From an uncultured Actinomycetota bacterium (GTDB taxonomy: Bacteria > Actinomycetota > Humimicrobiia > Humimicrobiales > Humimicrobiaceae): a stretch of 55,442 bases of DNA. Below are positions 1 to 55,442 of the stretch, piece by piece. How positions within the stretch are numbered: position 1 is the stretch's first letter; each line of letters begins with the position of its first letter. Location: contig CAYREF010000006.1 in the NCBI GenBank assembly GCA_964423265.1, positions 1-55,442 of the forward strand, read 5' to 3'. A program made the position numbers and the translations under genes. The notes under the pieces are model-generated. The model saw only the letters and a program-made list of their open reading frames with translations, did no database searches and was not told where the DNA came from.

Positions 1-106
1 ATTAGCAGCAGGATAGAGCACCAGGGAAATAAAAGAAATTGAAGGTATGTTTAAAAATAACTTCATTTAAATTAGTTAATTTATACTGTTTTTGAAAGGG
101 TAGTGG

Positions 107-442
107 TTAACAGGTAAGGTGAAATACACCCACAACTTTATTGCTTTTACTTTTGTTAAATTCTTTAACTGCTTGTTTTGTATTTTTTATAATATATTTA
201 ATCCCCAAACTTTCCAGACGCTCTATAAAGCTCTCATCTACTTTCATGAGGCCACTTGCGCCAGTTCCGATAATTAAAATATCAGGCCGGTATTCAAGAA
301 CGTCTTTTAAGTCTTCCTCTAATAGCAGGTGGCCTTTCTTTCTCCACCATTTAGACTTAACCTGGTCAGGGAATATTTTTAAATCGGACCGGTATCTTAT
401 CCCATCGATTACCATATTTCCAAAACTATATGAATCAATCAA
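107..442 (-). CDS. Mth938-like (DUF498) domain protein
   Basis: 111-aa ORF. Pattern 'YRSDLKIFPD...W.....H.L..EDL..VLEY.PDILIIGTG' resembles the small MTH938/NDUFAF3-like fold family. Recognised by eye only. Confidence 0.55.
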   Translation of the reverse strand: MIDSYSFGNMVIDGIRYRSDLKIFPDQVKSKWWRKKGHLLLEEDLKDVLEYRPDILIIGTGASGLMKVDESFIERLESLGIKYIIKNTKQAVKEFNKSKSNKVVGVFHLTC

Positions 443-529
443 TGTTTACCTCCTTTCGATCTTAGTATTATTATAGCTAAAAGCAGTTTTTTGACAAAAT
501 TGCTTTAGATCTATAAACTTTCCCAAATT

Positions 530-1231
530 ATGGACGAGAAAAGATATTTAATAGCAGGAATAGATGATGCCACCAAGTGCCCCTGTATTGGCAGCATTTT
601 CATGGCTGGGGTATTAGCAGACCGTAAAATAATTAAGTACTGGAGATCTATCGGAGTAAAAGATAGCAAAATAATAGCTCCAGAGAAAAGGCAGGAGCTG
701 GCCAGGGAAATAAAAAACACGGCTGTTTTTTGGTCTATAAAAGAAATTACTCCCCAAAATTTAACTGGGGACCAGTTAAATTTAAATGACCTGGAAATGG
801 TTACTACTTTTGGCATACTAAAGGATCTTGGAAAAAATTATGTGATAAGAAAAGTATTCATTGATAATTGGGGAGTAAATCTTAAAAGGCTTAACCTAAG
901 ATTTGATAAACTTGGAGGTAAGAGTGTAAATAGGTTGCCTGGTATAAAAATTATTGCCTCCCACAAAGCAGATGGTAAATATACTGTAGTAGGCGCCGCA
1001 TCCATTTTAGCTAAAACTGGCTCAGATAGGCAGTACACAAAGTATAGAAAAATTTTTGGAGATTTTGGAAGCGGAAATCCTGCTGATCCTAAAACCCGGT
1101 ATTTTGTTTGGAAAAATAGAAAAAATCCTCCCGGCATTATAAGGACTAGCTGGTCAACATTCAGCGACATCTCCAAGCTGAAAAATATTGATGACGATTG
1201 TATACTTGCGAAATATAAGAAGAAATGGTAA
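530..1231 (+). CDS. rnhB: Ribonuclease HII-like protein (variant active-site motif)
   Basis: N-terminal 'IAGIDDATKCPCIGSIFMAGV' aligns to the RNase HII 'GIDEAGRGPviGP' motif. 'GVKDSK', 'HKADGKYTVVGAASILAK' and 'GSGNPADPKT' match other conserved RNase HII blocks. Confidence 0.6.
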   Translation: MDEKRYLIAGIDDATKCPCIGSIFMAGVLADRKIIKYWRSIGVKDSKIIAPEKRQELAREIKNTAVFWSIKEITPQNLTGDQLNLNDLEMVTTFGILKDLGKNYVIRKVFIDNWGVNLKRLNLRFDKLGGKSVNRLPGIKIIASHKADGKYTVVGAASILAKTGSDRQYTKYRKIFGDFGSGNPADPKTRYFVWKNRKNPPGIIRTSWSTFSDISKLKNIDDDCILAKYKKKW

Positions 1232-1233
1232 TT

Positions 1234-2226
1234 CTATTTTTCAAAAATACAGTTAAAATATTTTAGTTCTTTACTGCCGCATTTTATACCTGTGGAATAT
1301 GATTCATCCTTAAAATGACTTTTCACTTCTAGTAAGCCTTTATTTTTTTCTAAAAAAGATTGCATCAATTCTACAGAAATAGCAGCCTCTTTTGCCCCCA
1401 TTTTGTATAGTTCAATAAAGGAGCTGTGAAAAATTTTATCTTTAATACATGGGTGATTCCATTTATTATTTTTAAGATTTAGGTAATCAGCTTTTTTATT
1501 AAAGGATCTGGGTAGCATCGAAGAAGTAATTTGTCCATTTTTTCCCAGAAGTATTTCTATTATTTTATAGATTAACCATTTCAGGCCATAAGGGTCCTTT
1601 AATAATTTTAGGATATCGTGCATATCTGAAATTGCTGTTAATAGCTGCGGTTCCTTTATTTGGGTTTTATAAACTTTATTAAGTATAAATTTATAATAAT
1701 CTAACAGGGAACTAGTATATTTGGCATACTTTTCAATTAATTTATAGCCCCGGAATTTATAAGGGCTCTTATAATTTTTATTTTTTAACATTAGCAAGTC
1801 AATAATACTTTCTAGTTTCCGGTGATAGGTATGATATTTTTTAGTCTCGGCTGTATTTTTATATATACCCGCTAGATAATGAATTAAGGGATGGGCAGTT
1901 TTATCTAGCCTGTAGTGGCAGATATAACCAGCCACGTATACGCTAAGGTCATCAAAGAGTTCTTGGCAACCCTCATTAGTTTTTATGTACTTCAAGCTTT
2001 CAATAAAAAAGTCCTGGACTTTGCTGTCATGCATGGTTAAGCCAAGCTTGCTCAAGCCGTCATCTTTGGTCCAAGGCTTTGCCCGGTAATAAAAGAAAAT
2101 GTCAGGGCCCTGCGAGCCTAAAAAATAAAGAGCTTTTCTTTTACTTATTTTCTGCTTTAAGTTGGTATTCTTTATCTTTTTTAATACATCTTCTGCAAAA
2201 AAGCAGTGAGTTAAAAATGCAGGCAT
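1234..2226 (-). CDS. Zinc-dependent phospholipase C-like family protein
   Basis: 330-aa ORF. N-terminal 'FLTHCFFAEDV' and 'GSQGPDIFFY' with later His-rich blocks ('HYRLDKTAHPLIHY') are typical of the Zn_dep_PLPC-like family. Confidence 0.5.
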   Translation of the reverse strand: MPAFLTHCFFAEDVLKKIKNTNLKQKISKRKALYFLGSQGPDIFFYYRAKPWTKDDGLSKLGLTMHDSKVQDFFIESLKYIKTNEGCQELFDDLSVYVAGYICHYRLDKTAHPLIHYLAGIYKNTAETKKYHTYHRKLESIIDLLMLKNKNYKSPYKFRGYKLIEKYAKYTSSLLDYYKFILNKVYKTQIKEPQLLTAISDMHDILKLLKDPYGLKWLIYKIIEILLGKNGQITSSMLPRSFNKKADYLNLKNNKWNHPCIKDKIFHSSFIELYKMGAKEAAISVELMQSFLEKNKGLLEVKSHFKDESYSTGIKCGSKELKYFNCIFEK

Positions 2227-2476
2227 CTTTCACCTATTTTTATTTTAATAACTAAAATTAACAGATTAAGCAATTTTTTAAAAGGTTTTTAGCTCTCGAT
2301 TATTTTTATAGTTTTAAATAGAAGATTGGGAAAACAAAATAGTAATTAAAAAATGTAAATGAATGGGGAAGTTATTCTAAACTTTTAAATTTATTTTACA
2401 GGCATTACATCTGAGATCTCATACCCGTTTCAGGTATTCTTTTTTTGGGTTCTAGATATTGCCTAAAAGCAAATAG

Positions 2477-2665
2477 TTAGCTTTTTTCTTGTTTTAATTT
2501 CTCAATCTCTGAAGCAAGTTTTTCCACAGAATCAAAAATACAGTCAATAGCTTTAAGGGCAAAATCGCTTTGGTATATGTCAAGCCCCATGTTTGATTCT
2601 GTAAATTGAAGCTCACTTTTTAATATAAACTTCTGGCATTTAATATATTCTTCTATTTCACCCAT
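2477..2665 (-). CDS. Hypothetical small acidic/coiled-coil protein
   Basis: 62-aa ORF in an otherwise non-coding gap. No recognisable motif. Confidence 0.3.
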   Translation of the reverse strand: MGEIEEYIKCQKFILKSELQFTESNMGLDIYQSDFALKAIDCIFDSVEKLASEIEKLKQEKS

Positions 2666-2932
2666 AATTAAGCCCTTTTAGATAAATTATAACAAAATTT
2701 ACAAAGTTTAATAAGGTATTGCAAAAAGTTAAGTTTTTTTATTACCTCTTCTTGATATATAATAATTTTATATATTAATAATATTTTATTTTATAAAATG
2801 ATGTTTTTCATAAGGAATTACAAAGATTATTATAAAATTCTAAAAATAAAAAAAATAGCTTGAAATAATGTTATGTTGTTATTATCATATACTAAATTTA
2901 GTTTATTGGGTAAAGAAAGAGAGGAAGAATAG

Positions 2933-3370
2933 ATGCCAAGAAAGAAGGAAAGTAAAAGGAAATATCAAAAAGTGGGAATAGATAAGCTTAATAGCATAAG
3001 CGCTTTAGAGATTGAAATAATGAAAATAGTATGGGAGCAGAAAAATGTTACTGTAAGAAAGGTACACGAGACTATGCTGAAGAAAGAAATACAGGAAAAC
3101 AAAGAAGAATTTACTCCTTATACTACTGTTATGTCTACCATGACTGCATTAGCTGAAAAAGGGATGTTGAAGCAGGATAAGAGTGAAAAAACATATATCT
3201 ATTCAGCTAATGTTGATAAAAAACAACTTTCTAAAAGCATAATAAAGTCAGTAGCTGAGAATTTATTGGAGGACAGTGCAAAAGATTTTGTTGCAAAATT
3301 TTTAGATGACACCAAGAACATTTCCAGAGAAGGTATAGATAAGTTACTTGAGGAAATAGATAAATATTAA
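2933..3370 (+). CDS. BlaI/MecI/CopY family transcriptional repressor
   Basis: Winged-helix pattern 'LSALEIEIMKIVWEQKNVTVRKVHETM....TPYTTVMSTMTALAEKGMLK..K.EKTYIYSA' typical of Penicillinase_R. Purine-rich Shine-Dalgarno (GAGAGGAAG) upstream of the ATG. Confidence 0.8.
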   Translation: MPRKKESKRKYQKVGIDKLNSISALEIEIMKIVWEQKNVTVRKVHETMLKKEIQENKEEFTPYTTVMSTMTALAEKGMLKQDKSEKTYIYSANVDKKQLSKSIIKSVAENLLEDSAKDFVAKFLDDTKNISREGIDKLLEEIDKY

Positions 3371-3395
3371 TAACTTCCCCAAGAAGTAAATATTG

Positions 3396-4448
3396 ATGAT
3401 ATTTATCGATATAATTTTCAATTATATAATCCCAATAATTTATGATAGTTTTGCCAGCCTGGTTTTTGTATTAGTTTTTCTTTCCATTTTCAGGATTAAG
3501 GATTCCAGCATTAGGATCATGTTTTTATTTTTACCGCTGGTAAAGCCTTTTGTAATACTATGCGAGAAAATAAATATTAGTAGCGGGGATTTAAGAATGC
3601 CTGTTGTTTTAGGAGGCCTAAGGTTTCCTGATCCCCATAATATAGCGGGAAGGTTTGAAAGCGAAATTGCAATATTTTCTGATTTAAACCATATAATTAT
3701 TTTCATTATTTTTTCTACCATAAGCTTTATACTTATACTCAGGTGGATGCATTTGTTCTTTTTCTACAGAAGCCTGGCCCATGAAGAGAAGGTTGGCAGG
3801 AAAGATGTGCCTGAAATATATTCAATTATAGATAATTATGCAGAGAAGATTAATATAAGAAAACCCGATGTGAGCCTAACCCACCGTAGTTATTTTTCCC
3901 CTTTTATAATAGGCACCAAAAGATACACATTAGTCTTATCTCCGGTGTTGCTAGAGCTGTTGTCTGAAGAAGAGAAGGAAACCTTAATCCAGCATGAATT
4001 ATCTCATATAAAAAGACATGATAACTTAATTGGGTGGGCAGCCCTTATATTGAGGGATATTCTTTTTTATAACCCTTTTTCTTATATAGCCTATGCTCTT
4101 ATAAGAGAGGAACAGGAAAAAGGTAGTGATAAATTATTGGTGAAATATTCAGACAAACCTGCCAAAGAGATAGCAAGCAACATATTGAATGCAATAAAGA
4201 AAATAAAATTAAGCTCAGAAAAAAGTTTTAGGACGGTTCCGGCGGAAGGCTCAAAGTTTTTCCCCATGGTGAAAATAAATATGAGAAGGATAAGAAACAG
4301 GATTAGGTTAATACTTAATGCCAATAAAGATAGGATAAGCAGTAGGTTATTTACCAAGATAGTGATGGTTGTTTTGTGGATATTTTTCTTATTAATTCAG
4401 ATATTAATAGTAGTAAGAATAGATGACAGATTAATATTCTTAAGATAA
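3396..4448 (+). CDS. M56 family (BlaR1-like) membrane metalloprotease lacking a penicillin-binding sensor domain
   Basis: Multiple N-terminal TM helices. Zinc motif 'HELSHIKRHD' (HExxH). Follows the BlaI gene by about 25 nt. The protein is only about 350 aa and ends in a TM helix, so no PBP-like sensor domain is present. The track start at 3393 is TTG; the ATG is at 3396. Confidence 0.75.
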   Translation: MIFIDIIFNYIIPIIYDSFASLVFVLVFLSIFRIKDSSIRIMFLFLPLVKPFVILCEKINISSGDLRMPVVLGGLRFPDPHNIAGRFESEIAIFSDLNHIIIFIIFSTISFILILRWMHLFFFYRSLAHEEKVGRKDVPEIYSIIDNYAEKINIRKPDVSLTHRSYFSPFIIGTKRYTLVLSPVLLELLSEEEKETLIQHELSHIKRHDNLIGWAALILRDILFYNPFSYIAYALIREEQEKGSDKLLVKYSDKPAKEIASNILNAIKKIKLSSEKSFRTVPAEGSKFFPMVKINMRRIRNRIRLILNANKDRISSRLFTKIVMVVLWIFFLLIQILIVVRIDDRLIFLR

Positions 4449-4495
4449 ACACTTTGACTTATATTCTTTTTATAATTTTTTTTTATATATTATTT

Positions 4496-4504
4496 TGCTA
4501 TAAT
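4496..4504 (+). promoter_or_regulatory. Putative extended -10 promoter element (TGcTATAAT) for the peptide/radical SAM operon
   Basis: 'TGCTATAAT' lies 35 nt upstream of the candidate TTG start at 4539. There is no good -35. Sequence match only. Confidence 0.3.
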
Positions 4505-4538
4505 ATCCTCAATATAATTTTTGGGAAAGGGGTATTTT

Positions 4539-4664
4539 TTGAGATCAATTAATAAAACCCAGAATTTATGGAACAAGGACCAAACTTTAAAAAACCTTAA
4601 AGCGGAAGATGGTCCAATGTGTTGCTGGTTTTGGTGCTGGTTTGGCTATGCAGGTAGAAAATAG
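4539..4664 (+). CDS. Candidate RiPP precursor peptide (41 codons): leader plus Cys/Trp/Phe-rich core
   Basis: Manual translation gives (TTG)M-RSINKTQNLWNKDQTLKNLKAEDGPMCCWFWCWFGYAGRK-TAG. A GGGAAAGGGG Shine-Dalgarno lies at 4523-4532, 6 nt before the TTG. The stop at 4662-4664 is 3 nt before the ATG of the radical SAM/SPASM gene. The ORF is below the size cutoff of the supplied track. An alternative in-frame TTG at 4521 has no SD. The internal ATG at 4617 would encode only the 15-aa tail. Confidence 0.6.
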   Translation: MRSINKTQNLWNKDQTLKNLKAEDGPMCCWFWCWFGYAGRK

Positions 4665-4667
4665 TAG

Positions 4668-6026
4668 ATGGGCTTGAAGCTAAGCAAGTACAATTTTTCC
4701 AGAAAAATTAACCAAAATTATACCCTTATTAACAACACCCTAACCGGGGCAGTGGATATTATAGAAAACAGGATCTGGGATTCTGTTAGAGATCCTGCCC
4801 ATATCGGCTCCAACCCTCTCTCTAGCTTAATGGAGAGAGGGTATCTTTATTATGACCTTAAGGAAGAAGAAAAGCTATTTAAAAAGATTTTTAACAGCTA
4901 CTTAAAAAAAGCCAAGTCCAGGCCAATTAGATATGTTTTTTGTCCAACTTACCAGTGTAATCTCAATTGTTCTTACTGTTTTGAAAAAGCTCTACCGCAA
5001 AAATCAATGGACACCAAAATGCTGGAAAGGGCCATAAAAGCTGCAGAGATTATATCAGAAAACCATTCAAACAGGATGGAAGCAGTAGAGCTATTTGGAG
5101 GTGAACCGCTGCTTCTAAAATGTAAGCTGTTAGTTGAAAAGATTTTAGAATTTGCGGCCAGTAAAGATACCATTATAACTATTGTAACCAATGGAGTAAA
5201 AGTCCATAGATTTATTGATATTTTAAAACCGTATAGAGAAAATATTGAAATGCTGCAGATTACAATAGACGGTCCCAGCCAAATACATGACAAAAGGAGA
5301 AAATACCGAACAGGAAGGGGAAGCTTCAGTGAAATAGTAAATAGCATAAGACTGCTGTTAGAAAACAGGATAAACATCAATGTGCGGGTAAACATAGACA
5401 AGTCCAATATTGAATCATTGCCCGACCTTTACCATTTTATTGATAGGCAGGGTTGGCTTAAGCACCCAAATTTTTCTATAAGGCTGGCAGAAGTTACCGA
5501 CCATAGCAGTACAGAATGTGCTGGCAATCTTATAGAGCCTGAAAAGCTATTGAAAAAGTTGATAAAAGTATATAGGGAACACCCTTATCTTGAGGACCTG
5601 TTTGGCTACTATATTTTTAAGCCGTTAAGGCATCTGCTGGACATACTTGGTGGTGCCCCCAATGTTTCACCGAAGTTTTTTAATTGTGAAAGCAATTTGC
5701 TGGAATTAAATATTTTCTGTCCTGATGGCCTAATATATGTTTGCGGAGAGTCTATTGGCAATCCCGATATGGCTATAGGCAGGTTTGATCCTTCCCTGGA
5801 ATTTTTCGGAGACAAAAAAAGCTTATGGATTGGAAGGAATGTGCTGACCCTGGAGGAATGCAGGAATTGCAAATTTGGCCCGATTTGTGGCGGAGGCTGC
5901 ATGTATTCTTCAATCCTGGTACATGGGGATTGCAGGAAGCCTGTATGTGAAAGGTATAAAGAGGTCCTAGATACATATATCGATTACAAGGGCAGCGAAA
6001 TACTAAATACGTTTTTAAGTAACTAA
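4668..6026 (+). CDS. Radical SAM/SPASM-domain peptide-modifying enzyme
   Basis: CxxxCxxC radical SAM motif 'CNLNCSYC' at nt 4956-4979. 'GGEPLL' SAM-binding block. Cys-rich C-terminal SPASM-like region ('CESN...FCPDG.IYVCGE', 'CRNCKFGPICGGGCMY', 'CRKPVCERY'). About 90 aa N-terminal to the cluster motif ('LSKYNF...LINNTLTGAVDIIE') resemble the peptide-recognition domain of sacti-/ranthipeptide synthases. Confidence 0.85.
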   Translation: MGLKLSKYNFSRKINQNYTLINNTLTGAVDIIENRIWDSVRDPAHIGSNPLSSLMERGYLYYDLKEEEKLFKKIFNSYLKKAKSRPIRYVFCPTYQCNLNCSYCFEKALPQKSMDTKMLERAIKAAEIISENHSNRMEAVELFGGEPLLLKCKLLVEKILEFAASKDTIITIVTNGVKVHRFIDILKPYRENIEMLQITIDGPSQIHDKRRKYRTGRGSFSEIVNSIRLLLENRININVRVNIDKSNIESLPDLYHFIDRQGWLKHPNFSIRLAEVTDHSSTECAGNLIEPEKLLKKLIKVYREHPYLEDLFGYYIFKPLRHLLDILGGAPNVSPKFFNCESNLLELNIFCPDGLIYVCGESIGNPDMAIGRFDPSLEFFGDKKSLWIGRNVLTLEECRNCKFGPICGGGCMYSSILVHGDCRKPVCERYKEVLDTYIDYKGSEILNTFLSN

Positions 6027-6153
6027 ACCAGGGTATTCTATTTTTCTACATATCAAAGTAGCCTAATTTTTCATTTTACCCAGAAATAGTATAATTATAG
6101 GAAATCTCTACCAGGGGTGTCAGGTATATAATATTTGGAATAGGAGAGTTTAA

Positions 6154-6633
6154 ATGGAGAAGGCAATTTTATATGCAACAAGGTATGGGTGCACTGAACA
6201 ATGCTCAAACACTCTTGCCAGCTATATTTCTGGAGAAGCAGAATTAAAGAATTTGGGTAAAGAAAAGGTAGATGTGGATAAATATGATATAGTAATAATT
6301 GGCGGATCAATAATTGCCGGAAAAATTAATAAAGAAATAAGCAGATTTTGTCTAAATAATTTAGAGGCACTTCTAAACAAAAAAATAGGCTTGTTTCTAT
6401 GCTGTCTGAGGGAAGGGGAAGAAGCAGAAAAGCAATTCAGGGATTCATTTCCCGAACAGCTTATAAAAAAGGCAGCAGTAGTAGGTTATTTCGGGGGAAG
6501 AGTTTCTTTTAAAAAATTGAATTTCTTTTTTAGAAAGATCATGAAAAAAATGCTAGAGACTGATAAGGATGTTTCTACTGTAAAGGAAGAAAATATAGAG
6601 GAATTTGCAAATAAGATAAATAGGATTACGTAG
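6154..6633 (+). CDS. Flavodoxin-domain protein (HemG-like short flavodoxin)
   Basis: 'KAILYATRYGCTE' N-terminal FMN-loop pattern and 'YDIVIIGGSI' block. 159 aa. Confidence 0.65.
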   Translation: MEKAILYATRYGCTEQCSNTLASYISGEAELKNLGKEKVDVDKYDIVIIGGSIIAGKINKEISRFCLNNLEALLNKKIGLFLCCLREGEEAEKQFRDSFPEQLIKKAAVVGYFGGRVSFKKLNFFFRKIMKKMLETDKDVSTVKEENIEEFANKINRIT

Positions 6634-7020
6634 ATGAAAATAGAGAAGGGAATTATAAAAAAAGTAGCCCTTATAACTTCAGGCTCATTGTCGTTAGGGT
6701 TAGGGGTTTTGGGGATTTTCTTACCAATACTTCCCACCACTCCTTTTCTTCTTTTATCTGCTGCCTGCTATGCAAATAGCTCCAAAAAATTCCATAGGTG
6801 GTTATTGGGTAATAAGGTTTTTGGTAAATATATAAAAGATTACAAGGAAAAAAGAGGGTTAACTTTAAAAACCAAAATAACTGCCATAGCTGTTTTATGG
6901 CTAACCATATCCTGCTCGGCTTTTTTTGCGGTAGATATTTTATGGGTTAAATTTCTTTTATTTTTGGTTGCAATTGGAGTTACCATACATCTTATTCATA
7001 TAAAGACAATAAAGTCATAG
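6634..7020 (+). CDS. ybaN: YbaN family (DUF454) inner-membrane protein
   Basis: 'GVLGIFLPILPTTPFLLLSAACYANSSKKFHRWLL' is the hallmark DUF454 motif. The ATG directly abuts the flavodoxin stop. Confidence 0.75.
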   Translation: MKIEKGIIKKVALITSGSLSLGLGVLGIFLPILPTTPFLLLSAACYANSSKKFHRWLLGNKVFGKYIKDYKEKRGLTLKTKITAIAVLWLTISCSAFFAVDILWVKFLLFLVAIGVTIHLIHIKTIKS

Positions 7021-7028
7021 GGGGAAAA

Positions 7029-9065
7029 CTGCTTTCAATCGGCATAGATGTTGGCGGAACTTTTACTGATTTCGTAGTATATGACAGTAATAAGAATAAG
7101 GTAAAGGCTTTTAAGGTACTTTCCAACAAAACCCATTCCTGGAATCCGGTAATACAGGGATTAAGGGAGATAAATGCTAGTGGGAAAATAAGGGATATCA
7201 GACATGGAACCACTGTAGGAACAAATGCTATTATCGAAAGGAAGGGCAGCAAAACCGCCCTTATAACCACCAAAGGATTTAGGGACTTATTAGAAATAGG
7301 CAGGCAAAAAAGACCTGAACTTTATAACCTCCGTGGCAGAAAGCCAGAGCCATTAATTAGCAGGGATTGGCGGCTGGAGGTAGAAGAGAGGATTGATGCT
7401 AGAGGCAAAGTACTTATTCCTTTAAATGCTAATGATCTTGGAGCTGGTATAGAAAAAATTAAGCAGGGAGGTATTGAGTCCGTAGCGATTTTGTTTTTGC
7501 ATTCATATGCTAACAATAGCCACGAGAAGAAAGCCGCTAAAATTGTAAAGGATAAGTTTCCATCTGCCTATTTGGCTGTATCCTCTGAGCTTATACCTGA
7601 ATTCAGGGAATATGAGAGATTAACTACCACCGTGCTAAATGCATATTTAGGACCTGTACTGATAAATTACTTATCTAAACTAGTTAAAGGGATTAAAAAA
7701 ATTAGAAGCGGTGCCCCCATATATATTAGCCAGTCAGATGGAGGGATTAGCTCTCCCAAAAGCATTGCTAGCTTTCCTGTAAGGACTGCTTACTCTGGAC
7801 CCAGTGCAGGGGTAGTTGGTTCAGCTGCACTGGCTGAAGAAAAGAAAATAGGGAGGAACATAATCTCACTGGATATTGGTGGCACCAGTACTGATGTGGC
7901 CTTGGTAAAAGATTTTAAGCCTGCTAAAACCGTGGAAAAAGAGATTCTAGGCTTCCCCATAAAATTTCCCACTGTTGATATACTGACAATTGGGGCGGGG
8001 GGAGGTAGTATCGCATCTGTGGAATATGGCCACCTTAAGGTGGGCCCTGGAAGTGCTGGGGCAAATCCTGGCCCTGCTTGTTATAATAGAGAAGGCCGTG
8101 AGCCTACAGTAACTGATGCAAATCTTATCCTGGGGTTAATAGGCGAGGATACTATGCTGGGAAATAAGATAAGCCTGGACAGGCAAAAAGCTGAAAAAGC
8201 TATAAAGGAAAAAATCTGTTACCCTTTTGACTGGAGCATAGAAGAAGGGGCCTGGGCAATTAATAGGATAATTTCTGATAATATTTCCAATGAAATCCGC
8301 AAGATTACTTTATCTCAGGGGATAAATCCCGGAAGCTTGAAAATGGTAGCATATGGTGGGGCTGGCCCTATGCACGCTGCCGATATTTGCAGAGATCTGG
8401 GGATAGGAAATGCAGTAATTCCTGCAAATCCCGGTGTTTTTTCAGCCGCAGGCTTGTTTAGCTGTAATAAAACTATGGATTTTGTAACTGCTTATAGCAA
8501 ACATGGCCGGACCGGACTAAAAAAAGCAATAAAGGGGCTGAGTATTAAAGGCAGGCGGTGGTTTGGAAAAGAGAACATACCCAAGAGCAGCCAAAAGATG
8601 GACTTCTTTGCTGATATGAGGTACAGGGGACAGAATTATGAAATAAATGTGCCAATTCCTAGCTTAAATACGGGAAATGATAAAATTTGGAATAACCTGG
8701 TGGAAAGCTTTAATAAAAAACATTCACAGGTTTATGGCCATTTTAAAAAAGGAGCAGCTATAGAGATAGTAAATATTAGGTTAAAATGCATTGGCAGGTC
8801 AAAAATAAAAGTTAAACATAACTTTATGCAAAAGGCTAAGGGAGCGCCGATAAAGGGGTATAGGGACATTATGTTTCTGGGTTCGGGTGGAAGGATAAGG
8901 ACTCCCATATATGACAAAATGAGGATGGATGCGGCAAGAAAAATAGAGGGGCCGGCAGTTATTGAACAAGTAGATTCAACCATAGTAATACCCCCGCAAG
9001 ATTCTGCTGTAATGGGTGAGGATGGGGATCTGGTTATAAACATATTTAAGGGGCAAAATGGATAA
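7029..9065 (+). CDS. hyuA: Hydantoinase/oxoprolinase A subunit (HyuA family); start codon uncertain and non-canonical
   Basis: The frame is open from 6951. The conserved N-terminus 'GKLLSIGIDVGGTFTDFVVYD' is encoded at 7023-7085. The first ATG/GTG/TTG in frame is TTG at 7491, which is the track's start. Candidate starts are ATA 7017, CTG 7029 and ATC 7038, downstream of or overlapping GGGGGA at 7020-7025. Confidence 0.75.
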   Translation: MLSIGIDVGGTFTDFVVYDSNKNKVKAFKVLSNKTHSWNPVIQGLREINASGKIRDIRHGTTVGTNAIIERKGSKTALITTKGFRDLLEIGRQKRPELYNLRGRKPEPLISRDWRLEVEERIDARGKVLIPLNANDLGAGIEKIKQGGIESVAILFLHSYANNSHEKKAAKIVKDKFPSAYLAVSSELIPEFREYERLTTTVLNAYLGPVLINYLSKLVKGIKKIRSGAPIYISQSDGGISSPKSIASFPVRTAYSGPSAGVVGSAALAEEKKIGRNIISLDIGGTSTDVALVKDFKPAKTVEKEILGFPIKFPTVDILTIGAGGGSIASVEYGHLKVGPGSAGANPGPACYNREGREPTVTDANLILGLIGEDTMLGNKISLDRQKAEKAIKEKICYPFDWSIEEGAWAINRIISDNISNEIRKITLSQGINPGSLKMVAYGGAGPMHAADICRDLGIGNAVIPANPGVFSAAGLFSCNKTMDFVTAYSKHGRTGLKKAIKGLSIKGRRWFGKENIPKSSQKMDFFADMRYRGQNYEINVPIPSLNTGNDKIWNNLVESFNKKHSQVYGHFKKGAAIEIVNIRLKCIGRSKIKVKHNFMQKAKGAPIKGYRDIMFLGSGGRIRTPIYDKMRMDAARKIEGPAVIEQVDSTIVIPPQDSAVMGEDGDLVINIFKGQNG

Positions 9066-10686
9066 CACGGGCATTGTTGTGTTGCAGGTAATACAGAACA
9101 GGCTGAAGGCAATAGCAGAATTAATGGGACAGGTGCTGGTAAGGAGTGCTTTCTCTGCAAATATTAAAGAAAGAAGGGATTGCTCTACTGCCATATTTGA
9201 CAAGGAGGGACAGTTAATAGCCCAGGCAGAGCATATACCTTTGCATCTTGGTTCAATGTTGGGTGTGGTAAGGGAAGTTCTTAAAGAGTATGGGAAAGAT
9301 ATAAGGCAAGGAGATGTTTTTATTGCCAATGATCCCTACAAAGGGGGTACCCACTTGCCCGACATAACATTGGTCAGCCCCTTCTTTTACAGGGGAAAAC
9401 TCCAGGGCTTTGCTGCAAACATAGCCCACCACTCAGACATGGGGGGAGCTATGCCTGGGGGAATATCAGGAAATGCTAAGTCTATTTATGAGGAAGGTTT
9501 GAGAATTCCTCCCGTAAAGTTAATATACCAGGGTAGGCCGGACAAGGAATTATTGCGCCTTATTTATATAAATTGCAGGGTTCCCGGAGAGAGACAAGCA
9601 GATTTAGATGCACAAGTTGCTACCAACAAAATGGGCATCAAGCACCTAAATGAATTATGGGAAAAATACGGCTCTATAAAAATTAGCAAAGCCATAAGTG
9701 AGTGTATGGATTATACAGAGAGCAGGTTAAGGGATAAAATCAGAAATTTAAGAGATGGCACATACAAGTTTGCGGACAAACTTGATGATGACGGGGTTAC
9801 AGACAAGCCAATTGACATAAGGGTTTTAATAAATATAGAAGGGGACCGAATAGTTTTTGATTTTACTGGTACGGACCAGCAGAGCAAAGGTGCTATAAAC
9901 GTAGTAAGATCTGCTTTGGTGGCCACTATTTTTTATGTGTTAAAAGCTTTTTTTGATCCGGAACTGCCAGCAAATTCAGGGATTGAAAGGGTGATAGAAA
10001 TAAAAGTGCCTGACGGTAGCATAATAAACCCTTCCCCTGGTGCAGCAGTGGGAGCCAGGACTGATACATGCCAAAGGATTGCCGGAACTATAATTGGTGC
10101 ATTGAATAAGGCTGACTCAAATAAGGCTGTAGCTGGATCTAATGATGCTAGCACTGCAGTGGTATTTTCAGATGGCCAAACTTTTGTTTATGTGGAAGCA
10201 GTAGCTGGCGGTGCTGGTGCCTATGAAGGGGGAGATGGAATGGATGCTGTGCAAGTCCATATAACTAATACATCTAATTTGCCTATCGAAGCACTGGAAA
10301 GAGAATTTCCCATAATGGTGGAAAAATATGAGCTCATACCGGATTCAGGAGGAAGAGGAAAGTTTAGGGGAGGGTTGGGGTTGGTAAGGAGGATCAAGGT
10401 GTTGAAGGATGGAATTATTTTTTCCTCACATGGGGATAGACATAAATTTCCGCCCTGGGGGTGGAACGGGGGAATGCATGGTAAGACCGGACGGTTTTTG
10501 TTGAATAATAAAACCGTACTACCTTCAAAATCCTCAAATATCTTATTAGGCAAGGGTGATACAATTGATGTAGAAACCCCTGGTGGGGGAGGATTCATGG
10601 ACTATTCAGAAAGGGCAGAAGCTTTAATTGCTAAAGATTTAAAAGAAGGAAAAATGGTGGGGGAATATGAACAAAGAAAAAGTTAA
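9058..10686 (+). CDS. hyuB: Hydantoinase B/oxoprolinase family protein
   Basis: 'NDPYKGGTHLPDITL' and 'GGGG' C-terminal blocks typical of HyuB. 8-nt overlap with hyuA. Confidence 0.85.
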   Translation: MDNTGIVVLQVIQNRLKAIAELMGQVLVRSAFSANIKERRDCSTAIFDKEGQLIAQAEHIPLHLGSMLGVVREVLKEYGKDIRQGDVFIANDPYKGGTHLPDITLVSPFFYRGKLQGFAANIAHHSDMGGAMPGGISGNAKSIYEEGLRIPPVKLIYQGRPDKELLRLIYINCRVPGERQADLDAQVATNKMGIKHLNELWEKYGSIKISKAISECMDYTESRLRDKIRNLRDGTYKFADKLDDDGVTDKPIDIRVLINIEGDRIVFDFTGTDQQSKGAINVVRSALVATIFYVLKAFFDPELPANSGIERVIEIKVPDGSIINPSPGAAVGARTDTCQRIAGTIIGALNKADSNKAVAGSNDASTAVVFSDGQTFVYVEAVAGGAGAYEGGDGMDAVQVHITNTSNLPIEALEREFPIMVEKYELIPDSGGRGKFRGGLGLVRRIKVLKDGIIFSSHGDRHKFPPWGWNGGMHGKTGRFLLNNKTVLPSKSSNILLGKGDTIDVETPGGGGFMDYSERAEALIAKDLKEGKMVGEYEQRKS

Positions 10687-11923
10687 ACTGTTTATTACAG
10701 GCGCTATATTTGTAATTTTTATATTTAGCATATCTTGTGCTCCTGAACTACATTTTGGAGAACTGGCAATTTGCCAAGACATTGACCATGAGACAAATGA
10801 ACCCAAAGGTTCTAAGGTTTTATACAATGCAGAAGAAGAGAGTATTCACGCAACTATTTTATGCAAAGGAGCCAAAGCTAGTGATGTGTATAGTTTTAAA
10901 TGGATTAATATTACAACAGGGGAAACACTTTTAGACGAGTCATCTGAATATAAAGATGGGCGGGGTTACTTTGAAGGTTACGTGGCTTCCAGCATACATA
11001 CTACAGAAGAGGTAAAATTATTCCCACCGGGCAATTATAATGTAGAATTTTTCCATAATGGTAAACTGGAAAAAGAAAAAAGCTTTATGGTGCAGCAGCC
11101 ACAGGTAAAAATACTTGAGGTATCTTTGGCAAGTGAAACCGATATTTCTGGAGCACCGGCTAATATTACCAGGCAATTCAATGAAGGGGAAACAGTTTAT
11201 GCTTGCATTAAGAGTAATTATTTAATATCGGGAAATACAATTACAGCTAAGTGGTATTCGGAAGATGGGGAGACGGTCTTTGAAACCTCCAAAACGTTAG
11301 AAGAGGATTATTATGAAGAAAGTTATACTGTTTTTAATTTAACCAACTCGGAAGGGGTTCTTACTTCTGGAGATCATAAAGTGGAAGTTTACTTAAATGA
11401 TTCTCTCTACGACAGCTATGAATTTACCATTTCTGAATCCCTAGATTTATTTTCCACAGGCCAAACTTACATTAATGATAAATTTCAATTTAGCGTAGCT
11501 ATTCCTGATGGTTGGTCTTATAGTGAAAATGAAAATGATGAAAAGATACAAGTAGGCTTACAGACAGAAGAAAAGATACCAGTAGGTTTTTCTCTAATTG
11601 CAAGCACAGCATCCGATAAACCTCAAAAAGAGGACTATTCATCTTTCTCAAATACGGTTTTGCAAGGGATGACAGCCGGCAGTAATTGGAGCAAGACTAA
11701 CCAAGTAGAAAATGAGTTTAAGACTGCCAATGTCATCAAAGTTGATGAATTTGTTTATACCTACCATGATCCGGATGGCAATGAATGGATAATGGTAACA
11801 GCTTTTGCCGAAAACAATGATGTGTTATATATAATTTTTGGGATGGCAAGATATGATTATTATGAAATGGCAGATGACATATATCACGGAATGCTAAGCT
11901 CCCTAGAATTTAACGGCTCCTAA
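10667..11923 (+). CDS. Predicted lipoprotein of unknown function (paralog of 31591..32811)
   Basis: Signal peptide with lipobox 'IFSISC'. Clear by-eye homology to the 31591 ORF ('C.PE..FG.L.IC......EP.G......E.SI.A.......A.D...FKWI', 'PG.Y.VEF.HNG'). Confidence 0.6.
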   Translation: MNKEKVKLFITGAIFVIFIFSISCAPELHFGELAICQDIDHETNEPKGSKVLYNAEEESIHATILCKGAKASDVYSFKWINITTGETLLDESSEYKDGRGYFEGYVASSIHTTEEVKLFPPGNYNVEFFHNGKLEKEKSFMVQQPQVKILEVSLASETDISGAPANITRQFNEGETVYACIKSNYLISGNTITAKWYSEDGETVFETSKTLEEDYYEESYTVFNLTNSEGVLTSGDHKVEVYLNDSLYDSYEFTISESLDLFSTGQTYINDKFQFSVAIPDGWSYSENENDEKIQVGLQTEEKIPVGFSLIASTASDKPQKEDYSSFSNTVLQGMTAGSNWSKTNQVENEFKTANVIKVDEFVYTYHDPDGNEWIMVTAFAENNDVLYIIFGMARYDYYEMADDIYHGMLSSLEFNGS

Positions 11924-11994
11924 TCTTTTTTGGTTTGAAACATTTTCCTTTTTATTTATATAATAAAAACACAAAATATAAATTTTAATAAAAA

Positions 11995-13023
11995 ATGGCA
12001 AATAAAAAAGAACTAAGCATCAAGGAAATAGCCAAACTGGCAGGAGTTTCCAAAGCTACTGTTTCAAATGCTTTAAGCGGAAAAAGACATGTAAAACCCT
12101 CTACTAAAGAGAAAATCCTCAAGCTGGTTAAAAAATATAACTATCGCCCTAGTGCAATTGCAAGGGGTTTGTGCCAGAAAAAAACCAGCATGATCGGGGT
12201 TATAATAGCAGATATTTATAACCCGTATTATTCGGAAGTTATAAAAGGGATAGAGGCAGAGGTCAAAAAAAATGACTATATATTAATAGTGGGCTCAACT
12301 AATTATAAAATAGAAAATGAGATAAAGGAGTTTGAAAGGTTAAATTCCTTATGCATTGACGGATTTATATTTATAAGCTCCCAAAATGACCAAAAGAGGA
12401 TAGAAGAAATAAATACCAGGAATGTGCCTATTGTATTCATAGATAGGGAGATTAAAAATTATTCCTCTGTACTGATAAATAATAAAAAGGCTATGGAAAA
12501 AGCAGTGGCTTTTTTACAGGAAAAGGGCCATAAAAAAATAGGCTATGTCGGGTCTAAGGGTTATACCTATAATATAGACCACCGCTACAAGGGCTATTTA
12601 TCAGGATTGAAAAAGAATAATTTAAACTGTGACAAAAACCTTATCTTCCTCAGCGAAAAAATGGCCACAAATGAATTTAATATAGGCTATAGGCTTATAG
12701 ACAGTTATATTAAAAAAAATGAAGAATTAGGATTTACGGCACTGATAAGCCAGGCTGATATAATTGCTTTTGGCATTATAAGAGCTTTACAGGATAATGG
12801 GTTTAATGTTCCTGAGGATGTCTCTGTAGTAGGTTTTGACAATATCCACTCTTCAAGATTTTCCAATCCAAGACTCACCACTGTAAACCAGCCCAAAAGG
12901 AAGATGGGAAAGATAGGGGCAAGGATACTGCTTAAAGAGCTTTCAAACGGCAAAAAGGCAAAAGACTTAGTGTACTTGGATGCTGTTGTGGTGGAAAGGG
13001 AATCAACTATTATGGTTAATTAG
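11995..13023 (+). CDS. LacI family transcriptional regulator
   Basis: N-terminal HTH 'IKEIAKLAGVSKATVSNALSG' and a periplasmic-binding-like C-terminal domain ('VGFDNI'). Confidence 0.85.
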   Translation: MANKKELSIKEIAKLAGVSKATVSNALSGKRHVKPSTKEKILKLVKKYNYRPSAIARGLCQKKTSMIGVIIADIYNPYYSEVIKGIEAEVKKNDYILIVGSTNYKIENEIKEFERLNSLCIDGFIFISSQNDQKRIEEINTRNVPIVFIDREIKNYSSVLINNKKAMEKAVAFLQEKGHKKIGYVGSKGYTYNIDHRYKGYLSGLKKNNLNCDKNLIFLSEKMATNEFNIGYRLIDSYIKKNEELGFTALISQADIIAFGIIRALQDNGFNVPEDVSVVGFDNIHSSRFSNPRLTTVNQPKRKMGKIGARILLKELSNGKKAKDLVYLDAVVVERESTIMVN

Positions 13024-14718
13024 ATGGCAGAAAAAATAAAATGCAGGGGCATGGATATAGATGTTGGATTGCTGGCAGCTGAGATATTGGAAACCCAAAC
13101 TAAACTCCAGCCAGAATTAAAACAAAAATATTCAAAAAAAGATTTTGAAGTTTGCAAAAAGGATATAGGCTACCATCTTAATTACTTATGCCAAGCTCTT
13201 TCTTGCGATAGCCTTCCTTTATTTCTGGACTATGTAAATTGGGCTACAGTTATGCTGGCTGAACGTGGCGTGCATGCAAGTGATTTTGTTAAGAACCTGG
13301 AAAGCATGATTAAGGTTTTCAGGCAAAGATTGCTTGGTGCCCTGGGGACAGACGCTATAAGTTATATAAAGCAAGCCATCAGGATAGTCAAGGAAGACAG
13401 GGCTAAGGCGGAAACTTTTATATCCCCCGGTAATAAATATTATAACCTGGCTAAGAATTACCTTGATGCTATCCTGGAGGGTGAAAAAGAAAAAGCCAGT
13501 TACCTGATATCAGAAGCAATAAAAGGGGAGGCAAGGCTAGAAGATATTTACCTCTATGTATTCCAGCCCGGCCAGTATGAGCTAGGCAGGCTATGGCAAA
13601 CAAGGAAAATAGATGTGGCAACTGAACATTACGGGACTGCAATTACCCATTCTATAATGGCCCAGCTGTATCCCCGGATTTTATCTTCTGAGAAGATGGG
13701 CTTAAGGTTTCTTGGAGCTTGCATAAATGGGGAACAGCATGAAATAGGCATAAGGATGCTCACAGACCTTTTAGAATTGAAGGGCTGGGACACTTATTAT
13801 TTAGGCTCCAATACCCCACCTGGAAGCATTATAAAAAAGATTAAGGAAAGGGAAATAGACCTGGCAGGGATATCTGCAACCATGACCTATAATCTGAGCA
13901 ATGTTGAGGATTTGATTAAAAAAATCCGGTCTGAGGCAGGGGATGTAAAAATAATGGTTGGCGGGTACCCATTTAGGGTTGATGAAAACCTATGGAAGGC
14001 AATAGGTGCAGACGGCTATGGTAGGGATGCCGGGCAAGCCTCCAGGCAGGCAACAAGCTTGGTAAAAAAAGGTAAAATAGCCAGGAAAGCAAAGGCAGGC
14101 CAAAGTTTTGTCAGCAGCAGCAAGACAGAAGCACAAAACAAGAAAAGGCTGTATTCCAAGCTGGCTGCTATCAACAATGAACTTTTAACTGCCCAGAGGA
14201 AATTAGAGAAAAAAAATATAGAACTTGAAAAATTAAACCAAGAGCTGGAGGAGATAGCCATTAGAGATCCTTTAACCAAACTTTATAACCGCAGGTTTTT
14301 CTACCAAAAAATTGAAGAAGAAATAAATAGGGCAAAGAGGTTAAATTACGGCATGGTGGTTGCTATGGTTGATATAAATAATTTTAAGCAGGTTAATGAC
14401 AGCCATGGTCATGAAGCGGGGGACAAGGTGCTAAAGAAATTTGCAAGCATTGTTGAAAATAATTTGAGGAAAGGGATAGATTCAGCGTACCGGTGGGGAG
14501 GGGATGAATTTTTAATTTTGCTGGTAGACAGCAATCTGGAAAAAGCAGAAAAAGTTTTAAAAAGATTGGATAGTAACTTAAGGAGTTATCTATCGGAGGT
14601 TTCACTTTCTTATGGTTTTGAAAAAATAAGCAGGCTGGGCAGGGTGGATATGGAAAAAATCATAAAAATTGTGGATAATAAGATGTATGAATATAAAAAA
14701 AAGCAGAAAAAAATATAG
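13024..14718 (+). CDS. Cobalamin-binding (CarH-like) sensor domain fused to a GGDEF diguanylate cyclase
   Basis: W-x9-EH ('WQTRKIDVATEH', nt 13594-13629). E-x-H-x-x-G ('EQHEIG', nt 13732-13749) followed by the Rossmann-like B12 block 'GSNTP...GISATM'. A coiled-coil linker. 'RWGGDEFLILL' (GGDEF at nt 14497-14511). Confidence 0.8.
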   Translation: MAEKIKCRGMDIDVGLLAAEILETQTKLQPELKQKYSKKDFEVCKKDIGYHLNYLCQALSCDSLPLFLDYVNWATVMLAERGVHASDFVKNLESMIKVFRQRLLGALGTDAISYIKQAIRIVKEDRAKAETFISPGNKYYNLAKNYLDAILEGEKEKASYLISEAIKGEARLEDIYLYVFQPGQYELGRLWQTRKIDVATEHYGTAITHSIMAQLYPRILSSEKMGLRFLGACINGEQHEIGIRMLTDLLELKGWDTYYLGSNTPPGSIIKKIKEREIDLAGISATMTYNLSNVEDLIKKIRSEAGDVKIMVGGYPFRVDENLWKAIGADGYGRDAGQASRQATSLVKKGKIARKAKAGQSFVSSSKTEAQNKKRLYSKLAAINNELLTAQRKLEKKNIELEKLNQELEEIAIRDPLTKLYNRRFFYQKIEEEINRAKRLNYGMVVAMVDINNFKQVNDSHGHEAGDKVLKKFASIVENNLRKGIDSAYRWGGDEFLILLVDSNLEKAEKVLKRLDSNLRSYLSEVSLSYGFEKISRLGRVDMEKIIKIVDNKMYEYKKKQKKI

Positions 14719-15586
14719 CAATATTTTAATTTTTTTCATAGCATTTCTTATCTCCATTATTACCATCGCTGGCATCAGTTCATGTCAGAAAAGCAAAAGC
14801 GACGCTGGAGCAGATAAAATAATAATAGCTGCTACTATTTACCCCCTGTATGACATTGCAAAAAATATAGTAGGCAACAAGGGAGAGGTTTATTACATTA
14901 TAAATCCTGGAGAAAGTCCACATACTTTTGAATTTACTTCAGGCAGGATAAAGAAAATACACGATGCTGATATTGCCATTAAAATTGGCCTGGGTCTTGA
15001 TGATTGGATAAATGATTCTATAAAAAGCATTGGGACCACCCTGGACATATATGCTGTAAACAAAGGTATAGAATTAATAGATGGAAATCCTCATATATGG
15101 CTTTCCCTTGCCAACGGGCAGGTAATATCCGAAAACCTGTGTAGTGTACTGGTAAAAGAATTTCCGCAGTATAGCGAGGATTTTAGGGAAAACTGTGCCA
15201 GCTATATTAAAAAGCTGGAATCTTTAAATTCTAGCTATAAAGAGGAAGCTAAGAATTTTAACAAAAAGGAATTCATAGCTTTCCATGATGCCTGGAGCTA
15301 TTTTTCCAAAGACCTGGGGATAAAGCAAGTTATGGCTATTGAGCCTTTTCCGGGAAAAGAGCCCACCCCTGATCATCTAATAGAAATACAGAAAGTAATA
15401 AAAGAATATAATATCAGCACTATTTTTATCGAGCCCCAGCTCTCTCCGGAAATAGTGGAGTTCTTAGCAGAAGACATGGACTTAAAAATTTTAATTCTAG
15501 ACCCGTTGGGAGGAGTTGAAGGGAGGCAAACGTACACTGAGCTGATGGCTTTTAATTTCAACCAATTTAGAAAAACGCTAAAATAA
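14687..15586 (+). CDS. Metal ABC transporter substrate-binding lipoprotein (ZnuA/TroA family)
   Basis: Lipobox 'IAGISSC'. 'PHIWLS' and 'FHDAWSYF' motifs of cluster-9 SBPs. The ATG at 14687 is preferred over the track's TTG at 14669. No cognate permease or ATPase in the window. Confidence 0.75.
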   Translation: MNIKKSRKKYSNILIFFIAFLISIITIAGISSCQKSKSDAGADKIIIAATIYPLYDIAKNIVGNKGEVYYIINPGESPHTFEFTSGRIKKIHDADIAIKIGLGLDDWINDSIKSIGTTLDIYAVNKGIELIDGNPHIWLSLANGQVISENLCSVLVKEFPQYSEDFRENCASYIKKLESLNSSYKEEAKNFNKKEFIAFHDAWSYFSKDLGIKQVMAIEPFPGKEPTPDHLIEIQKVIKEYNISTIFIEPQLSPEIVEFLAEDMDLKILILDPLGGVEGRQTYTELMAFNFNQFRKTLK

Positions 15587-15615
15587 TTTCTTTTTATATT
15601 TGAAATTAGGGAGAG

Positions 15616-16761
15616 ATGGAAAAGAAAATTTTTTTTATTCTGTTTTTAATTTCCCTCTTTTTACTACCGCAGGGCTATCTTTACCCTGATTCGCTTGAGG
15701 ACCAGCTAGACGAGGTAAAAAAAGAAAAGGAAGAAACGCAGCAGCAAATAAAGGAGATTAAGGAAGAGGAAGAAGAGTATATTGACCAGTTAAATGAAGT
15801 TGAAGGCAGGATGCTCTATATCTTGGGTGAGCTTGAAGAATACAGGCGCCAGCTTGGGGAGATAAGGATAGAAATAAATAGGACTAATCTGGAATTGGAG
15901 CTGAAAGAAAAAGAGTTGAAACGCACAGAGGAAAATTTACAGCATAAAATTCATGTCCTAAATGAAAGAGTTAAAAATATTTATAAAAATAGGAATATAA
16001 ACTTTTTGGAGGTAATTTTAAATTCAGAGAATTTTATAGATTTTATAGCAAGATTTAAGCTTATGTTGAGGATTGCAGAGCAGGATGTAAAAATTATTAG
16101 AGAAATAAAAGCTCATAAAGAGGAAATATCCGATATTAAGCAAAATATATCGGATTTAAACCAGGAGCAACGAAAACAGGAAGCAGAAATAGAAAGGCTT
16201 ATAGAAAATTCAGAAAACAAGAAAAATCAATTAGAACAGGTTTATCAGGAAAAATTGGCAGTATTAGAAAAGACTAAACAAGACAAGGCTACATTGGTAG
16301 CGATGGAGAAACAGCTTATAGCCAAGGAAAGTGAACTAAAGAAAAAACTTGAAAGTTATAGATACGGAAATGCCCCGGGAGGAAAATTTGCCTGGCCTGC
16401 TAACGGCATCCTAACCTCGGGTTTTGGAAACAGACCAAATCCAGTGCTAGGTGTTTCAAGGATGCATACGGGAATAGATATCGCGGCTGATGAGGGAACG
16501 CCTGTAATAGCGGCTGAAGCCGGGGAGGTAATAGAAGCTGTATATACGGAGGGCTATGGTTATTCATTACTTCTATACCATGGTGGGGGATTTGCTACTT
16601 TTTATGCGCATCTTTCCGGTTTTGCCGTATCCCCCGGCCAAACTGTGAGCAGAGGCCAGGTCATCAGTTATGTGGGAACAACTGGCTGGACAACGGGGCC
16701 ACACCTCCATTTTGAGGTCTGGGTTAACGGAGTTGTAAAAAATCCTTTAAGCTATCTATAA
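15616..16761 (+). CDS. M23 family peptidoglycan metalloendopeptidase with N-terminal coiled coil (EnvC-like)
   Basis: Signal peptide, long Glu/Lys-rich coiled coil, and C-terminal 'HTGIDIAADEGTPV ... GPHLHFEV' LytM motifs. Confidence 0.8.
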   Translation: MEKKIFFILFLISLFLLPQGYLYPDSLEDQLDEVKKEKEETQQQIKEIKEEEEEYIDQLNEVEGRMLYILGELEEYRRQLGEIRIEINRTNLELELKEKELKRTEENLQHKIHVLNERVKNIYKNRNINFLEVILNSENFIDFIARFKLMLRIAEQDVKIIREIKAHKEEISDIKQNISDLNQEQRKQEAEIERLIENSENKKNQLEQVYQEKLAVLEKTKQDKATLVAMEKQLIAKESELKKKLESYRYGNAPGGKFAWPANGILTSGFGNRPNPVLGVSRMHTGIDIAADEGTPVIAAEAGEVIEAVYTEGYGYSLLLYHGGGFATFYAHLSGFAVSPGQTVSRGQVISYVGTTGWTTGPHLHFEVWVNGVVKNPLSYL

Positions 16762-16838
16762 ATGCAAATATTTTCTATAATAGCTAAAAGGTTCCTAGCT
16801 TAAAAAATTGCTGGTTAGCTAGGGTAAGGAAAGTTCAT

Positions 16839-18029
16839 ATGGTTGAAAAAATTCCAATAATATTTTGGGCAATAATAGGCGTATTAGTTATAGGTATGAT
16901 GGCTTCAATACTGGTATCAGGAGTAATCCTTAAACCTGAATACAGCAAGAATACCCTAAAATACTTCAACCAGGAGTTCCTAGACAGATCTTTTGGTTAC
17001 AGCAGGGTTAAGTTATTGTTATATATTATATATAATATCCTCAGATGGTCTGCTATAATTCTTTTTTTGTATCTGGGATGGAATTTTTTAAGCCAGTTTT
17101 CCGTACTAAAAGCTTTTTTATGCTTGGCAGTTTTTTTGATTGGCCTCCAACTTATAACTTTTTCCATAAGCTATTACAGCGGCTTTGTAATTGAAAGGCT
17201 ATTTAACCTTACTACCCAGAGTTTTTCGGGCTGGCTTATTGACTACCTTAAAAGCTTTATGGTTTCATTTTTTGTGTATTTAATTTTATTTGGAGGCTTA
17301 TATATATTGCTCTTACATGTTCCGCAGTACTGGTTTGTAATTGCAGTTTTTGTGTTAATAATATTTATAGTGCTGGGAATTTTTTTATACCCTTTAATAA
17401 TTGACCCTCTATTCTATAATTTCAAATCCTTAGAAAGTGAGCCCATTAAGTCACAAATAAAGGAAATGGCCTCAAAGGCCGGGATAAGGGTAGAGGAGAT
17501 ATTGGTAGCAGATGCTAGTAGGCGGACTATAAAAGCAAATGCTTATTTTACCGGGCTGGGAAAATCCAAAAGAATAATCATCTACGATAATTTGTTAAAA
17601 AATTTTTCTGAAAAAGAGGCATTGGCTGTAATTGCCCATGAAATGGGCCATTGGAAAAAGATGCATCTTTTAAAAAAGATGGCAGTTGCAGTAGCCGGAG
17701 GTATTTTAACCCTTTTTATAATAAAAGTTATTATAAATTCAATGAATATAAGTTATGATTTTAAGGCAATTATAATTGCCTTCTTGATCTTTAGCCTGTT
17801 AAGCTTTGTGGTTATGCCACTGGAAAATTACATTTCCAGGAAATTTGAAAAAGAAGCGGACCGGCTTTCTGTAGGGCTAACCCAGGAGCCAGAGGGCCAT
17901 ATAGAGCTTATGCAGAAACTGGCCAGATCCAATTTATCAAATGTTGAGCCCAGCCGGATTGTAAAATACATAATATATAGCCATCCACCCATTATGGAAA
18001 GAATAAAGGCTGCTTCCAGCTTCAATTAA
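16839..18029 (+). CDS. M48 family (Ste24/HtpX-like) membrane metalloprotease
   Basis: Multi-TM N-terminal half, 'HEMGHW' zinc motif and downstream 'E.EAD' block. Confidence 0.8.
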   Translation: MVEKIPIIFWAIIGVLVIGMMASILVSGVILKPEYSKNTLKYFNQEFLDRSFGYSRVKLLLYIIYNILRWSAIILFLYLGWNFLSQFSVLKAFLCLAVFLIGLQLITFSISYYSGFVIERLFNLTTQSFSGWLIDYLKSFMVSFFVYLILFGGLYILLLHVPQYWFVIAVFVLIIFIVLGIFLYPLIIDPLFYNFKSLESEPIKSQIKEMASKAGIRVEEILVADASRRTIKANAYFTGLGKSKRIIIYDNLLKNFSEKEALAVIAHEMGHWKKMHLLKKMAVAVAGGILTLFIIKVIINSMNISYDFKAIIIAFLIFSLLSFVVMPLENYISRKFEKEADRLSVGLTQEPEGHIELMQKLARSNLSNVEPSRIVKYIIYSHPPIMERIKAASSFN

Positions 18030-18660
18030 ATTTCTTGCTATGACCTTTAAAATCCGGCTTTTTTTGGCCAAACCTTTTTTGGTATCTGTTATATATTTCA
18101 TTTATATCCTGGACTATTTGTTCTTCCCCGTATCCCCCGAAGTAGCTATACTGCCTGCTATTCCTGTATTCTTCTATTATCTCATCCAGCAGATAGCTTA
18201 CATCCTCTTTATCCGGAGATTCACTTTCTAAGAGGGCCCTGGCTTCAGTTAACCTATTATTTAAAAATTTAAAATGCAGCCTGCCTTCTCTGTCTGAGGC
18301 ATAAAAGAAGAGCTCCAGATCCTCAGCGCTTCTTTTTACAATGTAAAGAGGTTGACCTGGGAGGCTGTCCTGGGAGGCATACAATACTCCCGCAGAGGAG
18401 AAAATAAAAAGCAGGAAAACAGAGATAAATATAACAGCGGGTTTAAGTAAGCGTACCGTTGTTTTTGGCCTGTATTCTTCTTCCCTGATATTATCATATA
18501 TATTATTTAAAAGGTTTGTCTTAAATGCTGCGGCCGGTTTAACCTTTTTTAGGTTTTCCAGGCTATCTATTACGCCAAAATATTGCCTTATCTGACCTTG
18601 GTGGTCTGGGTACTTGTGCAGGCAATATTCAAGGTCATGGCCTTTATCTAAAAGACGCAT
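18022..18660 (-). CDS. Putative membrane-anchored anti-sigma factor
   Basis: Lies directly downstream (29 nt) of the ECF sigma gene. One central TM helix ('AVIFISVFLLFIFSSAGVLYA'). Assignment rests mainly on context. Confidence 0.4.
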   Translation of the reverse strand: MRLLDKGHDLEYCLHKYPDHQGQIRQYFGVIDSLENLKKVKPAAAFKTNLLNNIYDNIREEEYRPKTTVRLLKPAVIFISVFLLFIFSSAGVLYASQDSLPGQPLYIVKRSAEDLELFFYASDREGRLHFKFLNNRLTEARALLESESPDKEDVSYLLDEIIEEYRNSRQYSYFGGYGEEQIVQDINEIYNRYQKRFGQKKPDFKGHSKKFN

Positions 18661-18689
18661 GCAATTTAATATAATTTTTTTTATTGTTA

Positions 18690-19211
18690 TTATCCTTGCC
18701 CATTTTTTAATTCTTCCCTGAGCTTGTGTAAACCCCTAAATATTATTCCCCTTATAGTTGACTGCTTTTTGCCTAGAATCCTAGAAATTGTACCGTAATC
18801 CAAATCTTTAACAAATTTTAGCATTAGAGCCTCTTGTTGCAGGACGGTTAACCTAGACAAGCTTTTCAGGATTTTTTCATTTCCAAAGCTTAACTCTTTT
18901 CTTAGGAAGGGGCTTAAGTTAAAAAAACTTTTTTCCCAGGAAACATTTTCCTCTATATTACCAGTTTCTATTTCCTGCCGGTTTCCTTTCCTGCGGTAAT
19001 AATCTATTAATGTATTCTTGGCTATTTTATCCATATAAAAAACTTTTCTCATTCAGGCTGGTGCTTTTTAAATTTTTATAAATCTTAATTGAAACTTCGC
19101 TTGCCAGGTCTTCTGCCGCTTGTTTGTCGGTAACCCTGAACAGGAAATACCGGTAAAGCTTATCTATAAAGCAGTGATAAATTTTTTCAAACTATTTTTA
19201 TCACCGTTCAT
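18690..19211 (-). pseudogene. ECF-type sigma-70 family factor disrupted by two frameshifts at homopolymer runs
   Basis: Three frames carry consecutive parts of one sigma factor. First, 'MNGDKNSLKK' from the ATG at 19211. Second, region 2 'FEKIYHCFIDKLYRYFLFRVTDKQAAEDLASEVSIKIY...NEKSFLYG*'. Third, the track ORF 'YMDKIAKNTLIDYYRRK...LTVLQQEALMLKFVKDLDYGTISRILGKKQSTIRG'. The junctions fall in the T6 run at 19182-19187 and the A6 run at 19037-19042 (plus-strand coordinates). Confidence 0.6.
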
Positions 19212-19580
19212 GTAAAAATTTTTTAAGTATAAGTTAATGCCAGTCAAAATTTAAACACTTTCTAATAATCTGCATTAAATTATACTTTAATGTCTATCAT
19301 TTTCACATTTTCCTGGTAAAAATGATTTGAGTAACTTATTAATGTAACAAATAATGGTCCCCCAGTTTAATATCAAGTGGATAACTATTAATGCTAAAAG
19401 CAATATCGAACTCCAGCCATGCTATAATTTAAAAGAGCTCCTGGAAATAAAGGTGGGCAATACCAGGTTTGCTATTCCGCCCCGTGATGGGGATAACCAT
19501 AATATAAGGGCGTTGACAGTGCTTGCCAGGCTGCATATAAATAACCAGACTGTTAAGTATTTTTAATTTAGCCTTGATTT

Positions 19581-19865
19581 TCATTTACCGCTGCTTCTCC
19601 TGTTTTGCCTTAGCTTATTTTGATGCTGGAAATTAAATTCATTTTCATAGCACCTGTTACTGCAGTCTCTATGGTAGCAGTTTTGCCACTGGTGGTTGTG
19701 AGTATAGCAATACTGGCTAAAGCTATCCTTCTTGTATTCTGCTGTTGATCCCCAGTCCTTGCCTTTTTCTGCTACTTTCTCTTTCTGATATGCAAATAAG
19801 AAACCGGTGGCACTTAGAAGTACCACTACCCCAATGGCCACTGCTACTATTATTTTTTTAATCAT
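19581..19865 (-). CDS. Small membrane-anchored Cys/His-rich protein, unknown function
   Basis: The internal ATG at 19865 is preceded by AAAGGAGG. One N-terminal TM helix, then the 'CYTHNHQWQNCYHRDCSNRCYENEFNFQHQ' tail. Confidence 0.4.
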   Translation of the reverse strand: MIKKIIVAVAIGVVVLLSATGFLFAYQKEKVAEKGKDWGSTAEYKKDSFSQYCYTHNHQWQNCYHRDCSNRCYENEFNFQHQNKLRQNRRSSGK

Positions 19866-19995
19866 CTTGCCTCCTTTAAAGCTTTTGTTATATATAAACG
19901 AACCTAACCGCAATTTTGTTAGGGAAAAAATTTTTTAGTGCAATAAATATATGGGTATGCTATCATTAAAAAAATACCGACTGGTAGGTTTTTTT

Positions 19996-20598
19996 ATGAA
20001 TAAACAGGAGCGGGGCCTTAAAACTAGGAGCAAAATTTTAAAAATGGCATTATTGTGTTTTGCCAGAAATGGGTTTGACAATACCAGCATAGAGCAGATT
20101 TGTAATAGAGCTGGCATGAGCAAGGGAGCTTTTTACCACCATTTTGAAAGCAAGCAACATCTTTTTCTGGAACTGGTTAATGATTGGCTAAAAAGAATAG
20201 ATGAGAGGCTGCAATCTTTAGGGCTTGAGTCGGGAGATGTGAAAGAAACAATTTCCAAAATTAGCTCAGTTGCTGAATCTGTTTTTAAGGAAGCGGGGGA
20301 TAATGTACCTATTTTCCTGGAGATCTGGCTTAAGATTGCCAGGGACCCTGCAGTCCATGACAAGCTTGTGGAGCCATATCAGAAGTATTTAAGCTATTTT
20401 AAGGATTTGATACAAAAATCAATAGACAGCAGTAATTTGAAAAAGGTAAATGCTGAAGCTACAGCAAGGCTGGTTATAGCCCTTTCGCTGGGTTTGCTTC
20501 TGCAGAGTTACTTTGAAAAAGAAAACCAGGATTGGGAAGGAATAACAAGGGAAGCTTTCCTGGTTTTTACACAGGGGATTTTAGCAAGAGAGGGATGA
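19996..20598 (+). CDS. TetR/AcrR family transcriptional regulator
   Basis: 'FARNGFDNTSIEQICNRAGMSKGAFYHHFESKQ' HTH signature. The ATG at 19996 is preferred over the upstream track start. Confidence 0.8.
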   Translation: MNKQERGLKTRSKILKMALLCFARNGFDNTSIEQICNRAGMSKGAFYHHFESKQHLFLELVNDWLKRIDERLQSLGLESGDVKETISKISSVAESVFKEAGDNVPIFLEIWLKIARDPAVHDKLVEPYQKYLSYFKDLIQKSIDSSNLKKVNAEATARLVIALSLGLLLQSYFEKENQDWEGITREAFLVFTQGILAREG

Positions 20599-20602
20599 TG
20601 GC

Positions 20603-21595
20603 ATGAAAGTTCTTTTAACTGGAGGTTTTGGATGTATTGGGCTTTGTACCCTGGAAAAATTAATTAATAAAGGGCATGAAGTTAGAATATTTGATATAAA
20701 AAGCAAGCAAAACGAGAAAAAAGCAAAAAAAATGGCCAATGAGGCTGAAATATTCTGGGGAAGTGTTAGCCATAGGGAAGATATAGAGAATGCTTTAAAG
20801 GATATAGATTTAGTTATACATCTGGCTTTTTTGATGCCTCCGGCCAGCGAAGAAGACCCTAATAATTCCTGGGATATAAATATCGGGGGCACCAAAAACC
20901 TTATCGATGCTATGAGAAGAATGGAAAAAAAGCCTAAAATTATTTTTACTTCATCAGTTTCGGTGTATGGTAGGACGCAGCACCTACCTCCGCCTAGAAA
21001 TAAACATGATGAACTAAAGCCAACCGATAATTATTCCCACCATAAAGTTGCCTGTGAGCAACTGGTAAAAATTTCTAGCCTTAAGTGGTCCATATTCCGA
21101 TTGGGTGCAGTTCTGTCCTTTTCTCTGACTGAATTAAATCCCATGCTTTTCTCAGTTCCTCTGGATACCAGGATAGAAATAGTGCACCCCCAGGATGTAG
21201 CAGAAGCTTTTGCCAACGCTGCTGGCAATGAAAAGGTCTACAATAAGGTATTGCTTATTGGGGGCGGGGAAAGCTGCAGGTTATACCAGAAAGAATTTGT
21301 AGAAAGGGTAATGAATGCAGTAGGAGTTGGGATGCTGCCCCAGGCAGCTTTTGACATAAGACCATTTTACACTGACTGGTTGCAAACAGATGAAAGCCAG
21401 GGGCTGCTGGATTATCAGAAACATAATTTAGATGATTTTATTAGGGAGATAAGGGAAAAACTGGGACTGAAGAGGCATTTTGTAAAAATACTTTCCCCTG
21501 CCATCAGGTACTTCCTTTTAAAGAAATCCCCATACTTGAAGAAGGACAGACCAAAAAATAATTTTAATAAAAAACCGAAAATATCGCATATCTAG
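20603..21595 (+). CDS. NAD-dependent epimerase/dehydratase (extended SDR) family protein
   Basis: 'LLTGGFGCIG' GxxGxxG motif and 'YSHHK' YxxxK catalytic motif. Confidence 0.8.
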   Translation: MKVLLTGGFGCIGLCTLEKLINKGHEVRIFDIKSKQNEKKAKKMANEAEIFWGSVSHREDIENALKDIDLVIHLAFLMPPASEEDPNNSWDINIGGTKNLIDAMRRMEKKPKIIFTSSVSVYGRTQHLPPPRNKHDELKPTDNYSHHKVACEQLVKISSLKWSIFRLGAVLSFSLTELNPMLFSVPLDTRIEIVHPQDVAEAFANAAGNEKVYNKVLLIGGGESCRLYQKEFVERVMNAVGVGMLPQAAFDIRPFYTDWLQTDESQGLLDYQKHNLDDFIREIREKLGLKRHFVKILSPAIRYFLLKKSPYLKKDRPKNNFNKKPKISHI

Positions 21596-22061
21596 ATTAT
21601 AATTCCTGCCAGAATTCCAAAATACAATTCAACCGAAAGCCTAATGGAAGGCAATAATTTTTTTAGCTTATACCATGAAGAATTAAAATTAACCCTAAAG
21701 GCCAATTTTTTCTGCGGCTGGCACAGATAAGGGACGGGTGTTTATTAGGAGAAAGTATATGCTCAACTTTGCCTGGACCGTAATTTTGAGCTTGTAGCAT
21801 AAAAATATTTTGAAGGATATAATATGGTCTTAAAATAACCGGAATATTTATATGAATACGAATTAGACTCTACCGAGGAGAATACAGGGGGATTTAGATA
21901 TATAATTTCTGCTGATATAGGCAATAAATGGGTAAAGAAAGTATTAAGAGACAAGGTACATTGAATTTCCGGTCCTGCAGAATGGTTGATAGTATAGCCG
22001 GCAGCTTAAAAAATAGACAGGGTAATATTAAAAGGAATTTTCCTGGCTACAATAAGGGAAA

Positions 22062-22373
22062 ATGAACAAATTTTTAAGAAAATTAAATAGGATTGCAGCT
22101 TACATCCTTATAGTTCTTTTTGTAATACTTATGATTACAGGTTACAGGCAGGTGGGGTATTTTACTTTTATTACCAGAGGGGTTGCAAGTAGCTTGCACC
22201 AGATTTACATTAATATAATATTTTTGGTTTTATTTACTTTTCATTCTGCAATGGGGATAAGAATTGCCTTAAAAAGGAATAAAGTAAGCGGGCTGTATGT
22301 GGATATTTTATTGATTATACTAAGCATTATTTTTATTGCCGGATTTTCTTATTTTACTATGGCCTTAATTTAA
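22062..22373 (+). CDS. Small polytopic membrane protein with conserved His residues (DUF4405-like?)
   Basis: 103 aa, 3 predicted TM helices with His in the helices ('SSLHQIY', 'FTFHSAMG'). Stop lies 3 nt before the Moco-domain gene. Confidence 0.45.
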   Translation: MNKFLRKLNRIAAYILIVLFVILMITGYRQVGYFTFITRGVASSLHQIYINIIFLVLFTFHSAMGIRIALKRNKVSGLYVDILLIILSIIFIAGFSYFTMALI

Positions 22374-22376
22374 AAA

Positions 22377-23552
22377 ATGAAGAAAAAACTTTACATTACA
22401 TTAATAGTTATAACCCTAGTTGGTTTGATTGGCTTCTTCTCTTATTATATTGCCAAAAATGAACTGGGAAAAAGGAGAGAACAAGCCTTTGATCCTGCCA
22501 GCATTGATATTAGCCAAATTGACAGCGACTTGGAATTTGCAGAAACTATCCCTGAATACAGGATATTGTTTAATGGTTTGGTTGAAGAAAGCGTGGAACT
22601 GAAATTTACTGATATTATTAAACAGTATGGAAATGAAACACAAGTTCAGAGAGTACATGGGATAAGGTCTGATGGGGAAGAAATTGATATTGAGTATACT
22701 GGTATGGATATTAATTTGATATTGGAAGATTTAGGAATAAATGAAGAAGCAAAGAATATTACTATATATGCTACCGACCTTTATGCAGCTAATTTTAAGT
22801 TGGAGGAAACAAAAGAAGATTTTTATTTAGTTTGGAAAAAAAATGGAGAATACATGAATCCTTCTCAAGATGGGGTGTTAAAAATAGCTAAGCACAATGG
22901 CCTTACCAGCAAATGGGTAAAAAATCCTGTGCTTTTTAATTTTATTGCAGAATTTAAGGATTTGGTTCCGGAAGGGGACAGGGAAACCATGGAAGCCATA
23001 GAGTTTGCTTCAGAGCAGAGCATGTTCACCTTATCCATAAGCGGTTCTCCAGAGATAGATGCAGAAGACTGGGAATTGAGGATAGGGGGGCTGTCAGATA
23101 ATACTCTTGGCCTAAGCTATGAGGATATAAAAAGTATGCCTCAGGAATCTGTTTACGCTACCCTGGAAACAATTTCAAATCCCCCTGGAGGTCCATTGAT
23201 TGGAAATGCAGTGTGGGAAGGAGTTCCTTTTTCTCATATATTAGAGCTGGCGGATTACAAGGAATCTGCGGTTGAAGTTGTGTTTTACTGCCAGGATGGA
23301 TATTCTACAAGCATAACTATGGAAGAGGCCAGGCAGGAGGGTGTAATTTTAGCTTATAAGATGAATGGAAGGGAGCTGTCTCCTGTACATGGTTTTCCGG
23401 TAAGGATGGTAATACCTTCAAAATATGGAATGAAATGGGCTAAGTGGATTAACCAGATAGAATTTGTAGATTATGATTACAAAGGGTACTGGGAGAGCAG
23501 GGGTTGGTCAGATTATGCAGGCAGAGACCAGCCTGACAAAAGATATGACTGA
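22377..23552 (+). CDS. Membrane-anchored sulfite-oxidase-fold (molybdopterin-binding domain) oxidoreductase with a duplicated domain
   Basis: The C-terminal half matches the Oxidored_molyb pattern ('W.GVPFSHIL...VVFYCQDGYSTS...ILAYKMNGRELSPVHGFPVRMVIPSKYGMKWAKWI..IEF'). The N-terminal half repeats the same pattern in degenerate form. N-terminal TM anchor. Confidence 0.7.
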   Translation: MKKKLYITLIVITLVGLIGFFSYYIAKNELGKRREQAFDPASIDISQIDSDLEFAETIPEYRILFNGLVEESVELKFTDIIKQYGNETQVQRVHGIRSDGEEIDIEYTGMDINLILEDLGINEEAKNITIYATDLYAANFKLEETKEDFYLVWKKNGEYMNPSQDGVLKIAKHNGLTSKWVKNPVLFNFIAEFKDLVPEGDRETMEAIEFASEQSMFTLSISGSPEIDAEDWELRIGGLSDNTLGLSYEDIKSMPQESVYATLETISNPPGGPLIGNAVWEGVPFSHILELADYKESAVEVVFYCQDGYSTSITMEEARQEGVILAYKMNGRELSPVHGFPVRMVIPSKYGMKWAKWINQIEFVDYDYKGYWESRGWSDYAGRDQPDKRYD

Positions 23553-23563
23553 GGTCATAAATT

Positions 23564-23752
23564 ATGCAAAATTTAATATTGGGCCTGGGCATTACTTCAT
23601 ATAGCATGCTGGTGCTGACTTTAATAGGGCTGCTTCTTTTTAGGCTGAAAAAGAAGAGGATATTTTACAAAATGCACAGGGCTTTAGGGATAGTTACTTT
23701 AATCCTTGCTTCCACCCATGGATTTCTTGCATTGTATTATTACCTGGGTTAA
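23564..23752 (+). CDS. Small two-TM membrane protein with a His motif
   Basis: 62 aa. 'MHRALGIVTLILASTHGFLALYY' resembles the C-terminal helix of the 22062 ORF. Operon position after the Moco-domain gene. Confidence 0.4.
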   Translation: MQNLILGLGITSYSMLVLTLIGLLLFRLKKKRIFYKMHRALGIVTLILASTHGFLALYYYLG

Positions 23753-24375
23753 TTTAGGGTAATTGATGTTTTGCCCCTGGCAGTATGCTTTTTATCAAAA
23801 TCTGTATGGGCAGAGTTTATGGCAAGAAGTATTGTATATTCCTTTCCAGGAGCAAGCTTTTTATCGAATTGATCTCCAGAATCCATAGGTATTACTATTT
23901 CATAGCTAATGCCTTTTTCTGTGCTTTGCCCGGCATATCTTGTAATATTTTCTGTCCCCCCAAGTCCAGTGTCAGGGGAATGACTAAAATTACCGGTGCC
24001 GAAGTCATCCCTAACTATAATCTCACCATTAACATTTGCCAGAAAAATGAAATTTGCTCCCTTCATTACCCTTTCGGGATCCAAGCCTATTGCAATCCAT
24101 CCCTTAGATTCTGACTGAAGGCCAATATAGAGGTTTGACTCATCATTAAACCAGTACAGGCTAATTCCTGTTGATGCTTCCTCCAGTTTAAAGGGGTATT
24201 CTTCATCTCTAATAATGCCATCTACGGTAATATCTTCTGCAGAGAAAGTTTCTTTTAGGATTTCCTGCTTTGCAGTCTCCTCCGGTTTTTTAGAGCAGGA
24301 GGAAAATATCAAAAGGCTGCATAGCATTATGGCTAAAAAAATAAAGGGTATAGATTTTTTCATTTTATTTTCCAT
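23749..24375 (-). CDS. DOMON-like domain lipoprotein
   Basis: Lipobox 'IFSSC'. 'VDGII.DEEYP......G.SLYW..D...LYIGL.....GW.AIGL' pattern is typical of DOMON/EB_dh heme-binding-like domains. Confidence 0.55.
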   Translation of the reverse strand: MENKMKKSIPFIFLAIMLCSLLIFSSCSKKPEETAKQEILKETFSAEDITVDGIIRDEEYPFKLEEASTGISLYWFNDESNLYIGLQSESKGWIAIGLDPERVMKGANFIFLANVNGEIIVRDDFGTGNFSHSPDTGLGGTENITRYAGQSTEKGISYEIVIPMDSGDQFDKKLAPGKEYTILLAINSAHTDFDKKHTARGKTSITLN

Positions 24376-24442
24376 TATATTTAAAATACCATAATTTTTT
24401 CCTGTTTGATATTAAAAAATAATTATACATATAATAAAAATG

Positions 24443-24470
24443 TTGACTTTAAAAAAGAAAGTGGTATATT
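24443..24470 (+). promoter_or_regulatory. Putative sigma-70 promoter of the perR operon (-35 TTGACT, -10 TATATT)
   Basis: TTGACT at 24443-24448 and TATATT at 24465-24470, with a 16-nt spacer, about 40 nt upstream of the perR ATG. Confidence 0.4.
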
Positions 24471-24499
24471 AATTAGTAATAGTTATTACTACTAATTAA
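24469..24499. promoter_or_regulatory. Inverted repeat / Fur-family (PerR-box-like) operator
   Basis: Perfect 10-nt arms TTAATTAGTA (24469-24478) and TACTAATTAA (24490-24499). They flank an inner TAATA-gt-TATTA dyad and overlap the -10 element. Confidence 0.45.
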
Positions 24500-24507
24500 T
24501 AAAGATT

Positions 24508-24894
24508 ATGAATAAATATAGAATGACGCCCCAGAGAAGAGTTATATTGGAAGAGCTTAAAAAAACAAAAAAGCATCCTAGCGCCAATGAAGTATATCAT
24601 GCAGTTAGGGAAAGATTGCCTGATATTAGTATGGGTACTGTTTACAGGAACCTAGAAATCCTTACTCAGCAAGGAGAAGCCCAAAAAATTACCAATGGGG
24701 GAAAAAAGAAAAGGTATGACGGCAATGCCGGAAAGCATTTCCATGTAAAATGCACTAGTTGTGGGAGGGTAGATGATCTCCCGGGTAATTTAGTAGATTT
24801 GATAGAGAAAAATATTGATATAAACTGCAGTTATAAAATTACAGGGTATAACCTCTTTTTTTATGGATTATGCCCTGATTGTAAAAAAAGATAA
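24508..24894 (+). CDS. perR: Fur family peroxide-responsive repressor (PerR-like)
   Basis: '[12 protein letters not shown].....HPSANEVY..V......[13 protein letters not shown]' and two C-terminal CxxC pairs ('CTSCG', 'CPDCK'). Heads an oxidative-stress operon. Confidence 0.8.
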
Positions 24895-24904
24895 AGGAGA
24901 AGAG

Positions 24905-25546
24905 ATGGAAGAAAAGATACCATTAATAGGAGAGGCATTTCCAGAAATAGAAGTAGGCACTACCCATGGCCAAATTGAGCTGCCCCTTGATTTTTCAGGG
25001 AAGTGGTTTATTTTATTCAGTCACCCAGCAGATTTTACGCCGGTGTGCACTACTGAATTTGTTGCTTTCCAGAAAAGGTTTGATGATTTCAAAAAGCAAA
25101 ACTGTGAGCTTATAGGGTTAAGTATTGATCAGGTATTCTCTCATATAAAATGGGTACAGTGGATAAAGGAAAACCTGGATGTAGAAATTAAATTTCCAGT
25201 GATTGCTGATGATACCGGTAGGGTGGCTAAAATGCTGGGTTTAATTCACCCAAACAAGGGCACCAACACTGTAAGGGCTGTATTTATAGTAGATCCCCAT
25301 TCAAAAATCAGGGCCATACTTTATTATCCCCAGGAACTTGGCAGGAATATGGATGAAATACTGAGGATGGTCAAAGGGTTCCAAGTAGCTGATAAAAATG
25401 GAGTAGCTATGCCAGCAAATTGGCCCAATAATGAATTGGTGGGAGAAGAAGTGATTGTACCACCTCCAAAAGATGAAAAGAGTGCAAAAGAAATTACTAA
25501 AAAATATGAATGCTTTGACTGGTGGTTCTGCCACAGGAAGGTTTAA
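24905..25546 (+). CDS. Peroxiredoxin (Prx6/archaeal-type, AhpC/TSA family)
   Basis: '[13 protein letters not shown]' peroxidatic-Cys motif and C-terminal 'CFDWWFC' (C-x5-C). The ATG at 24905 is preceded by AAAGGAGAAG. Confidence 0.85.
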
Positions 25547-25558
25547 AGGAGAAAAAAA

Positions 25559-25933
25559 ATGACTGAAAAATTAGAAATTTACAAGTGTGAAGTATGCGGC
25601 AATATTGTAGAATTGGTTCATGAAGGCAAAGGAGAGCTAGTATGCTGCGGAGAACCTATGAAACACTATAAGGAAAATACTGTAGATGCCGCAAAGGAAA
25701 AGCATGTACCGGTAACGGAAAAAGAAGGGAATATGGTTAAGATAAAAGTGGGGAGTGTTGCCCACCCCATGGAAGAGGACCATTATATTGAATGGATTGA
25801 AATAATTGATGGAAATAAGGCTTACAGGACATTTTTGAGTCCTGGGCAATCTCCGGAAGCAGGATTTTGTCTGGATTCAGACAGTTTTGTTGTCCGGGAA
25901 TATTGTAATATACATGGATTATGGAAAGGATAG
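25559..25933 (+). CDS. dfx: Desulfoferrodoxin (2Fe superoxide reductase)
   Basis: N-terminal desulforedoxin-like 'CEVCGN....CCGEPM' centre I, plus 'KHVPV' and 'H..E..H' centre II elements and 'CN.HGLW'. Confidence 0.85.
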
Positions 25934-26464
25934 GTGGAAAAAATGATAAGCAAGAAACTGGAAAATGCAATAAATGACCAGCTAAATGCAGAGCTTTATT
26001 CTGCATATTTGTACCTTTCAATGGCTGCTTATTTTGAGTCAAAAAATTTAAGCGGCTTTGCGAACTGGATGCGCATGCAGGCACAGGAAGAGCAAGTGCA
26101 TGCCATGAAGTTCTTTGATTTTTTAAATGAACGTGGAGGTAGGGTAATCCTCAAGGATATTAAGGCATCACAGTCTGAATGGAAATCCCCTTTAGATGTA
26201 TTTAAAAATGTCTATAGCCATGAGCAAAAAGTAACCAGTCTGATCAATAATCTAGTAAACATAGCTGTTAAGGAAAATGATCATGCTACTAATAATTTCC
26301 TGCAATGGTATGTGGCAGAACAAGTAGAAGAAGAATCCTCAGCGGATGAAATTGTTAAAAAACTGGAACTGGTAGGGGATTCAGGGCATGCATTATTTAT
26401 GGTGGACCAGGAATTAGGTAAAAGGGTATTTACCCAGCCTGGAACTTCAGAAACAGCAGAATAA
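25934..26464 (+). CDS. ftnA: Ferritin (non-heme, bacterial type)
   Basis: '[23 protein letters not shown]' and '[13 protein letters not shown]' ferroxidase-centre blocks. GTG at 25934 or ATG at 25943 as the start. Confidence 0.85.
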
Positions 26465-26482
26465 AAAAATAAAAGAAAATGT

Positions 26483-26509
26483 ATGGCCGCGCTTAACCAG
26501 CGCGGCCAT
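26483..26509 (+). terminator. GC-rich stem-loop (possible attenuator/terminator or RNA-stability element) between ftn and the flavodiiron gene
   Basis: ATGGCCGCGCT-taacc-AGCGCGGCCAT forms a perfect 11-bp stem. It is the most GC-rich local structure I saw in this AT-rich window. An A-rich tract lies upstream and only a weak U-tract follows on the + strand. Confidence 0.35.
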
Positions 26510-26523
26510 ATTGTTAGGAGGTA

Positions 26524-27705
26524 ATGCTAATGGATGAAAAATTAAAAGAAGGAGTTTTTTACGTGGGGGCAGGAGATCCGGATAGGAGATTATTTGATGA
26601 GTTGATACCCCTTCCTGATGGCACTAGCTATAATTCTTATTTAATAAAAGGTAGCAATAAGGTAGCATTAATAGACACTGTTGATCCCGCAAAAAGCGAA
26701 ACACTTTTAAACAATTTAGAAAAAATTGGGGTTGATAAAATAGATTTTATTGTGTCTAATCATGCTGAACAGGACCATTCAGGCTCAATACCGGCAATCC
26801 TTAAGGAGTTTCCGGAAGCAAAGGTGGTAACTAATTCGAAGTGTAAATCCATGCTGGAGGACTTATTATTGATAGATTCAAATAAATTTAAGGTAATTGA
26901 AGAAGGCGATACAATATCTTTGGGCGGCAAAACCTTGAAATTTATAATAGCGCCTTGGGTTCATTGGCCTGAAACTCAGTTTACTTATCTGGTGGAGGAT
27001 AAAATTTTATTTACCTGTGACTTTCTAGGATCCCATTACGCTTCGGCGGACCTTTTTGTCCAAGATAAGGATAAAACCCTAGAAACTGCTAAAAGGTATT
27101 ATGCGGAGATAATGATGCCCTTTGCAAATATTATTAAAAAAGACCTGGAAAAAATAGAAGGCTTAGATATTGACATAGTTGCTCCAAGCCACGGGCTACT
27201 TTACAAGGATTATGAGTTCATTATCGAAGCTTACAGGGATTGGATTTCAAATAATTCCAAAAATGAAGTGGTAATTCCATTTGTTTCCATGCATGGAAGC
27301 ACTGGGAAAATGGTAGAACATTTTTCAAATAAACTGAAGGCAATGGGTATAAGTGTCAAGCTGTTTAACCTGACCGGAGTTGATCTAGGGGAACTGGCAA
27401 TGTCTTTGGTTGATGCTGCAACGGTAGTTCTGGCCACACCTACCGTATTGGCAGGCCCCCACCCCAGCGCTGTTTATGCTGCTTATCTATTAAAAGCTTT
27501 AAGGCCTAAGATAAGGCATGTATCTCTGATTGGCTCTTATGGCTGGGGCGGAAAAACAGTAGAGACTATTTCCGGGTTGCTATCAGCATTAAAAGTAGAA
27601 TTAATAGACCCGGTACTAATTAAAGGATACCCAGAGAATAAAGATCTTGCATTGCTTGATAAATTGGCTGATAGGATAGAGGAGAAACACAAGGATCTTC
27701 TTTGA
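26524..27705 (+). CDS. fprA: Flavodiiron protein (FprA/rubredoxin:oxygen oxidoreductase type)
   Basis: Metallo-beta-lactamase-like 'NHAEQDHSGS' diiron motif plus a C-terminal flavodoxin-like domain. AGGAGG Shine-Dalgarno upstream. Alternative ATG at 26530. Confidence 0.85.
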   Translation: MLMDEKLKEGVFYVGAGDPDRRLFDELIPLPDGTSYNSYLIKGSNKVALIDTVDPAKSETLLNNLEKIGVDKIDFIVSNHAEQDHSGSIPAILKEFPEAKVVTNSKCKSMLEDLLLIDSNKFKVIEEGDTISLGGKTLKFIIAPWVHWPETQFTYLVEDKILFTCDFLGSHYASADLFVQDKDKTLETAKRYYAEIMMPFANIIKKDLEKIEGLDIDIVAPSHGLLYKDYEFIIEAYRDWISNNSKNEVVIPFVSMHGSTGKMVEHFSNKLKAMGISVKLFNLTGVDLGELAMSLVDAATVVLATPTVLAGPHPSAVYAAYLLKALRPKIRHVSLIGSYGWGGKTVETISGLLSALKVELIDPVLIKGYPENKDLALLDKLADRIEEKHKDLL

Positions 27706-27710
27706 GATAT

Positions 27711-28475
27711 ATGGTTGATAAAAAAAAGCTAGAAGACCTCTACAGAAAGTATAACAGCCGGGAACACATTCATCCAGATCCTTTGGAACTAGTATATAAT
27801 TACACTAAAGCCAGAGATATGGAAATAGCTGGCTTGATTGCTTCCAGTCTTGCTTATGGCAGAGTGGGCCAGATACTTAAGCATGTTTCATATGTTTTAG
27901 GCAATTTGGGAAAATCACCTTATAGTCATCTAATGGCAGCTTGTAAATCTGATTTAGAACATTTATTTGATGGTTTTAAATACCGGTTTACTGACAGCAG
28001 CCAGCTGGTTTTTTTCTTGTTATGCACAAGGGAGGCCTTAATAAAATATGGATCTTTAAATGAATGTTTTCTGCAGGGCTATAATCATAAGCATAAAGAT
28101 ATATTGCCAGCTTTGCTGGCATTTATTAAAAATCTTACCTGCCGGCCAAGTAATTTTTGCAATAGCCTCCTTCCAGCTGCCGGTGGTAAAAGTGCCCTAA
28201 AAAGATTTAATCTATATTTAAGGTGGATGGTAAGGTCTGATAATGTGGACCCCGGCTGCTGGGAAGGGATACCGCCTTCCAAACTAATAATACCCTTGGA
28301 TACCCATATGCATAAAACGGCCCTTAAACTTGGCTTAACTTCCCGAAAGCAAGCAGATATGGGAACAGCATTGGAAATTACAGAAGCATTTAGGAAAATT
28401 GAGCCAGAAGACCCGGTAAAATATGACTTTTGTCTCACCAGACTTGGAATTAACAAATTAGGCTATATTTTTTAA
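27711..28475 (+). CDS. TIGR02757/DUF2400 family protein (HhH-GPD-superfamily-like)
   Basis: 'DPLE.V......RD.EIAGLIASSLAYGRV.QI', 'FKYRF' and 'LRWMVR.D.VD.G.W......L.IPLDTH' blocks are typical of this family. The track start at 27702 (TTG) overlaps the fprA stop. Confidence 0.65.
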   Translation: MVDKKKLEDLYRKYNSREHIHPDPLELVYNYTKARDMEIAGLIASSLAYGRVGQILKHVSYVLGNLGKSPYSHLMAACKSDLEHLFDGFKYRFTDSSQLVFFLLCTREALIKYGSLNECFLQGYNHKHKDILPALLAFIKNLTCRPSNFCNSLLPAAGGKSALKRFNLYLRWMVRSDNVDPGCWEGIPPSKLIIPLDTHMHKTALKLGLTSRKQADMGTALEITEAFRKIEPEDPVKYDFCLTRLGINKLGYIF

Positions 28476-28545
28476 TTTTATCTAATCTAATTTAATGTAT
28501 AATAATAGGAAATCCATTGTAAAATTTAGAGATGGGAGCTCTAAG

Positions 28546-29823
28546 ATGAAGCGAAAATTAAAGAGGATTATAAGCTATTTATTGGTAGTCATATCAGTAG
28601 CTGCCATGCTGTTGATGTTTGCTCCAGGTGTTTTGGGAGCAGGCAATTATGAGCAAGTTCAGGCTTTTGTTTCAAGGTTTTATGCTTATTGCCTGGATAG
28701 GCAGCCGGATCCCGCAGGCTTAAATGAATGGGTAAACAGGTTAATGAGCGGAGCACGGACAGGTGAAGATGTAGCAAAAGGTTTTATACTAAGCCAGGAA
28801 TTTATCTCTAAAAATCATAGTAACCAAGAATTTGTTACTATTTTATATAGGGCATTTTTTAACAGGGAACCTGACTCTTATGGTTATAATGCCTGGTTAG
28901 AGAGACTAAAAAATGGGAAAACCAGGACCCAGGTATTAGACGGATTCCTAAATTCAAATGAGTTCAAGCAGCTTTGCCAGAGTTACGGGATAATTCCCTT
29001 TGGAGGTGCTTCTACTGCTACCACCACTACTGTTTCAAATACTGCGGGGACAAGTACGGGCTTTAATGCCGGAAACAAGGTCAATTTTATGATATGGGGC
29101 GATGACAGTGCTTCTGACAGAGCTGGTGGCAGGGTAAGCGGAAGGACTGATATCAATATTTTTGTGCACCTTAATTTAGATACAGGCAAGGCTATCTTTG
29201 TTACCATTCCCAGGGATACCTGGGCTCCAATTCCGGGACACAGCACCCAAAAGATTAATGCTGCCCATGCCATTGGTGGCAATGATTTAGCTGTACGGAC
29301 CTTTGAGCAGTTTACGGGGATGCCTATAGATTTTTATGCCATAACTGACTTTGACGGCTTCCCTGCACTTATTAACCATTTAGGTGGAGTTACTACTACA
29401 GTAGAGGAAAATATAAGTGACCGATTTTCAAACTGTTATCTAACAGCAGGCACCCATACCATAAACGGGACACAGGCATTAGCTCTTTCAAGGGCAAGAC
29501 ATGGCAGGTCTCTTTATGGCGGAGGCGCATATGCCAGAGAAAAACAGTCTGCAATGTTGTTAGTAGATCTACTGTTTCAGAAAAGGCCAATGGTTAATGC
29601 TTCTAATATAGGTAGTTTCCTTAATACTTTAAGACAGTTTATATGGACCAATATTTCCCAGCAGCAGGCTTCCAAGATCCTTCCGACAGTCCTTTCTATG
29701 AATAGAAGCGATGTTACTATAACCACTTTTAATTCATGGCCGCAGAGGTTTGGAAATGCGAGTGCTGTTGGATATAACCAGGCAGAAAAAGACCAGTTCT
29801 TCAGATGGGTCTCAAGCCAGTAG
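28546..29823 (+). CDS. LytR-CpsA-Psr (LCP) family protein with an N-terminal DUF4214-like domain
   Basis: TM anchor. 'FV.RFY...L.R.PD..GL..W' repeated twice (DUF4214). Then the LCP core 'RTD.I...HLN...GKA..V.IPRDTW..IPG....KINAAHA.GG'. Confidence 0.75.
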   Translation: MKRKLKRIISYLLVVISVAAMLLMFAPGVLGAGNYEQVQAFVSRFYAYCLDRQPDPAGLNEWVNRLMSGARTGEDVAKGFILSQEFISKNHSNQEFVTILYRAFFNREPDSYGYNAWLERLKNGKTRTQVLDGFLNSNEFKQLCQSYGIIPFGGASTATTTTVSNTAGTSTGFNAGNKVNFMIWGDDSASDRAGGRVSGRTDINIFVHLNLDTGKAIFVTIPRDTWAPIPGHSTQKINAAHAIGGNDLAVRTFEQFTGMPIDFYAITDFDGFPALINHLGGVTTTVEENISDRFSNCYLTAGTHTINGTQALALSRARHGRSLYGGGAYAREKQSAMLLVDLLFQKRPMVNASNIGSFLNTLRQFIWTNISQQQASKILPTVLSMNRSDVTITTFNSWPQRFGNASAVGYNQAEKDQFFRWVSSQ

Positions 29824-29845
29824 TTTTACTTTATAGTTTACTGTT

Positions 29846-31222
29846 ATGGTTTCAAAAAGGGAAATAATATTAAATAATAAAATAAACGGCCTTTTATTTA
29901 AATTTTCGGCACCCGCTATAATGGGTATGATAGTGGGTGCCTTATACAATATAGTGGATGCTATTTTTGTGGGAAAAGGTGCGGGCCCTATGGCAATTGC
30001 AGCCCTTTCCATAGTTTTCCCGGTCCAACTTATAATGATGGCGGTGGGTATCATGATTGGTATCGGGGGAGCTTCCATTATTTCCAGGGCTCTAGGCAGA
30101 AAAGAAAAAGAGCTGGCTGCAAATACCTTTGGAAACGGAATAATACTCAATATTACATTCAGCATAATCTTTTTGTCTTTATGCTATGTTTTCATGGACC
30201 AGCTGTTAATTTTCTTTGGGGCTTCTGTTAGGGTTATGCCTTATGCTAGAAGTTATATGGAAATAGTTTTATTTGGCATGCTGTTTTTTTCGTTTGCGGT
30301 AAGCGCCAATAACCTTATTAGAGCTGAAGGTAGCCCAAAATCGGCAATGCTGGTAATGGTAATAGGGGCGCTCAGCAATATAATTTTAGACCCCATCTTT
30401 ATTTTTGCCATGGATTTGGGCATAAGGGGGGCAGCTATTGCCACTGTCATAAGCCAGTTTTTCAGCGGTGTATATGTATTTGGATATTACCTAGCCGGTA
30501 AAGGGTTTTTTAAGTTAAAGCTGTCCATATTTAGAATTAATTTAAATATTATGAAGGAAACTATTTCAGTGGGATTTCCTTCATTTTTAAGGGCTTCTGC
30601 GTCAAGCGTGATATTATTAATATTTAATCGTATTCTTGGATATTACGGGAATGACCTTTATATTGCCATAATAGGCATAGGTATGAGGATGGTTAGCTTG
30701 ATACAGATGCCTATAGTAGGGATAACCCAGGGATTTTCTACTATTGCCGGATTTAATTATGGTGCTAAACTAATACCAAGAGTTAAAAAGGTATTAGGAG
30801 CAGCTTTAGTGTGGTCGGGAGTGATAGCATTTTCCGGTTTTGTAGCTGTAATGTTTTTTACCCGACAATTACTTGAATTATTTAGCAACAGCCCACTGCT
30901 TGTAAATATGGGCATTTTGCCACTAAGAACAGTGGTAATTTTTCTTCCATTTATAGGGCTGCAAATAATTGGCGGGGGCTTTTTCCAGGCTATTGGTAAA
31001 CCTGTACCTGCTCTGGTAATTACTATTTCCAGACAGCTACTTTTTTTAATACCTGCCCTCATAGGGTTGCCTGTTTTGCTAGGCCTTACAGGGGTATGGA
31101 TAGCAATCCCCGTAGCTGATTTCCTATCAATTATTGTTACTACCTTATGGCTGTACAGAGAGATAAATATATTTAATAAACAAATAATAATGGACAATAA
31201 ATTAAAATTTCAACAAGGTTAA
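29846..31222 (+). CDS. MATE family efflux transporter
   Basis: About 12 TM helices. N-terminal 'LLFKFSAPAIMGMIVGALYNIVDAIFVG' pattern is typical of MATE/NorM-like proteins. Confidence 0.85.
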   Translation: MVSKREIILNNKINGLLFKFSAPAIMGMIVGALYNIVDAIFVGKGAGPMAIAALSIVFPVQLIMMAVGIMIGIGGASIISRALGRKEKELAANTFGNGIILNITFSIIFLSLCYVFMDQLLIFFGASVRVMPYARSYMEIVLFGMLFFSFAVSANNLIRAEGSPKSAMLVMVIGALSNIILDPIFIFAMDLGIRGAAIATVISQFFSGVYVFGYYLAGKGFFKLKLSIFRINLNIMKETISVGFPSFLRASASSVILLIFNRILGYYGNDLYIAIIGIGMRMVSLIQMPIVGITQGFSTIAGFNYGAKLIPRVKKVLGAALVWSGVIAFSGFVAVMFFTRQLLELFSNSPLLVNMGILPLRTVVIFLPFIGLQIIGGGFFQAIGKPVPALVITISRQLLFLIPALIGLPVLLGLTGVWIAIPVADFLSIIVTTLWLYREINIFNKQIIMDNKLKFQQG

Positions 31223-31233
31223 AGGAGTGAAGC

Positions 31234-31581
31234 ATGATAATTAAAAACAGAAGTAATTTTAAACCAAAAATTATGGATAATGATGAAATGAAGGGGGTTA
31301 AATTTTTTCCGCTTCTTACTGCAAAAGATGGTGCTCCTAATTTTGCTTTAAGAGTATTCGAGGTTTCCCCAAATGGTTATAGCCCCAGGCACACACATGA
31401 ATGGGAACATGAGATTTACATAATAGAAGGAGATGGTTTTGCGGTAAGCAAGGACGGAGAATTTAAAATAAAGAAAGACGATTGCATTCTAGTAAATCCT
31501 TCTGAGCTTCACCAGATAAAAGCAGGTAGCAAGGGTATAACATTTGTATGTGTCGTCCCTAATGAAGGCCAACCAACGTAA
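31234..31581 (+). CDS. Cupin domain protein
   Basis: 'G.SPRHTHEWEHEIYIIEG.G' cupin motif 1 and 'NPSELHQI' motif 2. Confidence 0.7.
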   Translation: MIIKNRSNFKPKIMDNDEMKGVKFFPLLTAKDGAPNFALRVFEVSPNGYSPRHTHEWEHEIYIIEGDGFAVSKDGEFKIKKDDCILVNPSELHQIKAGSKGITFVCVVPNEGQPT

Positions 31582-31590
31582 TTTGGGAAA

Positions 31591-32811
31591 ATGTTAAAAA
31601 AAATTTTCGTCATCCCCATTATTTTAATTCTTGCTTTCTTCTCTTTTTCATGTCTTCCCGAACCAGGATTTGGGAAATTAGTTATATGCAGCTCAGTAAA
31701 TCAGGATACATATGAACCGGTTGGAATGAGTGAAGAATTTAGCATGGATGAGGATAGTATTTATGCAAATGTTAAGGTAGAAAATGTGTATGCAGGAGAT
31801 AGTTGGACTTTTAAGTGGATTAGACAAAAAGATAATATGGTAATTGCCCAGAAAAGCGGTAATTACATGCCAGGGAGAAATAATTATATTAACGGATATA
31901 TTGTTAACCGTCTTATTCCCAAAGAAAATTCATTTATAGCAGAACCTGGCAGCTACTTGGTTGAGTTTTACCATAATGGGGATAAGACTAGCTCTGCAGA
32001 ATTTGAAATTAAACAGCCAAAATTTGAAATCATTGGAGCCAGCTTATGCTCAGAGGTAGGGGAGGAGGGAAAACCTGTAAATTCAAAACAAAAATTTTAT
32101 GTTAATGAAAGCATATATTTATCAGTCCGGCTAAATTGCCTTCTGGAAGGAAAAAGCATTAAATCTGAATGGTTTACCGGAGAGAATAGGATAGATGAAA
32201 TAAAAATAGAATTTGATAAAAATTATTTTTTTCCTATTTACAAGGTATTTAGCCTTGGCAAAACAAGGCTCCCGTTAGGAAGGTATACAGTTAATTTATA
32301 TAAAGATAGTTTGTTGTATAAAAGCTATAATTTTGAGTTGGATGTAGATATGGCTGATATGAAGCACTACGAAAATGTTGAAGGGAAATTCAGTTTTAAC
32401 TACCCTAATTTTTTAAAAATAAATAAAAATGAAGGCGAAAACCGGCTGGAATTGTCTTTATCACCTGGTAGCCAGAGCTACCAGCTAACTCTATGGATTC
32501 TAAATGAGGGATATTTTCCAGAAAATACTAACTGGGAAGAGTCTAATGAAGATGTATTGCTAAAGAATTTACTTTCCGGATATGATTTGGAAATTGTTTC
32601 TAAGAATGTAGGTACGAGAAATGGATGCATAGAATATTTATATGAATTTAAGAATATGCAGGATTTTTGGTACCTTAATATATGTTATTTGGAAGCTGAA
32701 AAAAATTTGATAATTTTTAGCGGATTTTCAGATGAAAATTACAGGTATGAATTAAATAAGGTTTTTGGGCTGATATTCGATTCTTTTAATTTTAGCCAAA
32801 ACGGCTTTTAA
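31591..32811 (+). CDS. Predicted lipoprotein of unknown function (paralog of 10667..11923)
   Basis: Lipobox 'FFSFSC' and the same two-repeat N-terminal architecture as the 10667 ORF. Confidence 0.6.
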   Translation: MLKKIFVIPIILILAFFSFSCLPEPGFGKLVICSSVNQDTYEPVGMSEEFSMDEDSIYANVKVENVYAGDSWTFKWIRQKDNMVIAQKSGNYMPGRNNYINGYIVNRLIPKENSFIAEPGSYLVEFYHNGDKTSSAEFEIKQPKFEIIGASLCSEVGEEGKPVNSKQKFYVNESIYLSVRLNCLLEGKSIKSEWFTGENRIDEIKIEFDKNYFFPIYKVFSLGKTRLPLGRYTVNLYKDSLLYKSYNFELDVDMADMKHYENVEGKFSFNYPNFLKINKNEGENRLELSLSPGSQSYQLTLWILNEGYFPENTNWEESNEDVLLKNLLSGYDLEIVSKNVGTRNGCIEYLYEFKNMQDFWYLNICYLEAEKNLIIFSGFSDENYRYELNKVFGLIFDSFNFSQNGF

Positions 32812-32830
32812 GCTCAGGAAAGGTTTTACC

Positions 32831-34102
32831 GTGCTGGGATTAAACAGTAAATTGAAAAATTTTGCTAAAAAAGGATATTCCATTAAAGTAGCTATTTGCG
32901 GGCTGGGGCAAATGGGCACAAGCCTTGTTTCCCATATTTTATCTATACCGGGGATGGAAGTGGCTGCAGTGGTTGCCAGGAATATTGATAAGGCAGAGAA
33001 AGCTTTAAATTCTATTGCTTGTAGCAAGCAGCTTGAAATAGCGGGGGCCAAGCCTTCTAATAGAAAAGACAGCATTATATTAACTGATGATATAAAGGCA
33101 TGTGCCCATATGGAAGAGCTTGATGCGATCATAGATGCAACCGGAAGTCCCCAGGCGGGAGCAGAAATTGGGCTTTGCGCCATTGAAAACAAAAAAGACC
33201 TAATTTCCCTTAATGTGGAGGCAGATACTGTAATTGGTCCGATATTGAGCAAGTTAGCTAAAAATGCGGGAATTGTTTATACCCTGGCGGCAGGTGATGA
33301 GCCGGGAGCCCTAAAGGAGCTATATGATTTTGCTGAGGCGCTGGGTTTTGAAATTATAGTAGCTGGCAAGGGGAAAAATAATCCTCTGGACAGGGAAGCT
33401 AATCCTAGTACAGTTGCAGAATATGCAAGAAAAAAAGGAGCCAACCCTAAAATGATGTGCTCCTTTATAGATGGCACCAAGACCATGATAGAAATGGCCT
33501 GTCTTTCAAATGCTACCGGATTGGTTGCAGATTGCAGGGGAATGCATGGAATTGAGGCAAATGTCTCAGGCTTGGCCAATGCCTTTAAGCTTAAGCCGGA
33601 AGGGGGTATCTTAAACAGAAAAGGGGTTGTGGAGTTTGCTATTGGGGATGTGGCCCCCGGGGTTTTTCTGGTCTATAGAACGGAAAGCCAGGTTTTAAGG
33701 GAAGAATTAAGGTATTTAATGTTTGGGGACGGACCAAATTATCTTTTGTACCGGCCTTACCACCTGGCAAGTCTTGAAGTCCCTCTGTCTATAGCTAGAG
33801 CCTTTTTTTACCGGGAAGCAACTATAATTGCAAAAGGAGGATTAATTTCAGATATTGCAACAATTGCAAAGAAAAATTTAAAAAAAGGTGATAAAATAGA
33901 TGGAATTGGCGGATATAGCGTTTATGGCCTGATAGACCGGCATGAGATTATAGAGGGAAACCATATATTGCCTATTGGCTTAAGCGAAGGATGCAGGCTG
34001 GTCAGAGAGAAGAAAAAAGGCGAAATTATTACCTTAAATGATGTTGAAATTAATGATACAATGCTATATCAATTAAAGATATTGCAGGAGAAAGTATTTT
34101 AG
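32831..34102 (+). CDS. NAD(P)-binding oxidoreductase with a C-terminal SAF domain (COG4091-like, homoserine-dehydrogenase-like)
   Basis: Rossmann N-terminus 'VAICGLGQMG' and the overall pattern of the SAF-domain dehydrogenase family. GTG start preceded by AGGAAAGG. Confidence 0.55.
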   Translation: MLGLNSKLKNFAKKGYSIKVAICGLGQMGTSLVSHILSIPGMEVAAVVARNIDKAEKALNSIACSKQLEIAGAKPSNRKDSIILTDDIKACAHMEELDAIIDATGSPQAGAEIGLCAIENKKDLISLNVEADTVIGPILSKLAKNAGIVYTLAAGDEPGALKELYDFAEALGFEIIVAGKGKNNPLDREANPSTVAEYARKKGANPKMMCSFIDGTKTMIEMACLSNATGLVADCRGMHGIEANVSGLANAFKLKPEGGILNRKGVVEFAIGDVAPGVFLVYRTESQVLREELRYLMFGDGPNYLLYRPYHLASLEVPLSIARAFFYREATIIAKGGLISDIATIAKKNLKKGDKIDGIGGYSVYGLIDRHEIIEGNHILPIGLSEGCRLVREKKKGEIITLNDVEINDTMLYQLKILQEKVF

Positions 34103-35131
34103 ATGGGCTTTAATTTAAGTTCAGGCAAAAATAAGGTATTTTATTTTGTAATCTTTGTCGCACTTACCATTATTTTACTTACCTTTAATTTGACTACTGG
34201 GTGCAATTTTAGGACCCTCCAAAAATTCCAGGAAAACCGTGAAATGATGGGAACTTTTGTCAGCATTACAGTATATGCTGCAGAAGAAGACTTTGCTTTA
34301 GAGGCTATTGATTCTGCCTTTGGAAAAATCAAAAAAATAGAAGAGATAGCTTCTATTTATTCTGAAGAGAGCGAGGTTAGCTTTTTAAATAAGAATGGAT
34401 ATATAGACAATCCTTCTGCGGAATTGTATGAACTGATTACAGAGTCCAAAAATTATACCGAAGTTACAGGGGGAGCTTTTGACATTACCGTGCAGCCAAT
34501 ATTAGAATTGTGGGAAGCTGGTTTATGGAAAGAAGAAGAAAATGTGCAAAAGCAGAAAATAAGTGATGCTTTAAATCTGGTCGGCTCGGATATGATCTTG
34601 GTTGATGTTAATAGAATTGAATTTGAAAAAGAGGAAATGTCGGTTACCTTAGGGGGGATAGCCAAGGGCTATGCTGTTGATAAAGCTATAGAAGTGTTGA
34701 AGGCCAAGGGCATAGAATATGCGTTAGTTGATGCTGGAGGCGATATAATGGCCTCGGGAAAGAAACCAGACGGCAGCTACTGGACAATAGCTCTCCAGAA
34801 CCCAGATAAAGAAAGCGAAGAAATTGCAGCTTTTCAAGTTCATGATAGGGCAGTGACTACTTCCGGGAATTATGAAAGATACTTTGACCCTGAAAAAGAA
34901 GTACACCATATAACAGATCCACGTACTGGCTTTTCTGCTAACAAATGCATAAGTGCAACTGTTATTTCAAACAGCTGCATGGATGCAGATGCATTATCTA
35001 CATCAGTTTTTGTGCTGGGCCCTGAAGAAGGGCTAAGCTTGATAAATAAGCTGGATGGTGTAGAAGCTTTAGTAATAGATAATAAAAGAAATATATTTGA
35101 GTCAAAAAGCTTGGATGAATATAAATATTAA
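34103..35131 (+). CDS. apbE: FAD:protein FMN transferase (ApbE family)
   Basis: 'GGIAKGYAVDKA', 'VDAGGDI' and 'TSGNYERYF' ApbE motifs. N-terminal membrane/lipoprotein anchor. Immediately precedes rnfC. Confidence 0.85.
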   Translation: MGFNLSSGKNKVFYFVIFVALTIILLTFNLTTGCNFRTLQKFQENREMMGTFVSITVYAAEEDFALEAIDSAFGKIKKIEEIASIYSEESEVSFLNKNGYIDNPSAELYELITESKNYTEVTGGAFDITVQPILELWEAGLWKEEENVQKQKISDALNLVGSDMILVDVNRIEFEKEEMSVTLGGIAKGYAVDKAIEVLKAKGIEYALVDAGGDIMASGKKPDGSYWTIALQNPDKESEEIAAFQVHDRAVTTSGNYERYFDPEKEVHHITDPRTGFSANKCISATVISNSCMDADALSTSVFVLGPEEGLSLINKLDGVEALVIDNKRNIFESKSLDEYKY

Positions 35132-35140
35132 GGAAAAGAA

Positions 35141-36496
35141 ATGAGTATTTTAAGAAAAAAAAGCGCTTTTAAGGGAGTCAAGTTACCGGAAAACAAATAT
35201 ACGGAAGATGAAAGAATAGAAACTATACCTTTACCCGAAACTGCTATTGTGCCTCTTCAGCAAAATATAGGTGCGCCTTGCCAGCTTAAAGTAAAGAGAA
35301 GGGATAAGGTTAAAACAGGGCAAAAAATTGCGGATTCGGAAAGTTTTGTCTCTGCACCTATCCATGCTCCAATTTCAGGCAAGGTTGCAAAAACCATACA
35401 GCTAATGAATCCAGTGACAGGAACCCTGGTTGATGCTATAACCATAAAAACTAACCAGAAAGATAAGTGGGTTACCTTGGAGGGTATGGCAAAGATTAAG
35501 GAGGCTGGGAAGTGGGAAGAGATATTTTCTGGAATTGATAAATTACCTAATAAAGAGATATTAAAAAAGATTAGGGAAGCAGGCATTGTAGGTCTTGGTG
35601 GTGCAACATTTCCAACTCATGTTAAACTGTCGCCTCCTCCTGAAAAAAATATTGACACATTTATCCTAAACGGGTGTGAATGCGAACCATTTATAACTTC
35701 TGACCACAGGATTATGCTTGAATATGGTAGGTCCGTTATATTGGGCCTTTATATTATAAGGAAAGTGTTAAACCCGGACAAAGTATACATTGCTATTGAG
35801 GATAACAAAGAAGATGCTATAGAAAATCTTCATAAAATACTGGCTGACATGGGATTAAACAATAATGTAGATATAATATCATTGCCCTCACGGTATCCAA
35901 TGGGAGCAGAAAAAACGCTTATCAAGACACTGGTAGGCAGGGAAGTTCCCATTGGAGGGCTACCCATGGATGTAGGCGTAGTGGTAAATAATGTGGCTAC
36001 CTCTAAGGCTATTGCGGAAGCTGTAATTGAAGGAAAGCCACTTCTAGAAAAGGTGGTAACGGTTACCGGGGCTTTCAGGAAGCCAAAAAATTTATTGGCA
36101 AGGATAGGCACTCCCATTTCAGAATTAGTGGGCTTATGCGGCATGGTTGAAAAGGAAAGGTATAAAATAATTTTGGGGGGTCCCATGATGGGAGTAACTG
36201 TTAGCGATACAGATTTTCCTGTAACCAAGGGTACTAATTGTGTGTTGGTAAAAGAGGCTGGTGAAGCTTTCGAGCAAAATTGTATAAGATGTGGAAGATG
36301 CATTGATGTTTGTCCCATGGGGCTGATGCCTCTAATGTATCCCAGGTTTGTAAGGCATGAGAAATATGAAGGGTGTACTGGATATTATATAGACAACTGT
36401 ATAGAATGCGGAGCCTGTTCATTTGTATGTCCTGCAAATATCCCCATTGTGGGCTATATTAAAACCGGGAAAAAGAAATTAGCAGAAAAGAAATAA
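35141..36496 (+). CDS. rnfC: Rnf complex subunit C
   Basis: 'GLGGATFPTHVKL' and two ferredoxin motifs, 'CIRCGRCIDVCP' and 'CIECGACSFVCP'. Confidence 0.9.
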   Translation: MSILRKKSAFKGVKLPENKYTEDERIETIPLPETAIVPLQQNIGAPCQLKVKRRDKVKTGQKIADSESFVSAPIHAPISGKVAKTIQLMNPVTGTLVDAITIKTNQKDKWVTLEGMAKIKEAGKWEEIFSGIDKLPNKEILKKIREAGIVGLGGATFPTHVKLSPPPEKNIDTFILNGCECEPFITSDHRIMLEYGRSVILGLYIIRKVLNPDKVYIAIEDNKEDAIENLHKILADMGLNNNVDIISLPSRYPMGAEKTLIKTLVGREVPIGGLPMDVGVVVNNVATSKAIAEAVIEGKPLLEKVVTVTGAFRKPKNLLARIGTPISELVGLCGMVEKERYKIILGGPMMGVTVSDTDFPVTKGTNCVLVKEAGEAFEQNCIRCGRCIDVCPMGLMPLMYPRFVRHEKYEGCTGYYIDNCIECGACSFVCPANIPIVGYIKTGKKKLAEKK

Positions 36497-36526
36497 TATT
36501 TATAATATAATCAGAAAAAGAGAAAA

Positions 36527-37471
36527 ATGGATAAAGAAAAATTAATTATATCGCATTCTCCTCACCTCTGGAAAGGTTTTTCTACCTCGAAGATAATGTA
36601 TATAGTGGTAGCGGCACTGCTATTACCGGCAGGCGCAGGAATTTATTTTTTTGGCTATTGGGCAATTTTTGTGATAATTGCCAGTACAGCTACTGCAGTA
36701 CTAACCGAATTTGTAATCAAGAAATTAAGGCGGAAAAGGTTTGTAAATGATGGCAGCGCTATCATAACCGGGATACTTCTAGCTTTGGTTCTTCCTCCCA
36801 GGATACCTATCTGGATGGTGGTTATCGGTTCTTTTTTTGCTATAGCGGTAGTAAAGGAAGCTTTTGGCGGATTAGGGCATAATATTTTTAACCCGGCTTT
36901 AGGCGGAAGGGCTTTCTTGTCTGTATGTTTTCCTCAGGAGATGACCTCATGGGTACTTCCCACTAAATTTAAAATGGATGCTGTTACTACAGCAACTCCC
37001 TTGAATGAAAATTTTGCTTATCAGGGCACCAGGCTAGAATTATATAAAGACCTTTTTTGGGGAAATGTTGGCGGTTCGCTGGGGGAAACTTCCGCGCTTT
37101 TAATTTTGATTGGGGGAATAATACTTCTGGCTTTTAAGATTATAGACTGGAGGATACCAGTTTTCTATATTGGCACTGTCGCGCTGGGCTCGCTAATTCT
37201 AGGAGAGGTTGTGCTATTGCAGGTACTTGCTGGAGGTCTGATGATAGGTGCCTTTTTTATGGCTACAGATTATGCAACTTCCCCAGTTACAGGAACAGGA
37301 AAAATTATTTTTGGAGTAAGCTTAGGGGTACTGACTCTTTTAATAAGGAATTTTGGTGCTCTACCCGAAGGTGTTGCTTTTTCCATATTGATAATGAATG
37401 CATTTACGCCTTTGATAGATAAATATATAAAACTAAAGCCTTTTGGCTACCAAGGTAAGAAGGCGGGATAA
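36527..37471 (+). CDS. rnfD: Rnf complex subunit D
   Basis: Polytopic membrane protein with NqrB/RnfD blocks ('FNPALGGRAF', 'MATDYATSP'). Confidence 0.9.
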   Translation: MDKEKLIISHSPHLWKGFSTSKIMYIVVAALLLPAGAGIYFFGYWAIFVIIASTATAVLTEFVIKKLRRKRFVNDGSAIITGILLALVLPPRIPIWMVVIGSFFAIAVVKEAFGGLGHNIFNPALGGRAFLSVCFPQEMTSWVLPTKFKMDAVTTATPLNENFAYQGTRLELYKDLFWGNVGGSLGETSALLILIGGIILLAFKIIDWRIPVFYIGTVALGSLILGEVVLLQVLAGGLMIGAFFMATDYATSPVTGTGKIIFGVSLGVLTLLIRNFGALPEGVAFSILIMNAFTPLIDKYIKLKPFGYQGKKAG

Positions 37472-37474
37472 ATT

Positions 37475-38002
37475 ATGGCAAATTTTAAAAATACTAAAGT
37501 TTATCCAATATTTATTTTAACAGCTGTAGTGCTGGTTTCTGTAACTGTGCTGATGTTTATAAACAGCCTGACCAAGCCAGTGGTTGCAGAACACAAAAGA
37601 GAAGAGATAAATGCCCTTTTGCAAAATATTTACAGCAATATGGATGATTATGAGTACAAGGATGAAATTTATAAAGTGCTGGAGGGTGAAGAAATTATTG
37701 GCTATGCCTTTGTGACAAAAGGAAAGGGATATGGCGGTGAAATTACAATAATGGTGGGACTGAATAAAGACCTGCAAATTAAGGATGTTGCTATCATGTC
37801 CCATACTGAGACTCCGGGCCTTGGAAGCAGGGTTGATGAGAGTTCATTTACCAGCCAATTTGAAGGACTGACCGCAGAAGATATAGCATTAGCTAAAAAT
37901 GATGGTAAAATAGATGCTGTATCCGGAGCAACTATCAGTTCAGAGGCTGTTGTTTCTGCTGTAAGGGAAGAAATGAAAGAAAAGATAAAATCTATAAAGT
38001 AA
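37475..38002 (+). CDS. rnfG: Rnf complex subunit G (FMN-binding)
   Basis: N-terminal TM, 'ETPGLGSR' and the 'SGATISS' flavinylation motif. Confidence 0.88.
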   Translation: MANFKNTKVYPIFILTAVVLVSVTVLMFINSLTKPVVAEHKREEINALLQNIYSNMDDYEYKDEIYKVLEGEEIIGYAFVTKGKGYGGEITIMVGLNKDLQIKDVAIMSHTETPGLGSRVDESSFTSQFEGLTAEDIALAKNDGKIDAVSGATISSEAVVSAVREEMKEKIKSIK

Positions 38003-38014
38003 GAGGTCTTGCTT

Positions 38015-38689
38015 ATGGAAAATAAGATAAACAATTACAATAATCAAAAAGATAGGCCAGGAAAACAAAAGTTCGGAAAAGAATTCTGGAAGGAGTTTGC
38101 AAAAGGAATAATTATTTCAAATCCGGTCTTTGTCTTAGCTCTTGGTCTATGTCCCACACTTGCTGTAACTGGAACCATAGATAATGCTTTAGGAATGGGG
38201 GCTGGAGTTATTTTTGTGCTTTTGGGGGCTAATATTATCATTTCACTGATGAGGAATATAATACCAGATTTAGTGAGGATCCCGGTTTTTATTGTGGTCA
38301 TTGCTACTTTTGTAACCATATTGAGCCTTGTCTTTGAAGCTTATATACCTCCACTTTACGAATCCCTGGGTATTTACCTGTCCCTGGTAGTAGTTAATTG
38401 TATAATACTGGGCAGGGCTGAAGTATTTGCTTCAAAAAATAGTGTTGTCTTGTCGATTGCAGATGCATTTGGAATAGGATTCGGCTTTACAATTGCTCTA
38501 ATTTTAATTTCTCTGTTTAGGGAAATACTTGGAACAGGCTCATTATCAGTTTTTGGTTTCCAATTATTTAGAATACCTATTCTTTCTTCAAACCCTCTGG
38601 GATTTTTTGTATCGCCGCCCGGGGCTTTTTTAGTAATAGGCGTTTTACTTGCGTTATTTAGATGGATAGGGGTGCTTGGTAATGAATAA
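38015..38689 (+). CDS. rnfE: Rnf complex subunit E
   Basis: NqrD/RnfE-like 'NPVFVLALGLCPTLAVT' block. ATG at 38015 is 8 nt after AAGAGG. Confidence 0.88.
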   Translation: MENKINNYNNQKDRPGKQKFGKEFWKEFAKGIIISNPVFVLALGLCPTLAVTGTIDNALGMGAGVIFVLLGANIIISLMRNIIPDLVRIPVFIVVIATFVTILSLVFEAYIPPLYESLGIYLSLVVVNCIILGRAEVFASKNSVVLSIADAFGIGFGFTIALILISLFREILGTGSLSVFGFQLFRIPILSSNPLGFFVSPPGAFLVIGVLLALFRWIGVLGNE

Positions 38690-39257
38690 TCTATTTTCAA
38701 TTTTCTTACTCATGGCTATAGTGAACAATATTGTTCTGGCAAAGTTCTTAGGCTTATGCCCATTTTTTGGTGTATCCAAGAAAATTTCCAATGCTATTAG
38801 CATGGGCATTGCAGTAACCTTTGTTATGCTTTTAGCTTCTATTTCAACTACTGTAATTTTTAACTATATACTGGTTCCCTATGAAGTAGAGTTTATGCGC
38901 ATAGTCCTCTATATTTTAGTGATAGCTTCCCTGGTCCAGATAGTAGAGCTGACTATTAAAAGGACTAATGTTACTTTATATAATGCCTTGGGTATTTATT
39001 TGCCTTTAATTACTACCAATTGTGCAGTGTTGGGCATAGCATTAATTAATTCCACTGAAAATTATTCAGTTCTGGAAAGTATCTTCAGTGCCTTGGGGGC
39101 AGGATTTGGCTTTAGCTTGGTTTTAATAATAATGTCAGGAATAAGGGAAAAGCTTGAGATTTCTGAGGCTCCAGAATCAATGAGAGGCTTGCCCATAGCA
39201 TTTATAACTGCAGCATTACTGGCCCTGGCTTTTCTTGGTTTTAGCGGAATGATATAA
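38682..39257 (+). CDS. rnfA: Rnf complex subunit A
   Basis: NqrE/RnfA-like 'NNIVLAKFLGLCPFFGVS' and 'ITTNCAVLG' blocks. Overlaps the rnfE end. Confidence 0.88.
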   Translation: MNNLFSIFLLMAIVNNIVLAKFLGLCPFFGVSKKISNAISMGIAVTFVMLLASISTTVIFNYILVPYEVEFMRIVLYILVIASLVQIVELTIKRTNVTLYNALGIYLPLITTNCAVLGIALINSTENYSVLESIFSALGAGFGFSLVLIIMSGIREKLEISEAPESMRGLPIAFITAALLALAFLGFSGMI

Positions 39258-39292
39258 TTGTAGAAATTGTGTGTAAGGAGAATTGATAAATT

Positions 39293-40168
39293 ATGGATTT
39301 AGTATGGATAATATTAATTTTAAGTGGTATCGGACTTGTGAGCGGCATACTTATATTCATAGTCAACAGGATGCTTCCTAAGGAGTCTGAATCATTAAAA
39401 AAAACTGAGGATATTGAAAAAAGGCTGCCTGGCTATAATTGCGGAGCTTGCGGATACCCAGGCTGTTTTGCCTATGCACAAGCTTTGGCTGAAGACAAGG
39501 ACTTGATTATAACAAGCCCCTGCACCACGGTTCTCCAGAGTGAAGAAATGCTTTCAAACATAGAAAAAGTTCTGGGTATGGAAATAGATACTTCTGAAAT
39601 GAATAAAAAAGCGGTGGTTTGCTGTTATGGCGTAACCAAGCCTTTGGGAGATTATAATGGCATTGATTCCTGCAAGGCAGCTAATAATCTACTGGGGGGA
39701 TTTAAAAGGTGCCCTTATGGCTGCTTGGGCCTTGGGGATTGTATGGAGGTTTGCCCCCAGGATGCAATAGAGATAGATAAGGAAAGGAATGTTGCTGTAA
39801 TAGATCCTGATAAATGTACAGGCTGCGGACTATGTGTAAAGGAATGCCCAAAAAATATTATTGAGCTGGTTCCAGCGGATGCAAATATTATCTACAGATG
39901 CAGCTACAAGCCAATTAAGAACATCCCTGGCAGGGAAAAATGTGATGAGGGATGCATACATTGCAGGAAGTGCTTTAAGGCATGTGAAAATGATGCCATC
40001 ATTTGGAATGATGAGAAAAATATACCAGAATTTGATTTTTCAAAGTGCACTTTATGTGGAGAATGTATCGAAGCTTGCCCCCATAACAGGCTAATAGAAT
40101 TTTCAGAGCTTTCCAGTAAAGAAAAAGGGAAAAAAGCAGAAGAAAAAGTTGTAAATAGTAAAAAATAG
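39293..40168 (+). CDS. rnfB: Rnf complex subunit B (polyferredoxin)
   Basis: N-terminal TM, the 'CGACGYPGC' cluster motif and several CxxCxxCxxxCP ferredoxin motifs. Confidence 0.88.
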   Translation: MDLVWIILILSGIGLVSGILIFIVNRMLPKESESLKKTEDIEKRLPGYNCGACGYPGCFAYAQALAEDKDLIITSPCTTVLQSEEMLSNIEKVLGMEIDTSEMNKKAVVCCYGVTKPLGDYNGIDSCKAANNLLGGFKRCPYGCLGLGDCMEVCPQDAIEIDKERNVAVIDPDKCTGCGLCVKECPKNIIELVPADANIIYRCSYKPIKNIPGREKCDEGCIHCRKCFKACENDAIIWNDEKNIPEFDFSKCTLCGECIEACPHNRLIEFSELSSKEKGKKAEEKVVNSKK

Positions 40169-40233
40169 TTATATTAACTTTAAAATTGCTGCCTTTTATA
40201 GGTTAAAATCCCGGAAAGAACAACCCATGCTGG

Positions 40234-40914
40234 TTAGTTTCTCCTGCTTATGCAGTTTTCTCTTGGGCATAGTTCGCAGGCAACCTTGGTTTTGTCTATC
40301 TTGTTTTCTGGGCCGAATCCATAAACTCCGGAAACTGATTTAAAAGGGACCATTAGATAGCTTGGATTTAGCTTTACCCCAATTTTATCGGCAGGAAGCA
40401 TTTTAAAAATTTCTTTTTGCTCTTCTATAGTCCATTTATACTGGCCGGGTGAATAGGTGCAGGTTGCATTCCAGTTATCTTTTTCCCTACCTTCTTTTTT
40501 AGCAATTTCTGTGAAATGCTTGCCCAGAAGTGTTAGCAGGCTTGTAGTTATAGTATCCATTACAATAGTAGAAAGGGTATCTCCACTTTTGGTTGTTTCT
40601 TTTATTATTTTGTCTATTTTTCCGCCCAGGGTGAACACAAATATGAGGGCAATTTCTGAACCGGTAAGGATTTTGGCAATATTGGGGCCCTTGAAGGTGT
40701 TTTTAGTTCCAAAATATACTGTATGATCCTCTATTTTTTCTATTTTGAATTTATCATAGATAGCTTTTGGCTCAATGTTTTCTATGCATCGCTGTTTTTT
40801 CTCTTCCAGAATTTTCTCTAGCTTGGGGTTTAATCTTCCGCCCATAAGCTTAGTTAAAAAATCTTTGCCAATGTCTTTTGGTATATCCATTTCTATTTTA
40901 TCTAAAACTTTCAT
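40234..40914 (-). CDS. Stand-alone methionine-synthase activation-domain-like protein
   Basis: 'YSPGQYKWTIEEQKEIFKML....IGVKLNPSYLMVPFKSVSGVYGFG' resembles the Met_synt_B12 (reactivation) domain found as a free-standing protein in anaerobes. Confidence 0.5.
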   Translation of the reverse strand: MKVLDKIEMDIPKDIGKDFLTKLMGGRLNPKLEKILEEKKQRCIENIEPKAIYDKFKIEKIEDHTVYFGTKNTFKGPNIAKILTGSEIALIFVFTLGGKIDKIIKETTKSGDTLSTIVMDTITTSLLTLLGKHFTEIAKKEGREKDNWNATCTYSPGQYKWTIEEQKEIFKMLPADKIGVKLNPSYLMVPFKSVSGVYGFGPENKIDKTKVACELCPRENCISRRN

Positions 40915-40985
40915 ATATCCCCTATATTTAATTGTAATTTTTCATTATTATAATATAACATAAAAAAGAAACAAAGAGGTTAAAA

Positions 40986-41426
40986 ATGAGCAACAGCCAA
41001 TTAGAATTAATTAAAAAATTTGTAGAAAAAGAGCCTTATGTTAATTTATTAAACCTCAAGGTTTTAAAGCTTGAGGAAGGTCATTCAGTAGTAGAGATGA
41101 AGGCTGATAAAAAATACAACAATATTTTTTCAATTACTCATGGAGGAGCAATTTTCTCTTTAGTTGACGTTGCTTTTGGTTCAGCTGCAAACTCTTATGG
41201 TAATATTGCAGTTGCATTATCCATGTCCATAAATTATATTAAGCCAGCAAGGGCAGGGCAGACCCTTACAGCAGAAGCCACCCAGATAAGCAGGGGGAAG
41301 AAAATTTCTGTTTATAATATAATCGTAAAAAATAGCTTAAATGATACAGTTGCTTCTTGCCAGGCAACCGCCTATTTAAAAAAAGATAAATTACCTATTT
41401 TAAAAGAAATTGAAGATAATACATAG
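40986..41426 (+). CDS. PaaI/hotdog-fold thioesterase
   Basis: 'HGGAIFSLVDVAFGSA' catalytic block of the PaaI/YbgC-type thioesterases. Confidence 0.75.
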   Translation: MSNSQLELIKKFVEKEPYVNLLNLKVLKLEEGHSVVEMKADKKYNNIFSITHGGAIFSLVDVAFGSAANSYGNIAVALSMSINYIKPARAGQTLTAEATQISRGKKISVYNIIVKNSLNDTVASCQATAYLKKDKLPILKEIEDNT

Positions 41427-42459
41427 CTCAGATTTACATCTAAATGTAAAATATCCTGAAAGAATCGGCGCTTTGGATGAAATATTAAGGATATCCGGAA
41501 AGAAAGGCGCAGATTTATTGCTATTTGCTGGGGACTTTTTTGATAGCAGGGAGGATGCCCAGCATTACAGGCCTGAGTTAAGGAAGAAATTTTCCTCCCT
41601 TCCTTTCAGAGTATACTTAATTCCTGGCAATCATGACTACGGTTCTTATCCTGAGGATTTGTTTTTTGGTGATTCACTTGAGGTAATTACCAGGAGACCT
41701 TTTGATGTCCTGGATTCCGAAGAGGTAAAGGTAATAGCTGTACCGTATTACAACCAGAGTTTTAATGAATTATTATTTGACATCAAAAAAGAAATGAGTC
41801 CTAAAAAAACCAATATACTGCTGTTGCATTGCTCACTGGATATGGGCGAATTTGAGGAAAGTCAGGAAAAAAGCGAAGCTTATCTTCCGGTTAGTTCCAA
41901 GGTGCTTGCAGACCTTAACTTGGACTACATACTAGCCGGTCATTTTCATAGTAGATTTGTATTAAGCAAAATTTCGGACAGCAGCAGCTTTATTTATCCC
42001 GGCAGCCCGGTTTCTGTCACCAGGAAAGAAACCGGCATAAGAAATGTAGCTTTAATTGATACTGCCAAAGATACAGTAAGGGCGGTAAATTTGAACAGTG
42101 TATATTATGAAACTGTTTATCTTTTGTTTGAACCGGAAAAAGAAGCTGAAACCCTGGAGGCTTTAAAAGAAAAAATCAAAGAATATAATTTTAATTTTGC
42201 CAGATTAACCCTTATTATTGATGGCTTTATAAGCAGTGGAGAAAAAAGCTTAAAAAGGAAAATTGATAACATATTAGGCAGTTATAGGGATAGGATAAGC
42301 GTAGATTACAGGTATAGGGATGTAAGTGAGGTAATAACGGAACCCCTGTATAAGAAATTCAGGGAAAAGTTAGAAAATTTGGATTTGAATGCAAGCAATA
42401 AAGGTGAGATTGATAGGATTGTAAAATTATCGTTTTCCAAAATAAGATATAGCAGGTAG
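41410..42459 (+). CDS. Metallophosphoesterase, SbcD/Mre11/YhaO-like nuclease
   Basis: 'IIHSSDLHL', 'GDFFD', 'GNHD' and 'GHFH' calcineurin-like phosphoesterase motifs. TTG start overlaps the end of the upstream gene. Confidence 0.75.
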   Translation: MKIIHSSDLHLNVKYPERIGALDEILRISGKKGADLLLFAGDFFDSREDAQHYRPELRKKFSSLPFRVYLIPGNHDYGSYPEDLFFGDSLEVITRRPFDVLDSEEVKVIAVPYYNQSFNELLFDIKKEMSPKKTNILLLHCSLDMGEFEESQEKSEAYLPVSSKVLADLNLDYILAGHFHSRFVLSKISDSSSFIYPGSPVSVTRKETGIRNVALIDTAKDTVRAVNLNSVYYETVYLLFEPEKEAETLEALKEKIKEYNFNFARLTLIIDGFISSGEKSLKRKIDNILGSYRDRISVDYRYRDVSEVITEPLYKKFREKLENLDLNASNKGEIDRIVKLSFSKIRYSR

Positions 42460-42462
42460 CAG

Positions 42463-44778
42463 ATGAGGTTAAAGAAAATCTTAATAAACAGGTATGGGCC
42501 GCTTAGAGATATAAGGCTGGATATAGGGAGAGGGACCCAGATAATTTATGGAAAAAACGAGGCCGGAAAGACCTTAACCATAGATGCTTTGCTAAAGATA
42601 ATGCTTGGCAAAAAAATTAAAGAATTTGACGGAATAGATAGGGTGGAAGAATTTCCAGAAGGGTACCTGGTATTAGAGGACAACAACAATGAGGAAATAA
42701 AGCTGGATAAGGAACTAAGTCTAAGCAAGTATGCCCGCATAGATTCCACGGATTTAAGAAATATTTTTGTGATAAGAAATAGCGACTTAACCATAAGGGA
42801 AGAGGATTCTTATTTTAATAAAATTACAGATAGGCTAACTGGGCTGGAGACAGAAAAAATTAACAAATTGATGGCTGAATTAATGGATTATGGCAAGCTA
42901 ACTTCTGCATCCAGTAATGCAGACCTTTCAGATAAAAAGGGTTACGGTAAAATAAAGAGCAGATTAACAGATTGCAGGGAATTGATTAAGGATATAGAAG
43001 AATATGTAAAAGAAGTGGAAGAAAATGGCTTAGACAGTTTAGAGTTAGAACAGCTTAAGATAAACCAGAAAATAAGGGAGGTTAAAAAAGAAATATCCCT
43101 TGCAGAAAGAAATTTGAAACATAAAAATTATTTGGAATTGAAGGAACTTTTTAGGAAGCTTAAAAGTACTTTAAGGGAGTATAAGGGGTATAGTGCATTT
43201 AGTGAAGAAGAATACCAGCAGCTTATAGATTTTAATAATAAATTAAATAACCTTTCGGAGAGGCAGAAAAGCTGCAATGCTGACCTAAAGAGATTAGAGG
43301 AGAGACAGGATAGTTTTAAAAAAGAAGCAGCAAAGCTTTCTTCTGAGCTGGCTCCCTACAGGGAAAAGGAAAAGGAGGTAGTAAGGTTAGAGCAAAAAGC
43401 ACAGGGTATAGAAGGACAAAAAACCAGAACTTCAAGGTTGCCTTTAGTTTTTATGGTAATATTTCTAGCTTTATCGGGAATAAGCATTATACCGCTGTTT
43501 TTATTTAATGGCTTATTTTATGCCTTTCCACCCATATTTTTTGGAATTATGTTTGTGGTTTTCTTTATCCTATATTTTTTAGGGCAAAAAAAAGTTTTTA
43601 GTGCTAAGCGGAGCGAAGAAGAGATTCTAAATGGCTTTCTGGGTTTGGGTATTAAGGTAACAGAAATAGGAGAAATTCCTCTTGAAGCTAACAATTTTTT
43701 GGAAACCAAAAGCGTATTAGATAATAATTTGAGAAGCATTGAAAGTGAAATGAAAGCTAATGAAAAACAGAGAGAAAGGCTGTTAGCAGAATTAAAAAGC
43801 AACGAGAGAGAAATAAAAGAAATAAAGGGTAGTATCCATAATAAGATTGGGGAATTAAATATTGCAAACACCAATATTTATAGGCAAAAACTAGATAAAA
43901 AAAGGGAATTGGAAACAGAAATTTTTAGAGCTTATAGGTTAATAATGGATAAATTAGAATTGGAGGTTAGCAATTTAACTGCAGAAACTGTGGAAGAAGA
44001 GCTTGGTTTTCTAAAAGAGAATATTGAAAAAACAAAACCAAGGAAGGAATTAGAAAAAATTGATAAAGATTACAACCAGCAATTTTATGAGGAGAAAAAG
44101 AGGGAACTTGAAAGCCTCCAGCTAAAACAAGATGAAATAGCTAAAAAACTTGATGGTCATAATTATAAAATAAAAGAATTGGAGTCAAGGTATTTAAACT
44201 TGCTGTCGGAAGATTTTTTAAATAAGATAAAGGTTAATAATTTGAGCAGCTTAAAAACAGCTTTGCAATCCCTTAACTCAGAGGCTGAAAAAATTAAGAA
44301 TGCATATAACGTATCCAAACAAGCTATAGGTATATTTGAAGATATACTAAGGGATGAACAGATTAAGGTAGCTGACTTATTTGAAAATTTAAGTATCTCT
44401 GGCTATTTTTCAGAAATTACCCTGAACAAGTATAAGAAAGTTTTTTATGATGCTGATAAAAAAAAGGTTATGGTTGCTAACAGCAATGGCAATACTATGG
44501 ATGATAGCAAACTAAGCAAGGGGGCTTATGACCAATTGTATATGGCAGTAAGGGTTGCATTGGCCGAAAAAATTTTAGATGAGCCTGCTTTTTTTATAGT
44601 AGATGACGCTTTTATATACTCTGATGCGGAAAGGCTGGAAGCTCAATTTGAGGTTTTGAATAAGTTGGTGATGCAGGGGTGGTCTATTGTTTACTTTTCG
44701 GTAAAAGACGAGATAAGAAAATTGGCTAAGCAATATTCTTCAAATAATATTCTAACCATAGGAGATAAAGTTGGATAA
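42463..44778 (+). CDS. SbcC/Rad50/YhaN-like AAA ATPase with long coiled coils and a central transmembrane hairpin
   Basis: Walker A 'GKNEAGKT'. C-terminal signature-like 'LSKGAYDQL' and Walker B 'FFIVDDAF'. Coiled-coil arms. A hydrophobic stretch of about 48 aa 'LPLVFMVIFLALSGISIIPLFLFNGLFYAFPPIFFGIMFVVFFILYFLG' (about nt 43438-43585). No CxxC hook. Confidence 0.75.
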   Translation: MRLKKILINRYGPLRDIRLDIGRGTQIIYGKNEAGKTLTIDALLKIMLGKKIKEFDGIDRVEEFPEGYLVLEDNNNEEIKLDKELSLSKYARIDSTDLRNIFVIRNSDLTIREEDSYFNKITDRLTGLETEKINKLMAELMDYGKLTSASSNADLSDKKGYGKIKSRLTDCRELIKDIEEYVKEVEENGLDSLELEQLKINQKIREVKKEISLAERNLKHKNYLELKELFRKLKSTLREYKGYSAFSEEEYQQLIDFNNKLNNLSERQKSCNADLKRLEERQDSFKKEAAKLSSELAPYREKEKEVVRLEQKAQGIEGQKTRTSRLPLVFMVIFLALSGISIIPLFLFNGLFYAFPPIFFGIMFVVFFILYFLGQKKVFSAKRSEEEILNGFLGLGIKVTEIGEIPLEANNFLETKSVLDNNLRSIESEMKANEKQRERLLAELKSNEREIKEIKGSIHNKIGELNIANTNIYRQKLDKKRELETEIFRAYRLIMDKLELEVSNLTAETVEEELGFLKENIEKTKPRKELEKIDKDYNQQFYEEKKRELESLQLKQDEIAKKLDGHNYKIKELESRYLNLLSEDFLNKIKVNNLSSLKTALQSLNSEAEKIKNAYNVSKQAIGIFEDILRDEQIKVADLFENLSISGYFSEITLNKYKKVFYDADKKKVMVANSNGNTMDDSKLSKGAYDQLYMAVRVALAEKILDEPAFFIVDDAFIYSDAERLEAQFEVLNKLVMQGWSIVYFSVKDEIRKLAKQYSSNNILTIGDKVG

Positions 44779-45511
44779 TAAAAACTTTCGAGTGGATCCG
44801 GTAATTTATGACTTACAGGTCAACTGGAAGGCAAGGCTTCAAAAAGAAAAAAATCTTTTTTTGAGGCTAACCAGGGAAAAGAAAATAAAAAGGATGCTGG
44901 ATATTGGGTGCGGAACTGGGCATCATGTTGAATTTTTGTCCCAGTATATACCAGAACTGGTAGGAATGGATCCGATGGAGGAGAATATAAAATACGCGGG
45001 AGAAAAGATTGTAAAATCCAGCAAGGTTAAATTAATAATTGCCGGCTTTGAAGATTTAAATAATTTGGATATAGGAAAATTTGACCTGATAATCTCGGTA
45101 GGTAATACCTTGCCCTTGCTTAGAACAAGGAGGAAGGTCAAGCTAGCTTTAAAGCACATGAAAAAAAAGCTAAATGCCGGGGGCGTAGCTGTTCTTCAGT
45201 TTTTAAATTTTAATAAAAAAATAATAGAAAGCAATAATTACTACCGGCCTAAATCTGTTGAATATAATGGCAGGAGATATATTTCCCTTAAGCATTTTGA
45301 ATACCAGAGGATAAAAACTAAATTTGACTTTTTGTTTATAGTACTAAATATGGATGGCGAATTGATAGATTTTTTTAAGAACACCTCTTACCTTTGCACC
45401 TTAAGGAAAAATTTGTTTTTAAAAATGGCTAAAAATGCCGGATATAAGGAAATCAGTTTGCTGGGGCCGGGGGGCCAGGGTAAATTTGATGAAAAAAACA
45501 TGTTAGCTTAA
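44771..45511 (+). CDS. Class I SAM-dependent methyltransferase
   Basis: Motif I 'MLDIGCGTGHH'. 8-nt overlap with the ATPase gene. TTG start. Confidence 0.7.
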   Translation: MDNKNFRVDPVIYDLQVNWKARLQKEKNLFLRLTREKKIKRMLDIGCGTGHHVEFLSQYIPELVGMDPMEENIKYAGEKIVKSSKVKLIIAGFEDLNNLDIGKFDLIISVGNTLPLLRTRRKVKLALKHMKKKLNAGGVAVLQFLNFNKKIIESNNYYRPKSVEYNGRRYISLKHFEYQRIKTKFDFLFIVLNMDGELIDFFKNTSYLCTLRKNLFLKMAKNAGYKEISLLGPGGQGKFDEKNMLA

Positions 45512-45547
45512 CTGTATTACTACATAAAAGCGGATAGGAGAATATTC

Positions 45548-45964
45548 ATGCAAATATTAAAAAGGTTTGGCGTCTCAATGGAAGAAAGCTTGCTTGAAAA
45601 ATTTGATAGATTTATAAAGGAAAATAATTACAAAAACAGGTCTGAAGCAATCAGGGATTTAATAAGAAAAGAGTTTGTAAAACAGGAATGGCTGGGGGAA
45701 AGCCAGGCTGTTGCCGGGGCCATTATTATGGTTTACGATCACCATAAAAGGGACCTTATGGATATTTTGGTTGGCATACAGCATCACCACCAGAAATTGA
45801 TAATCTCAAGCCAGCATATACATCTTGACCATAAGATGTGCCTTGAGGTAATAATTGTTAAAGGCCAGATAGATGAAGTTCATAAGCTTGAATCTGAACT
45901 TAGGTCAGTAAAAGGAGTAAAACATGCTTCTTTAGCTAAATCAACTTTAGGAAAAGGAATATGA
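45548..45964 (+). CDS. nikR: Nickel-responsive regulator NikR
   Basis: Ribbon-helix-helix 'RFGVSMEESLLEKFD.FI...NY.NRSEAIRDLIR' and a C-terminal metal-binding region rich in His/Cys ('HHHQ...HIHLDHKMC'). Confidence 0.8.
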   Translation: MQILKRFGVSMEESLLEKFDRFIKENNYKNRSEAIRDLIRKEFVKQEWLGESQAVAGAIIMVYDHHKRDLMDILVGIQHHHQKLIISSQHIHLDHKMCLEVIIVKGQIDEVHKLESELRSVKGVKHASLAKSTLGKGI

Positions 45965-46053
45965 AAAAGACGATTATCATTTTAGGTTTGAGTTTTTTAT
46001 TATTAATTATAGCTGGCATATCATTAATTGATGAAAAAGTCAGAAAATTTTAA
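45961..46053 (+). CDS. Possible 30-aa single-TM peptide coupled to nikR
   Basis: ATGA start/stop overlap with nikR. Translation is MKKTIIILGLSFLLLIIAGISLIDEKVRKF. Not in the ORF track because of its size. The Shine-Dalgarno is weak and closely spaced. Confidence 0.25.
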   Translation: MKKTIIILGLSFLLLIIAGISLIDEKVRKF

Positions 46054-46703
46054 GCATTTTCCTGGCCAAACCTGCAGTATTTTAATAAATTACAGACATT
46101 GCATTTTGGGTTCCTTCCTAGGCAAATAGTTCTTCCAAAAGAGACAATTTTATGGGAAAAATCAGTCCATTTATCTTTGGGAATTAAATTCATGAGGTCA
46201 AATTCAATTTTTGTAGGGTCTGAATTTGTGGTAAGTCCTAATCTCCGGGAAATCCTTTTCATGTGGGTGTCAACTATAATTGCTTGTTTTTTAAAAGCAT
46301 TACCCAAGACCACATTAGCAGTTTTTCTTCCTACACCGGGAAGGGAAGTTAAATCGTCCAAGTTTTGGGGGACATTGTCCTGAAATTTTTCCGCTATATC
46401 CCTAGAGCAATTTTTTATACTTTTAGCTTTGTTTCTGAAAAAACCAGTAGATTTAATATCTTTCTGAAGCTCTTCTAGTTCTGCGTTGGCAAAATCTTCG
46501 GGCTTTCTGTACTTCTTGAAAAGTTTTGGGGTTACCTTGTTTACTAGCTTATCAGTGCTTTGAGCTGCAAGTATGGTAGCTATAAGTAGCTGGAAAGGGT
46601 TATTGTAATCTAAGGTTGTATCCGTGGAATCAGGATATTCTTCTTCTAATGTTTTGATTATTTTATCAATATTATCTATTGCAGGTGGGTACTTATTTTC
46701 CAT
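46050..46703 (-). CDS. nth: Endonuclease III
   Basis: HhH 'LPGVGRKTANVVL', catalytic 'VDTH' and the [4Fe-4S] motif C-x6-C-x2-C-x5-C ('CLGRNPKCNVCNLLKYC'). Confidence 0.9.
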   Translation of the reverse strand: MENKYPPAIDNIDKIIKTLEEEYPDSTDTTLDYNNPFQLLIATILAAQSTDKLVNKVTPKLFKKYRKPEDFANAELEELQKDIKSTGFFRNKAKSIKNCSRDIAEKFQDNVPQNLDDLTSLPGVGRKTANVVLGNAFKKQAIIVDTHMKRISRRLGLTTNSDPTKIEFDLMNLIPKDKWTDFSHKIVSFGRTICLGRNPKCNVCNLLKYCRFGQENA

Positions 46704-48426
46704 TTGTCTGTCCTTTTTTCTTTTTTAAATAATTACCTATTTGTTTAGAATCCATTGTATTAATTACATCTTTTTTTTCAAGCCAGCCTTTTCTTGCTAT
46801 ATGCACTCCGTAGCGGTAGTCACTTAAATTATCCAGGTGGTGGGCATCTGGGTTTATAAAGATTTTTACATTTTTTTCTTTAGCATATTTTAGCATTCTC
46901 CAATCAAGGTCCAGGCGGTGGGGATTGGCATTTAATTCTAAGTCTACGCTGTTTTTTGCAGCCGCATTTATAATTCTTGTAATATTTACCTTATAGGGGT
47001 CCCTGGCAAGGAGTATCCTGCCGGATGGATGTGCCAGAATAGTGGTATGCTTGTTTTCAATTGCTTTTATTATCCTTTCTGTCATTTCCTGTTCCGGCAT
47101 ATTAAAACTGGAGTGTATGGCAGCTATTACAAAGTCAAACCTTTCTAGCACCCTGCCGCTATAATCCAGGCTCCCATCTGCCAATATGTCTGCTTCTATG
47201 CCTTTAAAAATCCTAAAACCTTTAAAATCCTGTTCAGCAGATTCCATTTCCCTTAGGTAGTCATCTATTTCGGGGTCTTTTACGCCATTTGCATATGCTG
47301 CCGTTTTACTGTGATCACTTATGCCTGCATATTGCATTCCCATATCCTGTAGCTTTTTGCATACTTGCTTAATGTTCATGCTGCCATCACTAAATTTTGT
47401 GTGGATATGGAAGATGCCTTTAATGTCTTCTGCCTCAATTAGCTTGGGTAAGCTGCCTTTCTTTGCAGCTTTAATCTCTCCAAAATTTTCCCTCAGTTCA
47501 GGTGGAATGTAGTCCATTGAAAACAAATTAAACAGCTCTTTTTCATTTTTGCATTTTATGAGACTGCTGCCTTTAAATATCCCATACTCATTTATTTTCA
47601 TGCCCATTTTTTTAGCCATAGATCTCAGTGCAGTATTATGTTCCTTGCTGCCTGTAAAATGGTGTAGAGCATAAGGGTACTGGTTATCTTCTACTGCTCT
47701 TATATCCACCTGTATTCCTGACTCAAGCATTATGCTTGACTTGGTGTCTCCCCTGGCAACTATTTTTTCGGCCTGGTTTAGGCTTGTGAAGAATCCCATT
47801 AATTTTGTGGGATTGTTGGTGCTTGCTACTATATCAATATCCTTTACTATTTCTTTTTTGCGTCGCATACTTCCAGCTATGCTTGCCCTAATAACATATT
47901 TGTTTTTCTTAATTTGGCTAAATGTTTCTTCAGCCTGGTCTAAAAAGTCTGAATAAAGATATTTCCCCCGGTATTGCTTTATAATGCTTATACCCTTTAA
48001 TATGTTTTGTTGTGTTTTTTGGCTGAAATTTGGCAAGTCAATTAATTTATTTTCATTGCATGCTAGCTCCAGTTCAGAAATGCTTTCTATACCCAGGTTT
48101 TCATACAAATATTTTATTTTTTTTGGCCCCAGGCCGGGTATTTTTAGCATGTCAACCAAGCCTTCGGGGATGATTTCTTTAAGGTCCTGGTAGAGCTTAA
48201 GGTTGCCGGTATCTATTAATTCTTTTATTTTAGCTGCTATTTTTTTGCCAATACCTTTTATACTTTCTAGGTTTTTTACCTCTACATCCCGGGTTAAGCT
48301 TATGTTTGAGGCTTCAAGCGCCCTGGCTGCGTTTTCGTAAGCCCTGATTTTAAAGGGGTTTTCATCTTTTAATTCTAAAAATGTTGATATCTCTTTTAGA
48401 ATTTTACTTATTTCTTTTTTATCCAT
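46693..48426 (-). CDS. polX: Family X DNA polymerase with a C-terminal PHP domain (PolX), copy 1
   Basis: HhH motifs ('IKGIGKKIA', 'IPGLGPKK'), 'GSMRRKKEIVKDIDIV' catalytic Asp pair and PHP 'FHIHTKFSDGS'. Confidence 0.85.
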   Translation of the reverse strand: MDKKEISKILKEISTFLELKDENPFKIRAYENAARALEASNISLTRDVEVKNLESIKGIGKKIAAKIKELIDTGNLKLYQDLKEIIPEGLVDMLKIPGLGPKKIKYLYENLGIESISELELACNENKLIDLPNFSQKTQQNILKGISIIKQYRGKYLYSDFLDQAEETFSQIKKNKYVIRASIAGSMRRKKEIVKDIDIVASTNNPTKLMGFFTSLNQAEKIVARGDTKSSIMLESGIQVDIRAVEDNQYPYALHHFTGSKEHNTALRSMAKKMGMKINEYGIFKGSSLIKCKNEKELFNLFSMDYIPPELRENFGEIKAAKKGSLPKLIEAEDIKGIFHIHTKFSDGSMNIKQVCKKLQDMGMQYAGISDHSKTAAYANGVKDPEIDDYLREMESAEQDFKGFRIFKGIEADILADGSLDYSGRVLERFDFVIAAIHSSFNMPEQEMTERIIKAIENKHTTILAHPSGRILLARDPYKVNITRIINAAAKNSVDLELNANPHRLDLDWRMLKYAKEKNVKIFINPDAHHLDNLSDYRYGVHIARKGWLEKKDVINTMDSKQIGNYLKKKKGQTNGK

Positions 48427-49507
48427 AGAAGTCTGCCAGCCTCTTTATTGCTTTGGCTTTATCAGTTCTACCGATCTTGCTTTCTTTTACTGCCTTATGC
48501 AATATGTCTATTGATCTGTCATATTCCTCCCTGTCTACAGGGTAGGGGATTCCGTCCTTGCCTCCATGGGCAAAGCTAAACCTGGCAGGGTCTTTTATGC
48601 TGTATTTTGTGCCATAAATTAATTCTGACACCAGGGCTAAAGCTCGAACGGTTTTGGGGCCTACTCCTTTTATAGCTATAAGCTTTTCAAAGTTTTCGGG
48701 CTTTCTGTTATAAGTGTTGGAAAATACTCTATCCAGCCTTTTGAATTCCATGTCGCTTAACTTGATATAATGCCTTTTGGGAAGGTAATAGTTTTTTTCC
48801 TGGGATTTTTTAAGGGACTTTAAGTCTTTTAATATTAACTTGGGTTTTTCAGTGGCAATTTGGGTTATAGCTTCTTTTGCCGCTTTGCTTTCTTTGTCAA
48901 TTAGGTTAAGGGTTACATTTTTTTGGTTACAGCATATGGCATTATGAGGTTCGGTAGTAAAATCCTTGACTTTATTGCTAAGCCAATGGTATCTTCTTGC
49001 ACTCTTATTGCTATCATTCATTCCTTGCTGGACCACGGACCAGTTCTTGCCGTCACCGGTAAAAAAGAAGCAGTGGTGGTATAATTGGTAACCGTCCTGT
49101 AAGGCTGAGCTATCTACTTTTGCCACTATTTTGCTATTATAGACAAGATGTTTAAAATCGATTCCCATCAGCTCGGAGGCAGCTGTTATCTCTGAGGGAG
49201 TTTTTCTTGAAGTGCCTCCCTTGCCTCCTGCAATAAAAAGCCCCAGGTCTTTCTCAAGTCCTTTTGTTGCTTCTTTCAGGGCGCCACAGACAGTGGTTGT
49301 AACTCCGCTTGAATGCCAGTCAAAACCCAATACACAACCTAAAGCCTGGAACCATAAAGGGTCCGATATTTTTTGCAAGACTTCCACAGCTCCATACTCT
49401 GAAATCATTAGTAACAGTATTTCCCTTGCCATTTTTTTCATCCTGCTAAATAGCCAGTAGGGAGCTTTTCCTCCATGCAGGGGGAGTTTCATTGATCCAG
49501 TTCTCAT
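48419..49507 (-). CDS. DUF763 domain protein
   Basis: 'LPLHGGKAPYWLF.RM' and 'DPLWFQALGCVLGFDWHSSGVTT' blocks are typical of DUF763. Contains the HhH-like 'IKGVGPKTVRALALV'. 8-nt overlap with polX. Confidence 0.7.
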   Translation of the reverse strand: MRTGSMKLPLHGGKAPYWLFSRMKKMAREILLLMISEYGAVEVLQKISDPLWFQALGCVLGFDWHSSGVTTTVCGALKEATKGLEKDLGLFIAGGKGGTSRKTPSEITAASELMGIDFKHLVYNSKIVAKVDSSALQDGYQLYHHCFFFTGDGKNWSVVQQGMNDSNKSARRYHWLSNKVKDFTTEPHNAICCNQKNVTLNLIDKESKAAKEAITQIATEKPKLILKDLKSLKKSQEKNYYLPKRHYIKLSDMEFKRLDRVFSNTYNRKPENFEKLIAIKGVGPKTVRALALVSELIYGTKYSIKDPARFSFAHGGKDGIPYPVDREEYDRSIDILHKAVKESKIGRTDKAKAIKRLADFYG

Positions 49508-49523
49508 AACTCCTTCTTCCCAA

Positions 49524-50174
49524 TTAAAACTTTTTCTTTAAAGGGACAAATGCTACTCCACAAATTGGTTTCTTTGCTATTTTATTATTTTTCTTGGTAA
49601 CTTTGTAGAGAGTTTGGTTAAAGCCTGTGGACCCTACCGGGATTACCATTATACCCCCATTGGAAAGCTGCTCTATAAGGGGCTTGGGAATTTTTTTGGG
49701 GGCTGCAGTGGCTATTATCCTTCCATAAGGGGCATGCTCTTCCCATCCATAATAACCATTCTTGTTTGCCAAATTGATATTAGGATAATCTTTAAGCATT
49801 TTTTGGGCTTTACTATAAAACTCTTCAATTATTTCAACTGAATAGACTTCTTTTGCAATTTCGGCCAGTATGGCTGTTTGGTAACAGGAACCTGTACCTA
49901 TTTCCAGCACTTTTTCCCTGCCGCTTAGTTCTAAAAGTTCTGTCATGTAGGCAACTATGTAGGGCTGAGATATTGTCTGGCCGCTGCCTATAGGCATAGG
50001 CCCGTCACAGTAAGCCTGGCTTTTTTTATTTTCAGGGACAAATTTTTCCCTCGGTACCTTAGCCATAGCTTCTAAAACCTTTGGGTTACTTATCCCCCTG
50101 GAAACTAGCTGCGCTTCTACCATTTGCTTTCTTAAATTTTTAAAGTTCATAGTATTGTCCATTTTGTTGTCCAT
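49524..50174 (-). CDS. pcm: Protein-L-isoaspartate O-methyltransferase
   Basis: 'VPRE.FVP', 'GQTISQPY' and 'VLEIGTGSCYQTA' motifs. Three candidate ATGs (50174, 50162, 50150) arise from a 12-nt tandem duplication. Confidence 0.85.
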   Translation of the reverse strand: MDNKMDNTMNFKNLRKQMVEAQLVSRGISNPKVLEAMAKVPREKFVPENKKSQAYCDGPMPIGSGQTISQPYIVAYMTELLELSGREKVLEIGTGSCYQTAILAEIAKEVYSVEIIEEFYSKAQKMLKDYPNINLANKNGYYGWEEHAPYGRIIATAAPKKIPKPLIEQLSNGGIMVIPVGSTGFNQTLYKVTKKNNKIAKKPICGVAFVPLKKKF

Positions 50175-50200
50175 TTTGTTGGTGAAAGTTTTTAATTTTT

Positions 50201-50210
50201 TGTGTATAAT
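50201..50210 (+). promoter_or_regulatory. Putative extended -10 element (TGTGTATAAT) upstream of the second polX
   Basis: Sequence match only, 71 nt upstream of the ATG at 50281. Confidence 0.3.
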
Positions 50211-50280
50211 GTCTTTTTTTATAAACCTTTTTTATTATATTAACATAGTTAATTTAGCTTTAATAGAAAGCAAGGTTTAG

Positions 50281-52011
50281 ATGGAAAACTTAAGATTAGG
50301 AAATATCCTTACTAATATTGCAGAATTAAACAAGGCAAACCCAGACCAGAAAAAAGCACTTTTACTCATGAGTGCTGCCAGAACTATAAGGGATTATCCT
50401 GGTGATATTAAGGAAGTATATCATGAAGGCAGGTTGCGGGATCTTCCCGGCATGAATAGCTTGGCTTATAAATATACTGACCAGTATTTTAGCGAGGGAT
50501 ATATAGAAGAGTATCAGGAGATAACCAGTGAATATTCAGAAGGCTTACTTAAGCTTATAAGGATGAGCGGGCTTGGCAGAAAGAAGATGGAAAAAATATA
50601 TAAAAACCTGAGTGCAAAAGATATAAAGGATTTAAAGGATAAGATTAATTCTAAAGATATTTCTAAATACCTGGATGGTTTTACGGTTGATAGGCTGAAG
50701 GCAACCATAGGCTATTATGAGAATGTAAGGGACTATATGCCAAGAGGATATATGGAAAATCTGATAAAGCCATTCATGTTAAAGGTAAGGCGTATAAAAG
50801 AGGTAAAAAAGCTTGAACTGGTGGGCTCTTTTAGGAGAAGAAAAGCAGCTGTTAGGGATATAGACCTGCTAGTTTTAACTGATTTTAATAATAAGGAGCT
50901 TAACCGGCAGTTAAGCATAAGATTTTTAGATAATCTATTGAAATTTGAAGGCATAAGTTCGAAGAAGAGCCAGAAAATAATTGGGGAAAGTATAAGCTAT
51001 AGGTATAGGACTAAATTTGGTTTGGATCTGGAGGTAATCCTGGCTACAGAAAATAATTGGGCTTTACAGTTATTTTACTGTACAGGTAGTAAAAAACATA
51101 TATCCCTTGTAGAAAATAAAGCAAGGGATTGGGGATTCTGTAAGCAGGGAAAGATGCACTTCCCAAAACCGGCATTAAGTGAAGAGGAAATATACAATAA
51201 TTTGGGGCTCTGCTTTATCCCCCCGGAACTCAGGGAAGGAAAAGATGAGATAAACTTGGCCCGGACAGGTAATATGCCTAATCTTTTAAGCATAAAAGAT
51301 ATAAGAGGCGACCTGCATACCCATTCCAAATGGAGCGACGGCCTGATTGAAGATAAGGAATTTTCAAAGATTATTGACAAATACGGCTACCAATATCTGG
51401 CTTTGACTGACCACTCAAAAAGCAATATTCATGGCAATGGCCTGGGTGAAGAAAGGCTTCTTGATAAATTAAACCATAGGGGCAGTTTTAATAAAATTTC
51501 CAGGAAGGCTAGAATATTAATGGGATCTGAGGTAGATATCAAAGCGGGGGGCAGGCTGGACTACGAAGAAGAAATATTAAGCAAACTTGATATTGTCATA
51601 GGATCCATGCATTCAAGTTATAAATACAGTAGCAGGGAGAATAACTTAAGGGTATCTAATGCCTTGAGAAATAAATATGTTGATTTTATAGGTCACCCTA
51701 CTGCAGTAGTTTTTGATAACCGGGCTCCACATTTTATAGATATGGATAAGGTAATAGAGGAGGCAAGAAGATATAATAAGGGTCTTGAAATTAATTCATA
51801 TTTCCTGCGGTTAGACTTGAATGAGGAAAATGCCAGGAAAGCAAAGAAAGCTGGGATAAAAATTGTCATAAATACTGACTCACATAGGCCTGCTAATTTG
51901 GATAATATAAGGTTGGGAGTAGATATCGCAAGACGGGCCGGTCTGGGCAGTAAAGACGTATTAAATACTTACAGCTGGAGTGAAATATTAGGGTGGAAAG
52001 CCAATAGGTAG
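50281..52011 (+). CDS. Family X DNA polymerase with a PHP domain (PolX), copy 2 (divergent paralog)
   Basis: 'GSFRRRKAAVRDIDLLV' Asp pair, 'LDLEV' third Asp, 'YCTGSKKH' and PHP 'LHTHSKWSDG'. Same length and architecture as copy 1. Confidence 0.8.
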   Translation: MENLRLGNILTNIAELNKANPDQKKALLLMSAARTIRDYPGDIKEVYHEGRLRDLPGMNSLAYKYTDQYFSEGYIEEYQEITSEYSEGLLKLIRMSGLGRKKMEKIYKNLSAKDIKDLKDKINSKDISKYLDGFTVDRLKATIGYYENVRDYMPRGYMENLIKPFMLKVRRIKEVKKLELVGSFRRRKAAVRDIDLLVLTDFNNKELNRQLSIRFLDNLLKFEGISSKKSQKIIGESISYRYRTKFGLDLEVILATENNWALQLFYCTGSKKHISLVENKARDWGFCKQGKMHFPKPALSEEEIYNNLGLCFIPPELREGKDEINLARTGNMPNLLSIKDIRGDLHTHSKWSDGLIEDKEFSKIIDKYGYQYLALTDHSKSNIHGNGLGEERLLDKLNHRGSFNKISRKARILMGSEVDIKAGGRLDYEEEILSKLDIVIGSMHSSYKYSSRENNLRVSNALRNKYVDFIGHPTAVVFDNRAPHFIDMDKVIEEARRYNKGLEINSYFLRLDLNEENARKAKKAGIKIVINTDSHRPANLDNIRLGVDIARRAGLGSKDVLNTYSWSEILGWKANR

Positions 52012-52012
52012 G

Positions 52013-52960
52013 CTAACCTTCGTCCCGGTAGAATTTGAAAACTTCCCTATCCTTAAAATCAGGCATAAAGGGATCATTTTTTACATAGTCCTGGATATAT
52101 CCTGAAGTAAAGCCCTTCTTTTCTGCATATTTTACTACCTGGTAGTATTCTTTTGAAGTAATGCTTCTGTTTATTTCCGGATAATGGCTGGCCTTAAAGG
52201 TTGGATGATACTGAGCCATTATGCTCAGGTAAACATCTGTCGACAGGCTGTTTTTTATAAAATCTATAGTTTTTTTAATTCCCCCAACATTATTAGGTAG
52301 GACAAGCAACCTGATGAGCATCCCTTTTTTTGCAATATCATTGTTGCCAAGCTTTAATCCTCCTACCTGGCTGTACATCTCAATAAGGGCTTTATGATTA
52401 TAATCTACATAATTGTTAACGCCTGAACATTTTTTGGCCATTTCATTATCGCTATACCTTATATCGGGCATGTAGATGTCTATAATTCCTCTCAGCATTT
52501 TTATAATTCTTGGGTTATCGTAACCGCCTGTATTAAATACAAGCGGAATATTTAACCCTGATTTTTTGGCAATGGCGATTGCAGATACTATTTGAGGGAT
52601 CCAGATAGAAGGGGAAACAAAATTAATGTTATGGCAACCTCTATTTTGTAATTCCAGCATTAATTCTGCCAGGTTCCCTACTTTTATTTTTCTGCCTTCA
52701 TGCTGCTGGCTTATCTGATAGTTCTGGCAATAAACACATCTCATATTACAGTATGTAAAAAATATGGTTCCAGATCCGCCGGTTCCCGAAATGGGTGGCT
52801 CCTCCCCATGGTGGGGCATAGATGAAGAAATGACTGGTCTAGCAGGAGCTTTGCAGAATCCTTTTACCCCTTCTGCCCTGCTAATCAAGCACTTATGGGG
52901 GCAAATGATGCAATTGCTTAACAGTTTGTTTAAAATTCTGGATGCATAATTTGGATCCAT
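52013..52960 (-). CDS. Radical SAM protein, PflX-like (pyruvate formate-lyase activase homolog)
   Basis: 'FFTYCNMRCVYCQNYQIS' CxxxCxxC motif, N-terminal Cys cluster 'CIICPHKCLI', and overall COG1313-like length. Confidence 0.75.
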   Translation of the reverse strand: MDPNYASRILNKLLSNCIICPHKCLISRAEGVKGFCKAPARPVISSSMPHHGEEPPISGTGGSGTIFFTYCNMRCVYCQNYQISQQHEGRKIKVGNLAELMLELQNRGCHNINFVSPSIWIPQIVSAIAIAKKSGLNIPLVFNTGGYDNPRIIKMLRGIIDIYMPDIRYSDNEMAKKCSGVNNYVDYNHKALIEMYSQVGGLKLGNNDIAKKGMLIRLLVLPNNVGGIKKTIDFIKNSLSTDVYLSIMAQYHPTFKASHYPEINRSITSKEYYQVVKYAEKKGFTSGYIQDYVKNDPFMPDFKDREVFKFYRDEG

Positions 52961-52974
52961 AAGATAAAAATACC

Positions 52975-53322
52975 CTATTTTTTGTTATTTGTGAAAGGGT
53001 TTTTATCTTCAGCAACTTTTGGTTGCCTTTTGTTCGCTAAATTTTGCGCATAAGAGAGAACCTTATCTATAAGGTGAGGATTGTATTTGAGCAGCAACTT
53101 TAATTTTTCAAGCCTGTATTCAAAAAAATATTCAGGATTGATATCCAGGCCTTTAGAAATAAGTTCAATGGTTTCTTGTGGAGGCGGGTTATGCCTTTTT
53201 TTAAGTTTGCTAAAATAACTGTAATCAAGGTTGGTTTTATGGGCAAGGCTCCTCAATTTTATATTCTTCTTATTAATTATTTCTTCTAGGGCTTTACCGA
53301 AGCATTTATTTGAATAATCCAT
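52975..53322 (-). CDS. XRE family helix-turn-helix protein
   Basis: 'LRSLAHKTNLDYSYFSKL' HTH pattern. 115 aa. Confidence 0.65.
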   Translation of the reverse strand: MDYSNKCFGKALEEIINKKNIKLRSLAHKTNLDYSYFSKLKKRHNPPPQETIELISKGLDINPEYFFEYRLEKLKLLLKYNPHLIDKVLSYAQNLANKRQPKVAEDKNPFTNNKK

Positions 53323-53569
53323 AGAGCAAATTAATTTTTAAATAAATACTACCTCAATAGAAAATACAAAATAAGAAATCCTGGCCAATTTTCGTTGACA
53401 ATTAAATCAACAAGTTAATTAGAGGTGCGTAGGTCCCACTATTTAAGGCAAAAAAGCAATTTAAAACAGGAGGGGTAGTATTTTACATTATTTTTTAATA
53501 ATATATAATAAGTAAATACTTTATATATAATATATAAAAATACTTTTACATGTAAATATAAGGTTATTA

Positions 53570-55442
53570 ATGATTGATGGCAAAGAATGTAAATATAATC
53601 TTTTAGAGGTTTTAGATTTAATCAATCAGCTTCTAATCCATGAAGATGATATCAATTATATATTTACGGAAATTACCAGCATTCTGGATAAAAGTTTTTT
53701 ATCAGATTATTCTTGCATCCTTGCTAGTAGTAATGGCAGGCCGAAGAGAAAAATTTATAGCCGCAGGGATACTAGTGAAGATTTTAAAAAGTTTCTAAAC
53801 TTACTGGTCTCAAGATGTGAGCTTGGCAAGGATGTCTGCACACTAGAGGATTTAGGCAACAGTGGAATTAATGCAAAAATTAAGGGTTATGGCTATAAAT
53901 CCATTTCCATCTTTTCTTTTACTTATCTAGGTAGCAGAGCATCCCTATTTCTTTTTTCCTGCAGGAAAAAAGAATTCTCCAATAAAACTATAAGCAGATT
54001 GTCAGGCTTGGCAAGGAATTTGGAAAAGGTGGCAGCCCGGCTAGAGAAAATCAAGGGAGGGATGTGTCTAGAAAAATTCCAGAAGTTATTGGATGAATTA
54101 TGTCCGCCTCCAGTTAATAATTTGGAAAATACTTTCGGGGATAGCCTGAGGAAAGTGAAAGAGCTCCTACCGGTAAAAGAGGTTGGTCTGAAACTGTTGC
54201 CTGAAAGCGAGAAGTTTCTAAAACCCTTCAGCATAGGCAGAAAAGAGTTTGCCTCTACTATAAGTGATTATAGCTATATAAGTTCTGGCAACAAGGTAAA
54301 TATTGGTTCTCCCGCTTCTTCTGTATACCTTCCCTTAAAAAAATATGATGGTTGCCATTATGGGTATTTAGGGCTGGATTTCGATCCAGAGGTAAAGGGA
54401 GTAGATGAATATTTTACCCAGATTAATGTTTTAAAAAAACTGTATTCTAATTTATTAAGGTTTATGGAAATGGAATGCTTAAATGCCAGGGGCAGGGAGA
54501 AATATAAAAAGCTATTTGCTTTATCCCCGGTAGCAATGGTGGAGTTGGATTTCCCGGAAATAGAAAATTTTATTTGTATACAAAAAAGCAAAGAAGGAAA
54601 TGTAAACAACTTTACTGATTACAAAGAATTGGAAGCCAGGGAATTACTTAAAAAGATAAAAATCTTAAATATTAACCAGGAAGCACTTAAGCTGTGCGGG
54701 GCTGCGGCCAAAGGCAAGATTAAAAAGAACATAAGCCGGATATTGCTCCCAGATTTTTTATCAGTGTTTAAAAAACAAGTAATTGCTCTCGCTGGGGGCA
54801 AGGAAGCAGCAGTAGCTAATACAAAAATAAGGACATTGACAGGAAAGGAAAAGGAAGTTTACATAAAATTGTCAATTCTAGAAAAAGGTGAATATAATTT
54901 CACAGCCTTATTGTCTATTATTGAAACGGACAGCCAAAAAGTGCTTGGAAAAAATACTACCAAAAACGAAAGCTATTTAGGGGCAATTGAAGCCTTGTCA
55001 CTTATTATCAAAGTTAAAGATCCCTATACTGCAGGACACCAGAGAAGGGTGGCTAGGCTTTCTGTAGCACTGGCAAAAGAATTAAAATTAGAAGAAAATA
55101 AGATTAAGTCCATAAAAATTGCAGCATCAATTCATGATGTGGGTAAAATAAATATTCCTGCCTCTATATTATCAAAGCCTGGAAAGTTAACGGATATCGA
55201 GTATAACTTAATTAAGACCCACCCCAAACTTGGGAGCATAATATTAAAGAAAATAAATTTCCCCTGGCCTATTGACGAAATTGTGTTGCAGCATCATGAA
55301 AGGTTGAATGGTAGTGGGTATCCAAACGGCCTGGTAGGAGACGAGATATTGCCAGGTGCTAGGATAATAGCAGTAGCCGATGTTGTTGAAGCAATGTCTT
55401 CACATAGGCCCTATAGGGCAGCAAAGGGTATTGATGCAGCAT
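53570..55442 (+). CDS. Sensor HD-GYP domain protein (c-di-GMP phosphodiesterase family), 3' end truncated by the window edge
   Basis: The frame is open from the ATG at 53570 to the window end. It is absent from the track because no stop is reached. PAS-like 'KKLFALSPVAMVELD...N.EALKLCG'. HD-GYP core 'DPYTAGHQRRVA...ASIHDVGKI...HHERLNGSGYPNGL'. Confidence 0.8.
   Translation, partial: MIDGKECKYNLLEVLDLINQLLIHEDDINYIFTEITSILDKSFLSDYSCILASSNGRPKRKIYSRRDTSEDFKKFLNLLVSRCELGKDVCTLEDLGNSGINAKIKGYGYKSISIFSFTYLGSRASLFLFSCRKKEFSNKTISRLSGLARNLEKVAARLEKIKGGMCLEKFQKLLDELCPPPVNNLENTFGDSLRKVKELLPVKEVGLKLLPESEKFLKPFSIGRKEFASTISDYSYISSGNKVNIGSPASSVYLPLKKYDGCHYGYLGLDFDPEVKGVDEYFTQINVLKKLYSNLLRFMEMECLNARGREKYKKLFALSPVAMVELDFPEIENFICIQKSKEGNVNNFTDYKELEARELLKKIKILNINQEALKLCGAAAKGKIKKNISRILLPDFLSVFKKQVIALAGGKEAAVANTKIRTLTGKEKEVYIKLSILEKGEYNFTALLSIIETDSQKVLGKNTTKNESYLGAIEALSLIIKVKDPYTAGHQRRVARLSVALAKELKLEENKIKSIKIAASIHDVGKINIPASILSKPGKLTDIEYNLIKTHPKLGSIILKKINFPWPIDEIVLQHHERLNGSGYPNGLVGDEILPGARIIAVADVVEAMSSHRPYRAAKGIDAA

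Follow-up and report, generated by a model that had tools for sequence, protein, structure and literature searches.

The window (the whole stretch of 55,442 nucleotides that was analyzed) contains, between positions 2933 and 6026, a conserved unit of four genes that code for a BlaI-like repressor, an M56 metalloprotease without a sensor domain, a 41-residue peptide and a radical SAM (rSAM) enzyme (Table 1); the original prediction had recognized only the pair formed by the last two. In the window this unit is flanked by a phospholipase-C-like gene and by flavodoxin/DUF454 genes. The start of the M56 gene is likely the ATG at 3396, rather than the TTG at 3393 proposed by the ORF lister; the M56 homologs have 350-354 residues and an N terminus of the M-F/I type.

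Table 1. Coordinates of the genes and putative signals of the four-gene cassette in the window.
Feature	Position	Strand	Basis
Promoter-like site TTGAAA, 17 nt, TATCAT before the BlaI-like gene; putative function	2860..2888	+	Consensus scan, 10/12
Perfect 12-bp palindrome ACTAAATTTAGT directly after the -10; candidate BlaI operator	2891..2902	.	Read from the sequence
BlaI/MecI-family winged-helix repressor, 145 aa	2933..3370	+	Pfam Penicillinase_R, 88.4 bits vs cutoff 22.6
M56 (BlaR1-like) membrane zinc metalloprotease without extracellular sensor, 350 aa	3396..4448	+	Pfam Peptidase_M56, 73.7 bits
Extended -10 TGCTATAAT, the peptide's own promoter	4496..4504	+	Sequence; conserved as TGNTATAAT in relatives
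Shine-Dalgarno GGGAAAGGGG	4523..4532	+	Sequence; 6 nt 5' of the TTG start
Precursor peptide gene, 41 codons, TTG start	4539..4664	+	Conservation and frame-specific purifying selection
Radical SAM/SPASM peptide maturase with N-terminal RRE-like domain, 452 aa	4668..6026	+	Motifs, profiles, predicted fold
12-bp hairpin inside the rSAM frame, then ATCTTTATTA	4813..4842	+	Terminator-like scan; codons P-L-S pair with E-R-G

Translation of the 41-codon frame from the TTG at 4539-4541 yields (M)RSINKTQNLWNKDQTLKNLKAEDGPMCCWFWCWFGYAGRK, in which a leader of about 25 or 26 residues precedes the core PMCCWFWCWFGYAGRK, and 9 of the last 15 residues are Cys, Trp, Phe or Tyr. The peptide stop codon is a TAG (4662-4664) followed by a further in-frame TAG (4665-4667), and the ATG of the 452-residue ORF is located at 4668. 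The original prediction had described this TTG-started ORF and its aromatic/Cys-rich end, a Shine-Dalgarno 6 nt upstream, an extended -10 element and a peptide stop 3 nt before the start of the enzyme gene, and all of these features were found correct when the sequence was read again. Moreover, the two upstream signals are conserved among the relatives, since the Shine-Dalgarno AAAGGAGG is kept at the same place in all of them, and the extended -10 TGNTATAAT, preceded by a conserved TAtTAAT, lies at a constant distance in most of 24 distinct upstream regions. A generic promoter scan missed the peptide promoter because its -35 region is poor, and the extended -10 is supported by its conservation instead.

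The peptide had also been called unannotated, which proved to be true only in part. The gene is uncalled in the nearest public relative, locus L204 (GCA_051744245.1), and a word-indexed search of a collection of 5.8 billion proteins retrieved nothing similar to the peptide, but an exhaustive phmmer search detected five called relatives of 40-46 residues, and those that bear any name are all labeled 'hypothetical protein'. The called members of the family are exclusively ATG-started, TTG-started genes of 40 codons being systematically missed. The claim that the core belongs to no named family was upheld, as no NCBIfam or Pfam model matches the peptide and the named rSAM maturase models score far below their cutoffs with the enzyme.

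The 41-codon ORF is conserved in more than 45 loci of uncultured Actinomycetota (Ca. Humimicrobiia) from sediment. The start codon occupies a constant position in 39 loci, being TTG in 28 and ATG in 11 of them. The relatives share a conserved leader (KSINKTKNLWNKD...), with the pattern K/R-S-I-N-K-T-x-x-L-W-N-x-D, and a conserved core PMCCWxWC plus an aromatic tail; three core Cys residues are invariant, and W30 and W32 are equally so. Even close relatives differ in the length and sequence of the C-terminal tail, and the 39 loci contain 31 distinct cores. Synonymous and nonsynonymous differences were analyzed by the Nei-Gojobori method in leader codons 2-25, i.e., outside the search pattern used to find the loci, and the pS and pN values in frame were 0.71 and 0.18, respectively (ratio of 0.26), as compared with pN/pS values of 1.10 and 3.22 when the other two frames were read. 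Purifying selection is thus confined to the ORF's own frame, and the drift contemplated in the original prediction is ruled out. The L204 locus, which shows 93.6% nucleotide identity, differs by two leader substitutions and one synonymous core change, and the core motif was observed once in the window against 0.03 expected occurrences. Taken together, these data leave us practically certain that the 41-codon ORF is a real coding gene.

The association of the peptide with the rSAM gene, which the original prediction proposed to check by a search in relatives that required their co-occurrence, was borne out from three starting points. The peptide was present upstream of the enzyme gene in the eight enzyme-first loci that were read as DNA (L001-L003, L201-L203, L208 and L209), and it is also carried by the M56-first locus L204. 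A motif-first metagenome scan produced 120 matches, 35 of which bear the leader, and the rSAM gene begins 0-29 nt past the peptide stop in 33/33 leader-bearing loci whose contig extends downstream. The 85 core-motif matches that lack the leader lie on GC-rich contigs without the rSAM gene and were rejected as chance matches. The peptide is located between the M56 and rSAM genes in all loci except L207, a 5.2-kb contig in which a BlaI gene and the peptide are followed by Cas1/Cas2, with neither M56 nor rSAM, and this locus counts against a strict linkage. The peptide and the rSAM enzyme are very likely a genuine precursor-maturase pair.

Clustered Trp and Cys codons directly before a gene would also fit an attenuation uORF, which would sense charged tRNA to control the rSAM gene and would not encode a substrate. 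A hairpin with a U-rich tail lies 146 nt into the rSAM gene, and it could be taken as part of such a device. Of 31 distinct orthologous sequences, 20 have this hairpin; 97.5% of the cells are paired in these 20, and one of the pairs appears as AU, CG, UA and GC at wobble positions. The hairpin is a candidate attenuator or mRNA-stability element. Nevertheless, an entire sub-lineage retains the peptide but lacks the hairpin, the gap between the peptide and the rSAM gene (3-29 nt) is too short for terminator/antiterminator alternatives, strong purifying selection acts on the amino acids of the 25-residue N-terminal part, which contains no Trp/Cys run, and the enzyme has an RRE-like domain and is related to peptide-maturase families. 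An attenuation uORF is, hence, hardly credible. An Rfam scan of positions 2000-7500 revealed no riboswitch or known leader RNA, the two sub-threshold snoRNA matches being attributed to chance.

The rSAM enzyme contains the C97xxxC101xxC104 motif of the radical SAM [4Fe-4S] cluster and seven SPASM cysteines (C340, C359, C398, C401, C407, C411 and C427), all of them invariant in 17 homologs. The spacing of the latter (C340-x13-G354-x4-C359; C398-x2-C401-x5-C407-x3-C411; C427) fits the general motif Cx9-15Gx4C...Cx2Cx5Cx3C...C. Radical_SAM (62.2 bits vs a cutoff of 29.5) and Fer4_12 were the only Pfam matches, the SPASM model giving no report at E<=0.01. The AF2 model of the enzyme (mean pLDDT of 85) places at the N terminus three strands (9-13, 18-23 and 28-33) followed by three helices (34-41, 51-56 and 64-83), with pLDDT values of 80-95 over most of the region; the sequence models of PqqD did not match the enzyme, and this predicted arrangement of three strands and then three helices suggests an RRE-like fold for the N-terminal extension. 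Among solved structures, the thioether synthase CteB is the nearest relative, both by sequence (E 2e-25) and by predicted fold (E 7e-17), and its fold alignment extends over the full length; anSME also matched the whole chain, and SuiB and TigE were among the top fold matches. The CxxxCxxC cluster, the Cys-rich SPASM region and the N-terminal extension of the leader-recognition kind had all been anticipated in the original prediction, which is supported on these points; for the extension, the support comes from the predicted strands and helices and from CteB as the best whole-model match.

The classification with the NCBIfam rSAM-maturase models, which had likewise been proposed, left the enzyme below every named cutoff. 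The best models were CefB (NF038107; 174 bits vs a cutoff of 600), Clo7bot (TIGR04334; 146.6 vs 600), TIGR04463 (131.9 vs 525) and geopeptide (TIGR04280; 126 vs 400), i.e., maturases of Cys-rich peptides, and the cutoffs of these four models were not reached by the 38%- and 30%-identical relatives either. An anaerobic sulfatase maturase, the example of a non-peptide family that would have refuted the original prediction, was rejected, as the TIGR03942 score is 102.7 bits vs a cutoff of 349.45 and no sulfatase exists among the neighbors, in the window or in related loci. The models of thioether-forming enzymes gave scores of 97.8 bits vs 425 (SCIFF, TIGR03974), 106.5 vs 340 (PapB, NF047865) and 66.5 vs 500 (CcpM, TIGR04068), and StsB (NF045574) was absent from the 25 best models. 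Among the models of enzymes forming C-C or cyclophane links, the scores were 119.8 bits vs 450 (DynA), 105.4 vs 600 (ryptide maturase), 69.1 vs 445 (YhhB), 62 vs 310 (GrrM) and 59.2 vs 425 (AmcB). Homology does not, hence, part thioether- from C-C-forming enzymes, with DynA (120 bits), the ryptide maturase (105 bits) and PapB (107 bits) all being similar and sub-cutoff.

As to the chemistry, characterized rSAM/SPASM maturases whose substrates have conserved-Cys cores mostly form thioethers, and we lean toward products with Cys-S-to-carbon thioethers, of the sactionine or ranthionine type, onto the neighboring aromatic residues. The invariant Trp residues might instead be joined by the enzyme through C-C, C-N or ether crosslinks, as in streptide, darobactin/dynobactin, triceptides or WprB-like systems, with the Cys residues serving for cluster binding, disulfides or metal; we regard this as possible but somewhat unlikely. 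W30 and W32 vary no more than the Cys residues and the tail is mostly made up of Trp and Tyr, SuiB and TigE are among the top fold matches, DynA and the ryptide maturase score on par with PapB and SCIFF, and Trp-crosslinking rSAM enzymes are documented (PMC11851443). In contrast, the top match by sequence and by fold is a thioether synthase, the leading NCBIfam relatives all serve Cys-rich peptides, and the far sub-cutoff matches to YhhB, GrrM and AmcB span the rSAM core only. The literature searched for Cys-Trp crosslinks made by rSAM enzymes contained nothing relevant.

The peptide could also be converted to a small redox or metal-binding cofactor, like PQQ, mycofactocin or the Cys-Trp quinone of QhpC, and not to a secreted or signaling product. 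Such cofactors are made by rSAM/SPASM enzymes, the enzyme shows a weak match to QhpD (88.9 bits), the cassette has no exporter, and in most relatives it is located within a Wood-Ljungdahl cluster. On the other hand, the QhpD score is far under the cutoff of 453, no dehydrogenase or tailoring enzyme is conserved as a partner in related loci, and the variable tail is unlike that of cofactor precursors; a QhpC/CTQ-like quinone was discarded on these three grounds. Moreover, the Wood-Ljungdahl genes lie on the opposite strand and are missing from the flanks in the window, and we treated their proximity as synteny rather than function. A cofactor is therefore highly improbable.

The repressor of the cassette aligns to S. 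aureus BlaI (1SD4/1XSD), and its K122|F123 bond lies opposite the N101|F102 cleavage site. BlaR1 cleaves BlaI directly, at N101|F102 (PMC9834060). The M56 protein contains the residues H201-E202-x-x-H205, E240 and D246, invariant in 23 homologs, and four hydrophobic segments can be seen in its hydropathy profile, the last two of which enclose the protease domain. The chain ends 11 residues past the last segment and thus lacks the penicillin-binding (class D beta-lactamase-like) sensor, in agreement with its alignment to only positions 102-331 of the 585 of the NCBIfam blaR1_generic profile (48.3 bits vs a cutoff of 400). No solved M56 relative was found in the PDB with phmmer, and the AF2 model (pLDDT of 52) is too poor for fold comparison. 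A Penicillinase_R repressor adjacent to an HExxH M56 protease is the arrangement of BlaI/BlaR1-type pairs, and second BlaI/M56 pairs that lack the peptide are present in the same genomes.

The order of the four genes is kept down to 38% enzyme identity and also in further enzyme-first loci, with different genes on either side. M56 was found directly upstream of the peptide in 38/38 related loci, and BlaI upstream in 29 of the 38; in the nine others, the contig begins within about 315 nt of the M56 gene or inside it. Distant relatives of the enzyme (27-30% identity) lack BlaI and M56, and the coupling is therefore specific to the present lineage. The downstream flavodoxin and DUF454 genes, a possible source of reductant for the rSAM enzyme, were rejected as members of the cassette as they are kept only in L204. 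No transporter that would account for export of the product is conserved among the cassette neighbors in related loci, and M56 is the only protease conserved in the cassette. The literature searched contained no report of an rSAM enzyme combined with BlaR1/M56.

Two activities can be considered for M56. A regulatory link of the BlaI/M56 pair to the peptide is probable. M56 might, however, be chiefly a leader peptidase or maturation protease, as the M50 protein of the Paenibacillus relative, SkfC or Ste24, with BlaI as an operon repressor that answers something else, and this reading, although compatible with the one we prefer, is unlikely. Consistent with it, M56 has no sensor domain and is the sole conserved protease of the cassette, the Paenibacillus cluster has an M50 metalloprotease right after the rSAM gene, M56 additionally matches Pfam M48, to which Ste24 belongs, and in one relative an M48/Ste24-like protease gene lies immediately after the rSAM gene. 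Nevertheless, BlaI and M56 are paired at every locus and in the second, peptide-less pairs, which fits a repressor/anti-repressor module, and the repressor retains Phe at P1' of the site that BlaR1 is known to cleave. Moreover, L207 has BlaI and the peptide in the absence of M56, and the leader-core junction V/M-S-P|M-C-C is unlike the sites cut by BlaR1 (N|F or S|F).

If BlaI controls the cassette, an operator might be shared by its two promoter regions. Peptide promoters of relatives also contain the half-site of the palindrome, ATACTAAA/TTTAGTAT, and the hexamer TAGTAT is 5- to 7-fold enriched in both promoter regions, a figure that comes from AT-rich genomes and from a count that ignores kinship. 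The peptide promoter of the window itself has no AGTAT half-site, which counts against an operator there. The TAGTAT-containing element common to both regions is, hence, a weak candidate operator.

The best reading of the cassette is that it encodes a RiPP of a previously undescribed family, and we slightly favor the full version of this reading, i.e., an rSAM-crosslinked peptide from a four-gene unit controlled by BlaI and M56. Translation of the 41-residue precursor starts at the TTG codon, with an extended -10 promoter of its own upstream, as the comparison of the loci shows. According to this reading, the RRE-like domain at the N terminus of the enzyme would bind the hydrophilic leader of the precursor, since the fold and a leader conservation that reaches 30%-identical enzymes point to it. 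By means of a 5'-deoxyadenosyl radical and its two auxiliary clusters, the enzyme would then install crosslinks in the invariant C-C-W-x-W-C core. Control would lie with the BlaI-like repressor and the sensor-less M56, with BlaI repressing its own promoter and that of the peptide, and M56, whose zinc site would face the cytoplasm, cleaving BlaI at the site homologous to N101|F102. We may speculate that the hydrophobic mature peptide is itself the trigger, in an autoinduction loop, and that M56 additionally removes the leader. A bolder and decidedly unlikely version is that a BlaR1-type receptor-protease that lost its beta-lactam sensor now acts as the sensor, or as both processor and sensor, of an endogenous crosslinked, Trp/Cys-rich, membrane-active peptide, so that M56 would cleave BlaI as the mature peptide accumulates in the membrane, in a self-contained autoinduction (quorum-sensing-like) circuit of a new type and with an undescribed crosslink, e.g., Cys-S to Trp.

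With the cassette, the rSAM RiPPs gain a well-delimited precursor family, whose leader is KSINKTxxLWNxD and whose core is CCWxWC followed by an aromatic tail, as well as an enzyme subfamily, both of them from Ca. Humimicrobiia, a class of Actinomycetota without cultured members, and neither falls under any NCBIfam or Pfam model. The core is unusually small and aromatic, and a new scaffold is likely whether the link is a thioether to Trp/Phe/Tyr or a Trp C-C bond. In addition, the strict linkage with a BlaI/BlaR1-like pair that has no sensor gives a testable clue to the signals of the many 'orphan' BlaR1-like proteases without a penicillin-binding domain.

When the cassette was compared with its wider relatives, the clade at 38-40% enzyme identity was found to have the precursor MKSLTSDEMLW...SSCCWNLSCWL, and the cluster of Paenibacillus etheri (L013), whose enzyme is 30% identical, to have two precursors of the type MKSLNEQATLW...AWCFDCFC.... 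The latter cluster, which is of a classical type, resembles the cassette in its leader M-K-S-L-N-x-x-x-x-L-W, its Cys/aromatic-rich core and the NCBIfam profile of its enzyme, but its two precursors, of 47 residues and five Cys each, are encoded in tandem. It is regulated by a two-component system, and in place of BlaI and M56 it has an ABC/FtsX transporter and an M50 membrane protease, the latter encoded directly after the rSAM gene. The CefB, Clo7bot, TIGR04463 and geopeptide families share with the enzyme full-length alignments that include the N-terminal domain, and they have short Cys-rich precursors, but the scores of 126-174 bits vs cutoffs of 400-600 set the enzyme apart, and none of their precursor models fits the peptide; these families are uninformative on the chemistry because no mention of them was found in the literature searched. 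The ranthipeptide maturases CteB/SCIFF and PapB (PDB 5WGG/5WHY) have the same N-terminal RRE, rSAM core and 7-Cys SPASM domain, and a short multi-Cys substrate encoded immediately upstream. However, the identity is only about 20%, the window enzyme is far below their cutoffs and has BlaI and M56 as partners, and the core is C-C-W-x-W-C with an aromatic tail instead of the six-Cys SCIFF motif or Cys-x3-Asp repeats, so that thioether acceptors would need to be aromatic or hydrophobic, unlike in the CteB and PapB systems.

A small precursor encoded together with a membrane-embedded protease is also found in Agr (AgrB/AgrD) and in the sporulation killing factor (SkfA/SkfB/SkfC), the latter with an rSAM thioether synthase in addition. 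The proteases of these systems are of the AgrB and CAAX/Abi families, vs M56 here, and dedicated sensors or exporters are present; to our knowledge, neither of them includes a BlaI-type repressor. BlaI/BlaR1 and MecI/MecR1 share with the cassette a Penicillinase_R repressor, with Phe at P1', beside an HExxH M56 protease with four hydrophobic segments. Unlike in those systems, the cassette M56 has no penicillin-binding sensor and the repressor gene comes first, and the genes downstream of the pair code for a RiPP precursor and an rSAM enzyme instead of a beta-lactamase or PBP2a.

All of the features by which the original prediction had described a small ORF ahead of the radical SAM/SPASM enzyme gene (rSAM) were present in the sequence. 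An ORF lister extended the peptide frame to a TTG at 4521, inside the Shine-Dalgarno sequence, but comparison with relatives points to 4539 as the true start. In 39 of 39 loci collected through the enzyme and the peptide, the start codon occupied one position (TTG in 28, ATG in 11), with AAAGGAGG 5' of it and TGNTATAAT about 35-45 nt upstream. Leader codons 2-25, which lie outside the search pattern, gave a pS of 0.71 and a pN of 0.18 (ratio 0.26) in the peptide frame, and the two alternative frames of the same alignment columns gave pN/pS values of 1.10 and 3.22, i.e. selection rather than drift, and in the peptide frame only. The fixed start position, the conserved upstream signals and the in-frame ratio identify a translated gene under purifying selection and bear out the proposal that the small ORF is real.

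Features of the cassette and of other genes discussed in the text
Feature	Position	Strand	Remark
BlaI/MecI-family repressor gene (BlaI)	2933-3370	+	
BlaR1-like membrane zinc metalloprotease gene (M56)	3396-4448	+	
Extended -10 TGCTATAAT	4496-4504	+	Peptide promoter, read from sequence
Shine-Dalgarno GGGAAAGGGG	4523-4532	+	6 nt 5' of peptide start
Peptide ORF, 41 codons, (M)RSINKTQNLWNKDQTLKNLKAEDGPMCCWFWCWFGYAGRK	4539 (TTG)	+	Read from sequence
Peptide stop TAG	4662-4664	+	Second TAG directly after; ATG of 452-aa ORF at 4668
rSAM gene	4668-6026	+	
Hairpin, 12 bp, GC-rich	4813-4842		Inside rSAM ORF
Hydantoinase A frame	6951-9065		Open from 6951; N-terminal domain (LSIGIDVGGTFTDF...) from near 7029
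B12-binding/GGDEF ORF	13024-14718		
Ste24-like M48 CAAX-type membrane protease gene	16839-18029		About 11 kb downstream of cassette

Relatives were reached by three independent routes, via the enzyme, via a peptide DNA motif and via M56, and a small ORF beside orthologous rSAM genes, the co-occurrence proposed as a check on the original prediction, was found from both sides. Alignment of rSAM homologs led to GTDB genomes with three closely related loci, L001-L003 (54-58% identity). In all three a small ORF lies just 5' of rSAM (one encoding KSVNKTKHLWNKDLDMKGLKGDVSPMCCWIWCFLWNYW, the other two similar peptides), and later enzyme-first look-ups found the peptide in all loci with readable DNA (L201-L203 at 38-40% identity, L208 and L209). 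A degenerate DNA pattern for P-M-C-C-W-x-W-C, by which only variants of that motif are findable, was scanned over metagenome contigs and returned 120 stretches, 35 of them with a full leader. In 33 of the 33 leader-bearing matches with a continuing contig, an rSAM ortholog (52-63% identity) followed 0-29 nt after the peptide stop, although this and the other locus counts do not represent independent events because the loci are phylogenetically related. The remaining 85 matches (GC-rich frames, no leader, no rSAM) were discarded as the expected chance background. The M56 route led to L204 (GCA_051744245.1), which shares 93.6% nucleotide identity with the window along a stretch of more than 9 kb and whose peptide shows the changes Q8K and N9D and one synonymous change in the core. 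In agreement with the expectation that gene callers would miss it, this peptide family is mostly skipped: neither the NCBI annotation of L204, which lists a 46-aa product nearby, nor the gene lists of L201-L203 include the peptide, and only five called relatives were found in a library of 1.84 billion representatives. These five either begin with ATG or had been called from an ATG further upstream, and those named are entered as 'hypothetical protein'.

Within the leader, N5, T7, L10, W11 and D14 were invariant and S3, K6, K8, N12, L20 and K21 nearly so. The leader-core junction reads [V/M/I]-[S/G]-P-M, with I-M and P-L also found in called relatives, and is followed by a core in which C28, C29, W30, W32 and C33 were invariant and residue 31 was hydrophobic or aromatic. 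The tail of 5-9 residues varied in length and sequence, contained hardly any residues other than W, Y, F, I and L and frequently closed with -SRK or W; 31 distinct cores were counted in 39 loci. Peptides of the 38-40% clade showed M-K-S-L-x5-L-W and, beyond a run of acidic residues, S-C-C-W-x3-C(C)-W-L, and Paenibacillus etheri, whose enzyme is 30% identical, encodes two tandem precursors, MKSLNEQATLWSDV...EYAWCFDCFCLKIDISCVSFGCIF. Because it is kept in both, the leader motif K-S-[IL]-N/T...L-W goes along with this enzyme lineage, which is what recognition mediated by a RiPP recognition element (RRE) would predict.

The CxxxCxxC cluster and the Cys-rich SPASM C terminus originally noted in the enzyme were both found, the latter as a canonical seven-Cys SPASM, and both motifs were invariant. 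Pfam returned Radical_SAM and Fer4_12 only. The best NCBIfam models were all RiPP maturases of Cys-rich peptides, namely CefB (174 bits, cutoff 600), Clo7bot (146.6 bits, cutoff 600), TIGR04463 (131.9 bits, cutoff 525) and Geopeptide (126 bits, cutoff 400), followed by DynA, PapB, ryptide maturase, anSME and SCIFF at about 100-120 bits, all far under their cutoffs; more distant enzyme relatives gave the same picture. No NCBIfam cutoff of a named maturase family was reached, and no matching model exists for the precursor, in keeping with the initial failure to recognize a named family. The top solved relative by profile search was the thioether synthase CteB (E 2e-25). In an AF2 model (mean pLDDT 85.3), the N-terminal extension suspected of leader recognition formed three strands followed by three helices (residues 9-83) ahead of the rSAM barrel and the SPASM domain, and Foldseek placed CteB first (E 7e-17), then anSME, SuiB, TigE and ChlB. 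The invariant motifs, sub-cutoff scores, N-terminal module and CteB-like fold place the enzyme in a subfamily of RRE-rSAM-SPASM peptide maturases that carries no name. At 47-63% identity there are about 110 clusters; those with a named source trace to MAGs of 'Actinomycetota bacterium', Ca. Humimicrobiaceae or Ca. Hydromicrobium.

Such an enzyme would bind the leader and crosslink the CCWxWC core. Thioethers are mildly favored, because none of the three Cys varies, the nearest solved and modeled relatives act on Cys, and S-C bonds are the usual product of characterized SPASM maturases whose substrates have Cys in the core. The core Trp residues are as invariant as the Cys, and C-C or C-N links on them constitute the main, rather unlikely, alternative to thioethers.

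A hairpin inside the rSAM ORF, in which codons P-L-S pair with E-R-G and which a T-rich stretch follows, was kept in 20 of 31 distinct orthologous sequences and absent from one sub-lineage (ILSxLxxRGYFY). Among the 20 hairpin-bearing sequences, four synonymous stem sites were invariant and one wobble-position pair covaried (AU, CG, UA, GC). A role as intragenic attenuator or as mRNA-stability element setting the precursor:enzyme ratio is possible.

The conserved unit proved to be a cassette of four genes, not two, in the order BlaI, M56, peptide and rSAM. An M56 gene (about 351 aa, 45-58% identity) ended about 90-130 nt 5' of the peptide in 38 of 38 related loci, and a Penicillinase_R (BlaI-family) repressor gene lay 5' of M56 in every locus with enough contig. 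The same order was observed in the 38-40% clade, L204, L205/206, L208, L209 and the P0085 locus; no exporter was conserved in the cassette. The exception was L207, in which BlaI and the peptide gene were followed by Cas1/Cas2/Csm6, and the 5.2-kb contig carries neither M56 nor rSAM. There (GCA_964387355.1, 1-4371), the family peptide MISINKTKNLWNNDKKFKKIKSSFRRVPLCCWFWCWWVINN starts 21 nt after the BlaI gene and a Csm6-like gene is among those following; the peptide gene is possibly an orphaned second copy, or the outcome of a rearrangement on CRISPR-Cas insertion. Members of the 38-40% clade have another BlaI-like gene right after rSAM, and L201 and L202 also have another M56 gene slightly further on, past an opposite-strand M42 peptidase (L201 and L202, 6533-9338; L203, 6492-6902), so BlaI/M56 pairs are multi-copy in these genomes.

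The flanks of the cassette were not conserved. The window and L204 share a phospholipase-C-like gene upstream and flavodoxin/DUF454/hydantoinase genes downstream, most relatives carry the cassette between opposite-strand Wood-Ljungdahl genes (FolD, formate-THF ligase, CODH/ACS, RACo), and further loci have yet other neighbors. In L001, L002, L092, L097, L126, L136, L169 and others the cassette sits mid-way in a Wood-Ljungdahl cluster that includes a pterin-binding protein gene, a context other than that of the window. The hydantoinase A frame has no ATG, GTG or TTG before 7491, as in L204, where the NCBI start is ATA; its start is likely the CTG at 7029, 4 nt after GGGGG. Elsewhere in the window, one ORF joins B12-binding domains to a GGDEF diguanylate cyclase domain, which would suggest cobalamin-dependent c-di-GMP signaling.

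M56 has invariant H201-E-x-x-H205, E240 and D246. It shows four hydrophobic segments (topology by hydropathy only) and, because just 11 residues follow the last, lacks the penicillin-binding sensor domain of BlaR1. In an alignment with S. aureus BlaI, F123 of the window repressor lies opposite F102, the P1' residue of the site cleaved directly by BlaR1 (PMC9834060). TAGTAT/ATACTA was enriched 5- to 7-fold in the BlaI and peptide promoter regions, in a count that ignores kinship of loci. Directly after the -10 of the window BlaI promoter lies a perfect palindrome, ACTAAATTTAGT. The peptide promoters of relatives carry inverted ATACTAAAA ... TTTTAGTAT copies, of which the peptide promoter in the window has a degenerate version only. 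A perfect 7-1-7 palindrome, TAATATTaAATATTA, far 5' of the BlaI promoter (about -170 from the start), is conserved in most relatives and not obvious in the window.

Control of the peptide promoter by BlaI/M56 is considered the most likely arrangement, with BlaI as the presumed repressor and M56 as the protease that would cleave it. M56 has no sensor domain, and the product should be short, very hydrophobic and aromatic; we therefore speculate that the mature peptide itself is a natural candidate signal, in which case the cassette would form an autoinduction loop. Equally speculative is a role for M56 as leader peptidase, in addition or instead. An M48 protease gene lies downstream in the window, and one of like architecture lies immediately 3' of rSAM in the P0085 locus; this protease could be an alternative processing enzyme or a coincidence.

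Taken together, the compared loci show co-inheritance of the peptide with an RRE-rSAM-SPASM enzyme and a BlaI/M56 pair. No BlaI/M56 was found near enzymes at 27-30% identity, and the Paenibacillus cluster (L013) contains a two-component system, an M50 membrane protease and an ABC/FtsX transporter where the window cassette has BlaI/M56 instead. A literature search returned no paper linking rSAM RiPPs with BlaR1/M56 proteins or describing a CCWxWC core. For this reason, and because the named cutoffs were not reached and the precursor has no model, the system, in kind an rSAM/SPASM RiPP, is rated as new at the level of both precursor and enzyme family, and its conserved partnership with BlaI/M56 as without precedent.

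Follow-up and report, generated by a model that had tools for sequence, protein, structure and literature searches.

Photocobilins, which join a CarH-type cobalamin-binding domain (CBD) to a bilin-binding photoglobin, belong to the B12 photoreceptors, whose enzyme-coupled members have been recognized only recently and are sought as green/red optogenetic tools; it was in 2024 that a photocobilin-cyclase was first characterised. This protein, AbDPcob (PDB 8J2Y), couples a photocobilin to a diguanylate cyclase (DGC) and stems from an Acidimicrobiaceae bacterium. It binds AdoCbl, photoconverts in green light and, when biliverdin is bound, also in red light, and shows an AdoCbl-dependent dark inhibition, with light raising the kcat of its DGC more than 10-fold (Zhang et al., Nat Commun 2024, PMC10979010). 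SasPcob from Saccharothrix syringae (8J2W/8J2X) is a standalone protein without an enzyme output, in which the globin lies C-terminal to the CBD. Its residues Trp61, Glu71-His72 and His108 have been equated with the CarH motif, and its Trp296 contacts the D ring of biliverdin and the corrin (PMC10979010). The TtCarH counterparts are W131, E141 and H142 in the cap and the lower-axial H177, while H132 forms the bis-His light state. A W-x9-EH cap together with the full signature separates light-responsive CBDs from other CBDs. The photocobilin family as published takes in both orders of globin and CBD, and standalone N-terminal-photoglobin-CBD proteins have been described together with a list of fusions to GGDEF, histidine kinase, PAS, GAF, SpoIIE and MerR domains (Schneider et al. 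2021, PMC8717448).

Here, a gene from an uncultured Actinomycetota bacterium was analysed within a 55,442-nt stretch of DNA (the window), and its product can be read, with a probability of roughly 75%, as a photocobilin-diguanylate cyclase, that is, a one-component photoreceptor enzyme that turns light into a c-di-GMP output (Table 1). It is assigned to the photocobilins because an N-terminal photoglobin is joined to a CarH-type CBD; the characterised members place the CBD first, which does not bar membership since the published family has both orders. Like AbDPcob, it carries a CarH-type CBD (W-x9-EH, E/DxH), a phycobiliprotein-like globin and a GGDEF domain in one polypeptide, and both organisms are labelled Actinomycetota. 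The two align at E 5.7e-12 in the CBD and at 3e-5 with the globin profile, with an identity of only about 20 to 24% over the CBD (Foldseek). However, AbDPcob is arranged as DGC-CBD-globin with a long flexible linker, whereas the order here is globin-CBD-linker-coiled coil-DGC. The class itself was already published, since it had been foreseen in 2021 and was studied experimentally in 2024, so the novelty is lower than the sequence-only reading of this DNA had implied. What this locus adds is the mirrored architecture with its signalling helix, a globin with the full bilin-binding set and a Cys at the attachment position, a non-canonical I-site, and a low-GC, probably anaerobic mat host.

That earlier reading had proposed a CarH-type AdoCbl-binding domain whose output, where CarH has MerR, is a coiled coil leading into an intact GGDEF domain, and had predicted B12- and possibly light-gated c-di-GMP synthesis. 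This reading withstood all the sequence-tool tests; it draws on the domain calls, the full light-responsive signature, structural matches to photoreceptor CBDs and the characterised relative AbDPcob. Pfam returned B12-binding_2, B12-binding and GGDEF and no match to a MerR/HTH domain in the 564 residues. Domain identities, signature residues, fold matches and the recurrence of the sensor-helix module with other outputs are demonstrated. Furthermore, comparison with an 88%-identical orthologue gave a dN/dS of 0.21 for the gene, the folded domains lying at 0.15 to 0.27 and the linker at 0.85; purifying selection acts on each folded domain. The true sequence family of aa 1-350 consists of standalone N-terminal-photoglobin-CBD proteins of about 350 aa, which share 35 to 49% identity, the same domain order and the same invariant residues. 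Unlike the protein described here, most of them have no output domain, and GGDEF occurs in the same order in only a few 50%-identity clusters (P0003, P0121 and P0139, together with the globin-less P0122). The literature searched contained no experimental test of this N-terminal-photoglobin-CBD-GGDEF subgroup. A search of genome contigs, which used uninformative terminal peptide patterns and so says little about phyletic spread, returned only the 88%-identical MAG and unrelated GGDEF proteins.

Table 1. Features of the photocobilin-cyclase candidate and its flanking genes (positions in the window; residues in the 564-aa protein)
Feature	Position	Strand	Evidence
LacI-family regulator	11995..13023	+	stop abuts cyclase start (TAG-ATG)
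Photoglobin-CBD-linker-coiled coil-GGDEF gene	13024..14718	+	ORF, ATG start, 564 aa
Photoglobin (phycobiliprotein-like bilin-binding globin), aa 1-132	13024..13419	+	family profile, AF2, Foldseek
C44-K-K-D47, counterpart of the CxRD/CxQD bilin motif	13153..13164	+	alignment, 40 homologues
W73, counterpart of SasPcob Trp296	13240..13242	+	invariant, 40 homologues
Four-helix cap (B12-binding_2), ~aa 140-219	13441..13680	+	Pfam PF02607, aa 143-215, E 1.7e-14
W191-x9-E201-H202 adenosyl-pocket motif, with G188xxW directly upstream and Q192	13594..13629	+	regex, homologue alignment, HMMER
Rossmann-type B12-binding domain, aa 228-337	13705..14034	+	Pfam PF02310, E 4.2e-25
E237-x-H239-x-x-G242 loop, predicted lower-axial His239; G236xxH and G261xxxP265 in or near it	13732..13749	+	regex, homologue alignment, HMMER
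Variable, basic, low-confidence linker, aa 338-367	14035..14124	+	pLDDT, homologue lengths, dN/dS 0.85
Conserved coiled coil/signalling helix, aa 368-414, LNNELxxAQRxLxKKNIEL	14125..14265	+	single predicted helix H368-414
GGDEF diguanylate cyclase domain, aa 415-562	14266..14709	+	Pfam PF00990, TIGR00254
G492-G-D-E-F active-site motif; R482-K-G-I-D486 upstream at the RxxD I-site place	14497..14511	+	regex, alignment
ZnuA-family metal-binding lipoprotein gene	14687..15586	+	Pfam ZnuA, E 5.7e-64

The two CBD motifs on which the sequence-only reading was built, W191-QTRKIDVAT-E201-H202 and E237-Q-H239-E-I-G242, were recovered by regex on the translation. Their spacing is not a product of chance, as W191, E201, H202, H239, E240 and G242 are invariant among 40 homologues, and the Rossmann-like domain said to follow them is borne out by the Pfam B12-binding match. 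Among solved structures, SasPcob is the best sequence match of the CBD (E 1.5e-19), and pairwise HMMER alignment places W191, E201-H202 and H239 on its Trp61, Glu71-His72 and His108. The full SignatureFinder set for light-responsive CBDs is present (4/4), as G188RLW (GxxW), E201H (EH), G236EQH (GxxH) and G261SNTP (GxxxP); its W, E, H, H and P are invariant in the 40 homologues, and the Gly of GxxH is found in 33. Gln192 occupies the position of TtCarH His132, as Gln does in 32/40 homologues and in SasPcob. In the AF2 model, the cap helices (H140-151, H155-167, H172-192 and H198-213) and the CBD as a whole have a pLDDT above 90. The best Foldseek matches of the CBD model were 8JBS, 8J2W (rmsd 1.7 Å), 8J2Y, 5C8x and 8C3x, all of them photoreceptor CBDs (CtMerR, SasPcob, AbPcob and CarH). 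The protein shares the CBD fold and AdoCbl-pocket motif with CarH/LitR but differs in having no MerR DNA-binding domain, Gln192 instead of the TtCarH His132 and a predicted enzymatic output; the NCBIfam CarH model, whose cutoff is 400 bits, reached 44 and covered the CBD part only.

These comparisons also bear on whether the CBD could be a corrinoid methyl-carrier of the MtbC/MtgC type fused by chance to a GGDEF domain, a reading that we consider barely credible and reject. It could appeal to NCBIfam matches to MtbC, MtgC and pyl_corrinoid and to the database name "methanogenic corrinoid protein MtbC1" given to some homologues. Nevertheless, those matches lie far under the curated cutoffs (58.7 vs 350, 55.2 vs 215 and 48.3 vs 370 bits), and in 4JGI, a corrinoid protein that is not a photoreceptor, both the Trp and the EH of the cap motif are missing from the aligned stretch (HMMER). 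Additionally, no methyltransferase partner lies nearby in the window or at the loci of the 88%-identical relative (L001) and the 48%-identical orthologue (L002). Where genome annotation calls a member of this family a "diguanylate cyclase" or an "MtbC1 corrinoid protein", the product is probably a photoreceptor.

The N-terminal region had been described as a helical domain of about 170 aa without an assigned function; it instead resolves into a 132-aa photoglobin and the helices with which the B12 cap begins. Its family profile matched allophycocyanin beta (3.6e-8), the globin domain of SasPcob (2.6e-7) and AbPcob (3e-5) in the PDB, and PF00502 was matched by 26 of 31 family members, while as a single sequence the domain gave weak matches (PF00502, E 0.084; 8J2W, E 0.055). 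Modelled separately with AF2, it reached a pLDDT of 92, and the top Foldseek matches were phycobiliproteins together with 8J2X/8J2W (TMq 0.66 to 0.71). Asp47, invariant in 40 homologues, aligns with SasPcob Asp270 (photoglobin D49, helix 3), and W73 aligns with the Trp of FVTWTAEVL in 8J2W. The Trp, Gln, Glu-His and His of the CBD stand at the same positions as in SasPcob, and the Asp270 and Trp296 counterparts are conserved. Unlike SasPcob, which has Thr at this position, the protein carries Cys44, aligned with the Cys of CLRD in allophycocyanin beta and ApcF; CxRD is the bilin-attachment motif of phycobiliproteins, and the position is Cys in 20/40 homologues and Ser in 15/40. The comparison with AbPcob also reveals a difference: AbPcob, a poor binder of biliverdin, has His where the Asp that is key to biliverdin binding would stand (PMC10979010), whereas here D47 is kept and C44 is present.

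Between sensor and output, the pLDDT of the AF2 model, about 88 at first, drops to about 48 over aa 341-370, and the length of the linker differs between homologues. A near-neutral, variable linker argues against a rigid helical relay from the sensor to the coiled coil. The coiled coil itself, claimed in the earlier reading, agrees with a predicted helix and a heptad pattern, with L/I/V/M at 9 of 15 a/d positions in the best phase and a dN/dS of 0.18. Its consensus is common to homologues with GGDEF and with histidine kinase outputs, suggesting a portable sensor cassette. Alignments to coiled-coil-linked DGCs (phytochrome-DGC 5LLW/6ET7, DgcR 6ZXM and SiaD 7E6G) run through the helical linker into GGDEF, spanning query residues 346-524 for SiaD and 359-558 for 5LLW, which would fit a dimeric stalk positioning two GGDEF domains. 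In those proteins, however, the sensor is a phytochrome, a receiver domain or a partner protein, whereas here a variable linker parts the sensor from the stalk.

The GGDEF domain matched PF00990 over aa 412-562 (E 2.9e-37, 128 bits vs a cutoff of 24) and TIGR00254 (131 bits vs 37), and its PDB matches were SiaD 7E6G, DgcR 6ZXM and the phytochrome-DGC 5LLW. The RWGGDEF motif, reported as intact, was found so at aa 490-496 (R490-W491 before G492-GDEF). By sequence, the catalytic set is present (D450, N458-D459, D467, R490, GGDEF, K558 and K562); D450, N458-D459, D467 and K558 are presumed, after PleD, to have metal- and substrate-binding roles. Some residues are unusual, namely, D450-I-N452 (DxN) against the usual DxD, Lys562 against the usual Arg, and, at the I-site place five residues ahead of GGDEF, RKGID for RxxD; compared with SiaD in the HMMER alignment, this site has one extra residue and its Arg is one position out of register. 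The I-site is optional in the GGDEF family. On these three deviations one could argue that the GGDEF domain is weak or inactive and that the protein serves as a light-regulated scaffold or receptor, but this is highly improbable. The GGDEF motif, R490, N458, D459, D467 and K558 are intact, the Pfam score is far above its cutoff, and the dN/dS of the domain is 0.15. The 48%-identical orthologue shares the substitutions, which speaks for a functional variant and against decay, and the RKGID variant is kept in the orthologues P0002 and P0003.

For the photocobilin-cyclase, we infer the following course for cofactor binding, photochemistry, sign of regulation and physiological output. The cap and the Rossmann module would bind AdoCbl base-off/His-on via His239, with the adenosyl group under Trp191 and Glu201-His202. 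The photoglobin would pack against the corrin edge and may hold a linear tetrapyrrole via Asp47 and Trp73, possibly covalently via Cys44; such a bilin would widen the sensitivity from green to red light. Light would break the Co-C bond, so releasing the adenosyl group, upon which the Glu-His cap helix would shift and the dimer interface of the B12 domains would change. This change could be relayed via the flexible linker and the conserved, presumably parallel coiled coil to the two C-terminal GGDEF domains, which would have to pair to join two GTP into c-di-GMP. Judging from AbDPcob, the cyclase would most likely be inhibited in the dark and activated by light, although both the direction of the response and its path may be different here because the domain order mirrors that of the only tested DGC fusion. 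Physiologically, light would presumably alter how the mat-dwelling anaerobe attaches to surfaces or moves. In the full-length AF2 model, aa 1-350 are confident, and the GGDEF part, which came out wrongly as helices, is unreliable because its alignment had just 3 sequences.

The low-GC host is probably anaerobic, because the window encodes an Rnf operon, and the DNA comes from microbial-mat metagenomes, i.e., a lit habitat with anoxic layers, which favours the photocobilin-cyclase reading. The window also contains the oxidative-stress genes of a peroxiredoxin, a ferritin and an ODP-type di-iron protein. Canonical biliverdin synthesis needs O2. A bilin globin in a probable anaerobe thus raises the questions of where a bilin would come from without O2 and whether the light state depends on O2. 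Among about 40 other ORFs in the window, Pfam found no cob/cbi/btu, heme oxygenase or bilin reductase gene, which counts against the photocobilin-cyclase reading. A radical SAM gene (4668-6026), considered as a ChuW-like anaerobic heme degrader, was identified as a SPASM-type peptide maturase (NCBIfam) and is not conserved beside the L002 orthologue.

The same setting could favour a dark sensor of cobalamin status, in which the binding of AdoCbl, and not light, would be the signal and c-di-GMP would follow B12 availability in a corrinoid-sharing community. The anaerobic look of the host (Rnf operon) agrees with this, with no cob/btu genes found in the window it may rely on external B12, and the DGC activity of AbDPcob is lower with AdoCbl than in the apo form (PMC10979010). 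Nonetheless, we regard this as unlikely: the W-x9-EH cap and the full signature mark light-responsive CBDs, bound AdoCbl is intrinsically photolabile, a fused bilin-type globin is hard to account for without light, and the habitat is a microbial mat. The two kinds of sensing are also compatible and not mutually exclusive.

A very unlikely alternative, proposed by analogy, is a combined sensor of light and redox/O2, in which anaerobic photolysis would leave cob(II)alamin and an oxidant would be needed for the full signalling state. It would agree with the effective monomerisation of TtCarH only with oxygen, with the local changes, without monomerisation, of CtMerR lit anaerobically, with Q192 in place of the bis-His-forming His, as in SasPcob, and with the three oxidative-stress genes, which suggest exposure to O2. 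Against it, no large rearrangements accompany the passage of SasPcob to its light state with a water/hydroxide ligand (PMC10979010), and the whole argument is one of analogy. Extending the photocobilin-cyclase reading, we offer as a speculative and rather doubtful idea that the Cys44-bearing N-terminal-photoglobin subgroup might hold its linear tetrapyrrole covalently, like phycobiliproteins, and, in an anaerobe unable to use O2-dependent heme oxygenase, might rely on another chromophore or on a bilin acquired from outside. Together with O2-dependent maturation of the photolysed cobalamin, such a protein would integrate green light, red light and redox into c-di-GMP. If true, this integrated output would help to place an anaerobe within a lit microbial mat.

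Around the gene, the LacI-family regulator, which had been noted to abut the cyclase gene (TAG-ATG), does so, and this adjacency is present in L001 and absent in L002. The link between the two genes is probably recent, and the regulator was rejected as a conserved functional partner because it is missing beside the 48%-identical orthologue. The ZnuA-like gene is probably co-transcribed with the cyclase gene because the two overlap by 32 nt (likely ATG start at 14687), and the overlap and gene order are kept in both L001 and L002; NCBIfam gave below-cutoff matches only, to ZnuA, AztC and MntC. No terminator-like site was found on the + strand in 11995-16761, and the Rfam scan of the whole window returned neither a cobalamin riboswitch nor any other family. 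The protein reported at 53570 onward as a PAS/HD-GYP phosphodiesterase retains its HD-GYP-type domain (HD_5, E 8.7e-35), while the PAS part fell away, with no match at E ≤ 1e-5. The sole other B12-related gene in the window encodes a weak Met_synt_B12 activation-domain protein (40234-40914, - strand). Upstream of the regulator, a promoter-like site with an 11/12 match lies at 11935-11964.

On the strength of its domains, its light-responsive signature and bilin-site residues, its fold matches, purifying selection, and a modular signalling helix, we consider it probable, at about three chances in four, that this 564-residue protein is an adenosylcobalamin (AdoCbl)-binding and probably also bilin-binding photoreceptor controlling its C-terminal diguanylate cyclase (DGC). 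Judged by these domains and motifs, it is a photocobilin-DGC, a class already published. A regex scan of the translation confirmed the motifs reported by the sequence-only reading, each occurring once: W-x9-EH (W191...E201-H202), [DE]xHxxG (E237-Q-H239-E-I-G242), and GGDEF (492-496, with R490-W491 directly before it). The anticipated Pfam domains were all matched (Table), and NCBIfam confirmed the GGDEF domain (TIGR00254, 131 bits; cutoff, 37). Furthermore, the motifs are not fortuitous: W191, E201, H202, H239, E240, G242, G261, and P265 are invariant among 40 aligned homologues, and pairwise HMMER alignment of the cobalamin-binding domain (CBD) with SasPcob, the standalone photocobilin of Saccharothrix syringae (8J2W; E 1.5e-19), pairs ELGRLWQTRKIDVATEHYGTAIT with EIGVLWQANRWSVAQEHAATAIS, INGEQHEIG with LDGEWHALP, and LGSNTP with LGASVP. 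The aligned SasPcob positions are Trp61, Glu71-His72, and His108, which its authors equate with the CarH motif (PMC10979010). A later SignatureFinder study gives the signature of light-responsive CBDs as GxxW, EH, GxxH, and GxxxP, and all four elements are present here (G188RLW, E201H, G236EQH, and G261SNTP). Over the aligned cap stretch of 4JGI, a non-photoreceptor corrinoid protein, HMMER found neither the Trp nor the EH.

In the full-length AF2 model, residues 1-350 are confident (pLDDT mostly >90), and the best PDB matches are the CBDs of B12 photoreceptors: CtMerR (8JBS/8JBT), SasPcob (8J2W/8J2X; rmsd 1.7 Å over ~200 columns), AbPcob (8J2Y), and TtCarH. The corrinoid proteins MttC and 4JGI, together with methionine synthase, are interleaved among them in the match list. 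A role as a corrinoid methyl carrier was rejected, as the NCBIfam methyl-carrier models, like the CarH model, matched the 564-aa protein far below their cutoffs. The motifs, the signature, and the photoreceptor-CBD fold matches support the earlier proposal of a CarH-type AdoCbl photosensor driving a DGC. As in SasPcob, Gln192 takes the place of TtCarH His132, so no bis-His light state is expected.

The N-terminal domain, previously left without an assigned function, is by family profile, AF2 model, and Foldseek a photoglobin, matching the family defined computationally in 2021 (PMC8717448). Residues 1-145 as a single query gave marginal matches (globin region of 8J2W, E 0.055; ApcF, 0.17), and a profile of the domain from 31 family members matched allophycocyanin beta (3.6e-8), the C-terminal globin domain of SasPcob (2.6e-7), CpcA (7e-7), and AbPcob (3e-5) in the PDB. 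PF00502 (phycobilisome protein) was matched in 26 of the 31 members (best E 4.5e-10; this sequence alone, 0.084), and many ~350-aa homologues carry a precomputed match to it N-terminal to their B12 domains. A separate AF2 model of residues 1-132 (pLDDT 92) retrieved phycobiliproteins and SasPcob with Foldseek (TMq 0.66-0.71).

The putative bilin-site residues are retained in this domain. The invariant D47 aligns with photoglobin D49 and with SasPcob Asp270, the key biliverdin ligand, and the invariant W73 aligns with SasPcob Trp296, which touches the biliverdin D ring and the corrin (PMC10979010). In AbPcob, His replaces the key Asp and biliverdin is bound poorly (PMC10979010), whereas the present protein keeps the Asp. 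C44 aligns with the CLRD-motif Cys of allophycocyanin beta and ApcF, the Cys of CxRD being the bilin attachment point in phycobiliproteins; SasPcob has Thr at this position. Of 40 family sequences, 20 have Cys and 15 have Ser here, which fits the Cys/Ser/Thr position and "CXQD" motif of published photoglobin descriptions.

The name photocobilin was given to CBD-plus-photoglobin proteins by Zhang et al. (2024), who characterised SasPcob and AbDPcob, a photocobilin-DGC from an Acidimicrobiaceae bacterium (PMC10979010). Both bind AdoCbl and show CarH-like spectral changes on green light, and once biliverdin is bound, red light also triggers Co-C cleavage (PMC10979010). AdoCbl binding reduces the DGC activity of AbDPcob, illumination raises its apparent kcat >10-fold, and the illuminated protein expands and remains dimeric (PMC10979010). 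Sensing of B12 status in the dark is a rival explanation for the present protein; like the others considered here, it is compatible with a light-controlled cyclase and not exclusive of it.

Predicted photocobilins comprise groups with the B12 domain N- or C-terminal, and with or without an output domain (PMC10979010). According to a follow-up paper, AbDPcob has the DGC domain first, then the CBD and the biliverdin-binding domain, whereas our protein shows the mirror order, globin-CBD-linker-coiled coil-GGDEF. Among 1.84 billion 50%-identity representatives, 1478 matched it at E <= 1e-30. The best 150 of these 1478 are mostly standalone globin-CBD proteins of ~350 aa; they include same-order GGDEF fusions (P0003, 48% identical over its full length, P0121, and P0139), a CBD-GGDEF protein without globin (P0122), and at least 10 histidine-kinase fusions. 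The globin-CBD-GGDEF architecture is rare but recurrent. What distinguishes this protein is the mirrored architecture and the Cys-bearing predicted bilin pocket, in a host that is probably anaerobic. No later work on the subgroup with an N-terminal globin emerged from a literature search; what remains new is that subgroup, the source of the chromophore without O2, and possible covalent bilin attachment.

Table. Coordinates in the window (aa, residues of the photocobilin-DGC; for L001 and L002, coordinates in those loci) of the features discussed. dN/dS values come from one pairwise comparison, with small counts, between the gene and its 88%-identical orthologue.
Feature	Position	Strand	Size or match	dN/dS
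Predicted photocobilin-DGC gene, ATG start	13024-14718	+	564 residues	0.21
Photoglobin				0.27
CBD				0.15
B12-binding_2	aa 143-215		Pfam E 1.7e-14	
B12-binding	aa 228-337		Pfam E 4.2e-25	
Linker	aa 338-367			0.85 (almost neutral)
Coiled coil, predicted helix	aa 368-414 (14125-14265)	+		0.18
GGDEF	aa 412-562		Pfam E 2.9e-37	0.15
ZnuA-family metal-binding lipoprotein gene	14687-15586	+		
Same gene, 88% orthologue's locus (L001)	11664-12563			
Same gene, 48% orthologue's locus (L002)	11661-12551			
BlaR1-like M56 peptidase gene, then radical SAM/SPASM maturase	3393-6026	+		
Hydantoinase A gene	7044-9065	+		
ORF between hydantoinase B and LacI	10667-11923	+	>400 aa	
Oxidative-stress cluster	24863-27705	+		
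Second ORF	31591-32811	+	>400 aa	
ApbE, then Rnf-type operon	34103-40168	+		
Methionine synthase activation-like gene	40234-40914	-	225 aa, E 5e-8	
PolX-like gene	46693-48426	-	~576 aa	
PolX-like gene	50281-52011	+	~576 aa	
HD-GYP-type protein gene	53570-55442, runs past window end	+	>624 aa, HD_5 E 8.7e-35	

Each folded domain is under purifying selection (Table). The linker C-terminal to the Rossmann domain is basic, poorly predicted by AF2, and variable in length among homologues. It is followed by one long predicted helix with a heptad pattern (in the best phase, L/I/V/M occupy 9 of 15 a/d positions) and a strongly conserved motif, LNNELxxAQRxLxKKNIEL, also found N-terminal to HisKA in homologues with histidine-kinase and PAS-kinase outputs. 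The form LNNELxxAQRxLxKKNxEL is common to GGDEF- and histidine-kinase-output photoglobin-CBD proteins (P0016, P0123, P0124, P0173, and P0213), and therefore the sensor plus helix would behave as a portable cassette; the helix looks like a family-specific signalling helix that renders the sensor swappable. PDB alignments to SiaD (7E6G) and the phytochrome-cyclase 5LLW run through it into the GGDEF domain.

That the GGDEF domain has little or no activity, which would again be compatible with light sensing, is a rival to be weighed against the residues of that domain. D-I-N stands where most cyclases have DxD, and R482-K-G-I-D486 lies at the place of the RxxD inhibitory site, shifted by one residue relative to SiaD. 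Both are kept in the 48%-identical orthologue and seem characteristic of the lineage, not signs of decay. D450, N458-D459, D467, R490, GGDEF, K558, and K562 are retained, with roles presumed by analogy with PleD.

By analogy with AbDPcob, SasPcob, and CarH, AdoCbl would be bound His239-on, and illumination would cause adenosyl loss, movement of the Glu-His helix, and loosening of the CBD dimer interface. The coiled coil would then present the two GGDEF domains differently, and c-di-GMP synthesis would most likely rise in the light. The direction of regulation is uncertain because of the mirrored domain order and the variable linker. A linker of this kind speaks against rigid signal transmission and fits better with a tether, or with a sensor that docks onto the stalk or cyclase. 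The HD-GYP-type protein is a possible phosphodiesterase partner for c-di-GMP; the HD-GYP part of its earlier description as PAS/HD-GYP held, and no PAS domain was matched at E <= 1e-5. Its HD_5 domain is C-terminal, and its long N-terminal region has no Pfam match at that threshold.

The source is microbial-mat metagenomes (100% of sampled words in one run and 43-72% in three more of the same study), and the nearest genome record is a MAG labelled Actinomycetota bacterium; window GC is 32-39%. The lit mat habitat makes light sensing by this probable anaerobe plausible. An ApbE flavin transferase gene precedes a complete Rnf-type operon (RnfC-like, RnfD, FMN-binding RnfG, two Rnf-Nqr membrane subunits, and RnfB-like ferredoxin), which marks a ferredoxin-based, anaerobic energy metabolism. 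The oxidative-stress cluster encodes a 1-Cys/AhpC-type peroxiredoxin, a ferritin, and an ODP-family di-iron metallo-beta-lactamase-fold protein, and fits a mat anaerobe periodically exposed to oxygen; with the ApbE-Rnf and radical SAM/SPASM genes, these fit an anaerobe that meets oxygen. The photoreceptor may also be a combined light and redox sensor, since conversion of the photolysed cofactor to its signalling form may require an oxidant. The 55-kb window holds no cobalamin riboswitch, cob/btu genes, heme oxygenase, or bilin reductase, any of which the rest of the genome may carry. Its sole other B12-related signal is a weak match to the B12-dependent methionine synthase activation domain (Table).

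The LacI-family gene upstream has its stop codon flush against the cyclase start (tagATG), as the sequence-only reading had noted. The neighbours, including LacI and the hydantoinase genes, recur at L001. L002 lacks both LacI and the hydantoinase genes and retains the upstream flavodoxin-DUF454 pair and, on the downstream side, the ZnuA-like, M23/PcsB-like, M48, and DUF5667 genes. The ZnuA-like gene overlaps the cyclase 3' end in all three loci (32 nt if the ATG is at 14687, then 32 and 29 nt), and no plus-strand terminator-like site occurs from the LacI to the M23 gene; therefore, the cyclase is likely co-transcribed with this metal-binding lipoprotein gene. The conserved order suggests an operon link from the photoreceptor to a metal-uptake or cell-wall gene set. 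A lipobox-like ISSC closes the signal peptide of the lipoprotein, and the order of the M23/PcsB-like and M48 peptidase genes downstream of it holds even in L002.

Hydantoinase A is intact and 91% identical, from position 7044, to the 673-aa L001 protein. No ATG/GTG/TTG occurs in frame before 7491, which leaves the first 150 codons without a canonical start; the L001 gene call likewise starts with Ile, which suggests that translation begins at a non-canonical codon or that there is a problem with the gene call. The ORF following hydantoinase B, present in L001 too, carries a Cys-containing hydrophobic segment at its N terminus; neither it nor the second ORF of >400 aa matched Pfam or NCBIfam. 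In NCBIfam, the radical SAM/SPASM peptide maturase is closest to CefB and Clo7bot-type RiPP maturases, in each case with a score under the cutoff. The two PolX-like genes are paralogous (DNA polymerase beta thumb plus PHP) and enclose a DUF763 gene and a 216-aa ORF.
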